A DNA stretch of 32,000 nt from Cupriavidus necator (lineage in GTDB: Bacteria; Pseudomonadota; Gammaproteobacteria; Burkholderiales; Burkholderiaceae), in NCBI RefSeq assembly GCF_016127575.1, contig NZ_CP066018.1, forward strand, positions 420,001 through 452,000. Reading direction: 5' to 3'. Of this stretch, positions 1 to 32,000 are shown one piece after another. The position numbers and the translations under genes were made by a program. Positions within the stretch are counted from its first letter, which is position 1. Every line of letters starts with the position of its first letter. The notes beneath the pieces were generated by a model. The model was given only the letters and a program-made list of their open reading frames with translations, did no database searches and had not been told where the DNA came from.

Positions 1-120
1 GTGGATTATTCCAGTTAAACAGCTTTTACCATTGCGTATGCAATACAGGTGCAGACGCATGCCCGTGCATGCATCCGCACGCATCGCCTGGCCGGGACCG
101 CGCGGCCGGCCCCGGCGACC

Positions 121-822
121 CTACTTTGCGTCCTTCTCGACCTCGAGCGTCACCCGGCGCGGACGGCCGCTCTCGGCCGGGAAGTCGGTAAAGGCGCTGC
201 GGATCAGGTAGGGCATGACCGCAGGCAGGCTGCCGTTCTCGGTCTGGTTCTGCGCGGTGACCTGGTAGACCCGCTTGCCGCTGGCCGCATCCCTGAAATA
301 CACCCGCAGGCTGGAGAACGTCACCGAAATGTCGCGCACCACGGTCTGCGGCGGCCAGTAGCCCGGGCCCCATGGGCCCCACGGACCCCAGGGCCCGTAC
401 GGGCGGTAGTAGCCAGGCCCCCAGTACGGGCCCCACGGGCCGTACCACGGGTCCGGGTAGACGGTCTCGGCCACGCGCACGATGCCGGGCGCGGCATCGA
501 AATCCATGCTGACGCGATAGCGCGCCTGTTTCGCCGGCACCTGCTCGAAGCCGATCCCCGCCAGCGCCGTGGCCAGCCACTGCTCATAGGTCTGGCGGTC
601 CAGCTGCGCCGCCTGCTCGGCGCTGCGCTCGAAGCTGTAGGTGCGCGGCGCATCGTTCTGCCAGCCGGGCTGGCGGAACGCCGTGACATCGGTCACCACG
701 GTGCTGGCGCACCCCGACAGCAGCAGCGCCGCCAGCAACGCCATCGCCCCCCAACACCCGCGCGGCCCCGGCCACGCGCCTGCCGCTCCTGCATTGCCGA
801 CACCGCCTGCGCGCTGCCACAT
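121..822 (-). CDS. DUF4136-like outer-membrane lipoprotein with aromatic-Gly-Pro repeat block
   Basis: Track ORF 121..981 trimmed to the ATG at 822 (alternative ATG at 744). The N-terminus MALLAALLLSGC is a lipobox. The body (TYSFERS...YRVSMDFD...LRVYFRDAASGKRVYQVTAQ) resembles DUF4136 lipoproteins as I recall them. It lies divergent to pepN. Confidence 0.65.
   Translation of the reverse strand: MWQRAGGVGNAGAAGAWPGPRGCWGAMALLAALLLSGCASTVVTDVTAFRQPGWQNDAPRTYSFERSAEQAAQLDRQTYEQWLATALAGIGFEQVPAKQARYRVSMDFDAAPGIVRVAETVYPDPWYGPWGPYWGPGYYRPYGPWGPWGPWGPGYWPPQTVVRDISVTFSSLRVYFRDAASGKRVYQVTAQNQTENGSLPAVMPYLIRSAFTDFPAESGRPRRVTLEVEKDAK
346..456 (-). repeat. In-frame low-complexity block PDPWYGPWGPYWGPGYYRPYGPWGPWGPWGPGYWPPQ (GPW/GPY repeats)
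   Basis: Read from the translation of ORF 121..981. The nucleotide sequence shows reiterated ccccaXgg/cccgta units at 361-450. Confidence 0.7.
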
Positions 823-1026
823 AGTGCTACCTCGCTTTCCTCTGAATACCCACGTGTCTCTGAGACCACGCCGCCGGCGCGGAATTCCCCGCAGCATGCC
901 GATGCCGTGCCGCGCCGGGCCGCGCCCCGACCCCTTGGCTACAATGAGGACTTCAGCGCCATGCTTCGCTGCCGCGCGCATGGCCCGCCCCCTTTCCTAA
1001 CGGTCTTCCGAAGACAGGATCTTTCC

Positions 1027-3723
1027 ATGCTGCGCACCGACACGCCCGTTACCGTCTATCGCAAAGACTATACCCCGCCGCCGTTCGCCATCGACCACGC
1101 CGAACTGGTGCTGGACCTCGATCCCCAGCGCACCTTGGTCACCAGCACGCTGCGCTTCGCGCGCCAGGCCGGCGCGCCCGACGCACCGCTGGTGCTGGCC
1201 GGCGAGGAACTCGAACTGATCGGCGTCAGCCTGGACGGCAAGCCGGTCGCCGACGCGACCCAGGATGCCGGCACGCTGACCATCCCCGGCCTGCCGGCGC
1301 AGGGCACGCTGGAGATCACCACCGCTTGCCAGCCCGCGGCCAATACCACGCTGTCGGGCCTGTATGTGTCCAACGGCAACTTCTTCACCCAGTGCGAAGC
1401 CGAGGGCTTCCGCCGCATCACCTACTTCCTGGACCGCCCCGACGTGATGGCGACCTACCGCGTCACGCTGCGCGCCGACCGCGCCGCCTATCCGGTGCTG
1501 CTGTCCAACGGCAACCTGGTGGGCCAGCGCGAACTGCCCGACGGCCGCCATGAAGCCGTATGGGAAGACCCGTTCCGCAAGCCGGCCTACCTGTTCGCGC
1601 TGGTCGCGGGCAAGCTCGAATGCATCGAGGAACGGATCCAGTCCGCCTCCGGCAAGGACAAGCTGCTGCAGGTCTGGGTCGAGGCGCGCGACCTCGACAA
1701 GACCCGCCACGCCATGGATTCGCTGATCCATTCGATCCGCTGGGACGAGCGCCGCTTCGGGCTGGAACTGGACCTGGACCGCTTCATGATCGTCGCCGTG
1801 GGCGACTTCAACATGGGCGCGATGGAGAACAAGGGCCTGAACATCTTCAACACCAAGTACGTGCTGGCCAACGCGCAGACCGCCACCGACACCGACTTCG
1901 CCAATATCGAGGCGGTGGTCGGCCACGAGTACTTCCACAACTGGACCGGCAACCGCGTGACCTGCCGCGACTGGTTCCAGCTTTCGCTCAAGGAAGGCCT
2001 GACGGTGTTCCGCGACCAGGAGTTCTCGGCCGACATGATGGGCTCGGAATCCGGCCGCGCGGTCAAGCGCATCGAGGACGTGCGCGTGCTGCGCCAGGTG
2101 CAGTTCCCCGAGGACGCCGGCCCGATGGCGCACCCGGTGCGCCCCGACAGCTACGAAGAGATCAACAACTTCTACACGGTCACCGTGTATGAGAAAGGCG
2201 CCGAAGTCGTGCGCATGTACCAGACCCTGCTCGGCCGCGAGGGCTTCCGCAAGGGCATGGACCTGTACTTCCAGCGCCATGACGGCCAGGCTGTCACCTG
2301 CGACGACTTCCGCGCGGCCATGGCCGATGCCAACGGCCGCGACCTGACGCAGTTCGGCCTGTGGTACAGCCAGGCCGGCACCCCGGTGGTGACGGCGCGC
2401 ACGGACTGGAACGGCGACGACGGCAGCCTGACCCTGACGCTGTCGCAGCGCTGCCCCAAGGTCGGCATCGAGACCCGCGCCGGCACGCCCGAGAAGCAGC
2501 CCTTCCATATCCCGTTCGCGCTCGGACTGCTTGGCGCAGACGGCAAGGACCTGCCGCTGCAGCTCGAAGGCGAAAGCACGCCCGGGGCGACCACGCGCGT
2601 GCTCGACTTCACGCAGGCCGAGCAGAGCTTCCGCTTCATCAACCTGCCGCGCGGCGCCAGTGCCCCGCTGCCCTCGCTGCTGCGCAACTTCTCGGCGCCG
2701 GTGATCGTCGATGCCGAGTACACCGACGCGCAGCTGACCTTCCAGCTGTCGCACGACAGCGATGCCTTCAACCGCTGGGAAGCCGGCCAGCGCCTGGCCA
2801 CGCGCGCGCTGCTGCAGCTGGTGGCCGAGGTCCAGGCCGGGCGCGAGCTCAAGCTCGATCCCGCGCTGGTGCAGGCCATGCGCGCCGTGCTCACCGACGA
2901 CACGCTCAACCCCGCCTTCCGCGAACAGGCGCTGGTGCTGCCCGCCGAGGCCTACCTGGCCGAGCGCATGGGCGTGGCCGATCCCGCCGCCATCCACCGC
3001 GCCCGCCAGTTCATGCGCGAAGGCCTGGCGCGCGCGCTGCAGGCCGACTGGCTCGCCGCCTACGAGGGCAACGCCACGCCGGGCGCCTACTCGCCCGATG
3101 CCACCTCCGCCGCCAGGCGCGCACTGCGCAACCTGGCGCTCGGCTACCTGGCCGACGGCGGCGATGCCGCAATGCAGGCGCTGGCCGAGCAGCAGTACCA
3201 GAACGCCGACAACATGACCGACCGCTTCGCCGCGCTGTCGGCGCTGGTCAACAGCTTCGCCCCCGGCCGCGAGCACGCGCTGGCGGACTTCTACGAGCGC
3301 TTCGAGGACGACCCGCTGGTGATCGACAAATGGTTCTCGCTGCAAGGCATGCAGCGCGGTGACGTCGGCCCGCACGCCGGCAAGCGCACCATCGACACCG
3401 TGCTCGCGCTGATGGAGCACCCCGCCTTCAACCTGCGCAACCCCAACCGCGCGCGTTCGCTGATCTTCAGCTTCTGCTCCGGCAACCCGGCCCAGTTCCA
3501 CGCCCAGGACGGCTCGGGCTACCGCTTCTGGGCCGACCAGGTGCTGGCGCTCGACGCCATCAACCCGCAAGTGGCGGCGCGCCTGGCGCGGGTGATGGAC
3601 CGCTGGCAGAAGTACGAACTGGCGCTGCGCGACCGCATGCGCGCCGAACTGGAACGCGTCGCCGCCAGCAGCACGCTGTCGCGCGACGTGCGCGAGATCG
3701 TGGGCAAGGCGCTGGCCGCCTGA
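1027..3723 (+). CDS. pepN: Aminopeptidase N (M1 family)
   Basis: Track ORF 49..3723 trimmed to ATG 1027 ([20 protein letters not shown], a typical PepN N-terminus), giving 898 aa. GAMEN motif at 1816-1830. HEYFH zinc motif at 1924-1938, followed by [13 protein letters not shown]. Confidence 0.95.
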
Positions 3724-3821
3724 GCGGCGGGAACGACACAAGGAGGCCCGCCAACGCCCCCCTTTGCCCGGCCAAGCGCGGCCGGGCATGTAGAATTGCG
3801 GCCATCCAAGGAGAACCAACC

Positions 3822-4838
3822 ATGACTCGCATCAGCCTCACCCGCTACCTGGTCGAGGAGCAGCGCAAGCACAACACGATCCAGCCCGAACTGCGGCTGC
3901 TGATCGAAGTGGTCGCGCGCGCCTGCAAGGCCATTTCCAACGCTGTCAGCAAGGGCGCCCTCGCCGGCGTGCTGGGCTCGGCCGGCACCGGCAATGTCCA
4001 GGGCGAAACCCAGCAGAAGCTGGACGTGATCGCCAATGAAGTGCTGCTCGACGCCAACGAATGGGGCGGCCACCTCGCCGCGATGGCGTCGGAAGAAATG
4101 GAATCGTTCTACGAGATTCCCAACCGCTACCCGAAGGGCGAATACCTGCTGATGTTCGACCCGCTGGACGGCTCGTCGAACATTGACGTCAACGTCTCGA
4201 TCGGCACCATCTTCTCGGTGCTGCACATGCCCAAGCCGGGCCAGACCGTGACCGAGGCCGACTTCATGCAGCCCGGCACCCACCAGGTCGCCGCCGGCTA
4301 CGCTGTCTACGGCCCGCAGACCACCCTGGTGCTGACCGTCGGCAACGGCGTGCACATGTTCACGCTCGACCGCGAGGCAGGCAGCTTCGTGCTGACGCAC
4401 TCCAATGTGACGATCCCGGACGACACCAAGGAATTCGCCATCAACATGTCGAACATGCGCCACTGGGCCCCGCCCGTGCGCCGCTATATCGACGAATGCC
4501 TGGCCGGCGAAGAAGGCCCGCGCGGCAAGAACTTCAACATGCGCTGGGTCGCCTCGATGGTCGCCGACGTGCACCGCATCCTGACCCGCGGCGGCGTCTT
4601 CATGTACCCGTGGGACAAGCGCGAGCCGGAAAAACCCGGCAAGCTGCGCCTGATGTACGAAGCCAACCCGATGGCCATGCTGGTTGAACAGGCCGGCGGC
4701 GCCGCCACCAACGGCCACCAGCGCATCATGGACGTGCAGCCCGAAAAACTGCACCAGCGCGTCTCCGTGATCCTGGGCTCCAAGAACGAAGTGGAACGCG
4801 TCACCCGCTACCACCTGGAAGCCGAAGACAAGGCCTGA
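3822..4838 (+). CDS. fbp: Fructose-1,6-bisphosphatase class 1
   Basis: 338 aa. The N-terminus [12 protein letters not shown]-like and the [20 protein letters not shown] metal-binding motif are typical of class I FBPase. GGAG lies upstream of the ATG. Confidence 0.93.
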
Positions 4839-4861
4839 TTCCGGCCGAGCGGCAACAGGAC

Positions 4862-4892
4862 GGGGCGCCCAGGTGGCGCCCCGTTTTCTTTT
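4862..4892 (+). terminator. Rho-independent terminator after fbp
   Basis: GGGGCGCC-caggt-GGCGCCCC stem-loop followed by GTTTTCTTTT. Confidence 0.75.
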
Positions 4893-4988
4893 GGCCCCGG
4901 CCGGATGGCACGGGCGACACAAAAGGGGTTCACAAGGCGGAAAAACGCTGCTACTATTGCGGGCTGTTCCAGTTCACCGGAACATGTT

Positions 4989-5064
4989 GCCGAAGTAGCT
5001 CAGTCGGTAGAGCAGCTCATTCGTAATGAGAAGGTCGGGGGTTCGATTCCTCTCTTCGGCACCA
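4989..5064 (+). tRNA. tRNA-Thr (anticodon CGU)
   Basis: 76 nt folded by hand into a cloverleaf. Acceptor stem GCCGAAG/CTTCGGC, D arm GCTC-AGTCGGTA-GAGC, anticodon loop TTCGTAA (CGT at 5022-5024), T arm GGGGG-TTCGATT-CCTCT, encoded CCA. Confidence 0.9.
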
Positions 5065-5096
5065 CAGAATTCCAGGGCATCGCCCACACAAGCAAA

Positions 5097-5130
5097 CCCG
5101 GACAGCATCACGCTCTCCGGGTTTTTTGTT
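5097..5130 (+). terminator. Rho-independent terminator after tRNA-Thr
   Basis: CCCGGA-13 nt-TCCGGG followed by TTTTTTGTT. Confidence 0.65.
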
Positions 5131-5406
5131 GCCTGTGATCGGGCAAAGTCGGCGGTGGCAGCGGGCGCCCCAGCCGATGCGCCCACCAGTAACGGAAAGG
5201 ATGGTCGAAATCGGGATAAAGCACCGGCTGGCTGAAGCAGCCGGCACGCTTCATCAGGAGGTAGGCAGCAAGCATGGCCGCCCAAAAAACTAGCAGTTCC
5301 ACGATAACGGCCACCCTTGGATTTACAGGTGGCTGTTTTCATTATAGGTAGCCGCCTACCCCAGGGGGACGATGGCGCACCCGTGCAAACCCTAGGGGCT
5401 GTTCCC

Positions 5407-6324
5407 TCAATACACATCCGGAACGATCATCTCCTTCGGCACCGGTTGCCGCACATAGTCCTCATGCCGTTCGCGCCCCGGCAGCACCACGCTGGGCGCC
5501 TCCACTTCCGCATAGGGCACCTGGCTCAGCAGGTGATGGATGCAGTTCAGCCGTGCGCGCTTCTTGTCGTCGGCCTGCACCACCCACCACGGCGCCTCGG
5601 CAATATGCGTGCGCTCGAGCATGATTTCCTTGGCCTTGGTGTAGTCCTCCCAGCGGCGCTGCGATTCCAGGTCCATCGGGCTCAGCTTCCACTGCTTGAG
5701 CGGATCGTGGATGCGGCTGAGGAAGCGCAGGCGCTGTTCGTCGTGCGTGATCGAGAACCAGTACTTGAACACCTGGATGCCGGAGCGCACCAGCATCCTT
5801 TCGAACTCGGGCACTGAGCGGAAGAACTCCTCGTACTGGTCGTCGGAGCAGAAGCCCATCACGCGCTCGACGCCGGCGCGGTTGTACCAGCTGCGGTCGA
5901 ACAGCACGATCTCGCCGGCGGCGGGCAAGTGTGCCACGTAGCGCTGGAAGTACCACTGGGTGCGTTCGCGGTCGTTGGGCGCTGGCAGCGCCGCCACGCG
6001 GCAGACGCGCGGGTTCAGGCGCTGCGTGATGCGCTTGATCACGCCGCCCTTGCCGGCGGCGTCGCGTCCTTCGAAGATGATGACGATCTTGTGTCCGGTG
6101 GCTGCCACCCAGCTCTGCAGCCGCACCAGTTCGCCCTGCAGGCGGAACAGCTCGCGGAAATAGTGGCGGCGGCTGTCCTGCTCGGCCTCGTCGTCCAGGT
6201 GCACCGGATCGCCGAAGGCCTCGCTGGCTTCGCGGTCGTCCAGTTCCAGTTCGATCTCTTCGTCGTAGTAGTCGGCCACCTCGTTGTGGATGCGCCGCAC
6301 CAACTCTGCTTCGCCCGGTCTCAT
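5407..6324 (-). CDS. ppk2: Polyphosphate kinase 2
   Basis: Track ORF 5407..6507 trimmed to ATG 6324, with GGGAGAG about 8 nt upstream. Walker A-like FEGRDAAGKGG and the motifs FDRSWYNR and QWKLSPMD are typical of single-domain PPK2. Confidence 0.9.
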   Translation of the reverse strand: MRPGEAELVRRIHNEVADYYDEEIELELDDREASEAFGDPVHLDDEAEQDSRRHYFRELFRLQGELVRLQSWVAATGHKIVIIFEGRDAAGKGGVIKRITQRLNPRVCRVAALPAPNDRERTQWYFQRYVAHLPAAGEIVLFDRSWYNRAGVERVMGFCSDDQYEEFFRSVPEFERMLVRSGIQVFKYWFSITHDEQRLRFLSRIHDPLKQWKLSPMDLESQRRWEDYTKAKEIMLERTHIAEAPWWVVQADDKKRARLNCIHHLLSQVPYAEVEAPSVVLPGRERHEDYVRQPVPKEMIVPDVY

Positions 6325-6454
6325 CTGATCTGCTCTCCCTGTGGATACAACGCGGTCGCGCCGATACTCGCATGCCGGTATTGCAGCCGCGTGAAAGCGG
6401 GGCAGGCCACCCGCCCTGCCCCGCCTTCCTGCCTGTCCCTGCAGATTACGCCAG

Positions 6455-7843
6455 TTACGCCGCCGGATTGATGTTGTGGTTGTGGCGGAACAGGTTGCCC
6501 GGGTCATAGCGCCGCTTCACCTCGACCAGCCGGTCGTAGTTGGGCCCGTAGGCCGCGCCGATGCGGTCGGTTTCTTCCTGCGTCAGGAAGTTCACATAGA
6601 CGCTGCCCAGCGCGAAGGGCGCTGCCGCGCGGAACACTTCACGGGCCCAGCTGATGCACTTGTCGTCGTCAGCGGGCGCGTCCCAGCGCCCGTGCAGGTT
6701 CATGATGAAGTTGGCATCGCGGCTGGCATAGGCGGTCGCATCGGGCGCGACGCGGTTGGTCTGCCCGCCCATGGCGCCGATAAAGACCTCGCATTGCGGC
6801 GAGGGCAGCTTGCCGATCTGTTCGATCAGCATCGTGATCAGGCCGTCGTCCAGCCCGGCGAAGTTGTGCGATTTCCAGTAGTTGCGAGCGCCCGGTGTCA
6901 GCAACGGATCGAAGGCCTGCTGCCATGCCGTGAGCGGCATCGGGCCGAGATGCTCGCCATAGGGCGTGCCGAGCTTGCGCAACGGCTCGACCAGTTCGGG
7001 GCCTTTGTCAGGCGGGCCGATATAGCAGATCGCCAGTGCCGCGACCGGCTTGCCGTGCGTCTCGGGCGGCAGGAACGGCAGCGGCGGCGCCTGGCGCAGC
7101 ACCACCCAGACGGTCAGCTCGTCAGGCATCGACTTGAACAGTTCACGGTAGGCCGGCAACACCGCGGCGGCCTGTTCCAGCGGATAGACGATCAGCCCGC
7201 CATAGATCTCGGGGCCGACCGGGTGCAGCCGGAACTCGAACATCGTCACCACGCCGAAGTTGCCGCCGCCGCCGCGCAGCGCCCAGAACAGGTCGGCGTT
7301 CTCGTCGGCGCTGGCGCGCACCAGCTTGCCGTCGGCGGTCACGACCTGTGCCGATACCAGGTTGTCGACGGTGGTACCGAACTTGCGGCTGAGCCAGCCG
7401 AAGCCGCCGCCGAGCGTCAGCCCGGCCACGCCGGTGGTGGAGTTGATGCCCAGTGGCGTGGCGAGGCCGAAGGCCTGCGCCTCATGGTCGAAATCGCGCA
7501 GCGTGGCGCCGGGCTCCACATAGCCGCGTTGCGCGTGGGGATCGATGCGCACGGATTTCATCTGCGACAGATCCAGCACCATGCCGTCCTCGCAGATCGC
7601 CAGCCCGCCGATATTGTGGCCGCCGCCGCGTATCGACAGCAGCACGCCATGGTCGCGCGCGAAGTTGACCGCGGCGATCACGTCGGCAGCGCCCGCGGCC
7701 TGCACGATCAGTGGCGGACGGCGGTCGATCATCGCGTTCCAGATGCGGCGCGCTTCGTCGTAGCCGCTGTCGTCCGGCTGCAGCAGGCGCCCGCGCAACT
7801 GCGCCTTGAGTGCCTCAATGTGTTCCTGCGATGGCTGGGCCAT
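6455..7843 (-). CDS. FAD-binding oxidoreductase (VAO/BBE-type, FAD_binding_4 plus BBE C-terminus)
   Basis: Track ORF 6455..7912 trimmed to ATG 7843 (GGGAGG SD upstream). SIRGGGHNIGG FAD motif. The C-terminal YDPGNLFRHNHNINP is berberine-bridge-like. Confidence 0.85.
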   Translation of the reverse strand: MAQPSQEHIEALKAQLRGRLLQPDDSGYDEARRIWNAMIDRRPPLIVQAAGAADVIAAVNFARDHGVLLSIRGGGHNIGGLAICEDGMVLDLSQMKSVRIDPHAQRGYVEPGATLRDFDHEAQAFGLATPLGINSTTGVAGLTLGGGFGWLSRKFGTTVDNLVSAQVVTADGKLVRASADENADLFWALRGGGGNFGVVTMFEFRLHPVGPEIYGGLIVYPLEQAAAVLPAYRELFKSMPDELTVWVVLRQAPPLPFLPPETHGKPVAALAICYIGPPDKGPELVEPLRKLGTPYGEHLGPMPLTAWQQAFDPLLTPGARNYWKSHNFAGLDDGLITMLIEQIGKLPSPQCEVFIGAMGGQTNRVAPDATAYASRDANFIMNLHGRWDAPADDDKCISWAREVFRAAAPFALGSVYVNFLTQEETDRIGAAYGPNYDRLVEVKRRYDPGNLFRHNHNINPAA

Positions 7844-8088
7844 AGTGTGCCTCCCGATGCTGGTTGGAAACATCGGACGGCGCGCGGCGTCTGGGTGCAG
7901 GGAAATGGCCACGAGGACCGATGACTAGATCATTTAAGGCAGTCACCGCTTGAATGTAAATGGGGCTCTGGCCCCACGCGCACAATCCCCATGGCAAGTG
8001 CCGCAACGCGTTCATGCCGCCCCGCCACCCTGCCGGCCTATCATGAATGAACAGCCGGGACGGCGCCCTCGCGCCGTCCGTCCGCACC

Positions 8089-9201
8089 ATGAACACAGCC
8101 AGCCACCCTCCCCTGTTCCTGTGCGGCGACGTGATGACCGGGCGCGGCATCGACCAGATCCTCGCGCATCCGAGCCAGCCGCTGCTGCATGAATCGTATG
8201 TACATTCAGCGCTCGACTACGTGCGCCTGGCCGAGCATAAGGCCGGCCCGATCGCACGCCCCGCCGCGCCGGAATACCCCTGGGGCGATGCCCTGGCGGA
8301 GCTGGAAAGCCGCGCTGCGCGGCCGCGCATCGTCAACCTGGAAACCGCCATCACCACCAGCGACGATGTCTGGCCCGGCAAGGCGGTGCACTATCGCATG
8401 CATCCGGGCAATGTCGCCTGCCTGCAGGCCGCCGGCATCGACTGCGCGGTGCTGGCCAACAACCATGTGATGGACTGGGGACGCGCGGGCCTGACGGATA
8501 CGCTGGCAGCGCTGGACGGCGCGCATATCGCGCATGCCGGCGCCGGCCCCGACGAGGCAAGCGCGGCGCACGCCGCACTGCTGCCGCGGCCCGGCGGCGG
8601 CCGCGTGCTGGTGCTGGCCCTTGCCATGGAAAATGCCGGCACCCCCGCGGCCTGGCGCGCCAGCGCCGGACATTCCGGCGTGAACCTGCTGGAAGACTGG
8701 TCGGTGGCATCGCGCGAACGCATTGCCGCGCAGGTGCGCAAGTTCAGGCGTGCCGGCGACATCGTGGTGGTATCGATCCACTGGGGCCCGAACTGGGGCT
8801 ACCACATCGACCCCGCGCAACGCTCCTTCGCCCGCGCGCTGGTAGAGGGCGGCGAAATCGACATCGTGCACGGGCATTCCTCGCATCATCCGCTCGGGAT
8901 TGAGCTGCATGCCGGCAAGCCGATCCTGTACGGCTGCGGCGATTTCATCAACGACTACGAAGGCATCGGTGGCTACGACGAATATCGGCCGGACCTGGCG
9001 CTGATGGCCTTTGTCAGCTTCGATGCCGGCGGCAGCGCCGACCTGCGGCTGGTGCCGTTGCGGCGCAGCCATTTCCGTCTGGCCTACGCGCGCGAAGTGG
9101 ATATGGCGTGGCTGCAGGCCATGTTTGAAGACGAGGGACGGGCACTCGGCACCCGGGTGGAGCGCAGCGGCTTGCATGAACTGCGTTTGCGGGCGGCATA
9201 A
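8089..9201 (+). CDS. CapA-family (PGA_cap, metallophosphatase-like) protein
   Basis: LFLCGDVMTGRGIDQIL near the N-terminus, NNHVMDWG, and HGHSSHHP. The start is ambiguous (ATG 8047 or 8089) and neither has a clear SD. Confidence 0.8.
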   Translation: MNTASHPPLFLCGDVMTGRGIDQILAHPSQPLLHESYVHSALDYVRLAEHKAGPIARPAAPEYPWGDALAELESRAARPRIVNLETAITTSDDVWPGKAVHYRMHPGNVACLQAAGIDCAVLANNHVMDWGRAGLTDTLAALDGAHIAHAGAGPDEASAAHAALLPRPGGGRVLVLALAMENAGTPAAWRASAGHSGVNLLEDWSVASRERIAAQVRKFRRAGDIVVVSIHWGPNWGYHIDPAQRSFARALVEGGEIDIVHGHSSHHPLGIELHAGKPILYGCGDFINDYEGIGGYDEYRPDLALMAFVSFDAGGSADLRLVPLRRSHFRLAYAREVDMAWLQAMFEDEGRALGTRVERSGLHELRLRAA

Positions 9202-9213
9202 ACCCCAGCCCAT

Positions 9214-9238
9214 GAAAAAGCCCGCCGTTGCGGCGGGC
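9214..9238 (-). terminator. Intrinsic terminator for the 51-aa gene (hairpin shared with convergent capA-like gene)
   Basis: GCCCGCC-5 nt-GGCGGGC at 9220-9238. On the minus strand it is followed by TTTTTC. On the plus strand there is no T-run. Confidence 0.6.
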
Positions 9239-9262
9239 TGCACGAAAGCCAATCGCCAGGCG

Positions 9263-9418
9263 TCAGTGGCGATGGATCATGTGATCAAACCATGTGCGCA
9301 CTGACTGCTCCTGCTGCTGCAGCAGCGTCGGGTTCTTTTCCCGCAACATCCAGATGGCAAATGCGGCGCACGCAACGAGGGCGATCAGGACCAGCGCGGT
9401 AATCAAGGTCGCGGCCAT
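9263..9418 (-). CDS. Small (51 aa) single-pass membrane protein with His-rich tail, not in the ORF track
   Basis: ATG 9418 is preceded by AAGGAGG with 5-nt spacing. Translation: MAATLITALVLIALVACAAFAIWMLREKNPTLLQQQEQSVRTWFDHMIHRH. A terminator follows. The nucleotides were cross-checked against the overlapping track ORF 9285..9476. Confidence 0.6.
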   Translation of the reverse strand: MAATLITALVLIALVACAAFAIWMLREKNPTLLQQQEQSVRTWFDHMIHRH

Positions 9419-9477
9419 AGCAACCTCCTTTGGGTAATGGTTGCACCTTCAGTGTAGTTCGCCTGGCAGCCGTCACG

Positions 9478-9509
9478 GAAAGCAGAAAGGCCAGCCTTGC
9501 TGGCTGGCC
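9478..9509 (-). terminator. Intrinsic terminator downstream of the DUF342 gene
   Basis: GGCCAGCC-5 nt-GGCTGGCC (9489-9509). On the minus strand it is followed by TTTCTGCTTTCC. Confidence 0.55.
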
Positions 9510-9673
9510 TTCCGGTTATTCCAGTGCCACGTGAGTTGGTTCCGTGTAACGCTTCCGCAGAGTGCTGATCCGCTTCTTCATTCACTGCCCGACTCTAGCT
9601 CTCTCGCCCATCCTGCGGCACCCCAGGACATAACTGCAGCATAGTACAAATCCCCGCGGATAACAGCGCGCGT

Positions 9674-11287
9674 TCAGTTGACGGCGATGCGGTCGTCGAC
9701 CAGGCGGATCTGGCCGCCAGGCTTGTCTTCCATCACTTTGAGCACGCGGCTGCCTACCTGCAGCGTGACGCCGCCATGGATGCGGCGCGCGGCGTCGATC
9801 ACGGCCTCGGCGGCCGGCTGCATCTGCTGCCCCAGTTCGGTCAAGCGTGCCTCCAGCTCGAACAGGTCACGCGACAGCTTGAACAGTGTCGCGCGCGCCT
9901 TCTCGCGCAGGTCGCCAACGGCCTTCTCGGGATGCTTGGCAAAGAAATCCACCAGCTGTTTGACCTTGTTCTGCTCTGCCAGCATGCCGCGGCGCTCGGC
10001 TTCCAGCGCGGCGCGCTGTGCGTCGGCAAATGGATTCAGGCCGACCTGGATGCTGGTGGCGGTGCCGGCCGGTGCGCCCAGCACCGCGGCGCGCACCGCC
10101 AGCAAGGCACGGCTGCGGCCGCCGCTGATGCTGCCCTGCGCGCCGGTGCCGCCCACCACGATGCGCTCGCCGGCAGCAACATCGCTCTGCCGGATGCCGC
10201 TTTCGACGTTGACCTCGGTGCCGGCCTCGACCACGGCGTTTTCGATAAAGCGCGCCTTCACCGCGCCCTTGCAGCGCACGCTGGCGCGGCTGATGCCGCC
10301 TTCGGTGCGGCCGGTGTCGGCCTTGCCGATGATGCCGCCCTTGACGATGACATTGCCGCCGGCCTCGACATTGGCGGCTTCGATGGTGCCCTCGACCACC
10401 ACGTCGCCGCTGACGTTGACCGACATGCCGGTGCGGATGTCGCCCGACACGCGCAGCGTGCCGTCGAACGCCACGTTGCCTGAGTGCAGGTCGACCGATT
10501 CCACCTGCACCACGGGGCTGACCGAGATGCCGTGCACGCCCACCACCGGCGATCCTGCGATCACCGCGCGCAGCAGCTCCGCATCGTCGGCATCGGCGGC
10601 AGCGCCGGTCAGGCCTTCGGCAAAAGGCGGGTCATCGACCGGATCGGCGGCGACGGGCTTGCCAAATACGTCGACGCCGTCATTGCCGCGCACCGCCGGA
10701 ACGCGCCGCATCAGCGGCGTGCCGGGGCTGACCAGCAGCAGGTTGCCCAGGTCGCGCAGGTCGACCTTGCCGGCCTCGTCGTCAGGCTGCGCCGGCTTGC
10801 GCGGTTCGAGCAGGTTGATGAAGCGCGCCGGCTCACCCTGGCGCGGCGCGACGCCGGCGGCAATGGTGCGCAGCTCGCAACGGCCTTCGGCCAGCGCGGC
10901 GTCCAGTGCCAGGGTCTGGATCGGCGCCACCACGCCGCGCGCCGCCGCGGCGCAGCGGATGTCCTCCGCGCCGACCGGACGGCCGCCTTCGGCTGGCAGC
11001 AGCGTCAGCCGCACGGCCAGGCCGTCGGCGGTGATGTCGAGCTCGAACGCGCCGTCGATCAGCGCACCGATGGTGGCATCGATCTCATGCTCGGCGCGCT
11101 GGCATTGCGCCAGGAACTGCGCCACCGCGCGCGCATCCAGCCGCGCCCCGGCCCAGCCCAGGCTGTCCAGGCATTGGCGCAGGCTGGCCTGGTCCGGCGG
11201 CAGCCTGCCTGGCTGCGGCGTGTAGCGCGCATGCACCTGCTCGCCTGGCTCGGCAAGCTCCAGGCGCAAACCCGACTCATGCGTCAT
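9674..11287 (-). CDS. DUF342 / FapA (flagellar assembly protein A)-like protein
   Basis: 537 aa. The central part has beta-helix-like reiterations (GNVAFDGTLRVSGDI, VNVSGDVVVEGTIEA, VEAGGNVIVKGGIIG, VEAGTEVNVESGI). The tail is a C-terminal coiled coil. AGGGGA SD upstream. Confidence 0.8.
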   Translation of the reverse strand: MTHESGLRLELAEPGEQVHARYTPQPGRLPPDQASLRQCLDSLGWAGARLDARAVAQFLAQCQRAEHEIDATIGALIDGAFELDITADGLAVRLTLLPAEGGRPVGAEDIRCAAAARGVVAPIQTLALDAALAEGRCELRTIAAGVAPRQGEPARFINLLEPRKPAQPDDEAGKVDLRDLGNLLLVSPGTPLMRRVPAVRGNDGVDVFGKPVAADPVDDPPFAEGLTGAAADADDAELLRAVIAGSPVVGVHGISVSPVVQVESVDLHSGNVAFDGTLRVSGDIRTGMSVNVSGDVVVEGTIEAANVEAGGNVIVKGGIIGKADTGRTEGGISRASVRCKGAVKARFIENAVVEAGTEVNVESGIRQSDVAAGERIVVGGTGAQGSISGGRSRALLAVRAAVLGAPAGTATSIQVGLNPFADAQRAALEAERRGMLAEQNKVKQLVDFFAKHPEKAVGDLREKARATLFKLSRDLFELEARLTELGQQMQPAAEAVIDAARRIHGGVTLQVGSRVLKVMEDKPGGQIRLVDDRIAVN

Positions 11288-11461
11288 GCGTCCCCTGAAT
11301 CGTCTTGTGCAGCCGCGCGGCGGGTGCCGGCGCTCCGCTTGTTATCGATCCATAAACCAACGGCAGCAGCGCGGAGAACTTTAGCGCACACCTTGCCGCG
11401 TCGGCCGGGCTGCCATCGCCTTCGTGGAGAAGCCTGGGGGACGATCCGGACGATGTCCGGG

Positions 11462-12268
11462 CTATTTGACCGAGACCACCTCGATGGTGCCGGTCTGGCC
11501 GTTCTGCACGACCTCCTGCTTCATGACCAGGCCCATGTCGGGGCAGTACCAGTCCGTAACGCTGGCGCTCGCCGGCGGCACCGACACGGTGTGGCCCGCC
11601 ACCGTGACCGGCGCCATGGTCGTGCTGCGCTCGTAGCGGACCGGCCAGCAGGATTTCTGGCCGAGGCGGGTGGGGATGGTCGCGCGCTTGCCGACGACCT
11701 TGCCGCCGATGGTGACCTTGGCGGACGGGATCCTGGCCTGGCCGGCGCTCTGGCCGGCGGCGGTCATCTGCAGGTCCATGCGCACCGTCTGCGATTCGCC
11801 CGGCAGCCGCTGTCCTTCCGCTTCAATGACGCCGCCATAGGCCAGGGTCCCGACCGCGCTGCTGTCGAGCATGCCCGATGCCGTGCCGGCGGCGCTCTTG
11901 CCCTCGACCTTGCCCGGCGCGCCGCCGCGCGAGATGGACAGGCGGTCTTCGATCACCGCCATGGTGTAGTCCAGCCGCGTCTCGTTGCCCGAGCCGGCCG
12001 CGGCCACATTCGACACGACGCTGATATTGGCATTGCACTGGCCCTTGCCCGACTTGCGCACGCCGGACACGGACATGGTCGCCGTGCCCGGCGCACCGCC
12101 CTGCATGGTCATGCGGATCTCGCCGCCGTCATGCATCCACGGCGCATCGCAAACGCCGGCCGCTGCGGCTGCCGGCAGCAGCAGCGCAGCGAAGGCCACG
12201 CTTGCGCCAAGCGCCGTGCGGCGGTCCAGGGATTGCCGCGCGCTAGCGCGGTCGGAATTCTTCGGCAT
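11462..12268 (-). CDS. Exported beta-rich hypothetical protein (4 Cys)
   Basis: Track ORF 11462..12283. I prefer the second ATG (12268) because GGAGAGG lies about 6 nt upstream. Signal peptide RRTALGASVAFAALLLPAAAAA. I recognise no family. Confidence 0.6.
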   Translation of the reverse strand: MPKNSDRASARQSLDRRTALGASVAFAALLLPAAAAAGVCDAPWMHDGGEIRMTMQGGAPGTATMSVSGVRKSGKGQCNANISVVSNVAAAGSGNETRLDYTMAVIEDRLSISRGGAPGKVEGKSAAGTASGMLDSSAVGTLAYGGVIEAEGQRLPGESQTVRMDLQMTAAGQSAGQARIPSAKVTIGGKVVGKRATIPTRLGQKSCWPVRYERSTTMAPVTVAGHTVSVPPASASVTDWYCPDMGLVMKQEVVQNGQTGTIEVVSVK

Positions 12269-12309
12269 CTGTCGCCTCTCCATTGGTCAGTTCAGCAAAG
12301 CACCGGCAG

Positions 12310-12651
12310 TCAGTCCTTGCATTGCGGCATGTCGCGGAAGCTGTCGCGCACCGTCGCACAGGACTGCGCCAGGCCATCCTTGTCGGAGACGCCGGCCCAG
12401 CGCGTGCGGATCGATTCCAGCTCGCCGGGCAGCCCGTCGCGCAGGGTCTGGGCGGCCGCGGCCTGCCCCGACTTGTCGAGCTTGGCCGCCATGTTCTCGG
12501 TGCAGGCGCGCTGCGCGGCCTCGGCTTCCTGGCAGGCCTTCGGCAAGGCATCGCTGGCCGCTACGGAATGCCCTTCTTCCTTGCCACAGCCGGCAACGGC
12601 CAGCGCCAGCATGACCGGCAGGCAGGCACGCGGAATCCAGTACGACATCAT
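12310..12651 (-). CDS. Small helical lipoprotein with four conserved-looking Cys
   Basis: Internal start of track ORF 12310..12981 at MMSYWIPRACLPVMLALAVAGCGKEE (lipobox LAVAGC). AGGAG lies 5 nt upstream and the start is 16 nt after the SLT stop. Confidence 0.7.
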   Translation of the reverse strand: MMSYWIPRACLPVMLALAVAGCGKEEGHSVAASDALPKACQEAEAAQRACTENMAAKLDKSGQAAAAQTLRDGLPGELESIRTRWAGVSDKDGLAQSCATVRDSFRDMPQCKD

Positions 12652-12667
12652 GACTTCTCCTCTTTCT

Positions 12668-13411
12668 TCACCGCGGAGGCGGGGGGTTCTGATACGAGAC
12701 AATGGCAAGGCCGCCGTGCTGCGCCGGCGACGCCGGCTGGCGCAAGGGCGCCGCGGCGCTGCCGTCCTGGCCGCCGCGCAAGCGCGCATAGCGGCCCAGC
12801 ACCTGCGGCACGTAGGCCTGGGTCTCGGCAAACGGAGGGATGCGCGACCCGTGGCGCAGCACCGCGCCTTCGCCCGCGTTGTAGGCGGCCAGGGCCAGGC
12901 TGGTGTCGCCGTTGAAGCGCGACAGCAGGCCGCCCAGGTAGGACGCACCGGCCTGCAGGTTCTGGGCCGGGTCATAGGCATCGGTCACGCCCAGCATGCG
13001 AGCCGTGGCCGGCATCAGCTGCGTCAGGCCGATGGCGCCCTTGTCGGAGGTGGCTTGCGGGTTCCAGCCCGACTCCACCTCCACCATGGCCATCAGCAGA
13101 TGCGGGTCCACCGCCGCGGCCTGCGCCGCGCGGTGCGCGAGGGCAACCAGCTCAGAGGGTGGGGACTTGGCGCTGACGACCGCGGCCTTTGCCGCCGCCA
13201 GCGTTGGCAGCCCGATAAACGCCCGCGCTGGCAATGCCGCGGGCGCCGCGGTGGACGCCAGCCGTGCCGGCGCTGCGCTGCGCGACGTGAGGAAGGTCAC
13301 GCCGCTGCCGCGGTCGGCATGCATCACGATCTCGGCGCCGGCCGGCACCGCGCCCGCCAGCAGCATTGCCGCCACCACACCGCGCGCCGGCGCGGCCACG
13401 AGCGCAGGCAT
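12668..13411 (-). CDS. Lytic transglycosylase (SLT domain, GH23)
   Basis: Track ORF 12668..13804 trimmed to ATG 13411, which overlaps the OmpA-like stop as TGATG. Signal peptide. Motifs MVEVESGWNP, GLTQLMPATA and AAYNAGEGAV. Confidence 0.85.
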   Translation of the reverse strand: MPALVAAPARGVVAAMLLAGAVPAGAEIVMHADRGSGVTFLTSRSAAPARLASTAAPAALPARAFIGLPTLAAAKAAVVSAKSPPSELVALAHRAAQAAAVDPHLLMAMVEVESGWNPQATSDKGAIGLTQLMPATARMLGVTDAYDPAQNLQAGASYLGGLLSRFNGDTSLALAAYNAGEGAVLRHGSRIPPFAETQAYVPQVLGRYARLRGGQDGSAAAPLRQPASPAQHGGLAIVSYQNPPPPR

Positions 13412-14790
13412 CACTGCTTGGCCAGCTCCACGCGGCGGTTCTGCGCGCGGCCGAACGGCGTGTCGTTGGACATCAGCGGATGGGTGGCGCCATAGCCCTT
13501 GGCATCGAGCCGGTCGGCGGGCACGCCGGCGCTTTCCAGATAGCGCCTGACGGCGGCGGCGCGGCGCTCGGACAGCGGCTGGTTGCGCGCGTCGCCGCCG
13601 GTGCTGTCGGTATGCCCCTCGACGCGCAGGCGCCAGTCGGGGTGCGCCAGCACCGCCTTGGCGGCACGGTCCAGCAGCGGCCGGGCCGCCGCGCTCAGCA
13701 CGTCGGAATCGGTTTCGAAGTTGACGCCGTAGAGCTGCACGCGGCCCGCGCCTTCCAGCGCCTGGCCGATGGGATCGGGGGCGGCCTCGGCCTTCGGGAA
13801 GCACGGCGGCGCCTTGTCCGCCAGGCGCCAGCCGCCGGCCTCGCGCACGCTGTCGAAGGTGCGGGCATCGCCCTTCACCAGCGCTGCGTAGGCATGGCTG
13901 CCGTCGGGGCTGAAGGCCATGGCGCCCTTCTCAGGCGTGCCCTCGGTGGTGCGCCGGAAGGCCAGCAGGGCACCGTTTTCCAGCCCGCCGGAAATCGTTC
14001 CCAGCACCTGCGTGATCTTCATCTGCTTGTTGCTGTAGTCGCCTTCCACGTAACAGCCTTCCACCGCGGCACCATCCTGGTGCAGCAGCACGTAGCCGGA
14101 CGAACCGAATTCCACCGGAAACTGGTAGATGCCGCCCACCTGGCGCACCTTGTCGGCCGCGGCCTCGGGCTTGCCGTAGGCCATGAACTGCTGCAGGCCG
14201 ATCTGGCCCTCGTCCTGGTCGCCCGGCCAGCGGTTGCCGGTAAGCGTCAGGCGCAGGGCCCCGGCCTTGACGGGCTGGGCCAGCGGCACGCGGGTATCGT
14301 AGCCGTCCTGCCCCGGCAGGTCCGCATCGTAGATCACGGTCCAGGGGCCTTGCGTGCCGCCGGCCGAGGCTTCGACGCGGGCATGGCGCGCATTGCTGCG
14401 CGCCCCGGCATCGGACAGGCCGCGGAAGCGCAGCACGTCGACGGACGAGGCCTGCGCCAGCGCAATCACCAGCTCCTGCCGGCTGCCGTTGCGCATAAAG
14501 CCGGCATGGTCCGGAATCTCATTGAGCAGCGGATACCACGAGCGGTCTTCCTTGTCGCGGTTGACCACGAACGCGCCCGACCACAGCCCGGCAACGTTGG
14601 TTTGCGCGGGCGTTGCCGGCGCCGATGCCACGGGCTGCGCCGATGCCGCTGCAGGCGCGGGCTGCGCATCGCCTTGCGCAGCGGCGCTGTCAGCAGGCTT
14701 CTTCTTGCAGCCCGCCAAGGCCAGCAGGGCCACGACGCCCAGGCCAATGGCGGCCTTGCGGGTCGTCAGTCCAAACGTCATTCCCTTCAA
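13411..14790 (-). CDS. OmpA-family lipoprotein (C-terminal peptidoglycan-binding OmpA_C domain, about 330-aa unknown N-domain)
   Basis: Lipobox LLALAGC. The C-terminus (NFETDSDVL...VEGHTDSTGGDARNQPLSERRAAAVRRYL...NRRVEL) is a classic OmpA_C domain. The start is either TTG 14790 or ATG 14781. Confidence 0.85.
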   Translation of the reverse strand: MKGMTFGLTTRKAAIGLGVVALLALAGCKKKPADSAAAQGDAQPAPAAASAQPVASAPATPAQTNVAGLWSGAFVVNRDKEDRSWYPLLNEIPDHAGFMRNGSRQELVIALAQASSVDVLRFRGLSDAGARSNARHARVEASAGGTQGPWTVIYDADLPGQDGYDTRVPLAQPVKAGALRLTLTGNRWPGDQDEGQIGLQQFMAYGKPEAAADKVRQVGGIYQFPVEFGSSGYVLLHQDGAAVEGCYVEGDYSNKQMKITQVLGTISGGLENGALLAFRRTTEGTPEKGAMAFSPDGSHAYAALVKGDARTFDSVREAGGWRLADKAPPCFPKAEAAPDPIGQALEGAGRVQLYGVNFETDSDVLSAAARPLLDRAAKAVLAHPDWRLRVEGHTDSTGGDARNQPLSERRAAAVRRYLESAGVPADRLDAKGYGATHPLMSNDTPFGRAQNRRVELAKQ

Positions 14791-14839
14791 GGTACTTCCC
14801 CTTCTTCTTTTTGTGATGCCGGCCTGTCCGGTACGCGCC

Positions 14840-15334
14840 TCAATGCGGGGCGCGCATCAGCATGTCGATCTTCTGCAGCCGCACGCGGACTTCGCGCTCC
14901 AGCGGCGCCAGTGTTTCCGGGCCGGCTCCGGCCTTGCTGGCGCGCGCGTAGTTCGCGATCGCCTCGTTCATGCCGCGCTGCTCTTCGGCCAGCGCACGCT
15001 TGACCAGCTCGCGCTCATCGCTGGCCGCCACGCTCGGAATCGCCGCCTGCGCGGCCCCCGCGACGGCGGCCTGCGCCAGGTCGGGCGCGTTGCCGCGTGC
15101 GGACGGTGCCGCTGCCTGGGGCGCGGAAGCCGCCGGAGCCCGCGCTGCCGACGCCGGCACGGCGCCGCTCACCGCCGGCGGCGCACGCCGCGTGGTGATG
15201 ATCTGCACGCCTTCGGAGCGAGAAACCTCCATCGCCGCCAGCGCCGGTTGCGGCACGAACCCGAGGTTACACAACAACAGCAACGCCAAACAACCCCGCT
15301 TCGGCAATTTTGTCGACCTTGTCGATTCTGGCAT
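14840..15334 (-). CDS. Exported Ala/Pro-rich protein with C-terminal helical domain
   Basis: 164 aa. Hydrophobic N-terminus CLALLLLCNLGFVPQPALAA, a low-complexity A/P linker and a helical tail ERELVKRALAEEQRGMNEAIANY. There is no strong SD and the start is uncertain. Confidence 0.55.
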   Translation of the reverse strand: MPESTRSTKLPKRGCLALLLLCNLGFVPQPALAAMEVSRSEGVQIITTRRAPPAVSGAVPASAARAPAASAPQAAAPSARGNAPDLAQAAVAGAAQAAIPSVAASDERELVKRALAEEQRGMNEAIANYARASKAGAGPETLAPLEREVRVRLQKIDMLMRAPH

Positions 15335-15379
15335 CGGTGTCTTCGGGCTTATCCCGGCAAATTTTCACAAATACTTACA

Positions 15380-15410
15380 AAAACGGCGACTGCGGATGCG
15401 TCAGTTGCCG
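15380..15410 (-). terminator. Weak intrinsic terminator overlapping the tadE-like stop codon
   Basis: Minus strand CGGCAAC-13 nt-GTCGCCG (one mismatch) followed by TTTTTG. It sits at the edge of the only AT-rich spacer in the gene array. Confidence 0.4.
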
Positions 15411-16111
15411 CGATACGGCGATTGCATCCGCACGATCGCCTCGGACTCGAGCGGGATGCGCCATTCCGACGCCAGCGTGGCCCGTCCGGTGCAGAAATTG
15501 GGCGTGGTCGGGACCTCCATGCCGCGGTACGAACCGGTCGCAACAAAATTCCGGATGCCGTTGACCAGCGAGTAGATGGTGCGGTCGGCAAACGGCACGA
15601 ACATTTCGTAGCAGTACGTGACCCGGATCTTCAGCAGGTTGGCGTCCTGGATATTGACGCCAGAGGACGGCCCCGCGCTGGTGGCGCGGTACATCAGGCT
15701 GTCGTTGGGGATCTCCCGCGTGGTCTTGCCGGCGTAGTAGCCGCTTCGCCCGAAATCCTGCAGCGCCGCCGGCGTCGGGTTCAGCACGTCGATCCTGGCC
15801 TGGGTGCGGGCCTCGAACTGGGCCTTGGCATAGCCGGTGGCATGCGCGGTACGGTCGGCGGAGCGCACGAACAGCGGCGTCAGCCCCAGCGCCAGCCCCT
15901 TGCGCATGCTGGCCAGCCGGCCGTGGTCGACGGCGCCTTCGCGCGCGGCCTGCAAGGCGGCGTGGTCTAGCGTGGCCTTGGCCTGGTACAGCAGCCCGAA
16001 CTGGATCACGCCCAGGCACAGCAGCAGCAGCGCCGGCGCGATGATCAGGAATTCCACCGCGGACTGTCCCCGTGCCCCGCGCCGCGCCGCGTGCTTTTGC
16101 TGGTGCGTCAT
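15401..16111 (-). CDS. tadE: TadE-like pseudopilin
   Basis: The N-terminus RGARG/QSAVEFLIIAPALLLLCLGVIQFG matches the G/XXXXE[FY] class-III signal and the TadE N-terminal motif. ATGA overlap with the upstream DUF192 gene. Confidence 0.8.
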   Translation of the reverse strand: MTHQQKHAARRGARGQSAVEFLIIAPALLLLCLGVIQFGLLYQAKATLDHAALQAAREGAVDHGRLASMRKGLALGLTPLFVRSADRTAHATGYAKAQFEARTQARIDVLNPTPAALQDFGRSGYYAGKTTREIPNDSLMYRATSAGPSSGVNIQDANLLKIRVTYCYEMFVPFADRTIYSLVNGIRNFVATGSYRGMEVPTTPNFCTGRATLASEWRIPLESEAIVRMQSPYRGN

Positions 16112-16473
16112 GGCCCCTCCTCCCGCAGTTCCAGGTTCTGGCCCGGCGCAATCCCCAATGCCGCCGCGCGCCCCGCGCCGAGCTCAAGCGTCTGGCGCGC
16201 GCGCCAGTGGGCACGCACGCGCAGGCGTCCCACGCACGGGTGCACCGCCAGCACGCGCTGCCGCTTGTCGAGAAACACCACGTCGATCGCCATGCGCATG
16301 CCAAAGGTGTGGACTGCGCCGCAGGGGGACAGCAGCAAGGCTTCGTCCGGTGCCATCGAATCGCGGCTGAGCAGCCCCGTCATGCGTTCGCGCGCAGTGG
16401 CCGCCACCGACACGCGCACGCCGGTGTCGAGCGTGCTGTGGCCGGCCCGCAGGTAGAGGCGCGCCTGCCTCAC
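16108..16473 (-). CDS. DUF192 domain protein
   Basis: The core LLLSPCGAVHTFGMRMAIDVVFLD resembles the DUF192 (COG1430) signature. The GTG start overlaps the tadC stop (GTGA) and the stop overlaps the tadE start (ATGA). No signal peptide is evident. Confidence 0.7.
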   Translation of the reverse strand: MRQARLYLRAGHSTLDTGVRVSVAATARERMTGLLSRDSMAPDEALLLSPCGAVHTFGMRMAIDVVFLDKRQRVLAVHPCVGRLRVRAHWRARQTLELGAGRAAALGIAPGQNLELREEGP

Positions 16474-17351
16474 AGCAGCCCTTCCTGCATAAACTTCATC
16501 ACGATCGGGAAGCCAAGCACGATAAAGGTGACCGGGAAGATAAACACCACCAGCGGAAAGATCAGCTTGACCGGCGCTTCCATGGCCTGCTTCTCCGCGC
16601 GCTGGAAGCGCTCGGTGCGCCGCTGCTCCGACTGGAAGCGCAGCGTGGCGGCCAGCCCCGAGCCCATGCGCTCCGCCTGGATCACGGCACCGACGAAATT
16701 GGTGACCTCCTTCACGCGCAGGCGGTCATCCATGCGGCGCAGCGCATCGGCGCGGCTCAGGCCCGACTTCAGGTCGCGCAGCACGTGCTCGAACTCGCGC
16801 CGCAGCGGGCCCTCAGGCCCCTTCTCCACCGCCTGCAGCAGGGCGCCGTTGATGTTCAGGCCGGCCTCTACGCTCAGTGTCAGGAAATCCAGAAACACCG
16901 GCAGGTGGCGCGTGACCTGCAGCAGGTTGCGCTTGCGCACGTCGCGTAGCCAGATGCGCGGATAGAAGAAGCCCAGCGCGCTGGCGGCAAGCAGCAGCAG
17001 CGGCGAGAACACGCCCAGCCCCAGCATGGCTATGCCCGCCAGCAGGCAGAACGCCAGCGCCGAAACGATCGACAGCGACAGGAACTGGCGCGCCGTCATC
17101 AGGAACGACATGCCCGTCAGGCGCAGTTGCTCGTCCACCGCGGCGCGCAGCGACTTCGGCGTGATCCAGACGAGATGGTGGTCGAAGAAGCGCACCACCG
17201 GCCAGACCGCGCGCAGCGACGGCGGCAACGGGTCGAGGTAGTCGCGCGCCTCGTCGGGAACGGCCACGGTGAGGCGGCGCATGGCCATGGTGGTGGCGGC
17301 GAGCACGCCGACCAGGCCGGCGGCAAGGGCGAAGGCAACAACAAGCATCAT
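16470..17351 (-). CDS. tadC: Tad pilus platform protein TadC (T2SS F family)
   Basis: 293 aa polytopic membrane protein with a T2SSF-like cytoplasmic domain (LPVFLDFLTLSVEAGLNINGAL). It lies directly after tadB. Confidence 0.88.
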   Translation of the reverse strand: MMLVVAFALAAGLVGVLAATTMAMRRLTVAVPDEARDYLDPLPPSLRAVWPVVRFFDHHLVWITPKSLRAAVDEQLRLTGMSFLMTARQFLSLSIVSALAFCLLAGIAMLGLGVFSPLLLLAASALGFFYPRIWLRDVRKRNLLQVTRHLPVFLDFLTLSVEAGLNINGALLQAVEKGPEGPLRREFEHVLRDLKSGLSRADALRRMDDRLRVKEVTNFVGAVIQAERMGSGLAATLRFQSEQRRTERFQRAEKQAMEAPVKLIFPLVVFIFPVTFIVLGFPIVMKFMQEGLL

Positions 17352-17363
17352 GGTCGGCCCCGG

Positions 17364-18212
17364 TCAGACATCGATATGGGTGATCTTGCTGATCGCCTTG
17401 TAGCCAAGCAGCTCCATCACCGCGATCACGGACAGCGTGCCCCAGCCGATCGGCGAACTGAACAGCGGTGCCATCGCCACCGGCTCCATGTGGTTCAGCA
17501 CCACGATCAGGAACAGCGGCAAGCCCGTCATCACCAGGCCCTGCATCTTGCCCTGCGCGGTCAGCGCGCGGATCTTGCCTTCCATCTGATGCTTCTCGCG
17601 CAGCGTGCGCGCCACCGACTCCAGCGTCTCGGCCAGGTTGCCGCCCACCTCGCGCGAGATCGTGATGGCCGCGGTCACCATCAGGAAGTCGGGCACTGGA
17701 ATGCGTTTTTCCATATTGCGCAGCGCGTCCATCAGGTCCACGCCAAGCCGGACTTCGCGCATCAGCAGGTCGAACTCCTGCGAGATCGGCGGGCGCGACT
17801 CCGCCACCACGCTTTCCAGCGCCATCGGGAAGCTGGCGCCGGCGCGCAGCGCGCTCGACATCATCAGCAGCGCGTCGGGCATCTGGTCTTCGATGGCCAT
17901 CAGGCGCTTGCGCTGCATCTTCTTCACCAGCGCGCGCGGCAGCAGCAGGCTCACCGGAATGCTGAGCATCGCGAAGAACACGTTCTGCGATACCAGCCAG
18001 GTCAGCAGCGGCAGCGCGAACACCGCCACCACCGAGATGCCGGCCACCTGCCGCATATTGATGAAGATAAAGAGATCGGCCAGCGAGGCCTCGACCTCGG
18101 TCGCCAGCGTCTGCGTATGCCGCACGAACCAGCGCTTGCCCTGCGACAGCACGGCCCACGCAATCAGCACGGTCATCAGGAAGGCGCCGCACAGCACCAG
18201 GGCAAGGTTCAT
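17364..18212 (-). CDS. tadB: Tad pilus platform protein TadB (T2SS F family)
   Basis: 282 aa with a T2SSF-like domain (MPDALLMMSSALRAGASFPMAL). A perfect AAGGAGG SD overlaps the tadA stop. Confidence 0.88.
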   Translation of the reverse strand: MNLALVLCGAFLMTVLIAWAVLSQGKRWFVRHTQTLATEVEASLADLFIFINMRQVAGISVVAVFALPLLTWLVSQNVFFAMLSIPVSLLLPRALVKKMQRKRLMAIEDQMPDALLMMSSALRAGASFPMALESVVAESRPPISQEFDLLMREVRLGVDLMDALRNMEKRIPVPDFLMVTAAITISREVGGNLAETLESVARTLREKHQMEGKIRALTAQGKMQGLVMTGLPLFLIVVLNHMEPVAMAPLFSSPIGWGTLSVIAVMELLGYKAISKITHIDV

Positions 18213-18221
18213 ATTGCCTCC

Positions 18222-20081
18222 TTACTCGTCGCGGGCGGTGAAGATGCCCGTATTGACCTGGATGCCGCGCCGGATCAGGTCCTGGTAGAAATCCGGGATA
18301 TACGAGGTCGCGACATAGCGCCCCTTGACCTTGCCGTCGGCACCGTAGCCTTCCTCGCGGAACATGAACACGTCCTGCAGCTGCACCACGCCCGTTTCCA
18401 TGCCGCTGACCTCGGTGATATGCGTCACGCGCCGCGAACCGCAGGAGAAGCGCGTCTGCTGCACGATCACGTCGACCGCCGAGCAGACCTGTTCGCGAAT
18501 GGCCTGCACCGGCAGGTCCAGCCCCGCCATCAGCGTCATCACCTCAAGACGCGACAGGCAGTCCCGCGGCGAGTTGGCGTGGGCCGTGGTCAGCGAGCCG
18601 TCATGGCCGGTATTCATGGCCTGCAGCATGTCCAGCGCTTCCCCGCCCCGGCATTCGCCGACGACGATGCGGTCCGGGCGCATGCGCAGGCAGTTCTTGA
18701 CCAGGTCGCGGATCGTCACCGCGCCCTTGCCTTCCATATTGGGCGGCCGCGCCTCCAGCGACACCAGGTTGGGCTGCGACAGCTGCAGCTCGGCCGCATC
18801 CTCGACCGTGACGATGCGTTCGTCATCCGGGATGAAGCTGGACAGCACGTTCAGCAGCGTGGTCTTGCCTGAGCCCGTGCCGCCGGAGATCACGATATTG
18901 GCGCGCCGCTCCACGGCGGTGCGCAGGAACTCCAGCATCTCGGGCGACAGCGAGCCGAAGCCGACCAGGTCTTCGCCCCTGAGCTTCTTGCGCGAGAACT
19001 TCCGGATGGTGATGTTCGGCCCCTTGAGGGCGAGCGGCGGGATCACCGCGTTCACGCGCGAGCCATCGGGCAGGCGCGCATCGACCATCGGCGAGCTTTC
19101 ATCGATGCGCCGTCCCAGCGGCGCGACGATGCGCTCGATGGCGCCCAACACGGCGCGGTCGTCGGTAAAGATCACCGGCGAACGCGTCAGCCTGCCGGCG
19201 CGCTCGACAAAGATCTCGTCATGGCAGTTGACCATGATTTCCGAGACCGCGTCATCGTCCAGCAGCTCTTCGAGCGGACCCAGCCCGATCACTTCGTCAA
19301 AGACGCTCTGCTTGAGCGCGTCCAGCGGGATCTCCTGGCTGCGGAACACGCTCTCCTTGAGGATGTCGTCGAGCAGCGAGCCGACCAGTTCGCATAGCTC
19401 GTCCTCGGCCATGCGCGCGACGTTGACGCGGCGCAGGTCGAGCGCAGCGATCAGGCGCTGGTGCGCCTGCTTGCGCAGTTCCACGCCGCGCGGCGAGTTG
19501 ATGGGTGCGCGCAAGGCCTCGTCGAGCGGCGCCACCGGCGCAGGTTTGGCGGCCACCGGCGCTGGCTTCGGCGCAGGTGCCGGCGGCCTGGGTGCGGGCA
19601 CCGCTTCGCGCGGCACCGGCACGCTTGCCTGGGGCGATGGCGACAGGGTCACCGCCTCCCGCGGCGGCGACGGAGGCGGCACAGGCATGGGCACCGGCAC
19701 CACCGGTTGAGGCGCCGCGGCATCCTGTGGTGGTTGGGCGTGGTGCTGCTGCGGCGATGGCTGCGCCGCCACGCCCGCTCCCGCTCGCCCCGGCTCGGCC
19801 ACGACGGACAGCACGAAGCCGCCGATCTCGATCTGGTCGGCCGCCGCCAGCGGGCCATAGCGCGTGACCGGGTCGCCATTGATCAGCGTCGAGGCAATGC
19901 CGCCCTGATCCTCGATATACCAGCCGCCGTTGTGTCCTTCGATGCGGGCGTGGACCTTGCCGATCAGCAGGCCCTTGAGGACGATGTCGCAGCCGGGATC
20001 CTTGCCGATGGTACAGCCCGGCCCCTTCACATGGATCACCTCGGCGCTGCCATTGCGCTGCTGCAGGCGGATATTGAGCAT
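18222..20081 (-). CDS. tadA: TadA/CpaF secretion ATPase with N-terminal FHA domain and Pro-rich linker
   Basis: Residues about 20-93 (GPGCTIGKDPGCDIVL...HARIEGHNGGWYIEDQGGIASTLINGDPV...IEIGGFVL) are FHA-like. Residues about 96-190 are a P/A-rich linker. Walker A ISGGTGSGKTT at 18861-18890, Walker B RIVVGECRG, and the His box GHDGSLTTAHAN. Confidence 0.92.
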   Translation of the reverse strand: MLNIRLQQRNGSAEVIHVKGPGCTIGKDPGCDIVLKGLLIGKVHARIEGHNGGWYIEDQGGIASTLINGDPVTRYGPLAAADQIEIGGFVLSVVAEPGRAGAGVAAQPSPQQHHAQPPQDAAAPQPVVPVPMPVPPPSPPREAVTLSPSPQASVPVPREAVPAPRPPAPAPKPAPVAAKPAPVAPLDEALRAPINSPRGVELRKQAHQRLIAALDLRRVNVARMAEDELCELVGSLLDDILKESVFRSQEIPLDALKQSVFDEVIGLGPLEELLDDDAVSEIMVNCHDEIFVERAGRLTRSPVIFTDDRAVLGAIERIVAPLGRRIDESSPMVDARLPDGSRVNAVIPPLALKGPNITIRKFSRKKLRGEDLVGFGSLSPEMLEFLRTAVERRANIVISGGTGSGKTTLLNVLSSFIPDDERIVTVEDAAELQLSQPNLVSLEARPPNMEGKGAVTIRDLVKNCLRMRPDRIVVGECRGGEALDMLQAMNTGHDGSLTTAHANSPRDCLSRLEVMTLMAGLDLPVQAIREQVCSAVDVIVQQTRFSCGSRRVTHITEVSGMETGVVQLQDVFMFREEGYGADGKVKGRYVATSYIPDFYQDLIRRGIQVNTGIFTARDE

Positions 20082-20088
20082 GGCCGGA

Positions 20089-21630
20089 TCAGCCTCCGTT
20101 CATCGGATCGACGCCGGGCGGGGGCAGCGGCGGCCGCTTCTGCTCCATCACTTCCTGCTCACGCACGGCATTCGCAGCGGGCAGCGGGCTTGGCTCGCCG
20201 AAGCGGTGGCGGTAGTTGGCATCGACATCCGCGCCACGCTGCAGCAGCGCGGCGTTCTCCGGGCTGGCCGGGTCATAGACGACCGGGGTGACAAAGATCA
20301 CCAGGTCGCTCTTGTTGTTGCGGAATTCGTCGGAACGGAACAATCGCCCGAGGATAGGGATGCTGCCCAGCAGCGGCACCTTGTCGACGGCCTTGGATGC
20401 GTCGGCATTGACCAGCCCCGAGATCGCCAGCGTTTCGCCCGCGCGGATCGAGGTCTCGGAGGTGGTGCGGCGCGTCAGGAAGGCCGGGAAGCCGCCGAAC
20501 GATACCGACGGGTCGATCTGGCTGATCTCGGTTTCCAGCGTGGTCGAGATGACATTGTCGACGTTCACCGCCGGGCGGATGTTGAGCTTGATGCCGTACG
20601 GCTTGTAGTCGACGTCGGTGGTGCCGAACGCGCCGGCCTTGGGAATCGGCACTTCGCCGCCGGCCAGGAAGGTGGCCAGCCCGCCGCTCTTGCTGTTGAG
20701 CTCCGGCGCGGCGAGCACGTAGGCATCGCCATCGGAAATGGCCAGGTTGATGCGCGAGAAGATGGTCGTGGCAATGCCGAGATAGAAGCCGCTGGCGGCG
20801 CCGGCCACCTGGCTCGGGGTATCGGTGAAGGTGGCCGCATCGGTGGACGGCAGCGTGCGATAGCGCCCGGTGTGCACCGGATTGCCCGCGAACGCGATCT
20901 GCGGGCCGTTGAAGCTCTGCTGCCAGGCAATGCCAAGCTTCTCCATGCCGCGCCGGGTGATCTCCATGATGTGCACCTTGAAGTGCACGGTCTTCTTCAG
21001 CGCATCGCCCTCGTCGGCGCGCACCAGGTTGACCACGCTGTCCAGGCCCGAGGTGGCGGTCTTGATCAGCGGCACCATCTGCGGATCGACGATGCCCGAC
21101 AGCACCACGCTGGGACCGACCACCTCGATCTTCAGGCCGCGCACGCTGCCCAGCGACGCCCGCAGGCGCTGGGCCACGTCGGCGGTATCGGCCGGCGCCA
21201 CGCGCAGCTTGCCCTGCAGCGCCACGCCGCGCTCGTTCCAGACGATCAGGCTGGTGGTGCCGATCTCCTCTGCCAGCAGCAGCAGGCGGCCGTCGACCAC
21301 GGTGCTGCTGACCAGCGCGCCATTGCCGATGGCCACGCGCCTGATGGTGCCCGGCACCTCGAGCGCGCGCACCTCGCCCTTGAACAGCTCGATCGCACCA
21401 AAGCGCGCCGGCAGCTCGTACGACGGCGGCTGCGCGCCTGTGCGGGCCGCGGTGGTCACGGGCTCGGCGGCCCAGGCTCCCGAGGCCAACGCTGCTGCCG
21501 CCAGTGCTGCCATACCCCCGCGCACCGCATGGCGCGCCCCCTTACCCGTTTTCCCGTCCGGTGCTCCGTGTACCGTGACCGCCTGCAGGCGCCCGGCGAT
21601 GCCGCCGCGCTGCGCGAAAGACCCATCCAT
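20089..21630 (-). CDS. rcpA: Tad secretin RcpA/CpaC
   Basis: Pilus-formation N-domain (IRRVAIGNGALVSSTVVDGRLLLLAEEIGTTSLIVWN). C-terminal secretin core (VPLLGSIPILGRLFRSDEFRNNKSDLVIFVTP). The start is uncertain: ATG 21630, or about 21513-21525 just before the signal peptide MAALAAAALASGAWA. Confidence 0.88.
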   Translation of the reverse strand: MDGSFAQRGGIAGRLQAVTVHGAPDGKTGKGARHAVRGGMAALAAAALASGAWAAEPVTTAARTGAQPPSYELPARFGAIELFKGEVRALEVPGTIRRVAIGNGALVSSTVVDGRLLLLAEEIGTTSLIVWNERGVALQGKLRVAPADTADVAQRLRASLGSVRGLKIEVVGPSVVLSGIVDPQMVPLIKTATSGLDSVVNLVRADEGDALKKTVHFKVHIMEITRRGMEKLGIAWQQSFNGPQIAFAGNPVHTGRYRTLPSTDAATFTDTPSQVAGAASGFYLGIATTIFSRINLAISDGDAYVLAAPELNSKSGGLATFLAGGEVPIPKAGAFGTTDVDYKPYGIKLNIRPAVNVDNVISTTLETEISQIDPSVSFGGFPAFLTRRTTSETSIRAGETLAISGLVNADASKAVDKVPLLGSIPILGRLFRSDEFRNNKSDLVIFVTPVVYDPASPENAALLQRGADVDANYRHRFGEPSPLPAANAVREQEVMEQKRPPLPPPGVDPMNGG

Positions 21631-21684
21631 TGCGTGTTCCGTCAGTTGGTGTTCTGGATAATCCGATGTCGTGCACCGCCGCGC

Positions 21685-22716
21685 TCAACGCGAGGCCGGC
21701 CGGCCCGCCATGGCGTTGGCGGCGTTGGCAACGGCGCCCTGCTGGGCCTGGGCGATGCCGCCCGCGGAACCGCCCATGGACCCGCCATTGGCCAGCGCCG
21801 AAGAAATGGCGTTGCCGATGTCCTGCGCGGTAGGCAGCTTGGAGATCATGTTGGCGCCCGCGGAACGGCCACCGACGATGTATTCGATGGCCGCTTCGTC
21901 GCCACCGGCGAAGAGCGCGTGCTCGCTGACCGCGATCTGCGGGGTCGCGGTCTTGTCGGCCGCATTGCGCAGCACCGCGCGCAGGCTGCCGACCTTCTGC
22001 GCCAGCGCCAGCCGCGCCGCCTGTTCGGGCGACACCATCAGCGTGAGGCTGTCGTAATCCGGGTTGGTGTCCACGCCCTCCGCGCCTTCCGCGGCCTGCG
22101 CCGCCATGGCTTCGCCATAGTCGCGCGGGCGCACGTCCTGGCCGGTGGCCAGCACCAGCATGTCCGACATCAGCAGCCGCGCGGTCTGCTTGTCGGTGCC
22201 TGCCGCAGTGGGCGAGGTGGAGCTGATCAGGAACAGGTCGACATGGTTGCCAGGCTTGAGCATCTTGGCCGTCGAGTTGACCATGTCGACCTCGATGGTG
22301 AAGGCGCGCTTGCCGGGCTTGAGCAGGTCGGAGAAATCGCGCGACTGCAGCGCTTCAACGTCGGCACGCCGCACCGGCTGGCCCTGCCGCACCTGGCGCA
22401 CCAGGCGCAGGTTCGCCACCTTGTCGAAGCTGCTCGCCAGGATCATGTCTTCGTAGACCAGGTCGGCCGGAATCTCCCGTGCCGCGAAGCCATTGCCGTC
22501 GATCACCGTGCCCGGCGCGGCGTTGCGCACCGGCACCATGACAGCCACGCGGCGGCCCTCGTTCAGCTGCGCGGCCAGCTGCTCTTTCAGTGCCGCTTCG
22601 CGCCCGCTCAGGAAGTGGTAGATCCACAGTGTCAGCAGGCCGGCGACCAGCACGGCGATGACGAGGACGACCCAGGGATTCCCGATGATTGAATGAATCT
22701 TGATTTTCTTCAGCAT
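21685..22716 (-). CDS. cpaB: Flp pilus assembly protein CpaB/RcpC with Gly/Ala-rich C-terminal tail
   Basis: N-terminal TM segment (WVVLVIAVLVAGLLTLWIY), then a SAF-like domain (VAVMVPVRNAAPGTVI), then an RcpC-like domain. The last 70 aa or so are low complexity. Confidence 0.85.
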   Translation of the reverse strand: MLKKIKIHSIIGNPWVVLVIAVLVAGLLTLWIYHFLSGREAALKEQLAAQLNEGRRVAVMVPVRNAAPGTVIDGNGFAAREIPADLVYEDMILASSFDKVANLRLVRQVRQGQPVRRADVEALQSRDFSDLLKPGKRAFTIEVDMVNSTAKMLKPGNHVDLFLISSTSPTAAGTDKQTARLLMSDMLVLATGQDVRPRDYGEAMAAQAAEGAEGVDTNPDYDSLTLMVSPEQAARLALAQKVGSLRAVLRNAADKTATPQIAVSEHALFAGGDEAAIEYIVGGRSAGANMISKLPTAQDIGNAISSALANGGSMGGSAGGIAQAQQGAVANAANAMAGRPASR

Positions 22717-22758
22717 GAATGTGCTTGCAGTAGCCAGACGCCGCCCGCTGGCGGTGCG

Positions 22759-22932
22759 TCAGGGAAGTGACAGGGAAAAGCTGTATGCCTGAAAGAAGGA
22801 CCTGAACGCCGCGGCCAGCATGCTGATGACCGAGTTGTCGCCGCCGGCGACCAGCACGGCAACGACCAGCAGCGTGATGACGATGTATTCGAACGCGGCC
22901 TGCCCGCGCTGGCGCCTGCTACGGATTGCCAT
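22759..22932 (-). CDS. 57-aa Flp-like mini-prepilin, not in the ORF track
   Basis: The ATG at 22932 lies 4 nt after the upstream TAG, with GGAG 7 nt upstream. Translation: MAIRSRRQRG/QAAFEYIVITLLVVAVLVAGGDNSVISMLAAAFRSFFQAYSFSLSLP. This is an exact G/XXXXEY Flp processing motif followed by a TM helix. The nucleotides were cross-checked against the overlapping track ORF 22710..23441. Confidence 0.6.
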   Translation of the reverse strand: MAIRSRRQRGQAAFEYIVITLLVVAVLVAGGDNSVISMLAAAFRSFFQAYSFSLSLP

Positions 22933-22936
22933 CGCG

Positions 22937-23662
22937 CTACTCCGGCCGCGCCACGGTGATCACCGCGTCGGTCTGGCCGGCGCGGTCGACAAAGGTGGCA
23001 TCCATGCGTTCCTGCTGCCGCTGCATGGCCAGCGTGAGGCCCTCGATGCGGCCCGAACCGTCGGCCACGGGCGCGGGCATCTGCACCACCGAACTCCAGC
23101 CCTGCGCCGCCAGCCGCTCGGCGGCGCGCTGCCGCGCCGCCTGCGCGTTGCCGGGCAGCCGGACCACCAGGGTGCGCCCGCGCTGGCCGCGGTCCGTGCT
23201 CTGGACATCCGACAGGACCTTGGCGCCGGGCGGCAGGCCCAGGTCGCCCAGCCCGGTGCCGGACGCCACCGGCGCCAGCTTGCTGACCGAGAAGATGCCC
23301 GCCACATGCCCGCCCGGCGCGGGCCTGGGCTCCAGCGACAGCACATAGTGGCAAAGCCCGTCGATCGCGCTCAGCACGTACTGGCCGCCGGCCCGCTGCC
23401 CGCGCGCCGGCACGCCTTCGCGCGTCCAGTACTGGCGCCACGCGTCCGAGACCGCTTCGGCGGTGCCGGCGAACTCCATCGTCAGCACCCGCGTGGGCAG
23501 GCCGTTGACCACCATGTCGGTGCCGACCGCATGCGCCCTGGCAGGCGCAACCGGCTGCCGCGTGCAGTCCGTCGCGGTCGCTGCCGCCGCGGACCAGGCG
23601 AGCGCGGCCGGCAGCAGCGCGGCCAGGCAGCGCATCAGCACGCCATGCATGCAGGCTTTCAT
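22937..23662 (-). CDS. Exported hypothetical protein embedded in the Tad locus
   Basis: 241 aa. Signal peptide MRCLAALLPAALAWSAAAA. The start is 1 nt after the upstream stop (TGAgATG). I recognise no family motif. Confidence 0.65.
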   Translation of the reverse strand: MKACMHGVLMRCLAALLPAALAWSAAAATATDCTRQPVAPARAHAVGTDMVVNGLPTRVLTMEFAGTAEAVSDAWRQYWTREGVPARGQRAGGQYVLSAIDGLCHYVLSLEPRPAPGGHVAGIFSVSKLAPVASGTGLGDLGLPPGAKVLSDVQSTDRGQRGRTLVVRLPGNAQAARQRAAERLAAQGWSSVVQMPAPVADGSGRIEGLTLAMQRQQERMDATFVDRAGQTDAVITVARPE

Positions 23663-23663
23663 C

Positions 23664-24473
23664 TCAGCGGCTCCCCAGGCGGTCGGCGGGGACCACGTCG
23701 GGCTGGATGCGGCCCAGGTCCAGTTTCAGGATTTCCGGCCCGAAGGCGGCCAGCCCGACGGTCAGCGCGGTGTCGATCACGCCGCCCTTGCTGGTGGGCA
23801 CCGCTTCCTTGATCACGGCGAGCGTGCCGTTGCGCCCCTCGGGCGTCCAGGCGTTGGTCAGCAGCACGGTGTGGTCCTGCATGCCGAAGCCGGTCCAGCC
23901 CGGCCACAGCGCGCGCAGGGCCGCGTTGTCGCCGGCGACGGACAACCCCACCTCGGCCCGGTAGAGGTTGCGCGTGGCCAGGTCGAAGCCGGCACTGACC
24001 GCGTTGGCCGCACCCATGGCAGCCGTGATCGGCTTGAGCGTGGCTGCCGGGGTTTCGTCGACGCCGCTGCCCAGGGTCACGTCGGCATAGTTGCGCAGCA
24101 TGTCGACGCCGGCATGGTCCTTCCACATCGGCGCCATGCCGCCGGGCAGGCGGCGCGCGGTGCGGTCGCTCGACGCCAGCGCGGCCTGGTCGTGCCCCAG
24201 CACGCGCTGCACGAATTCGCTGCGGATCTCTTCGTCGCCCTTGCTGGCGAAGCTGCCGTGCGACGCGCGCCAGCCCGGGTCGACGGTCCAGACCGTGCGC
24301 TCCCAGCCGGCATAGCGCGAGGCCATCAGCGCCTTGTTGCGCACGTCGCTGAACTTGCCCAGCATCGCCATGCCGAGAAACAGCACGCCGAGCACCGTCA
24401 TCGCGGCGATCACGAATTCGATCATTGCCTGTCCGGCTGCCCGGTTCGGCCTGGCTGGCCTGCGCATGCGCAT
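23664..24473 (-). CDS. TadE/TadF-like pseudopilin
   Basis: Track ORF 23664..24512 trimmed to ATG 24473 (GGGAG SD, 10 nt after the tadG-like stop). The N-terminus RAAG/QAMIEFVIAAMTVLGVLFLG fits G/XXXXEF. Confidence 0.8.
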   Translation of the reverse strand: MRMRRPARPNRAAGQAMIEFVIAAMTVLGVLFLGMAMLGKFSDVRNKALMASRYAGWERTVWTVDPGWRASHGSFASKGDEEIRSEFVQRVLGHDQAALASSDRTARRLPGGMAPMWKDHAGVDMLRNYADVTLGSGVDETPAATLKPITAAMGAANAVSAGFDLATRNLYRAEVGLSVAGDNAALRALWPGWTGFGMQDHTVLLTNAWTPEGRNGTLAVIKEAVPTSKGGVIDTALTVGLAAFGPEILKLDLGRIQPDVVPADRLGSR

Positions 24474-24483
24474 GTCCGCTCCC

Positions 24484-26013
24484 TCAGTTGCCCTGTGCCG
24501 CGATCGCGGCAACGCGTTCGAGATCGCTGGTCTGCGTCAGCGATGCCTGCCAGTACGGATTGAAGAGGCTCGGGTATTCGATGCGCGAATCGGCGCGCCG
24601 CCACCCCGCCGCGCTGCGCAGCGCACCCGCCATGCCGCCGCTGTCGGTCGGGCGGATAAAGTACGCGCTGCCGCTGGCCAGCGCGCGCATCATGCCGCCG
24701 GCCATGCGCCCGTCCAGCGTCAGGCGATCTCCGCCCGGCAGCACGCGCGAACTGGTGACGACTGAAGTGTCCTGGCGCTGCGCCTCGATCGTGATCGAGG
24801 GCGCGCGGTTGAAATCGTCCACGGGCCCGGTGCCAGGCTTGGGCTGGTTGCTCAGGTCGGCGTACTCCTGCAGCCCCGCGGGCTTGTTGTGCAGGGTCTT
24901 GCCCGGGCCCGACGAGTACTGCATCTGCGCGGCGATCAGCGTCAGCGGGTTCAGCAGCGAACCGCCGAAGTTGCTGTAGCCGCCATAGCCGGAGCGGCCC
25001 GAATAGCGCCCGCCCGGGCCATTGGCCGCGCCGCCGCGCCCGACACTGGACACCGTGGGAATCGCAAACCCGACCGGGCCGGCCGGCGTGGCCCAGACAC
25101 AGGCAAGCGTGCCGTTGGCCTGCGAGGCATCGAGTGCTTCCCAGCCCTTCTTGTCGCGGCGCAGATGCGTGCCGCCATCATGCGTGACGACGGTCACCAT
25201 GATGGCCACCACCGCGCCCTTGCAGCCCTTGTAGGCAGTGGGGACCGCCGTCGGCGAGCGCGGCGAGCCGCGGTCCTTCAAAAAGCCGTCGAGCGTGGTG
25301 CCGTCGGTGGTGACGTCGGCAAAGCGGTCCTTGCCGGTGGCCGAACCCTGCTTGGGATTCTGCGGATCAGTCACGGTGGTGAACTTGGTCCAGCGGGCCA
25401 GCTGAACGCCATAGCGCGGGCCAAAGAAGTAGCCGGAACTGACCGTCGAATCCGGCTGGTTGCGCTTGGCGACTTCGTCGGTCACCAGCGGTACCGCGGC
25501 GATGGTGCCCGCGTGGTAGGCGCGCTGCGCCATGCTGAGCGCGGCGATGATGTCATCAAGCCCGGTCACCAGCGGCGGCAGCAGCGTGTTCAGGGCGGAT
25601 CGCACCGGCGTGATCGCGGCCTTGCCCAGTTGCTTGGGCGTGGTCCACAGCAACTGCCCGTCGGAGAAGATCTTGACCAGCGTGTCGATCCAGGTGTTTT
25701 CCGTGTAGGTGCCCTTCAGCTCGTCGATCCACGACTTAAGGCTCACGGCCTGGGCCACGGCCACCTGGTTGGCCACCATCGCGCGGTTCGCGTAGGCGGC
25801 AAAGTTGTAGTCGCGCGCCTGCAGCACCGCGGCGCTATAGGCCGCTGCGTCCGCCGTGTTCTGCAGCTTGGTCTTGGCGCTGGTCAGCTGGCTCGCGTTG
25901 AAGGCGAGATACAGGGCCAGCCCGCCGATGGCGAGGAACACCAGCGCGAAGGCGAGTGCCTGACCGCGCTGGCCGGGACGGCTGCGTCGATGCGCAAGAC
26001 CTGTTTTGCCCAT
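24484..26013 (-). CDS. tadG: TadG-like pilus assembly protein
   Basis: The N-terminus GQRGQALAFALVFLAIGGLALYLAFNASQLTSAKTKLQNTADAAAYSAAV matches the TadG N-terminal (Tad_N) pattern. I prefer ATG 26013 over the track TTG 26049. Confidence 0.78.
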   Translation of the reverse strand: MGKTGLAHRRSRPGQRGQALAFALVFLAIGGLALYLAFNASQLTSAKTKLQNTADAAAYSAAVLQARDYNFAAYANRAMVANQVAVAQAVSLKSWIDELKGTYTENTWIDTLVKIFSDGQLLWTTPKQLGKAAITPVRSALNTLLPPLVTGLDDIIAALSMAQRAYHAGTIAAVPLVTDEVAKRNQPDSTVSSGYFFGPRYGVQLARWTKFTTVTDPQNPKQGSATGKDRFADVTTDGTTLDGFLKDRGSPRSPTAVPTAYKGCKGAVVAIMVTVVTHDGGTHLRRDKKGWEALDASQANGTLACVWATPAGPVGFAIPTVSSVGRGGAANGPGGRYSGRSGYGGYSNFGGSLLNPLTLIAAQMQYSSGPGKTLHNKPAGLQEYADLSNQPKPGTGPVDDFNRAPSITIEAQRQDTSVVTSSRVLPGGDRLTLDGRMAGGMMRALASGSAYFIRPTDSGGMAGALRSAAGWRRADSRIEYPSLFNPYWQASLTQTSDLERVAAIAAQGN

Positions 26014-26065
26014 GTTCCGGGATCGCGAGTGCTGGAGCGCAGCGAGCAACTGGCGGCGATGCCGC

Positions 26066-26359
26066 TTAGTTGTTCTTGCCCGTGTCGTTGCCGACGTTGT
26101 AGTTGTTCAGCCCCTTGCCCTGGTTGGCCTTGGAGCTGGCATCGTCCGCGGCGCTGCCGGCTTGCTTGATGGCCTGCTTGGATGCCGAGTTCTTGCCGGC
26201 CATTTCCTGGGCGAGGCCCGCGGTCTGGTTGCGGATGGTCTGGCCGAACATGGCATAGACGCCGATCGCGGACACGGCGATCAGTGCCACGATGATGATG
26301 TATTCGGTCATGCCCTGACCTTGCTGACGCGCCTTGCGGCGCAGATTTGCGAATGTCAT
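26066..26359 (-). CDS. flp: Flp-family type IVb pilin with extended hydrophilic C-terminus
   Basis: Track ORF 26066..26401 trimmed to ATG 26359 (GGAAGGAG SD 5 nt upstream). MTFANLRRKARQQG/QGMTEYIIIVALIAVSAIGVYAMFG is a G/XXXXEY motif plus a TM helix. 97 aa. Confidence 0.85.
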   Translation of the reverse strand: MTFANLRRKARQQGQGMTEYIIIVALIAVSAIGVYAMFGQTIRNQTAGLAQEMAGKNSASKQAIKQAGSAADDASSKANQGKGLNNYNVGNDTGKNN

Positions 26360-26790
26360 AACGACTCCTTCCATGGGAATGCACAGAAACGGTTGCGCCA
26401 TATGAAAGGCGCCTCATATGGAAGCCATATGTAAAGGAAAACACTGATGCGAACGGTTATCCGGCAGCAGCGGCGTGCATGCTATCAAAAGGTTCCTTAG
26501 GGCCGAAGAGGAATAATTTCAATATTTTTAATAGCGTTGAAATAACCCTACCAGGGACTCCCCCGAATGTAACAAAAAGTAATCCTTCACAATGGGCGGA
26601 GGTTATACGAACTATTCTCGGAACCGGCACATTGCCAGCAATGGGGTGCTGTTGAGCGTTGATTTACGGATGACAAGCCGCGCCACGGGCGGCAGGCCGC
26701 ATGCGGCCTGCCTGCTGGACTTCAAGGCGAACCGGGGCAGTCATACCGCCCCTGCCAGCTGCCCGCGGCATAAAATAAAGAAGCAAAAAA
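26360..26790. promoter_or_regulatory. AT-rich divergent control region between flp and the ArsR-family gene
   Basis: G+C drops locally (for example aggaataatttcaatatttttaatagcgttgaaataac). It contains three CATATG hexamers (26399-26404, 26415-26420, 26426-26431) and an ATTTCAA..TTGAAAT inverted repeat (about 26514-26543). Confidence 0.5.
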
Positions 26791-27087
26791 ATGGCAGAAC
26801 TGGATATAAAGAATGCAGTGGAAATACTGGGGGCGTTAGCACAGGAAAATCGGCTCAGGATATTTTTACTGCTCGCCGATTCCGGACCGGAAGGAATACC
26901 GGCAGGTATTATCTCCGCATCTTCCGATTTAACTCCCTCTTCCGTAACATTCCATTTGAAGGAATTGGTCAGGACGGGGTTGGTTAAAAGCCGCCAGCAA
27001 GGGCGGTTCATGATTTACTCCGCCACCACCGACGGCATTTCCTCAGTCCTCGCATTTCTTGGCGGGAAATGCGCTTCCCTGCAGTAG
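26791..27087 (+). CDS. ArsR/SmtB-family winged-helix transcriptional regulator
   Basis: 98 aa. LGALAQENRLRIFLLL...SSVTFHLKELVRTGLVKSRQQGRFMIY is the ArsR HTH_5 pattern. G+C is lower than in neighbouring genes. There is no CXC alpha-3 motif and no His/Asp alpha-5 metal motif. Confidence 0.85.
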   Translation: MAELDIKNAVEILGALAQENRLRIFLLLADSGPEGIPAGIISASSDLTPSSVTFHLKELVRTGLVKSRQQGRFMIYSATTDGISSVLAFLGGKCASLQ

Positions 27088-27098
27088 AGGGCACTGTT

Positions 27099-27121
27099 CC
27101 GGCGGCGCGCCGCGCCGCCGG
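27099..27121 (+). other. GC-only palindrome just after the ArsR-family stop (possible terminator stem)
   Basis: CCGGCGGCGCG-c-CGCGCCGCCGG. No T-run follows. Confidence 0.35.
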
Positions 27122-27601
27122 ACGTCCCGCCGCGCGGGCCTGCGCCGCCAGCCCGGCACCTCATCCCGACAATCCCGTCTGCCAAATTTGCGTATTTCGA
27201 ATTCATGACACAAATCGTGTCAATTATGTTGTTTCAGGATCATTGCCGATTTCGGAATTCAGCCTTGATCCAGATGCGACACGCCGCCGCTGGTGGCCAA
27301 GGCAGGCGGTTTCTGACCATTTGCCGCGCTTTCGCCGGAGCCGAGCGGCAGACGCCCGGAGAAACGCAGGCATCCCGTGACGGTAACAATGCAGCATTTT
27401 TAATACTTTTACCATTTATCCGACAGCAGCTCGCAAGCTCGATCGAGCCCGCCGAGAGTCCGTGCCGGCGATGCGAAAGCGCCAACCACACCGCGCCCCG
27501 CACCGGTGAGGCCAGCGTCACTCGGGGACCAAGCGGGACTTTTCGGTAAACTGTCGGCATTCCGGGACGCGCCGCGTCCCGCAGCCTGCGCAGTCCCCCT
27601 C

Positions 27602-28444
27602 ATGTCAAATACCCACGAAATCCGCCCCGGCCAGTCCATCGAACTGCTCAAGGAACTCCATATCCTGACGCGCGACGGCAAGATGAATCAGGACAGCCGG
27701 CGCAAGCTCAAGCAGGTCTACCACCTGTTCCAGTTCATCGAACCGCTGCTGCAGGAGGTCAAGGCCGAGCGCGGCCGCGTCACGCTGGTGGACCACGGCG
27801 CCGGCAAGTCGTACCTGGGCTTTATCCTCTACGACCTGTTCTTCAAGGCGCTGCAGGACGACTCACACATCTTCGGCATCGAAACCCGTGAAGAACTGGT
27901 GAAGACCTCGCAGGCGCTGGCTGCGCGGCTGGGCTTTGCTGGGATGTCGTTCCTGAACCTGTCGGTGGCGGATTCGATCACCTCGCCGCAGCTGCCGCCC
28001 ACCGTCGACGTCGTCACCGCGCTGCATGCGTGCAATACCGCGACCGACGACGCGATCCGCTTTGCGCTGGCCAAGCAGGCCCGCCATATCGTGCTGGTGC
28101 CGTGCTGCCAGGCCGAGGTGGCCAGCGTGCTGCGCAAGCACAAGGGCAAGCTGCTGGCGGGTAATCCGCTGACGGAAATCTGGCGCCACCCGCTGCACAC
28201 GCGCGAGTTCGGCAGCCAGGTGACCAATGTGCTGCGCTGCCTGCAGCTGGAGGCGCATGGCTACCAGGTCAGCGTGACCGAGCTGGTGGGCTGGGAACAC
28301 TCGATGAAAAACGAGCTGATCATCGCGCAGTACAAGGACCTGCCGCGCCGCCGCCCGGCCGAGCGGCTGGAAGAGGTGCTGGAAAGACTGGGGCTGGAAG
28401 AGATGCGCGAGCGCTTCTTCACCGCGCCGGTGTCGGCTGCGTAA
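27602..28444 (+). CDS. SAM-dependent methyltransferase
   Basis: Track ORF 27506..28444 trimmed to ATG 27602 (MSNTHEIRPGQ). Motif I-like LVDHGAGKSYLG and a later VVTALHACNTATDDA. Confidence 0.8.
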   Translation: MSNTHEIRPGQSIELLKELHILTRDGKMNQDSRRKLKQVYHLFQFIEPLLQEVKAERGRVTLVDHGAGKSYLGFILYDLFFKALQDDSHIFGIETREELVKTSQALAARLGFAGMSFLNLSVADSITSPQLPPTVDVVTALHACNTATDDAIRFALAKQARHIVLVPCCQAEVASVLRKHKGKLLAGNPLTEIWRHPLHTREFGSQVTNVLRCLQLEAHGYQVSVTELVGWEHSMKNELIIAQYKDLPRRRPAERLEEVLERLGLEEMRERFFTAPVSAA

Positions 28445-29020
28445 TCAGCCTTTGCCGGGCTCGTCCTCGCCCGCCATCCAGCGCTGCCAGCCCTCGTGGC
28501 CCAGGCGGCGCATGGTGGCCTGGTTGCGCTCGTAGATATCCGCCGCATCCGGGAACGCCGCCGCCGCGCGGGCGATGGAGTCCTCGCGCAGCAGGTGCAG
28601 GATCGGATACGGGGCGCGGTTGGTGTAGTTCTCGATATCGTCCGGCTCGGTCCCGGCAAACTGGTACTGCGGATGGAAGCTGGCGATCTGCAGCGTGCCT
28701 TCCAGCCCGAGGCTGCCGAGCAGGCGCTCGGCAAAATACAGCAGGTCGTTGAAGTCGAGAAAATCGGCCACGGCATCCGGCAGGATCAGCAGCGTGGTGT
28801 CGATCTGGTCGGGGTCGGCGTCTGCCAGCAGGCGCAGTTCGCGCTCCAGGTCGTCCATCACGTCCGGCGCTTCGGTGACGGTGCTGACCGCGTAGCGCAC
28901 CTGCTCCTTCACATACACGCTCTTGGCGAACGGGCACAGGTTGAGCCCGATCACGGCGCGCTCCAGCCAGTGGCGGGTGGCGGCGATGACGGTGTCTGCG
29001 GAGTGAGTGGCGGAGGTCAT
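28445..29020 (-). CDS. DUF1415 domain protein
   Basis: The track ORF 28445..29038 begins at a TTG, and I prefer ATG 29020. The GLNLCPFAKSV motif is typical of DUF1415 as I recall it. Confidence 0.72.
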   Translation of the reverse strand: MTSATHSADTVIAATRHWLERAVIGLNLCPFAKSVYVKEQVRYAVSTVTEAPDVMDDLERELRLLADADPDQIDTTLLILPDAVADFLDFNDLLYFAERLLGSLGLEGTLQIASFHPQYQFAGTEPDDIENYTNRAPYPILHLLREDSIARAAAAFPDAADIYERNQATMRRLGHEGWQRWMAGEDEPGKG

Positions 29021-29110
29021 GATGGCGATGCGCGGCAAAGCGTCATTCTAGCGCTGCCGCAGGCTCTATAATCCGCGGCGGAAACACCCCGCCCCCTGCC
29101 GAGCCTCCTG

Positions 29111-30376
29111 ATGCCCTCTTCCGCCACTTCCTCCCCTTCCCAAGCCAGCGTCGACGTTGCCGTCATCGGCGGCGGTCCGGCCGGCCTGATGGCGGCCGAA
29201 GTGCTGGCGGCGCAAGGTGCCAGCGTGGCCGTCTACGACGCGATGCCGTCGGTCGGGCGCAAGTTTTTGATGGCCGGCAAGGGCGGCATGAACCTGACCC
29301 ACGCGGAGCCGGAGCCGGCCTTCCTCGGCCGCTATGGCGCCCGCACCGCACAGATCGCGCCGATGCTGGCGGGCTTCGGCCCGCAGGCCCTGCGCGACTG
29401 GGTGCACGGGCTTGGCATCGAGACCTTCGTCGGCAGTTCCGGCCGCGTCTTCCCGACCGACATGAAGGCCGCGCCGATGCTGCGCGCGTGGCTGCACCGC
29501 CTGCGCGAGTCCGGCGTGCAGTTCCATATGCGTCACCGCTGGCTGGGCTGGGACGAGGGCGCGCAGCATGCGCTGCGCTTTGCCACGCCGCACGGTGAAA
29601 TGGTCGTGCAGGCACGCGCGGTGGTGCTGGCGCTGGGCGGTGCCAGCTGGGCAAGGCTGGGATCGGATGGTGCGTGGGTGCCGCGGCTGGCCGAGCGCGG
29701 CGTCGAGATTGCGCCGCTGCGGCCTGCCAACTGCGGCTTCGATGTGGCGTGGAGCGAAGCGTTTGCGGCGCGCTTTGCCGGCGAGCCGGTCAAGCCAGTA
29801 GCCATCGCCCTGACCGACCGCGACGGGCAAGCGCACTACCGCCAGGGCGAGTTCGTCATCAGCGCGACCGGCATCGAAGGCAGCCTGGTCTACGCGCTGT
29901 CCGCGCCGATCCGCGACCGCATCGAGGCCGATGGCGGCGCCACCATCCACCTGGACCTGCTGCCGGCGCATAGCGCCGAACATGTCAGCGCGCAGGTAAC
30001 GCATCCGCGCGGCGCGCGCTCGCTGTCGAGCCACCTGCAAAGCCGGCTCGGCCTCACCGGCGTCAAGGCCGGACTGCTGCGCGAATGCCTGTCGAAGGAA
30101 GCGATGCACGATGCCGGCACGCTGGCCGCATCGATCAAGGCGCTGCCGCTGCGGCTGCTGCGCCCGCGGCCCATCGACGAAGTGATCAGCAGCGCCGGTG
30201 GCGTGCGCTTCGAGGCGATGGATGAAGGGTTGATGCTGCGCGCGCTGCCGGGCGTGTTCTGCGCCGGCGAGATGCTGGACTGGGAGGCACCCACCGGCGG
30301 CTACCTGCTGACGGCGTGCTTTGCCAGCGGGCGCACCGCAGCGCTCGGCGCCGCGGCTTACCTGCAGCAGGCTTAG
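29111..30376 (+). CDS. HI0933/BaiN-like flavoprotein (TIGR03862-type)
   Basis: VAVIGGGPAGLMAAE dinucleotide fold, GRKFLMAGKGGMNLTH, and a C-terminal GEMLDWEAPTGGYLL. Confidence 0.85.
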   Translation: MPSSATSSPSQASVDVAVIGGGPAGLMAAEVLAAQGASVAVYDAMPSVGRKFLMAGKGGMNLTHAEPEPAFLGRYGARTAQIAPMLAGFGPQALRDWVHGLGIETFVGSSGRVFPTDMKAAPMLRAWLHRLRESGVQFHMRHRWLGWDEGAQHALRFATPHGEMVVQARAVVLALGGASWARLGSDGAWVPRLAERGVEIAPLRPANCGFDVAWSEAFAARFAGEPVKPVAIALTDRDGQAHYRQGEFVISATGIEGSLVYALSAPIRDRIEADGGATIHLDLLPAHSAEHVSAQVTHPRGARSLSSHLQSRLGLTGVKAGLLRECLSKEAMHDAGTLAASIKALPLRLLRPRPIDEVISSAGGVRFEAMDEGLMLRALPGVFCAGEMLDWEAPTGGYLLTACFASGRTAALGAAAYLQQA

Positions 30377-31998
30377 GCGGCCTTGCCGCCGACGATGCTG
30401 AGCGCCACCGCCTCGGCCACTTCGATGCCGTCGATCGCCGCGGAGTAGATGCCGCCGGCATAACCCGCGCCTTCGCCCGCCGGGTACAGGCCCTTCACAT
30501 TGATGCTCTGGTAGTCATCGTTGTTGCGGCGGATGCGCAGCGGCGACGAGGTGCGCGTCTCCACCCCGGTCAGCACGGCATCATGCAGGGCAAAGCCAGG
30601 CAGCTTCTTGTCGATCTCGGGAATGCCCTCGCGGATCGCCGCGATCACGTAGTCAGGCAGCGACGTGCTCAGGTCGGTCGGCGTCACGCCGGGCTTGTAC
30701 GAGGGCTCGACCGAACCCAGCGACGTCGACGGCCGTCCCGCGATGAAATCGCCCACCAGCTGGCCCGGCGCGCAGTAGTTGCTGCCGCCCAGCTCGAACG
30801 CGCGCTCTTCCCACTTGCGCTGGAATTCGATGCCGGCGAGCGGGCCGCCGGGATAGTCCTCGGGCGTGATGCCGACCACGATGCCGGCATTGGCGTTGCG
30901 CTCGGCGCGCTTGTACTGGCTCATGCCGTTGGTCACCACTCGGCCCGGCTCTGACGCAGCCGCCACCACCGTGCCGCCCGGGCACATGCAGAAGCTGTAC
31001 ACCGACCGCCCGTTGCTGCAGTGATGCACGACCTTGTAATCGGCCGCGCCCAGCAGCTTGTTGCCGGCGAACTTGCCGAAGCGGCTGCGGTTGATCAGCC
31101 CCTGCGGATGCTCGATGCGGAAACCCAGCGAGAACGGCTTGGCCTCCATGAACACGCCGCGCCTGTGCAGCATCTCGAAGGTGTCGCGCGCGCTGTGGCC
31201 GACCGCCATGATGACGTGGTCGGCTTCCAGGTATTCGCCGCTGGACAGCTTCAGGCCGCGCACCTGGCCGTTGTCGATGTCGATATCGTCGACGCGCGTC
31301 TCGAAGCGGATCTCGCCGCCCAGTTCGATGATCTCGGCGCGCATCTTCTCGACCATGCTGACCAGCCGGAAGGTACCGATGTGCGGGCGCGCCTTGTACA
31401 GGATGTCCTCCGGCGCGCCGGCGCGCACGAACTCGTTGAGCACCTTGCGGCCATAGTGCTTGGGGTCCTTGATCTGGCTGTACAGCTTGCCGTCCGAGAA
31501 CGTGCCCGCGCCGCCTTCCCCGAACTGCACGTTCGATTCCGGATTGAGCACGCTTTTGCGCCACAGGCCGAAGGTGTCCCTGGTGCGCTCGCGCACTTCC
31601 TTGCCGCGCTCCAGGATGATCGGGCGGAAGCCCGACTGCGCCAGGATCAGGCCGGCCAGCAGGCCGCACGGGCCCATGCCGATCACCACCGGGCGCGGAT
31701 GCGAGCTGCCCGCCTGCGCGCGCGCGACGAAGTGGTACGCCATGTCGGGCGTCACGCTCCAGTTCGGCTTGCCGGCCATGCGTTTGATTGCCGCGGCCTC
31801 GTCGCCGACCTCGATATCGATGATGTAGGTGAGCTTGATATCCGAGCGCTTGCGCGCATCGTGGGCACGGCGGAACACGGTATAGCCGATCAGGGCGTCT
31901 CCCTTGACGCCGATCTGCGCGGCGCTGGTGCGCACGGCGGCGTCCAGGTCGCTTTCGGTATGGTCGAGCGGGAGTTTGACTTCACTTAGACGTAGCAT
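30373..31998 (-). CDS. FAD-dependent oxidoreductase (COG2509-type)
   Basis: 541 aa. VVIGMGPCGLLAGL dinucleotide fold, FGEGGAGTFSDGKLY, and a C-terminal YPAGEGAGYAGGI. Its 3' end overlaps the convergent neighbour by 4 nt. Confidence 0.85.
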   Translation of the reverse strand: MLRLSEVKLPLDHTESDLDAAVRTSAAQIGVKGDALIGYTVFRRAHDARKRSDIKLTYIIDIEVGDEAAAIKRMAGKPNWSVTPDMAYHFVARAQAGSSHPRPVVIGMGPCGLLAGLILAQSGFRPIILERGKEVRERTRDTFGLWRKSVLNPESNVQFGEGGAGTFSDGKLYSQIKDPKHYGRKVLNEFVRAGAPEDILYKARPHIGTFRLVSMVEKMRAEIIELGGEIRFETRVDDIDIDNGQVRGLKLSSGEYLEADHVIMAVGHSARDTFEMLHRRGVFMEAKPFSLGFRIEHPQGLINRSRFGKFAGNKLLGAADYKVVHHCSNGRSVYSFCMCPGGTVVAAASEPGRVVTNGMSQYKRAERNANAGIVVGITPEDYPGGPLAGIEFQRKWEERAFELGGSNYCAPGQLVGDFIAGRPSTSLGSVEPSYKPGVTPTDLSTSLPDYVIAAIREGIPEIDKKLPGFALHDAVLTGVETRTSSPLRIRRNNDDYQSINVKGLYPAGEGAGYAGGIYSAAIDGIEVAEAVALSIVGGKAA

Positions 31999-32000
31999 GG

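Follow-up and report, generated by a model that had tools for sequence, protein, structure and literature searches.

It is an acknowledged gap how a Tad/Flp machine passes through the peptidoglycan layer. A structural paper from 2025 states that neither a peptidoglycan hydrolase nor a lytic transglycosylase has been reported for the Tad pilus, and it speculates that the machine borrows enzymes of other processes. A preliminary description of the present locus had placed wall-cutting enzymes outside the canonical Tad set, and our literature search found no transglycosylase or OmpA protein described in a tad locus. It therefore matters that, in the window (the whole 32,000-nucleotide stretch of DNA analyzed), the genes of an OmpA-type lipoprotein and a lytic transglycosylase (SLT) follow a set of tad genes. 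Do these two genes belong to the machine, and what might they do for it? The answer that we favor, with moderate confidence and on the strength of sequence comparisons, is that they are accessory genes specific to one lineage, placed at the 3' end of a Tad-like operon, and that their products would serve as a peptidoglycan gate and an anchor.

The operon is a non-canonical Tad-like (type IVc filament) subtype, in which TadA is fused to an FHA domain and a DUF192 gene is present (Table 1). It holds the canonical Tad core set of Flp prepilin, TadA, TadB, TadC, RcpA secretin, RcpC, and TadE/F/G pseudopilins, and like the canonical Tad/Flp systems of Aggregatibacter (flp-rcp-tad), Caulobacter (cpa), and Pseudomonas aeruginosa, it encodes Flp, TadE/G-like, RcpC/CpaB, RcpA/CpaC, TadA/CpaF, and TadB/C proteins. 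Unlike them, it has the FHA-TadA fusion, the DUF192 gene, and a dedicated SLT and OmpA lipoprotein, while no Pfam or NCBIfam match was found among the ORFs scanned in the window for TadZ/CpaE, the TadV/CpaA prepilin peptidase, the TadD pilotin, or RcpB. All 44 of the related loci have the FHA region of TadA, nearly all loci recovered with TadC have the DUF192 gene, and the upstream tad genes (22759-26413) keep the same order in L001, L003, L004, and L018.

Table 1. Features of the Tad-like operon and of the genes that follow it, with their positions in the window.
Feature	Positions	Strand	Basis or remark
273-aa exported DUF3108-like protein	11462-12283	minus	26 nt after the 113-aa lipoprotein gene
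113-aa lipoprotein, lipobox LAVAGC	12310-12651	minus	16 nt after the SLT stop; AGGAG ribosome-binding site
Secreted family-1 GH23/SLT-domain lytic transglycosylase, 247 aa	12668-13411	minus	ORF, Pfam, motifs
OmpA-type peptidoglycan-binding OM lipoprotein (predicted), 459 aa	13411-14790	minus	ORF, Pfam, AF2, homologue alignment
OmpA_C peptidoglycan-binding domain, residues 340-459	13414-13773	minus	Pfam, NCBIfam, Foldseek
8-stranded up-and-down calycin-like beta-barrel (modeled), residues 220-324	13819-14133	minus	separate AF2 model, pLDDT 88
CBM32/discoidin-like beta-sandwich (modeled), residues 63-208	14167-14604	minus	AF2, Foldseek
164-aa secreted protein, no family assigned	14840-15334	minus	ORF with signal peptide; occupies the ~600 nt between tadE and the OmpA gene
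TadE-like pseudopilin, last recognizable tad gene	15401-16111	minus	PF07811, E=4.7e-15
DUF192 protein, hallmark of the Tad-like subtype	16108-16473	minus	PF02643, E=3.3e-19
TadC platform protein	16470-17351	minus	PF00482
TadB platform protein	17364-18212	minus	PF00482
TadA/CpaF-type ATPase, N-terminal FHA domain	18222-20081	minus	PF00437 E=3.9e-65, PF00498 E=5.8e-12
RcpA/CpaC-type secretin	20089-21630	minus	secretin and RcpC/CpaB block: PF00263, PF13629, PF16976
RcpC/CpaB	21685-22716	minus	secretin and RcpC/CpaB block: PF00263, PF13629, PF16976
Small Flp-like ORF	22759-22932	minus	
Secreted protein, no family assigned	22937-23662	minus	
Pseudopilin-like protein	23664-24512	minus	
TadG-like protein	24484-26049	minus	PF13400
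Flp pilin	26066-26413	minus	true start probably later

The preliminary description had read 12668-14790 as a 459-aa OmpA_C lipoprotein and a secreted GH23 transglycosylase with an EVES motif, and the ORFs, both on the minus strand, the Pfam matches, and the motifs agree with it. The SLT matches PF01464 on residues 92-188 (E=1.8e-29, 102.1 bits versus a cut-off of 21.3), and its EVES motif (residues 111-114) includes the catalytic Glu113, with the codon at 13073-13075. It also has the GLTQLMP and AYNAGE motifs and an N-terminal signal peptide; E113-S114, GLTQLMP, and AYNAGE are conserved in all 13 of the 13 aligned tad-linked SLTs. The SLT of L054 was left uncounted: it is 3 kb away from tadE and, in contrast to the small tad-linked enzymes, carries a long extension at its C-terminus. 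PDB sequence matches were obtained to Slt70, MltF, MltC, and MltE/EmtA, together with a marginal NCBIfam match to IagB (E=0.0013). To judge from its sequence, the enzyme is presumably lytic and periplasmic.

A TTG start gives the lipoprotein its 459 aa; an ATG lies three codons downstream in frame and was the start chosen by the caller for a database protein that is 98% identical. The lipobox, LALAGC with Cys28, identifies the protein as a lipoprotein, its G-C being part of the consensus of the homologue alignment, and the Lys at +2 would direct it to the outer membrane if the E. coli rule applies. The signal peptide and lipobox are followed by an Ala/Pro-rich linker (residues 29-62) and three domains (Table 1). 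The N-terminal region of about 330 aa had earlier been called of unknown type, a view that AF2 and Foldseek now replace: in the models, this region is a CBM32/discoidin-like sandwich plus a small 8-stranded calycin-like barrel. The sandwich was predicted with pLDDT mostly >90, and its Foldseek matches are the N-terminal domain of galactose oxidase and the CBM32 of EndoD (2xqx, TMt 0.71-0.73); Pfam gives no match for it in the window protein, and homologues carry only weak precomputed matches to PF00754 and PF07738. Aligned as a whole, the model also matched galactose oxidase and the flagellar LPHT ring, with an rmsd near 18-20 A; these alignments were discarded because they are single-domain matches only. 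For the barrel, Foldseek gave only weak avidin/lipocalin-like matches (E at least 2.7e-3, TM about 0.5), and we therefore claim no homology; the barrel goes with a conserved FSPDG motif, and Cys246 and Cys330 are invariant in the homologue alignment.

The C-terminal domain matches PF00691 on residues 358-452 (E=2.3e-22, 79.6 bits versus a gathering cut-off of 27.2). Its invariant residues are G392-H-T-D395, N403, L406-S407, and R410-A411, and D395 and R410 are invariant across 56 homologues; the Asp/Arg pair of OmpA_C comprises the peptidoglycan-binding residues in published OmpA/Pal structures. NCBIfam matches to YiaD, Pal, YfiB, TssL, and PorE are domain-level and far below every full-length cut-off (YiaD 117.7 versus 175, Pal 73 versus 125), and the protein is thus not assigned to any of the named equivalogs Pal, YiaD, YfiB, TssL, PorE, or MotB. 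Foldseek matches of the domain are OprF, Pal, TagL, chain N of the Legionella Dot T4SS core complex (6x62), and PorE, of which the wall anchors of other machines (TagL, 6x62 chain N, and PorE) were counted for the gate and anchor reading. The family as a whole is rare, with 136 cluster representatives at E<=1e-3 among 1.84 billion.

At the junction of the two genes, AAG CAG TGA TG CCT, the TGA of the OmpA gene was said to share its A with the ATG of the SLT; reading the junction directly confirms this, and translation could equally well begin at a GTG, which would make the overlap 4 nt. In 11 of 12 loci including the window, the end of the OmpA gene and the start of the SLT gene share 4 nt or 1 nt, the exception being L015 with a 7-nt gap. 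Such a conserved overlap suggests translational coupling of the two genes and hence matched production. The distance of about 600 nt from the last tad gene holds as first described, but the interval is not empty, since it contains the conserved ORF of the 164-aa secreted protein. An ORF is found at this position in L001, L003, L004, L007, and L018, with detectable similarity to the window protein in L001, L007, and L018, the same three loci that carry orthologues of the 113-aa lipoprotein. The gaps from tadE through the 164-aa ORF, ompA, slt, the 113-aa lipoprotein gene, and the DUF3108-like gene are 66, 49, -1 (or -4), 16, and 26 nt; a promoter and terminator scan of 11000-16500 yielded no site of either kind on the coding strand. 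The absence of a terminator-like site would fit a single operon, but the scan is evidence neither way on operon structure. Even at E<=1, neither Pfam nor NCBIfam placed the 164-aa protein, the 113-aa lipoprotein, or the two uncharacterized upstream tad-locus proteins in a family, and a DUF4124-like N-terminus suspected in the 164-aa protein received no support.

Genes so placed might merely adjoin the tad operon. The lipoprotein and the DUF3108-like protein would then be a Pal/YiaD-like wall tether belonging to an unrelated envelope-maintenance module, with a housekeeping SLT between them by chance. Against this, the block stays with the tad genes from genus to genus: in 11 further loci (L001, L003, L004, L007, L009-L013, L015, and L018), the same tad genes end in the series tadE, small ORF, OmpA, SLT. 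This count is biased for the genomic loci, for which the OmpA protein served as bait, whereas L018 was recovered with TadC. The scan of the genome collection used a single peptide pattern, and the 9 loci that it returned are not a species-level prevalence. The hosts are Cupriavidus, Paraburkholderia, Burkholderia, Pararobbsia, Xylophilus, and metagenomes; identity among the OmpA proteins goes down to about 43-44%, and the flanks vary (ABC transporter, sensor kinases, peptidase M20, or FapA). In Burkholderia sp. JKS000303 (L003), and there only, an A24 prepilin peptidase follows the SLT and two small genes, and the pair is therefore inside that tad locus. In a sister clade (L020, L023, and L024), whose TadC is 64% identical, the gene that directly overlaps the tadE stop, as TGATG or ATGA, is an SLT that looks orthologous.

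The loss of the tad genes in Cupriavidus lacunae S23, a single lineage known from a draft assembly, bears on the same question. Its flanks are 91-95% identical to the window, and it lacks 15294-27533 (the tad genes), 14827-15248 (most of the 164-aa ORF), and 12255-13408 (the SLT and the 113-aa lipoprotein), while its OmpA gene lacks 14578-14707, which puts the signal peptide out of frame. These four genes have decayed where tad was lost, although the DUF3108-like gene, like FapA, is intact, as would be expected of a separate module. By its order, its overlap with tadE in the sister clade, and this co-loss, the SLT is encoded in the cluster of the machine and co-inherited with it, in the manner of specialized lytic transglycosylases. 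Because the order holds across genera with different flanks, the overlap is conserved, and the pair decayed with the tad genes in C. lacunae, these comparisons support the view that the pair is physically and evolutionarily part of the Tad-like locus in one lineage.

As a general statement, the link proposed in the preliminary description is not supported. Among about 29 other distinct FHA-TadA/DUF192 loci recovered with TadC and having at least 2.5 kb after tadE, the OmpA-SLT pair was found only in L018 (absent from about 28 of 29) and an SLT adjoining tadE only in L020, L023, and L024; with the pair or an adjacent SLT so rare, the machine presumably works without them in most lineages. That most such loci lack both genes agrees with an unrelated module, as does the conduct of the OmpA gene elsewhere. 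The OmpA family is for the most part independent of tad: distant homologues (31-34% identity) stand alone in 5 of 5 cases examined, and the DUF3108-like gene recurs beside OmpA-type homologues even without tad and SLT: in L014 the two lie between SSB and Fic genes, with neither tad nor SLT, and L010 and L011 have a second OmpA and DUF3108-like pair without an SLT. Close SLT relatives outside the clade, on the other hand, adjoin T3SS, T2SS, or type IV filament clusters in 4 of 4 sampled cases, which speaks against a housekeeping enzyme. One is the last gene of a T3SS cluster, with a 4-nt overlap, another, in Pseudogulbenkiania, lies directly after gspA (PG_binding_1) and gspB, and others adjoin MSHA/T2SS-like filament clusters. 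On balance, we consider an unrelated module unlikely. These four SLT relatives, an SLT in Moraxella bovis, and the different OmpA_C proteins that stand directly after tadE in two distant branches (L036/L037 and L095) were also counted for the gate and anchor reading.

Specialized lytic transglycosylases include VirB1 of T4SS, IagB, IpgF, and EtgA of T3SS, FlgJ and SltF of flagella, and BfpH and R64 PilT of type IVb pili. The window SLT resembles them as a small GH23/SLT enzyme with a Sec signal that is encoded in the operon of the machine, and differs in that it lies in a Tad-like (type IVc) locus, is coupled to a peptidoglycan-binding lipoprotein, and occurs in one lineage only. The lipoprotein shares its fold and conserved binding residues with the OmpA_C anchors (T6SS TagL/TssL, the Dot/Icm subunit, T9SS PorE, MotB/MotY, and Pal/YiaD) and, like Pal, YiaD, and PorE, is predicted to be an outer-membrane lipoprotein, whereas its CBM32-like sandwich and small barrel set its N-terminus apart. 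In GspA/GspB (ExeA/ExeB) of T2SS, a peptidoglycan-binding factor also accompanies a secretin machine and is needed for secretin assembly, but GspA is an inner-membrane AAA protein with PG_binding_1 and has no homology to the window lipoprotein.

In the gate and anchor model, the genes from tadE through the 164-aa ORF, ompA, slt, and the 113-aa lipoprotein to the DUF3108-like gene would be expressed as one transcript. The SLT would be exported by Sec to the periplasm and cut glycan strands locally through Glu113, which could let the RcpC/secretin conduit cross the sacculus. The lipoprotein would be lipid-anchored in the outer membrane, reach the wall with its flexible linker of ~35 residues, and bind peptidoglycan by OmpA_C and possibly glycan by the CBM32-like domain, and it might thereby fix the machine to the wall, confine the cutter, or both. 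The SLT would be in contact with the lipoprotein or with the machine, and either protein may be needed for assembly.

It is also conceivable, if improbable, that the lipoprotein is mainly a partner of the secretin, a pilotin or anchor in place of the missing TadD/RcpB, and that the SLT is a separate helper, with no binder-cutter complex. The lack of TadD and RcpB in the window locus would fit this, as would the SLTs that occur without this OmpA protein in the sister clade (one of them, in L023, followed by a TPR protein) and the other OmpA_C proteins that occur without an SLT in L036 and L095. However, matched production, as the OmpA/SLT stop/start overlap suggests, argues for joint action, and both TadD and this lipoprotein are absent from most loci of the subtype.

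A wider reading, which we regard as quite doubtful, takes the FHA-TadA/DUF192 loci as a separate, uncharacterized class of type IV filament engaged in contact-dependent secretion or killing of the Kil type, where the SLT and the CBM32-OmpA lipoprotein would breach the wall of the producer, the target, or both. Such loci are widespread in metagenomes and are without TadZ and TadD. Their 3' ends are variable: many loci have cNMP-binding proteins there, others OmpA_C proteins and SLTs, and downstream of a plasmid copy of the system in Moraxella bovis lie three RHS-repeat proteins and an SLT; in this class, the 3' end may carry lineage-specific cargo or helper genes. The Moraxella bovis copy was the only close match when FHA-TadA was searched by tblastn against PLSDB plasmids, which gave no full-length relative; the Ralstonia and rhizobial matches were rejected as canonical CpaF without the FHA part.

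The Kil system of Myxococcus xanthus, which makes holes in prey peptidoglycan, has an ATPase with an N-terminal FHA domain (KilF) and lacks TadD and RcpB (PMC8460266). Compared by description only, the window locus is like Kil in its FHA-fused ATPase (PF00498 and PF00437 in one protein) and its missing TadD and RcpB, and unlike it in having a TadG-like PF13400 protein and a secretin with a PF13629 N-terminal domain. That the locus is itself a Kil-like weapon or secretion device, whose SLT, perhaps with a carbohydrate-binding lipoprotein, acts on the wall of the target cell and not of the producer, is very unlikely, for although the FHA domain, the RHS proteins beside the Moraxella bovis SLT, and the absence of TadZ and TadD recall such a device, the TadG-like protein and the RcpA-type secretin N-domain do not, OmpA_C lipoproteins reside in the envelope, the window has no toxin or immunity genes, and the SLT is small, with a Sec signal and its relatives belong to T3SS, T2SS, and filament clusters, in which enzymes of this kind work on the wall of the producer.

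The gate and anchor reading applies to a non-canonical Tad-like subtype and, for the pair, to one lineage, and all that goes beyond gene content and synteny is what we infer from them. Within that scope, the window locus would be a Tad-type operon with its own cutter coupled to a wall-binder, a link to which the gene order points. It offers a natural test case in culturable strains, namely Cupriavidus necator N-1, Cupriavidus sp. UYPR2.512, and several Paraburkholderia, for how a Tad-type machine may pass the peptidoglycan layer.

The OmpA-type lipoprotein gene and the SLT (GH23 lytic transglycosylase) gene behind the tad genes are best read, from gene order, as a peptidoglycan module, specific to one lineage, that belongs to a non-canonical Tad-like machine; the SLT would act as a dedicated wall cutter and the lipoprotein as a wall anchor. 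Machine-dedicated cutters and anchors are already a known kind of thing: T3SS, T4SS, flagella and type IVb pili have such cutters, and T6SS, Dot/Icm and T9SS have wall anchors of the lipoprotein's kind.

The window has a G+C content of ~68% and shows 95% DNA identity to Cupriavidus sp. UYPR2.512 (L007). Its Tad-like operon, on the minus strand, extends from ~26.4 kb down to ~11.5 kb, beginning with Flp pilin, TadG-like, pseudopilin-like and unknown secreted proteins, continuing with a second small Flp-like ORF, RcpC/CpaB and an RcpA-type secretin, followed by TadA bearing a fused N-terminal FHA domain, TadB, TadC, a DUF192 protein and TadE. Pfam/NCBIfam scans of ORFs in the window gave no match to TadZ/CpaE, TadD, RcpB or a prepilin peptidase; an A24 prepilin peptidase lies beyond the OmpA-SLT pair in Burkholderia sp. 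JKS000303 (L003). Size-matched ORFs occupy the position of the second Flp-like ORF in three compared loci (L001, L003, L004). The low-G+C stretch may have a regulatory role for the operon, and a scan of 11000-16500 revealed no terminator-like site on the coding strand.

Features of the Tad-like locus and of compared loci (window positions unless another locus is named; residues are those of the lipoprotein)
Feature	Position	Strand	Remark
FapA-family (flagellar assembly protein A-like) gene	9674-11287	-	just downstream of module
273-aa DUF3108-like protein	11462-12283	-	26 nt after 113-aa lipoprotein gene
113-aa lipoprotein		-	begins 16 nt after SLT
247-aa SLT	12668-13411	-	signal peptide; Pfam SLT, 102 bits
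459-aa OmpA protein	13411-14790	-	lipobox LALAGC; Pfam OmpA, residues 358-452, E=2.3e-22
Disordered lipid-anchored linker	residues 1-62		AF2 model
Beta-sandwich	residues 63-208		AF2 model
8-stranded beta domain	residues 220-324		AF2 model
OmpA_C	residues 340-459		AF2 model
164-aa secreted protein	14840-15334	-	conserved ORF between tadE and OmpA gene
Whole tad region	15401-26413	-	
TadA	18222-20081	-	FHA domain, ~250-aa linker
57-aa Flp-like ORF	22759-22932	-	unannotated (MAIRSRRQRGQAAFEYIVIT...), between unknown secreted protein and RcpC
Low-G+C stretch	26414-27505		upstream of flp; 0.545 vs ~0.68
131-aa ORF	26592-26987	+	sole ORF of low-G+C stretch; no Pfam match
C. lacunae gap 1	15294-27533		tad genes
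C. lacunae gap 2	14827-15248		164-aa ORF
C. lacunae gap 3	14578-14707		in OmpA gene; net -127 nt, signal peptide out of frame
C. lacunae gap 4	12255-13408		SLT and small lipoprotein
DUF3108-like genes beside OmpA-type lipoproteins	L010 12024-12839, 15482-16333; L014 11396-12070		
gspA (AAA + PG_binding_1), gspB, DUF4124-SLT	L100 5443-8663		Pseudogulbenkiania sp. MAI-1

The junction AAG CAG TGA TG CCT bears out the proposed TGATG overlap of the OmpA stop and SLT start, with a GTG start (4-nt overlap) also possible, and a stop/start overlap of the two genes is conserved in 11 of 12 loci, the window included. The SLT carries E113-S114, GLTQLMP and AYNAGE, and shares 91% identity with a protein of C. 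necator N-1. The ~600-nt interval after tadE, taken as a gap in the preliminary description, is filled by the 164-aa ORF, and the N-terminal region of the lipoprotein, formerly "of unknown type", is now modelled as a CBM32-like sandwich plus an 8-stranded domain (full-length AF2, pLDDT 84, pTM 0.80). In Foldseek searches the sandwich matched the EndoD CBM32 (TMt 0.71-0.73) and the galactose oxidase N-terminal domain, and the C-terminus matched OprF, Pal, YfiB, TagL, PorE and the Legionella Dot T4SS core complex (chain N); the middle domain, modelled separately (pLDDT 88), gave only weak avidin/lipocalin-like matches. Cys246, Cys330 and the OmpA_C residues D395 and R410 are invariant in 56 homologues. 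The family carrying this N-terminal region is rare: its profile matches only 136 cluster representatives (E<=1e-3) among 1.84 billion.

The tie between the pair and the Tad genes was examined from OmpA, from Tad and from SLT. OmpA homologues of at least ~43% identity occur in the gene order tadE, small ORF, OmpA, SLT, downstream of the same tad genes. They belong to Cupriavidus, Paraburkholderia, Burkholderia sp. JKS000303, Pararobbsia and Xylophilus or come from metagenomes, and the genes flanking these loci vary. A TadC-based metagenome scan gave 80 loci of the subtype, with an FHA region in all 44 related loci having complete TadA; among ~29 distinct loci with at least 2.5 kb after tadE, only L018 holds the full block of small ORF, OmpA, SLT and lipoprotein. 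The SLT start overlaps the tadE stop in L020, L023 and L024, which with L018 have the highest TadC identity (64-72%). The module is not universal in the FHA-TadA/DUF192 subtype. Two distant branches, L036/L037 and L095, have a different OmpA_C protein directly after tadE. Elsewhere cNMP_binding is the most frequent family downstream (13/105 downstream ORFs). Many metagenomic loci carry up to three cNMP_binding proteins in tandem, each of ~150 aa, 0-1.5 kb after tadE (L027, L035, L047, L064, L065 and others), and three loci carry ShlB/POTRA transporters.

All five homologues examined at 31-34% OmpA identity are solitary, lacking tad and SLT. SLT relatives outside the Cupriavidus clade were machine-linked in four of four sampled contexts, being last in a T3SS cluster (Pandoraea), immediately after gspA-gspB (Pseudogulbenkiania) or adjoining MSHA/T2SS-like clusters (Methylobacillus, Thauera). 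The best SLT matches outside the Cupriavidus clade (~150-430 aa, mostly ~200 aa; 42-69% identity over the catalytic domain) often carry DUF4124. That the pair forms an envelope module unrelated to tad is unlikely, and the tad-linked OmpA was evidently recruited from a family of envelope lipoproteins that stand alone. OmpA and a DUF3108-like gene stand together without tad or SLT in L014 and as second copies in L010 and L011; because this adjacency of DUF3108-like exported proteins with CBM32-barrel-OmpA lipoproteins recurs with or without tad, it suggests an older two-gene envelope module. It seems improbable that the lipoprotein mainly serves the secretin. The Pseudogulbenkiania gspA-gspB-SLT row is a binder-plus-cutter set for a T2SS secretin, parallel to the OmpA-SLT pair.

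A Moraxella bovis plasmid (NZ_CP087831.1, ~68.3-98 kb; L016/L017) bears the same subtype, and immediately after it lie three RHS-repeat proteins together with small ORFs and an SLT 38% identical to that of the window; this arrangement hints that this machine type is linked with polymorphic toxins. A Kil-like weapon with the SLT aimed at a target cell, favoured by these RHS proteins and by the FHA domain of KilF, is nevertheless very unlikely.

Both flanks of the window have collinear counterparts in Cupriavidus lacunae S23 (L008), with four gaps between; this strain is a clean case of an operon decaying in steps. Its positions 9680-11181 correspond to window 12255-27533: excision has removed the tad island between the tadE stop and the stretch ahead of flp, the tadE/164-aa ORF intergenic region is retained, and separate smaller deletions follow. 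Because the gaps hit the module genes but spare the DUF3108-like gene and FapA, which are undamaged, this co-loss, seen in a single lineage and a draft assembly, is consistent with relaxed selection acting on the 164-aa ORF, OmpA, SLT and lipoprotein after machine loss. FapA, being kept, probably has no connection with the tad genes.

No report of a tad-linked transglycosylase or OmpA protein was found in the literature searched, and according to PMC12307814 the Tad pilus has no reported peptidoglycan hydrolase or lytic transglycosylase. The case for a tad-linked module is one of synteny, drawn from a single lineage of a subtype not yet characterised. The OmpA-SLT locus offers a directly testable handle on how Tad machines cross peptidoglycan.

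Follow-up and report, generated by a model that had tools for sequence, protein, structure and literature searches.

The window examined here, a 32 kb stretch of the Cupriavidus necator genome, probably carries an intact and selected Tad/Flp (type IVc) pilus operon of a distinct lineage, found mainly in beta- and gammaproteobacteria, in which an FHA domain on the motor ATPase stands in for TadZ and the prepilin peptidase is supplied in trans (rough probability of this reading, 0.65). A sequence-only reading had described the locus as a non-canonical Tad system; its view of a single unit without TadZ stood, whereas most of the departures it listed proved to be ordinary for Tad loci.

Gene content and integrity of the locus

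Twelve tightly packed genes, all on the minus strand, span 15401-26359 in the order flp, TadG-like, first TadE-like, exported 241-aa protein, mini-flp, CpaB, secretin, TadA, TadB, TadC, DUF192, and TadE; gene calls and Pfam bore out the coordinates and order read from the letters. The extent had been drawn too short: the unit also takes in three downstream genes, whose products are an exported protein, an OmpA-like lipoprotein, and an SLT transglycosylase, and upstream of it, divergent from flp, is an ArsR-type regulator. The features are as follows:

26791..27087, plus strand: ArsR/HTH_20-family regulator (Pfam HTH_20, 34.4 bits; mapped by tblastn)
26360..26790, no strand: intergenic control region from regulator to flp, low-GC part of the window
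26066..26359, minus strand: Flp-like prepilin, 97 aa, the operon's first gene (motif G/QGMTEY and position; long polar C-terminal tail)
24484..26013, minus strand: TadG-like pseudopilin, 509 aa (Pfam Tad PF13400, 34.1 bits; N-terminal G/QALAFA)
23664..24473, minus strand: first TadE-like pseudopilin, 269 aa (motif G/QAMIEF only)
22937..23662, minus strand: exported protein, 241 aa, with signal peptide (lineage-specific)
22759..22932, minus strand: mini-Flp prepilin, 57 aa (motif G/QAAFEY and position)
21685..22716, minus strand: CpaB/RcpC periplasmic alignment protein (Pfam RcpC, 100 bits, and SAF)
20089..21630, minus strand: RcpA/CpaC-type secretin (Pfam Secretin, 120 bits; T2SS-T3SS_pil_N, 55 bits)
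18222..20081, minus strand: TadA/CpaF motor ATPase, 619 aa, class III architecture (Pfam T2SSE, 220 bits)
17364..18212, minus strand: TadB platform protein (Pfam T2SSF, 75 bits)
16470..17351, minus strand: TadC platform protein (Pfam T2SSF, 71 bits)
16108..16473, minus strand: DUF192 protein (Pfam DUF192, 69 bits; start overlaps TadC stop, GTGA)
15401..16111, minus strand: second TadE pseudopilin, 236 aa (Pfam TadE PF07811, 56 bits; G/QSAVEF)
14840..15334, minus strand: exported protein, 164 aa (after TadE in Cupriavidus and Ralstonia)
13411..14781, minus strand: OmpA-like peptidoglycan-binding lipoprotein, 456 aa (Pfam OmpA, 80 bits, C-terminus; lipobox LLALAGC)
12668..13411, minus strand: SLT-family lytic transglycosylase, 247 aa (Pfam SLT, 102 bits)
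12310..12651, minus strand: small lipoprotein, 113 aa (tblastn mapping; lipobox LAVAGC), uncertain operon member

The core Tad parts are complete, with Flp-like prepilins, three pseudopilins, CpaB, secretin, TadA, TadB, and TadC recognised by Pfam or, for the two Flp calls, by motif and position at sub-threshold Pfam scores and, for the first TadE-like pseudopilin, by motif only. The gap between secretin and TadA is 7 nt and the remaining junctions measure -4 to 66 nt, including GTGA, ATGA, and TGAgATG, so that the tight coupling noticed earlier holds; the SLT start and the OmpA-like stop codon have one base in common. All genes are intact, their lengths are as in relatives, and all 15 are under purifying selection (dN/dS 0.00-0.29), which agrees with the earlier view of one functional unit that is not decaying. 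The four products said to carry G/XXXXE[YF] (both Flp-like prepilins and both TadE-type pseudopilins) do so in their translations.

The flp product scores 16.7 bits against Pfam Flp_Fap (cut-off 32.2) and is 99% identical to the copy in Cupriavidus UYPR2.512, with dN/dS of 0.05. The mini-flp product scores 18.4 bits against Class_IIIsignal (cut-off 23.7), is 100% identical to the UYPR2.512 copy with dS of 0.07, and is also called as a gene in the relatives' annotation; its mature form of ~46 aa has the size typical of a Flp major pilin. Homologues of the TadG-like protein were found by phmmer only in FHA-TadA loci (clade 14/20, Kil-like 4/4, other 0/60), and the first TadE-like pseudopilin, which has no Pfam or NCBIfam match and whose family comprises 522 50%-identity clusters at E<=1e-3 and 112 at E<=1e-10, is confined to FHA-clade loci among the loci compared. 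The exported 241-aa protein matches neither Pfam nor NCBIfam and has no PDB fold match (best E 0.017, TM <=0.28, with an AF2 model of pLDDT 63); it is syntenic in 8/20 clade loci with dN/dS of 0.22.

Downstream, the exported 164-aa protein has no Pfam match and is syntenic in four loci of relatives (L001, L004, L006, L087; dN/dS 0.18), the OmpA-like lipoprotein is syntenic in Cupriavidus and Ralstonia, and the SLT gene lies 3' of the locus in Cupriavidus, Ralstonia, and B. gladioli. The small 113-aa lipoprotein, without a Pfam match, occurs only in Cupriavidus relatives and is absent from that place in Ralstonia (L006) and B. gladioli (L002), and its membership in the operon is therefore uncertain. 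Upstream, the regulator keeps its position in Cupriavidus and Ralstonia relatives, being the same gene in those four loci. GC content falls to 0.545 for 26001-27000 against ~0.68 elsewhere in the window, and 26360..26790, where the operon promoter presumably lies, contains no sigma-70 consensus or Rfam match.

Distribution and absence of TadZ

The architecture is not restricted to this genome, a point missed by the sequence-only reading: the genes stand in the same order in many genera, and such loci recur in Cupriavidus, Ralstonia, and Burkholderia as well as in further beta- and gammaproteobacteria. The 12-gene order is kept in Cupriavidus UYPR2.512 and KK10, a Ralstonia condita-like contig, and B. 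gladioli, and phmmer recovered the order also in Piscinibacter, Acidithiobacillus, Chromatiales, Oleiphilus, Quisquiliibacterium, Polaromonas, and Halofilum loci. Flp and the TadG-like gene precede CpaB in 14/14 clade loci with enough upstream sequence. In the close relative BIC8F the whole pilin module is deleted, and the system is therefore dispensable in some strains.

A TadZ profile found nothing in all six frames of the window, and the 7-nt gap leaves no room for the gene between secretin and TadA, as had been claimed. Matches to the ParA-part profile were found in 0/28 FHA-TadA loci, searched ~10 kb either side, contig permitting, versus 56/60 other Tad loci, a contrast that is phylogenetically non-independent because the FHA side is essentially one clade. 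As the ORF next upstream of TadA, FHA-clade loci have the secretin and 39/43 other loci a ParA/AAA_31 protein, and in eight Bdellovibrio-like loci TadA carries the ParA-like part as an N-terminal fusion, in the position held here by FHA. In a neighbour-joining tree without support values, the cores of FHA-TadA proteins from loci where the secretin abuts TadA group in a single clade. The lineage is widespread, and TadZ is never encoded beside the motor in the fetched loci.

Prepilin processing and possibly borrowed components

Two further absences from the 32 kb were upheld: the Peptidase_A24 profile was without a match in all six frames, and TPR families (as in TadD) matched no plausible ORF. 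A peptidase was likewise not found in most clade loci; that of B. gladioli has one divergently upstream, whose nearest outside relatives are PilD-type. Missing tadV and tadD, and a putative lack of rcpB, are nonetheless ordinary rather than departures, since the standard TXSScan Tad model lets tadV stand apart and treats tadD, rcpB, and rcpC as accessory only (PMC6668835). Neither are front-placed pseudopilins distinctive, their position being already variable in canonical Cupriavidus Tad clusters, nor is DUF192, which follows TadC in 18/20 clade loci and in 27/60 ordinary ones.

In the congener C. taiwanensis PilD is unlinked and there are two canonical Tad clusters, both of which include CpaA (PMC10011098) as well as CpaE(TadZ), and one of which has TadD. 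We infer that the prepilins of the present locus are cleaved by an unlinked peptidase. Such a genome would also suit a satellite locus, that is, an incomplete Tad system that borrows TadZ and peptidase, perhaps also a TadD pilotin, from a canonical cluster in the same genome, its FHA domain being unrelated to TadZ replacement; a shared peptidase is already permitted by the TXSScan model, and the pilin module has been lost in BIC8F. We regard this as unlikely, because TadZ stands directly upstream of TadA in 39/43 ordinary loci and 0/28 FHA loci across many genera of two proteobacterial classes, and because in the tree the ATPase, with its conserved N-terminal add-on, makes up a clade of its own.

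The FHA domain of TadA

The defining feature of TadA, an FHA-IDR extension detected by Pfam, had been overlooked. The FHA domain covers residues 23-87 (nt 19821-20015; Pfam FHA, 46 bits, above threshold). A Pro/Ala-rich linker follows at residues ~96-200 (30% Pro), and then comes the ATPase core, whose Walker A motif GGTGSGKT stands at residue 400; TadA also matches Yop-YscD_cpl at 46 bits. More than 100 Burkholderiaceae homologues have the identical architecture.

Aligned to GarA, the domain reads GK for GR, GKxH for SRxH, and GxAST for SxNGT. Among 119 Burkholderiaceae FHA homologues, Lys is present in 118 and the Ser-to-Gly change in all 119, Asn is replaced by Ala, Val, Thr, or Leu in at least 116 with none shown to have Asn, and the His is Gln in 80. 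Lys can sometimes replace Arg in phosphate binding. The domain thus lacks the phosphothreonine-binding Arg, Ser, and Asn, and phosphothreonine binding has probably been lost. Since these residues are replaced, the domain may serve for docking that does not depend on phosphorylation, in the place of TadZ.

The opposite view, in which FHA is a true phosphothreonine reader and a Ser/Thr kinase switches assembly on, as with Fha1 of the Pseudomonas type VI system and the Myxococcus Kil proposal, fits the above-threshold Pfam score, the canonical residues kept in Kil-like relatives (Ser in 10/10 FHAs), and the published description of the class III FHA as one "that binds phospho-threonine peptides" (PMC12019362). 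It is quite improbable given that Lys, Gly, and Ala replace the three principal contacts Arg, Ser, and Asn, the Lys and Gly in 118-119/119 homologues, that the His is so often Gln, and that no kinase or phosphatase Pfam match lies within ~10 kb either side of TadA in five annotated relatives.

Comparison with known systems

Canonical Tad/Flp (type IVc) loci, such as Aggregatibacter flp-tadV-rcpCAB-tadZABCDEFG, Caulobacter pilA-cpaA-F, and Pseudomonas aeruginosa rcp/tad, have in common with the Cupriavidus locus a TadA/CpaF-family ATPase, split TadB/TadC, RcpC/CpaB, an RcpA/CpaC secretin with pil_N, short G/XXXXEY prepilins, and TadE- and TadG-type pseudopilins. In contrast to them, the Cupriavidus locus is without TadZ/CpaE, linked TadV, and TPR pilotin, bears the FHA-IDR extension on its ATPase, adds the lineage-specific first TadE-like pseudopilin, exported 241-aa protein, and mini-flp, and has the OmpA-like lipoprotein and SLT enzyme attached.

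The ATPase class was named "class III CpaF" in 2025 and placed mostly in betaproteobacteria (PMC12019362), and both its domain order (FHA-IDR-3HB-NTD-CAD; e.g., Achromobacter xylosoxidans E3HIW0) and its taxonomic centre match those of the Cupriavidus-type TadA. That paper classifies the ATPase only, does not mention TadZ/CpaE, locus architecture, or loss of phosphothreonine residues, and has FHA as phosphothreonine-binding, whereas the Cupriavidus domain is without the binding residues. Of the already characterised subtype that had been raised as a possibility, the ATPase class is thus named, whereas we found no paper characterising such a locus or its localisation and processing factors.

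The Kil system of Myxococcus xanthus is likewise Tad-derived, with an N-terminal FHA on its ATPase KilF and without TadD and RcpB (the latter putatively missing from the Cupriavidus locus), and Kil also lacks TadG (PMC8460266). That resemblance, the nearness of Kil-like loci to the FHA-TadA clade in the neighbour-joining tree (without support values), and the attached SLT enzyme would accord with a contact-dependent killing or protein-export device rather than an adhesive pilus, which we nevertheless hold to be very improbable. Kil comprises numerous further FHA proteins, a secretin that is short and without N0 (KilC; PMC8460266), and two scattered clusters, and the Kil-like loci sampled have canonical FHA residues and a second FHA-ATPase, none of which occurs in the Cupriavidus locus. 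In contrast to L024, L032, L033, and L035, that locus has neither additional FHA proteins nor a second ATPase; its secretin keeps the N-terminal pil_N domain, it encodes two Flp-like pilins, a TadG-like, and two TadE-like pseudopilins, and its hosts are not predators.

In Bdellovibrio-type Tad loci, too, the secretin directly abuts a TadA extended by a long N-terminal add-on and TadZ has no gene of its own, but the add-on is a fused ParA-like TadZ domain instead of FHA. Type IVb pilus operons may contain a dedicated lytic transglycosylase, e.g., BfpH of the bundle-forming pilus, and thus resemble the Cupriavidus locus in encoding an SLT-family enzyme with the pilus genes, but none of their ATPase, platform, and pilin families is shared with it.

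Proposed mechanism

Under the preferred reading of a Tad pilus operon with FHA in the place of TadZ, the prepilins (all G/Q...E[YF]) would be cut in trans by an unlinked A24 peptidase, possibly PilD or the CpaA of a canonical cluster. The FHA-TadA hexamer would dock on TadB/TadC and drive polymerisation through the CpaB ring and secretin, and the SLT enzyme and OmpA-like lipoprotein may open the peptidoglycan and anchor the machine there. The degenerate FHA, held on a flexible tether, would serve as a phospho-independent protein-docking module and may take over the recruitment and positioning that are elsewhere the job of TadZ.

Gene content and coding integrity of the locus

The Tad/Flp (type IVc) pilus locus in the window belongs to a conserved lineage of Tad systems without TadZ, whose TadA motor ATPase bears an N-terminal FHA domain (FHA-TadA). 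Translation and Pfam searches bore out the twelve genes, and their order, that an earlier sequence-only reading had described between flp and the second TadE gene; that reading had overlooked the FHA domain and linker on TadA and three co-directional genes downstream. The GC content of the window is high (~0.68), and every gene of the locus lies on the minus strand.

Features of the locus (window coordinates, strand, product and basis of assignment)
26791-27087, divergent from flp: ArsR/HTH_20 regulator, across a low-GC intergenic region
26066-26359, minus: flp-like (motif and position)
24484-26013, minus: TadG-like (PF13400, Tad, 34 bits)
23664-24473, minus: TadE-like #1, 269 aa, prepilin-like N-terminus (assigned by motif only)
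22937-23662, minus: exported 241-aa protein
22759-22932, minus: mini-Flp, 57 aa (motif and position)
21685-22716, minus: CpaB/RcpC (Pfam RcpC and SAF)
20089-21630, minus: RcpA/CpaC secretin (Pfam Secretin and T2SS-T3SS_pil_N)
18222-20081, minus: TadA, 619 aa (Pfam T2SSE, 220 bits)
17364-18212, minus: TadB (Pfam T2SSF)
16470-17351, minus: TadC (Pfam T2SSF)
16108-16473, minus: DUF192 (Pfam)
15401-16111, minus: TadE #2 (PF07811, 56 bits)
14840-15334, minus: exported 164-aa protein, downstream of TadE and co-directional
13411-14781, minus: OmpA-like lipoprotein, downstream and co-directional
12668-13411, minus: SLT lytic transglycosylase, start overlapping the preceding stop by one base

The TadA/CpaF ATPase, the TadB/TadC platform, the RcpA/CpaC secretin, RcpC/CpaB, TadE and the Tad pseudopilins of the type IVc pilus are all present, but the TadZ/CpaE protein encoded with TadA in those systems is absent from the window. 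TadB (282 aa) and TadC (293 aa) are separate T2SSF proteins with adjacent genes. The best NCBIfam match of TadA was TIGR03819 (TadA family; 337 bits, under the cut-off of 373), and its homologues carry CpaF/TadA names in their source records. The flp-like product matched Pfam Flp_Fap at 16.7 bits, below the cut-off of 32.2, and the sole Pfam match of mini-Flp, Class_IIIsignal, was also below cut-off; both have a G/XXXXEY motif, and G/XXXXE[YF] occurs in four locus products, as had been read from the sequence. Glutamine occupies the +1 position (G|Q) in all five prepilin-like N-termini (window 26359, 26013, 24473, 22932 and 16111), a uniformity that may mark the preference of a cognate peptidase.

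None of the ten products scanned against NCBIfam exceeded a curated cut-off, and the flp, TadG-like, TadE-like #1, 241-aa, mini-flp, TadE and 164-aa products had no match there at all; a curated family is missing for 5 of the 15 products. A homologue search with the 241-aa exported protein returned two matches only, so its AlphaFold model was built on three sequences (pLDDT 63), and Foldseek found nothing significant for this model in the PDB.

Spacing between neighbouring genes runs from -4 to 66 nt, with a 7-nt gap between secretin and TadA and the GTGA, ATGA and TGAgATG couplings all found. An Rfam scan of the window returned tRNA alone, a sigma-70 scan returned no sites, and terminator-like sites were at chance level; operon structure was therefore judged from spacing, which is consistent with a single operon. 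The earlier view that the locus is not decaying held: in comparison with Cupriavidus UYPR2.512, all 15 genes are equal or nearly equal in length, have no internal stops and show dN/dS of 0.00-0.29, and decay was rejected on the intact reading frames and these ratios.

Two further minus-strand genes follow the SLT gene, encoding a 113-aa lipoprotein (lipobox LAVAGC; 12310-12651) and a protein of 268 aa that may carry a twin-arginine signal (11462-12268). Neither has a Pfam family, and their membership of the pilus unit is uncertain because both are present in Cupriavidus relatives only. Just past the locus lies a minus-strand gene for a 537-aa FapA/DUF342 protein (9674-11287), whose position is kept in Cupriavidus relatives; in other bacteria, members of the FapA family are associated with the assembly of polar organelles. 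Elsewhere in the window, the longest reading frame of a plus-strand aminopeptidase N homologue (49-3723) spans 1224 aa with Pfam domains from residue 352 onward, and probably has an internal true start, the alternative being an unannotated N-terminal extension.

Relatives and gene order

Gene neighbourhoods of close relatives were taken from contigs encoding homologues. Separately, 80 TadA loci from across phyla, drawn from the matches listed and including no Burkholderiaceae, were searched with the window proteins and served as the control set. The window is from a Cupriavidus, with a TadA 96% identical to that of Cupriavidus sp. BIC8F, and the FHA plus T2SSE architecture occurs in more than 100 TadA homologues from Cupriavidus, Ralstonia, Burkholderia and Paraburkholderia. 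The gene order is common to Cupriavidus UYPR2.512 and KK10, B. gladioli and a contig resembling Ralstonia condita, and was also found in loci of Piscinibacter, Acidithiobacillus, Chromatiales, Oleiphilus, Quisquiliibacterium, Polaromonas and Halofilum. The upstream HTH_20 gene and the downstream genes for the exported, OmpA-like and SLT proteins recur in both Cupriavidus and Ralstonia; in B. gladioli a divergent A24 peptidase gene takes the place of HTH_20, and downstream lie an SLT gene and, at 15470-21794 (L002/L003), genes for a 432-aa TPR protein and an adhesin of more than 3200 aa with Big_13 repeats.

In the secretin-abutting FHA-TadA loci (the FHA clade), flp and TadG-like genes precede CpaB wherever the upstream sequence is long enough to tell (14 of 14 loci). 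Among the sampled loci, TadE-like #1, mini-Flp and the 241-aa protein are confined to this clade, and TadG-like occurs there and in four FHA loci resembling the Myxococcus xanthus Kil system (Kil-like loci). None of these four proteins occurs in the 60 loci without FHA-TadA. DUF192 is no peculiarity of the locus, as it follows TadC in 27 of the same 60.

In BIC8F, the closest complete genome (CP136094.1, ~7254-7257), a clean 3784-bp deletion corresponding to window 22825-26608 has removed the promoter-proximal pilin module, comprising flp, TadG-like, TadE-like #1, the 241-aa gene and the 5' two-thirds of mini-flp. The flanks are 94-96% identical, the rest of the locus is intact with 95% identity, and the junction shows no obvious repeat. 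Horizontal insertion of the module, as an account of its absence from BIC8F, was rejected; it is BIC8F that carries the deletion, since the module is present in Ralstonia and B. gladioli and in distant loci too, and the event is a strain-level loss and not general decay.

One further contig (L009, CAZOQY010000005.1), labelled as an uncultured Streptomycetaceae MAG, holds a complete locus of diderm type, in which a secretin accompanies an FHA-TadA that shares 68% identity with the Cupriavidus protein; the contig is probably proteobacterial and mis-binned.

Mutual exclusion of TadZ and the FHA domain

A TadZ profile was built from 43 ORFs that immediately precede TadA in other Tad loci, 39 of which match ParA/AAA_31/CbiA and 29 of which also have a receiver domain. 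Searched against all six frames of the window, it gave no match, in agreement with the absence first read from the sequence. Across the loci listed, with matches restricted to the profile's ParA part, TadZ was found in 0 of 28 FHA loci versus 56 of 60 others, and across these sampled loci TadZ and FHA are mutually exclusive. Apparent TadZ matches in four FHA loci (L006, L014, L016 and L041) were rejected, as they cover the receiver-domain part only and are response regulators.

In FHA-clade loci TadA is immediately preceded by the secretin ORF; in the other loci this place is usually taken by an ORF for a ParA-like protein of 380-460 aa. In eight loci from Bdellovibrio-like and related MAGs (L020, L021, L023, L025, L027, L058, L079 and L084), the secretin is also directly upstream, and a ParA-like part is N-terminal in TadA's own ORF of roughly 720-840 aa, which looks like a TadZ-TadA fusion. 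A neighbour-joining tree of the ATPase core placed all secretin-abutting FHA-TadAs in one clade beside the Kil-like and Bdellovibrio-like sequences; as the tree has no support values, this single clade is only suggestive.

The FHA extension of TadA

TadA is ~200 aa longer than a minimal TadA, with an FHA domain at residues 23-87 (46 bits), a linker at ~96-200 that is 30% Pro and 20% Ala, and T2SSE at 266-552. An N-terminal FHA joined to the ATPase core through a disordered linker is the arrangement of class III in a recent sorting of CpaF into classes I-III, a class that is mostly betaproteobacterial (PMC12019362, 2025); that paper does not mention TadZ/CpaE or locus structure.

In contrast to canonical phosphothreonine-binding FHA domains such as GarA, which are recognised by Gly-Arg, Ser-x-x-His and Asn-Gly contacts, the window FHA has these contact residues replaced (GR to GK, SRRH to GKVH and SLNGT to GIAST, in alignment with GarA/OdhI). 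Among 119 Burkholderiaceae FHA homologues, Lys replaces Arg in 118, Gly stands at the two Ser positions in all 119, Gln replaces His in 80, and Asn has given way to Ala, Val, Thr or Leu in no fewer than 116, with no Asn among the residues listed; Ser is kept in all ten FHA domains from Kil-like loci. No kinase or phosphatase families were found within ~10 kb either side of TadA in five annotated relatives. Because the contact residues are lost and no kinase or phosphatase is nearby, we infer a phospho-independent docking role for this FHA.

Prepilin processing

The Peptidase_A24 profile found nothing in the window, and no plausible window ORF matched a TPR family, so that both absences read earlier from the sequence stand. 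Their interpretation as departures does not: in the standard TXSScan Tad model tadV may be encoded apart, and tadD, rcpB and rcpC are accessory (PMC6668835). The congener C. taiwanensis encodes PilD, which serves the T2SS as well, alongside pilBC, and has two canonical Tad clusters, each with CpaA and CpaE and one with TadD (PMC10011098). Nearly all clade loci are without a linked A24 peptidase. The linked one of B. gladioli (244 aa; 2413-3147, L002/L003) is divergent, upstream and without a DiS_P_DiS domain, and its nearest relatives beyond its own small group are PilD-type. Given the TXSScan model, the unlinked clade peptidases and the PilD and CpaA of C. taiwanensis, processing in trans is, by analogy, the expected situation and no anomaly.

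Discussion

The observation of a TadZ-less Tad locus was borne out, and the reading of it as a non-canonical locus was supported in part. The ATPase class had already been named, and the ATPase of the Myxococcus Kil system is likewise fused to FHA (PMC8460266). The present locus is nevertheless distinct from the Kil apparatus: it has one FHA where Kil has several FHA proteins, its secretin has a pil_N domain where the Kil secretin is short and without an N-terminal domain, and it is contiguous where the Kil locus is split. No paper that we found describes this Tad locus type, and its architecture, degenerate FHA and accessory genes are undescribed in that literature.

From the docking role suggested for the FHA and its mutual exclusion with TadZ, the tethered FHA may occupy the functional place of TadZ. 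We consider it possible, at a probability of roughly one in three (0.35), that a degenerate, phospho-independent FHA tethered to the motor ATPase replaced TadZ in one large Tad lineage. If so, the motor itself would hold the means of recruiting and positioning the machine, the Bdellovibrio-like TadZ-TadA fusions would be a parallel solution, and type IV filament machines would have a second, genetically simpler mode of placement.

Such loci will be under-called by annotation and detection models built around TadZ, Flp_Fap or TadV. The lineage is present in Burkholderia, Ralstonia, Paraburkholderia, Achromobacter and Cupriavidus, genera that include symbionts as well as pathogens of plants and humans, where adhesion and virulence are influenced by Flp pili. 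TadZ is regarded as a signature component of the Tad pilus and as the hub responsible for polar placement of the machine. In this lineage, which is conserved and under selection, TadZ is never encoded by the motor, to which a degenerate FHA domain is fused instead; how a type IV filament machine is recruited and positioned without a ParA-like organiser thereby becomes a testable question.

Follow-up and report, generated by a model that had tools for sequence, protein, structure and literature searches.

Little is understood so far about how Tad motors are placed and activated, and to our knowledge TadZ is the only known hub for these motors. TadZ has been reported to act as a hub for recruitment to the pole (PMC6668835), and in Bdellovibrio TadZ and its linker bind the polar hub RomR (bioRxiv 10.64898/2026.07.08.737194). 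The N-terminus of the motor ATPase CpaF can also carry other modules. Class III CpaF proteins, found mostly in betaproteobacteria, are built as FHA-IDR-3HB-NTD-CAD, with an FHA domain and a disordered region (IDR) ahead of the ATPase core (Yen et al, Nat Commun 2025, PMC12019362), and KilF of Myxococcus xanthus is an FHA-fused Tad ATPase in the Kil Tad-like contact-killing apparatus (Seef et al, eLife 2021, PMC8460266). Here, we describe a Tad locus in a 32-kb stretch of Cupriavidus necator DNA (the window), the motor of which is a CpaF/TadA ATPase with an additional N-terminal FHA fold on a disordered linker.

Class III proteins such as Achromobacter xylosoxidans E3HIW0 share the domain order of this motor and, as here, come from betaproteobacteria; the FHA-CpaF architecture is not new, and the original prediction overestimated its novelty. 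However, Yen et al describe the FHA domain as phosphothreonine (pThr)-binding and make no mention of TadZ or CpaE (PMC12019362), whereas the motor studied here has a substituted pThr-binding triad and no TadZ in its locus. KilF likewise carries an N-terminal FHA domain on a Tad ATPase, and Kil is a single-ATPase system, which implies that it has no TadZ. Kil genes are spread over separate clusters that include a number of additional FHA proteins, and TadG has been reported missing (PMC8460266); in contrast, CpaF is the sole FHA match in the window, a TadG-like gene is present and the genes form one contiguous, operon-like block. The Bdellovibrio TadZA protein also joins an N-terminal accessory module to the same motor via a flexible linker, but its module is a ParA/MinD-like TadZ that binds RomR, whereas the module here has an FHA fold. 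SctD/YscD/MxiG of type III secretion systems likewise bring an FHA fold that lacks the canonical Arg and Ser into a secretion machine, and the SctD domains with these residues missing are assumed to dock to SctK independently of pThr (bioRxiv 10.1101/2020.09.22.308627). SctD, however, is a bitopic inner-membrane ring protein rather than an ATPase fusion, and homology of the motor FHA domain specifically to SctD, beyond the common fold, is not detectable.

Architecture of the motor and its locus

The 619-aa motor is 96% identical to a protein of Cupriavidus sp. BIC8F and 100% identical to one further protein (P0001). Its ATG start lies at 20081, with the stop codon of the secretin gene 7 nt before it (Table 1). 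The Pfam FHA model (PF00498) matches aa 23-87 (E=5.8e-12, 46.3 bits against a gathering cutoff of 20.7), and the Yop-YscD_cpl model (PF16697) scores as well over aa 14-95 (E=5.5e-12). The best PDB match of the N-terminus by phmmer is the FHA domain of GarA (E=1.9e-6). The AlphaFold2 (AF2) model of aa 1-105 has a pLDDT of 77 and retrieves FHA domains nearly throughout among the Foldseek matches listed, with TM scores of 0.73-0.79 against solved FHA domains (Ki67 0.77, GarA 0.74) and of 0.65 against YscD. The first 96 residues thus have an FHA fold, as had been predicted for roughly the first 95.

Table 1. Features of the motor gene and the surrounding Tad locus in the window.
Feature	Position (nt)	Strand	Remarks and evidence
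FHA-IDR-CpaF (class III CpaF/TadA) motor ATPase, full ORF	18222..20081	(-)	619 aa
FHA-fold domain, aa 1-96	19794..20081	(-)	Pfam, PDB phmmer, AF2 + Foldseek, conservation, dN/dS
Disordered Pro/Ala-rich linker, aa 97-186	19524..19793	(-)	pLDDT, composition, dN/dS
CpaF core (three-helix bundle, N-terminal domain, C-terminal ATPase domain), aa 187-619	18222..19523	(-)	
Ribosome-binding site GGAGG	20093..20097	(-)	11 nt upstream of motor ATG; overlaps secretin gene end
Secretin CpaC/RcpA	20089..21630	(-)	Pfam Secretin, T2SS-T3SS_pil_N; synteny
RcpC/CpaB	21685..22716	(-)	
Small Flp-type pilin	22759..22932	(-)	57 aa; RGQAAFEYIV motif
Subtype-specific protein	22937..23662	(-)	241 aa; N-terminal hydrophobic signal-peptide-like segment
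Subtype-specific TadE/F-like pseudopilin	23664..24512	(-)	282 aa; GQAMIEF N-terminus
Subtype-specific TadG-like protein	24484..26049	(-)	521 aa; Pfam Tad domain
Pilin-like protein	26066..26401	(-)	111 aa; GQG/MTEY N-terminus; weak Flp_Fap match
TadB platform protein	17364..18212	(-)	T2SSF; directly downstream of motor
TadC platform protein	16470..17351	(-)	T2SSF
DUF192 protein	16108..16473	(-)	
TadE-like pseudopilin	15401..16111	(-)	
OmpA-family protein, locus end	13411..14790	(-)	
SLT lytic transglycosylase	12668..13414	(-)	

The Pro/Ala-rich linker and the complete CpaF ATPase of the original prediction are borne out as well. The linker has a pLDDT below 50 in the full-length AF2 model, consists of 32% Pro and 21% Ala and evolves almost neutrally (dN/dS 0.70); among Burkholderiaceae it spans 48 to 157 aa, and no conserved Thr motif was found in it in the alignment of homologues. 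We considered the long Pro/Ala linker as a hallmark of class III and rejected this, as other class III linkers measure 4-60 aa and a long tether is therefore not essential to the class. In the core, the T2SSE model (PF00437) matches aa 266-552 (E=3.9e-65), the nearest solved structure is Caulobacter crescentus CpaF (8rkd/9e24, E=2.7e-121), and no substitutions occur across the alignment in Walker A (GGTGSGKTT, aa 400-408, nt 18858-18884), Asp box, Walker B or His box (G400-T408, E427/D428, D470-E476, H493/H501). These motifs and the tadB/tadC neighbourhood place the protein among the CpaF/TadA secretion ATPases (PilT/VirB11-like, T2SSE), and the succession of FHA fold, disorder and helices, modeled at aa 186-240, makes it a class III CpaF. 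The C-terminal ATPase domain is poorly predicted in the full-length model, the alignment of which is shallow.

Both FHA and T2SSE are kept in 119 of the 120 best homologues, all 119 full-length and from Cupriavidus, Ralstonia, Burkholderia and Paraburkholderia; the remaining one is without FHA annotation. Across 150 representative clusters the architecture occurs in 46. NCBIfam has no dedicated model for the motor and every match falls under its cutoff, including a weak one to TIGR03354 (type VI secretion system (T6SS) Fha1/TagH; E=1.9e-10, far under cutoff).

In the locus, the secretin gene lies directly upstream of the motor, in the slot held by tadZ in canonical loci, and the same gene arrangement is found in Cupriavidus BIC8F, B. 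gladioli, Ralstonia soli and Paraburkholderia bryophila. The TadG-like protein has matches in 11 of 19 loci with an FHA-CpaF and in none of 61 FHA-less loci. A tblastn search with the A24 peptidase of B. gladioli found no prepilin peptidase (TadV/CpaA, Peptidase_A24) in the window; its gene may lie in another part of the genome. We also looked for a cytoplasmic FHA partner encoded in the locus. The 521-, 282- and 241-aa products have pseudopilin-type or signal-peptide-like N-termini and yielded no candidate, and the DUF192 protein was rejected since it occurs in FHA-less loci too.

The FHA pocket and its conservation

Five residues are conserved in FHA domains, Gly, Arg, Ser, His and Asn, of which Arg, Ser and Asn directly contact the phosphopeptide (PMC4037201). 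The pocket of the motor reads G26-K27, G41-K42-x-H44 and I62-A63. Aligned with GarA, the motor has Lys27 in place of the Arg, Gly41 in place of the Ser and Ala63 in place of the Asn, while Gly26 and His44 are kept, so that three of the five canonical residues are substituted. The FHA turn that had been read as IGR/K-like is present, but its residues are G-K and not G-R. Among the 119 Burkholderiaceae homologues, Lys27 is found in 118 and Gly41 in all, none has Asn at position 63, and the structural His44 is Gln in 80; the pocket substitutions are thus essentially fixed. Judged from these alignments, the canonical pThr-binding residues are missing from aa 1-96, and the FHA domain of the Burkholderiaceae lineage has retained its fold and lost the Arg/Ser/Asn triad.

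The domain is nonetheless under strong purifying selection, with a dN/dS of 0.089 compared to 0.037 for the ATPase. Twenty-five FHA columns are invariant across genera at only ~50-60% FHA identity. Most of these residues belong to segments 27-42, 59-64 and 68-82 rather than to the predicted strands, and the segments probably form a constrained apical face. "FHA" should not be equated here with "phosphothreonine signalling", as the pocket has been rebuilt and is conserved in its new form. Lys27 and Lys42 nevertheless leave a basic pocket that might take a phosphate or an acidic ligand.

As had been stated before, the window contains no Ser/Thr kinase or phosphatase: the 32 kb hold no Hanks-kinase motif, and no plausible gene of the window has a kinase or phosphatase Pfam match. 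Among 13 proteobacterial-type loci a kinase lies near one only (L009), 8 kb off and on the opposite strand, and no kinase or phosphatase is found within 10 kb of four others (L002, L003, L085, L086). The Kil-like loci L017, L021, L023 and L032 keep the GR and SxxH motifs that the motor here lacks and have additional FHA proteins around them, which we found only in these four loci and L044; Hanks kinases are also present in L023 and L032. T6SS Fha1/TagH is, like this motor, an FHA protein tied to an envelope machine, in its case to assembly, and depends on pThr with a dedicated kinase, PpkA, and phosphatase, PppA, whereas in our locus neither a canonical pocket nor a kinase or phosphatase was found. 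For this protein, the fixed Lys27, Gly41 and Ala63 and the lack of a nearby kinase speak against the phosphorylation-dependent recruitment or activation of the motor that the original prediction had put forward as a possibility.

Absence of TadZ from FHA-CpaF loci

A TadZ profile that detects TadZ at 106 of 122 FHA-less CpaFs has no match in the 32-kb window. In GTDB species genomes, TadZ is adjacent or fused at none of 13 FHA-CpaF loci vs 60 of 69 FHA-less loci (Fisher p=1e-9), and in metagenome contigs at none of 13 vs 46 of 53 (p=4e-9). Pooling both independent samples (0/26 vs 106/122) extends the predicted coincidence of FHA fusion and missing TadZ well beyond this locus, without a single fusion next to a tadZ among the 26, although the association is largely phylogenetic, the proteobacterial FHA group being one clade (83/100 NJ bootstrap) and hence few independent events. 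Weak TadZ-profile matches in L009 and L011 turned out by Pfam to be receiver-domain proteins of the sigma54 response regulator and hybrid histidine kinase types, and one in L032, upstream of a second, FHA-less CpaF, was likewise rejected as TadZ.

In most FHA-CpaF loci with an identifiable upstream gene, it is the secretin that directly precedes the motor. The tree neighbours of the FHA clade are TadZ-linker-CpaF fusions, in which TadZ occupies the same N-terminal position. We did not retain a single origin of all FHA-CpaFs, as support is limited to the proteobacterial group and NJ bootstraps do not settle how the deeper branches are placed relative to TadZ-fused CpaFs. Beyond the "single ATPase" remark on Kil, we found nothing in the literature stating that FHA-CpaF systems lack TadZ.

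A tblastn search of PLSDB plasmids with the motor returned 1206 records with CpaF, in none of which the FHA part is covered; FHA-less CpaF occurs on 24 Cupriavidus, 147 Ralstonia and 45 Burkholderia records. One of these plasmid loci, from Burkholderia pyrrocinia (L001), was inspected and taken as FHA-less control. Like other canonical Tad loci (rcpCA-tadZABC) it shares RcpC, secretin, CpaF, TadB, TadC and TadE/G-like genes with the locus studied here, but its 455-aa CpaF has no FHA domain and is directly preceded by a 402-aa TadZ, and a prepilin peptidase is encoded as well; neither TadZ nor the peptidase is present in our locus. The FHA-CpaF loci are a distinct, TadZ-less Tad subtype with its own pseudopilin genes. 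TadZ may be supplied in trans from Tad loci on secondary replicons.

Possible roles of the FHA domain

What could the FHA domain do on a Tad motor? Because the fold and the apical surface are kept while the pThr triad is lost, we propose, tentatively, that it serves in phospho-independent docking and takes the place of TadZ in a TadZ-less Tad (type IVc) subtype. The core of the motor powers pilin insertion via TadB and TadC, and the hexamer would carry six FHA copies, each on a spacer of ~90 aa. These copies could bring the motor to the TadB/TadC platform or to a landmark in the cell, hold it in position there or license it, and so fulfil the hub role that a separate or N-terminally fused TadZ has in other Tad systems. 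By analogy with the FHA-like domain of SctD/YscD, such docking would be independent of phosphorylation.

FHA-CpaF loci were seen in Burkholderiales, Acidithiobacillus, Thauera, Chromatiales, Oleiphilus and in deltaproteobacterial and spirochaete MAGs. It is conceivable, if doubtful, that they represent a widespread TadZ-independent subtype, equipped with pilin, TadG and pseudopilin genes of its own, in which an FHA-like module took the place of TadZ at the motor N-terminus by a domain swap, after which the proteobacterial branch lost pThr recognition and turned to phospho-independent docking. If true, Tad motors would have a second means of being positioned or licensed, one not recognised before. 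The subtype may be related to the Myxococcus Kil machine. Cupriavidus includes facultative predators, and a Kil-like contact function instead of adhesion might therefore apply to the subtype. A TadZ-less lineage that always carries FHA on its motor offers a clean comparative handle on localisation and licensing, and for annotation, Tad models that require TadZ will miss or mis-score it.

Alternatively, the FHA domain might regulate the ATPase within the molecule or hexamer, as an autoinhibitory cap or an extension-retraction switch, with TadZ dispensable or provided in trans by a paralogous locus. We consider this rather unlikely. Many class III linkers of only 4-30 aa would set the FHA domain at the three-helix bundle and NTD, and truncation of the N-terminal IDR of the class II CpaF in Caulobacter is reported to affect extension and retraction (PMC12019362). 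The many FHA-less CpaFs on Cupriavidus, Ralstonia and Burkholderia records, the inspected one preceded by TadZ, fit a supply in trans. However, if the two were functionally unrelated, one would not expect FHA and an adjacent or fused TadZ to exclude each other completely and in both samples, nor TadZ to be fused at the very same N-terminal position in neighbouring lineages. No confident contact between FHA and core could be read from the full-length AF2 model, which comes from a shallow alignment and has no PAE values.

It is quite improbable that the domain is a true pThr reader through which an unlinked Hanks-type kinase and a PP2C phosphatase gate the motor, in the manner of PpkA/PppA and Fha1. 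The clear FHA fold, the positive charge kept at the pocket by Lys27 and Lys42 and the Kil-like class III branches, with their intact GR/SxxH and, in two cases, Hanks kinases, are consistent with such a reader; the residues lost throughout the 119 homologues, however, are precisely the direct phosphopeptide contacts, the His is also frequently replaced, the linker has no conserved Thr motif, and kinases are missing from the window and from all but one of the 13 proteobacterial-type loci. Finally, that the FHA domain is a functionless, decaying remnant of a Kil-like ancestor, or an untranslated N-terminus ahead of a start past the linker, is hardly credible: the loss of canonical residues and the almost neutral linker would fit decay, but the low FHA dN/dS, the 25 invariant columns and the wide retention of the architecture among homologues and clusters argue against it, as do, for an internal start, the GGAGG ahead of the ATG at 20081 and the position of the first Met after the linker, M224, within the three-helix bundle.

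Domain architecture and conservation of the FHA-CpaF motor

The original description of this motor as an FHA domain, a linker and a complete CpaF ATPase proves correct by Pfam, by phmmer against PDB sequences, by AF2 and Foldseek, and by its match to a solved CpaF. The FHA model PF00498 matches aa 23-87 of FHA-CpaF (E=5.8e-12; score 46 bits, cutoff 20.7), Yop-YscD_cpl, the FHA-like model of T3SS, does so over aa 14-95 at an equal E-value, and T2SSE covers aa 266-552 (E=3.9e-65). The best PDB-sequence matches for aa 1-106 are the mycobacterial GarA/OdhI FHA domains (E=1.9e-6), and nearly all Foldseek PDB matches listed for the AF2 model of aa 1-105 (pLDDT 77) are FHA domains (TM 0.77 for Ki67, 0.74 for GarA and 0.65 for YscD). 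In the full-length model, the FHA fold (aa 1-96) is followed by a linker with pLDDT <50 (aa 97-186; 32% Pro, 21% Ala) and, from aa 186 on, by the helices of a three-helix bundle and the NTD. The C-terminal 432 aa match the solved C. crescentus CpaF (E=2.7e-121), and the alignment containing FHA-CpaF shows no variation at the residues of Walker A, Asp box, Walker B and His box. The ATG at 20081 has GGAGG 11 nt upstream and follows the secretin stop codon by 7 nt.

Among the best 120 matches in a large protein collection, all 119 full-length ones carry FHA and T2SSE, the remaining match being a 998-aa protein without FHA annotation. These 119 homologues belong to Cupriavidus, Ralstonia, Burkholderia and Paraburkholderia (62-96% identity; nearest among the matches listed, Cupriavidus sp. 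BIC8F at 96%), and an N-terminal FHA is present in 46 of the top 150 representatives of clusters at 50% identity. As the comparison of the window with BIC8F gives a dN/dS of 0.089 in the FHA domain (0.70 in the linker, 0.037 in the ATPase), substitution patterns indicate that the FHA domain is translated and under constraint; that it is vestigial is a very unlikely rival reading. The linker retains its composition and not its sequence, and its length is 48-157 aa in Burkholderiaceae FHA-CpaFs and only 4-60 aa in others.

CpaF orthologues have been sorted into three classes (Yen et al., Nat Commun 2025, PMC12019362), and the Tad-like Kil system of Myxococcus has a single ATPase, KilF, with a fused N-terminal FHA domain (Seef et al., eLife 2021, PMC8460266). 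Because the architecture is thus already published, the window gene is a new member and the novelty is modest. Three points described below, namely TadZ exclusion, a distinct gene set and a rebuilt pocket, are apparently unstated in the searchable literature; PMC12019362 does not mention TadZ or CpaE.

FHA-CpaF and TadZ across loci

Species-representative genomes were scanned with CpaF motifs, and the resulting 80 loci (L005-L084) were classified by three local profiles (FHA, CpaF core, TadZ); the seed of the TadZ profile was the TadZ of a canonical Burkholderia plasmid locus. TadZ is adjacent or fused to 0/13 FHA-CpaFs versus 60/69 FHA-less CpaFs in GTDB species genomes (51 adjacent, 9 one-ORF fusions; Fisher p 1.1e-9), and to 0/13 versus 46/53 on metagenome contigs (p 3.8e-9), both p-values being uncorrected for phylogeny. 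The window has no tadZ between secretin and motor, as originally claimed, and the TadZ profile has no match anywhere in it; the proposed link between fusion and missing TadZ therefore holds and generalises to two samples. Weak TadZ-profile matches in L009 and L011 are receiver-domain regulators, and the weak match in L032 is located upstream of a second CpaF, which has no FHA.

The FHA+ loci have a common gene set of their own. The secretin immediately precedes the motor in most FHA+ loci with an identifiable upstream gene, a synteny also found in Cupriavidus BIC8F, B. gladioli, Ralstonia soli and Paraburkholderia bryophila, and the TadG-like, 282-aa and 241-aa families match 11/19, 7/19 and 4/19 FHA+ loci, respectively, versus 0/61 FHA-less loci each. 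In a neighbour-joining tree, the 13 loci of the proteobacterial FHA group, the window among them, form one clade (bootstrap 83/100), and other FHA-CpaFs form separate basal lineages. TadZ-fused CpaFs fall within the smallest split holding all FHA-CpaFs in ~77/100 replicates, so that FHA-fused and TadZ-fused motors are neighbours with an ambiguous deep branching order.

One-ORF TadZ (ParA/CbiA-like)-CpaF fusions occur in L014, L015, L016 (confirmed by Pfam), L018, L019, L030, L048, L051 and L082, and in metagenome loci L097, L108, L109, L111, L113, L115, L156, L162 and L163; most of those with a taxon label come from Bdellovibrionota-like MAGs and some from other phyla. Planctomycetota loci (L053, L058, L064, L068, L074) are the chief FHA-less cases lacking an adjacent TadZ; L053 has a strong TadZ 8 kb off on the other strand. 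In Kil-like loci L021, L023, L032, L100, L102 and L114, a second CpaF paralogue, this one FHA-less, lies a few kb downstream, likewise without adjacent full-length TadZ. In L021 this paralogue lies in a stop-to-stop ORF of ~1100 aa, where no Pfam match precedes the ATPase; because an FHA-protein ORF in a different frame overlaps this ORF, the N-terminus of the paralogue is uncertain.

The FHA pocket and a possible docking role

FHA domains have five conserved residues, of which Arg, Ser and Asn touch the phosphopeptide and Gly and His are structural (PMC4037201). In the HMMER alignment, the GR of GarA corresponds to G26-K27 in FHA-CpaF, SRRH to G41-K42-V-H44, and GSLNGT to G61-I62-A63-S64-T65. 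Lys27 is found in 118/119 homologues and Gly41 in 119/119, Asn at position 63 in 0/119, and His44 is Gln in 80/119. Class III, the published FHA-IDR-CpaF architecture, falls into two pocket types. Kil-like branches keep GR and SxxH, with extra FHA proteins adjoining them and Hanks kinases in two loci; in the proteobacterial branch, Ala or Gly replaces Ser in nearly all members and Asn is generally lost (L011, the exception, keeps Ser and Asn and has lost Arg). Near the 13 proteobacterial-branch loci, no other FHA protein was found and just a single kinase, at a distance of 8 kb. The window has no Hanks-kinase motif, in line with the original observation of no Ser/Thr kinase there. With the Arg, Ser and Asn contacts replaced, and essentially fixed so among 119 homologues, the phospho-dependent recruitment originally proposed is unlikely for this protein, as is gating of the motor by an unlinked kinase.

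Family-invariant residues, including a family-specific G76-P77-L78, lie mostly outside predicted strands; the segments concerned are 27-42, 59-64 and 68-82. If the apical loop face is made up of these segments, as we infer, it would be conserved yet chemically rebuilt. Cys23 and Cys31 flank the G-K loop (window 19989-20015 region) in 116/119 and 118/119 Burkholderiaceae homologues, respectively, and Cys23 is also retained across most of the wider proteobacterial FHA-CpaF branch.

TadZ has been described as a polar hub recruiting Tad components (PMC6668835), and TadZ and linker of a Bdellovibrio TadZ-linker-TadA fusion bind the polarity protein RomR (bioRxiv 10.64898/2026.07.08.737194). That fusion has TadZ at the motor N-terminus, where FHA-CpaF has its FHA-like module. 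For the SctD FHA-like domains of T3SS, in which Arg and Ser are missing, binding to SctK is taken not to need phosphothreonine (bioRxiv 10.1101/2020.09.22.308627). The best-supported reading is that the FHA-like module takes the motor's N-terminal position, as TadZ does in TadZ-fused motors, and we infer that it would do a phosphothreonine-free docking or licensing job there. No binding partner of the FHA domain was found, and a rival reading is that it regulates ATPase activity intramolecularly. Many Burkholderiaceae records have FHA-less CpaF loci on secondary replicons, one of which, on inspection, has its own TadZ; such a TadZ might act in trans. Together, FHA/TadZ exclusion, gene set and rebuilt pocket provide a testable hypothesis on the recruitment of Tad motors.

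The pilus locus and its surroundings

The window has a G+C content of 67.6%, and the pilus-locus genes are all on one strand.

Genes of the pilus locus, in order, and neighbouring features
Feature	Position	Strand	Remarks
Pilin-like	26066-26401	-	111 aa
TadG-like		-	521 aa
TadE/F-like pseudopilin		-	282 aa
Signal-peptide-like protein, probably exported		-	241 aa
Flp pilin	22759-22932	-	57 aa
RcpC		-	
Secretin		-	
FHA-CpaF	18222-20081	-	619 aa
TadB		-	
TadC		-	
DUF192		-	
TadE-like		-	
Small exported protein		-	
OmpA-family protein		-	
SLT transglycosylase	12668-13414	-	Pfam E=1.8e-29
ArsR-type HTH_20 regulator	26791-27087	+	divergent from pilus locus
FapA/DUF342	9674-11287	-	just downstream of pilus locus
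ORF	12310-12981	-	223 aa

The Flp-type pilin (MAIRSRRQRGQAAFEYIVITLL...), whose gene separates rcpC from the 241-aa gene, was previously unlisted; counting the 111-aa gene, there are thus two pilin-like genes in the locus. Its orthologues (60-76 aa) hold the same position in B. gladioli, Ralstonia soli and Paraburkholderia bryophila. The block of pilin, TadG-like, pseudopilin and Flp genes (window 22759-26401) is wholly missing in BIC8F (L002, 7072-7365), where the HTH_20 regulator is followed directly by rcpC. As the CpaFs are 96% identical, this block is polymorphic between close relatives, and the BIC8F locus may be a pilin-less remnant. No prepilin peptidase (Peptidase_A24) was found in window 1-32000; in B. 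gladioli, one is encoded divergently, upstream of the orthologous locus (L003, 2413-3147).

The HTH_20 regulator, a candidate regulator of the pilus locus, is kept in position in BIC8F and Ralstonia soli. In other FHA+ loci, nearby genes encode a sigma54 response regulator in L011, a hybrid histidine kinase in L009, and response regulators of the OmpR and GerE types in L085 and L086. Among 19 FHA+ loci, the FapA/DUF342 gene is common to the window and BIC8F only. The N-terminal part of the 223-aa ORF overlaps the SLT gene in another frame; this ORF is probably an over-extended call, its actual product likely being a C-terminal lipoprotein of ~113 aa, as called in BIC8F.

Follow-up and report, generated by a model that had tools for sequence, protein, structure and literature searches.

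The window analysed in this work, that is, the whole stretch of 32,000 nucleotides, belongs to Cupriavidus, has a GC content of 67.6% and carries on its minus strand a tad pilus operon, whose genes and smaller features are collected in Table 1. The operon starts with the gene of a 97-aa long Flp, preceded by a 1.1-kb GC-poor region, and its pilus gene set ends with that of a TadE pseudopilin, after which the genes of a 164-aa protein and of an OmpA-like protein follow. Inside this set, flanked by the gene of a 241-aa exported protein and by cpaB, lies a short open reading frame (ORF), the subject of this analysis, with ATG as start, TGA as stop and a product of 57 aa, MAIRSRRQRGQAAFEYIVITLLVVAVLVAGGDNSVISMLAAAFRSFFQAYSFSLSLP, referred to here as the mini-pilin. 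Regarding the other genes, the true start of the TadF-like protein is probably an internal ATG of the listed frame, and its orthologue in one of the related loci described below (L004) displayed a weak TadE match.

Table 1. Features of the tad operon carrying the mini-pilin gene, listed in the direction of transcription; coordinates are positions of the window.
Feature	Coordinates	Strand	Evidence or remark
97-aa long Flp, presumed major pilin (G/QGMTEY); first operon gene, Shine-Dalgarno element AAGGAG	26066..26359	-	weak Flp_Fap match
TadG-like large minor pilin	24484..26049	-	Pfam Tad (PF13400), E = 3.5e-8
TadF-like pseudopilin, 282 aa as listed, class III site G/QAMIEF	23664..24512	-	motif scan
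241-aa exported protein, directly upstream of the mini-pilin	22937..23662	-	synteny in 8/8 loci
Shine-Dalgarno-like GGAG, abutting the stop of the preceding gene	22940..22943	-	purine-rich elements also at orthologous junctions
Mini-pilin CDS, stop codon included	22759..22932	-	dN/dS 0.18 in frame; exact protein called in public genomes
Leader, codons 1-10, MAIRSRRQRG, up to Gly(-1), where a prepilin peptidase is predicted to cut	22903..22932	-	G10 in 62/62 sequences, Q(+1) in 90%
Predicted mature 47-aa pilin: QAAFEY and hydrophobic helix, GGDNS, amphipathic C-terminal helix with final AYSFSLSLP	22762..22902	-	AF2, conservation profile, muH
cpaB/rcpC, directly downstream of the mini-pilin	21685..22716	-	RcpC, E = 8.9e-29; TIGR03177, E = 4.6e-39
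cpaC/rcpA secretin	20089..21630	-	Pfam
cpaF/tadA ATPase with N-terminal FHA domain	18222..20081	-	Pfam
Platform genes tadB (17364-18212) and tadC (16470-17351)	16470..18212	-	T2SSF in orthologues
DUF192 gene (16108-16473) and TadE pseudopilin (15401-16111, G/QSAVEF), end of the pilus gene set	15401..16473	-	domain and motif

The ORF had originally been predicted, from the DNA letters, as the gene of a second, very short Flp-type prepilin, and its anatomy was confirmed by our analysis. The ATG (22932-22930) is located 4 nt past the TAG (22939-22937) of the preceding 241-aa ORF, and 7 nt separate it from the end of the GGAG element. The leader is basic, with a net charge of +4, and G10/Q11 together with E15-Y16 matches the G/XXXXEY processing motif of Flp pilins. 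The hydrophobic helix that follows G/QAAFEY, IVITLLVVAVLVA, comprises a hydrophobic stretch of 19 residues, and is joined by the turn GGDNS to a C-terminal helix; the amphipathic character claimed for this tail was found to be moderate (muH 0.357, a value reached by 2% of shuffles). Processing at the predicted site would leave a mature protein of 47 aa, as proposed. The distances also agreed with the prediction, the mini-pilin gene being separated from that of the 97-aa Flp by three genes, and cpaB begins 42 nt after its end.

A frame of just 57 codons, overlapped by long spurious ORFs in other frames (22710-23441 on the minus strand and 22820-23812 on the plus strand), may arise by chance in GC-rich DNA and resemble a prepilin, an explanation that we regard as scarcely credible in view of the following results. 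A six-frame scan of the 32 kb for Gx4E[YF] ahead of a hydrophobic stretch recovered 4 sites, against 0.03 expected from 200 first-order Markov simulations. All 4 are located in the tad operon, in the coding frame and with a G/Q junction, and correspond to the 97-aa Flp (G/QGMTEY), the 282-aa TadF-like protein (G/QAMIEF), the 57-aa ORF (G/QAAFEY) and the 236-aa TadE (G/QSAVEF); thus, a single peptidase could process all four. The base composition of the ORF (GC3 0.83, GC2 0.47) is similar to that of the adjacent genes. In comparison with a 79%-identical orthologue from a metagenome contig (L001), its frame yielded dN 0.164 and dS 0.901 (dN/dS 0.18), whereas the five other frames of the same region yielded values from 0.5 to 2.65. 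Closer Cupriavidus relatives displayed 2-3 differences, all of them at third codon positions and none nonsynonymous, while 165 codons of the preceding gene accumulated 6-7 amino-acid changes in the same relatives. The low dN/dS in its own frame only, the changes confined to third positions and the GC3 value thus identify the ORF as a genuine gene; it is protein-coding and under purifying selection. A chance origin was further rejected on the size of the family, with more than 200 clusters that keep length and motifs, and on a synteny that holds down to 36-44% identity.

Both the gene and its annotation predate this analysis. An identical 57-aa sequence was found on 179 contigs (NCBI, nr, UniRef, IMG, ENA, Logan and MetaClust), and 1174 nt around it are identical in CP196472.1; in a plasmid collection, neither the DNA nor the TadF-like protein retrieved a match. 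The original prediction had held that automated annotation would easily miss the ORF, but this claim proved mistaken: gene calls for the exact protein exist in at least five NCBI assemblies (GCA_051903385.1, GCA_000389805.1, GCA_053747635.1, GCA_000379565.1 and GCA_018223725.1), and many of its relatives are labelled as Flp at JGI. Since the protein was already called publicly, the description of the gene as unlisted stems only from the 60-aa threshold of the ORF track used for that prediction; it is accurate for that track and not for public annotations. Relatives of the mini-pilin are named "hypothetical protein" at NCBI and, for many of them at JGI, "Flp pilus assembly pilin Flp". The mini-pilin is, therefore, an uncharacterised but ordinary tad component; the concept of small Flp minor pilins has been published, and Flp labels for its relatives exist. 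What our analysis adds is the outline of a coherent family, marked by a C-terminal signature of its own, that occupies a constant position within a single tad subtype and is not seen by Pfam or NCBIfam.

This family was delineated by profile searches. With a first profile built from the two closest sequences, a search of 1.84 billion representatives identified 144 proteins (representatives at 50% identity) that match the mini-pilin profile at E <= 1e-3, nearly all of them 50-80 aa in length and aligned from end to end; the matches that were inspected all displayed one common signature, and no canonical Flp of the ATAIEYGLIAA type was present among the 144. A second search, with an alignment of 62 sequences as query, extended the family to at least 213 clusters at 90% identity. 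The Gx4E[YF] motif was present in 241 of 248 family members, with Gln at +1 in 210 and Tyr at +6 in 237, and the median mature length was 50 aa. Near the C-terminus, the pattern [YFW][SAGT][YFWH]x[ILMV][SAG] was recognised in 207/248 members, with ...LSLP as a frequent end. In the 62-sequence alignment, G10 at position -1 and E15 at +5 are invariant and Tyr at +6 is conserved in 97%; the C-terminal end is AYS[FY]xLSLP-like, its final nine residues being among the best conserved (S55, 95%), and the C-terminal helix, with a mean of 2.39 bits, is conserved to the same degree as the transmembrane helix (2.18 bits). The named sources of the family include Cupriavidus, Janthinobacterium, Duganella and Massilia.

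Curated models do not capture this family. The mini-pilin gave no match at E <= 1 to Pfam Flp_Fap (PF04964), and the matches obtained for 16 of the 62 relatives (best E = 5.7e-4) all remained below the gathering threshold of 32.2 bits. NCBIfam recognised neither the mini-pilin nor any of the 62 relatives. TadE (PF07811) was not matched by the mini-pilin, and one weak match was obtained among the relatives. The archaeal model Class_IIIsignal (PF04021) aligned with residues 9-28 at 18.4 bits (E = 0.0022), under its gathering threshold of 23.7 bits, and also gave sub-threshold matches in 8/62 relatives; these matches are explained by a common pattern of cleavage site and helix, nothing more. Against the PDB, the family profile retrieved Caulobacter crescentus PilA (8U1K) alone, at a non-significant E = 0.55. 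A direct comparison by hhalign of the family with the alignment of the long Flp of the locus yielded a probability of 96.7% and E = 3.7e-10, with a match of just 29 columns that runs from the leader through the cleavage site to the first helix (alpha1N). The AF2 model obtained with the family alignment is all-alpha, with two predicted helices (residues 9-29 and 35-55) and a mean pLDDT of 78; no PDB structure was matched by this model in Foldseek, as expected for just two short helices. The absence of a curated-model match, together with the leader and helix link to Flp, indicates a separate family: motif, size, fold class and locus all make the mini-pilin Flp-like, and it lies outside the curated Flp models. 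Hence, its original description as a second Flp-type subunit stands in that it is a real class III (Flp-type) prepilin of a tad operon, distinct from the 97-aa Flp, and falls short at the Pfam Flp_Fap threshold.

Canonical Flp/Fap pilins such as C. crescentus PilA, with 45 aa when mature, resemble the mini-pilin in the G/XXXXEY motif, the hydrophobic alpha1N, a mature length of approximately 45-50 aa, a predicted all-helical structure and the location in a tad locus; however, the mini-pilin differs from them by the conserved motif of its own in the C-terminal half. The long Flp proteins (89-97 aa) are homologous to the mini-pilin in the leader, the first helix and the G/Q context of the cleavage site, whereas their C-terminal part is unrelated and consists of a hydrophilic tail that varies in sequence and ends in KGxxxYNxxND. 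The TadE and TadF pseudopilins have in common with the mini-pilin the class III signal, cleavage by a peptidase of the same type and a minor-pilin role, the latter two being predicted for the mini-pilin; conversely, they are 150-290 aa long, possess a globular domain and in general have E-F at +5/+6, compared to 47 aa for the predicted mature mini-pilin and E-Y at these positions.

The position upstream of cpaB, which the original prediction had singled out for comparison among relatives, was studied in eight loci (the window, L001, L004, the P0161 contig, L005, L006, L007 and L008), whose mini-pilins are 36-100% identical to the query. The gene order is kept in all eight: a long Flp (89-97 aa) is followed by the TadG-like and TadF-like proteins, an exported protein (224-249 aa), the mini-pilin and cpaB, and then by cpaC, cpaF, tadB, tadC, the DUF192 gene and TadE, with occasional extras such as one gene between those of the TadF-like and exported proteins, or a TPR gene before TadE. 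The mini-pilin gene is single-copy in 8/8 loci, while tandem copies of the long Flp gene occur in L004 and L007. In 7/8 loci the start codon of the mini-pilin lies within 10 nt of the preceding stop or overlaps it, and the gene is, on this sequence arrangement, translationally coupled to that of the exported protein. The identity of the latter to its counterpart amounts to 94% in Cupriavidus sp. UYPR2.512 and to 96% in Cupriavidus sp. KK10, and a search of genome contigs with the single 241-aa sequence retrieved one close relative, that of Cupriavidus sp. UYPR2.512. The exported protein displayed no Pfam or NCBIfam match, and the Foldseek matches of its AF2 model (pLDDT 63) were all non-significant, with TM below 0.3.

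As for the remaining components, TadZ/CpaE was absent from the window and from the seven related loci fetched, and no prepilin peptidase (Peptidase_A24) was located in the window or, for the related loci fetched, within 10 kb. An FHA domain on cpaF was recorded in 5/8 loci, with no FHA match on record in L001, L004 and L005. The tad subtype represented by these loci is outlined by a long Flp, the absence of TadZ in the window and the seven other loci, a DUF192 gene and, in most cases, an FHA domain on CpaF. Regarding regulatory elements, the mini-pilin gene is flanked neither by a promoter-like or terminator-like site nor by a stable hairpin. A pilin-type attenuator or terminator after the gene was considered and rejected, as a 5-bp GC stem is visible there but its fold energy did not stand out from that of shuffles (z = -0.27), and the minus strand displayed no terminator-like site. 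Rfam searches of the region 22600-27600 gave nothing, including any riboswitch upstream of flp.

A functional precedent for small Flp proteins has been described in the Kil/Tad pilus of Myxococcus xanthus, where the long Flp KilP is the major pilin, and TadE/F/G-like minor pilins build exchangeable tips (PMC12075869, 2025). In that system, KilK (MXAN_4655) and KilO (MXAN_1150, 59 aa), the gene of the latter located in a tip cluster, act as small Flp adapter pilins; deletion of both abolishes polymerisation, they are needed to prime that of KilP, and models place them between the tip helix bundle and the fibre (PMC12075869). The mini-pilin is comparable to KilK and KilO as a small, predicted all-helical Flp with leader and conserved cleavage motif, encoded together with TadE/F/G-like tip genes and coexisting with a longer Flp, which is the major pilin in Myxococcus and the presumed one here. 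The C-terminal ends differ, being ..VLNLPFP in KilK and ..VIQAPI in KilO, as deduced from published primers rather than full sequences, and ..AYSFxLSLP in the mini-pilin family, and the N- and C-termini deduced in this way for KilK and KilO were not present among 258 proteins of the family set. Further, the mini-pilin belongs to a non-predatory betaproteobacterium, unlike the proteins of M. xanthus.

From its anatomy and the Myxococcus precedent, we infer that the mini-pilin is processed, enters the pilus and takes an adapter role. Specifically, we propose, as a reading that we hold to be somewhat probable, that it is a minor Flp-type pilin cleaved by a TadV-type peptidase after Gly10, which through its C-terminal helix would serve as adapter or primer between a TadE/F/G tip and the long-Flp fibre. 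The 57-aa precursor would enter the inner membrane, and a TadV/CpaA-type aspartic prepilin peptidase, presumably encoded elsewhere in the genome, would cleave it after Gly10, to release a pilin of 47 aa that is helical throughout and carries Glu at +5. The protein would not be a bulk subunit of the fibre and would be present in low, stoichiometric amounts, co-produced with a minor-pilin module formed by the TadG-like, TadF-like and TadE proteins and the 241-aa exported protein. Its N-terminal helix may pack as that of the 97-aa major Flp, while the conserved C-terminal helix (..AFRSFFQAYSFSLSLP) would touch the tip complex, so that polymerisation of the long Flp could begin on the tip. A minor rather than a major role is suggested by the single-copy state of the gene, its mid-operon position after tip-type genes and its coupled start, as well as by the features of the long Flp gene, which is first in the operon, possesses a full AAGGAG Shine-Dalgarno element and a GC-poor upstream region, and is duplicated in some loci. 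The 4-mer GGAG of the mini-pilin, compared with that AAGGAG, the coupling to the preceding gene and the lack of a promoter or terminator of its own are indirect signs of a possibly low relative expression.

These features also bear on the alternative in which the mini-pilin is itself the major or a co-major shaft subunit, and the 97-aa long Flp would count as a variant or as an accessory pilin. The mature size and the two-helix prediction do fit a canonical Flp/PilA, and the invariant E(+5) and near-invariant Y(+6) are as in fibre-forming Flp proteins; however, the gene lies mid-operon, single-copy and coupled to an accessory gene, with a 4-mer Shine-Dalgarno element only and without promoter or terminator signals of its own, and it is the long Flp that is both the first gene and the duplicated one. 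Moreover, the C-terminus of the mini-pilin is strongly conserved, unlike the surface of a shaft pilin, while the long Flp is variable at residues 56-82, and a long Flp is the major pilin in Myxococcus (PMC12075869). With this evidence, a shaft role seems quite unlikely to us.

The strict adjacency and coupling to the exported protein (224-249 aa) and to cpaB in 8/8 loci would likewise suit a small inner-membrane assembly factor with a pilin-like anchor, which would operate in the alignment complex, in partnership with the 241-aa protein and/or CpaB, and never be part of the pilus. The highly conserved ...LSLP terminus resembles a fixed protein-binding motif, and the lack of TadZ/CpaE in the window and the seven related loci implies an accessory set different from the classical one. 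Nonetheless, a simple anchor does not need to keep G(-1) and E(+5), the hallmarks of peptidase-processed, helix-packing pilins, and the leader and alpha1N are homologous to those of the Flp of the same locus, for which we consider this alternative rather unlikely, and retain that of a minor adapter pilin.

Second Flp genes at an equivalent position can be recognised in published loci. On chromosome 2 of Burkholderia gladioli BSR3, the order is TadV (bgla_2g00380), Flp (00390), TadG (00400), TadE/F (00410), a gene without entry (00420), a "Flp pilin" (bgla_2g00430), CpaB (00440), CpaC, CpaF, TadB and TadC (00480), another gene without entry (00490) and TadE/F (00500) (PMC12075869, Suppl. Fig. 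26). Stenotrophomonas maltophilia JV3 displays a similar pattern (BurJV3_0874, 0873, 0871, 0869, the latter annotated as "Flp pilin", 0866-0864 and 0862), and the role of these second Flp genes is not discussed in that work (PMC12075869). The order in B. gladioli is that of the window, and a second Flp was thus already annotated there at the position of the mini-pilin; by gene order, bgla_2g00430 and BurJV3_0869 are probably its orthologues. One difference is that TadV is encoded next to flp in B. gladioli and not in the window. The Bordetella pertussis region BP1993-2003 was also considered as a locus with the same architecture, and was rejected given that BP1995 corresponds to CpaB.

A broader proposal, which we put forward as doubtful, is that the family supplies a separate Tad subtype, found in Burkholderiales and possibly in Xanthomonadales, with an adapter pilin of its own, and that the C-terminal motif of this pilin would dock onto the TadE/F/G tip. 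To our knowledge, Flp adapter pilins have so far been shown only in Myxococcus. If the broader proposal were true, the combination of adapter and exchangeable tip that serves Myxococcus predation would be a general Tad design, toxin-delivering pili included, and if the adapter reading holds, the family would provide an easily mutated handle on the generality of Flp adapter pilins. The pili concerned would be the betaproteobacterial Tad pili of Cupriavidus, Burkholderia, Janthinobacterium and Massilia. In practical terms the gain is modest: as the family is missed by the Flp models of Pfam and NCBIfam, and named "hypothetical protein" at NCBI, a dedicated profile would improve the annotation of this tad subtype. 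Finally, in some members of the subtype the tip comprises a polymorphic nuclease toxin fused to TadE.

The 241-aa exported protein encoded upstream of the mini-pilin, the 57-aa Flp-type prepilin, is strictly linked to it in all loci and carries two conserved cysteines, C33 and C104 (numbering of the window protein). No family was assigned to this protein by searches of the local Pfam and NCBIfam libraries, its AF2 model was poor, and the fold search gave no significant match; in precomputed annotation, the newer Pfam family PF27226 (AF_1845) is assigned to the L004 orthologue, and the L007 orthologue shows a faint match to the same family. The mini-pilin is single-copy in every locus, whereas the long Flp (89-97 aa) occurs as a tandem duplicate in two of the related loci carrying the same tad subtype, L004 and L007.

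The long Flp displays a conserved core, GQGMxEYIIIVALIAVxAIGVY..FGxT(I/V)RxQ(T/V)AG, and a KG(L/M)xxYN motif near its C-terminus, and its Flp_Fap match is sub-threshold (16.4 bits vs a cut-off of 32.2 bits). Upstream of its gene, 40-70 nt from the start codon, three of the four CATATG palindromes of the window lie within 33 bp (26399-26431), on the border of a 1.1-kb non-coding stretch (26402-27505) of low GC content (0.49-0.54); the total CATATG count in the window is not in excess of chance. This cluster may constitute a regulator-binding array. Elsewhere in the window, a tRNA gene bears no relation to the mini-pilin.

The window has neither a Peptidase_A24 prepilin peptidase gene nor a TadZ/CpaE gene, and none of the related loci fetched, including L001 and L004-L008, has either within 10 kb. 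Despite the absence of a local peptidase gene, four proteins have an identical class III cleavage context, G/Q. In Burkholderia gladioli a TadV gene is listed adjoining flp, whereas the window and the fetched loci are devoid of a local prepilin peptidase gene. With regard to the TadF-like gene, its mechanical ORF (23664-24512, minus strand) begins at a TTG and shares 29 nt with the terminal part of the TadG-like gene (24484-26049, minus strand). Because the orthologues start nearer the G/QAM(I/L/V)EF site, translation probably begins at an internal ATG instead (MRMRRPARPNRAAG/Q...).

The CpaF/TadA ATPase bears an N-terminal FHA domain, joined to it by a Pro/Ala-rich linker of ~100-150 residues. 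FHA matches in CpaF are on record for the P0161 locus, L006, L007 and L008, and none is on record for L001, L004 and L005. This domain points to a phosphothreonine-dependent control of this Tad motor.

The window has no TadE-linked polymorphic toxin. In related loci that share its tad subtype, the TadE minor pilin encoded 3'-terminally in the operon carries a polymorphic toxin, either fused and followed by an immunity gene (L006) or encoded by an overlapping gene (L005). Among the papers in the literature collection searched, none names both TadE and PT-HINT. These TadE-toxin genes suggest that Tad pilus tips would deliver toxins beyond Myxococcus.

Coordinates of features in the window and in related loci
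Feature	Location	Strand	Remarks
241-aa exported protein, upstream of mini-pilin	window 22937-23662	-	
CpaF/TadA ATPase with N-terminal FHA domain	window 18222-20081	-	
tRNA gene	window 4989-5061	+	sole Rfam gathering-level match in window
Long Flp tandem duplicate	L004:6330-6557 and 6656-6925		
Long Flp tandem duplicate	L007:689-973 and 1058-1327		
801-aa TadE + PT-HINT + WHH/Colicin-DNase nuclease domains	L006:17149-19554	+	TadE 1.1e-15, PT-HINT 7.7e-12
SUKH/SMI1 immunity gene, after the 801-aa TadE-toxin gene	L006:19574-20143	+	
TadE gene, then overlapping gene of 515-aa PT-HINT + Tox-REase-5 protein	L005:16758-17636 and L005:17627-19174	+
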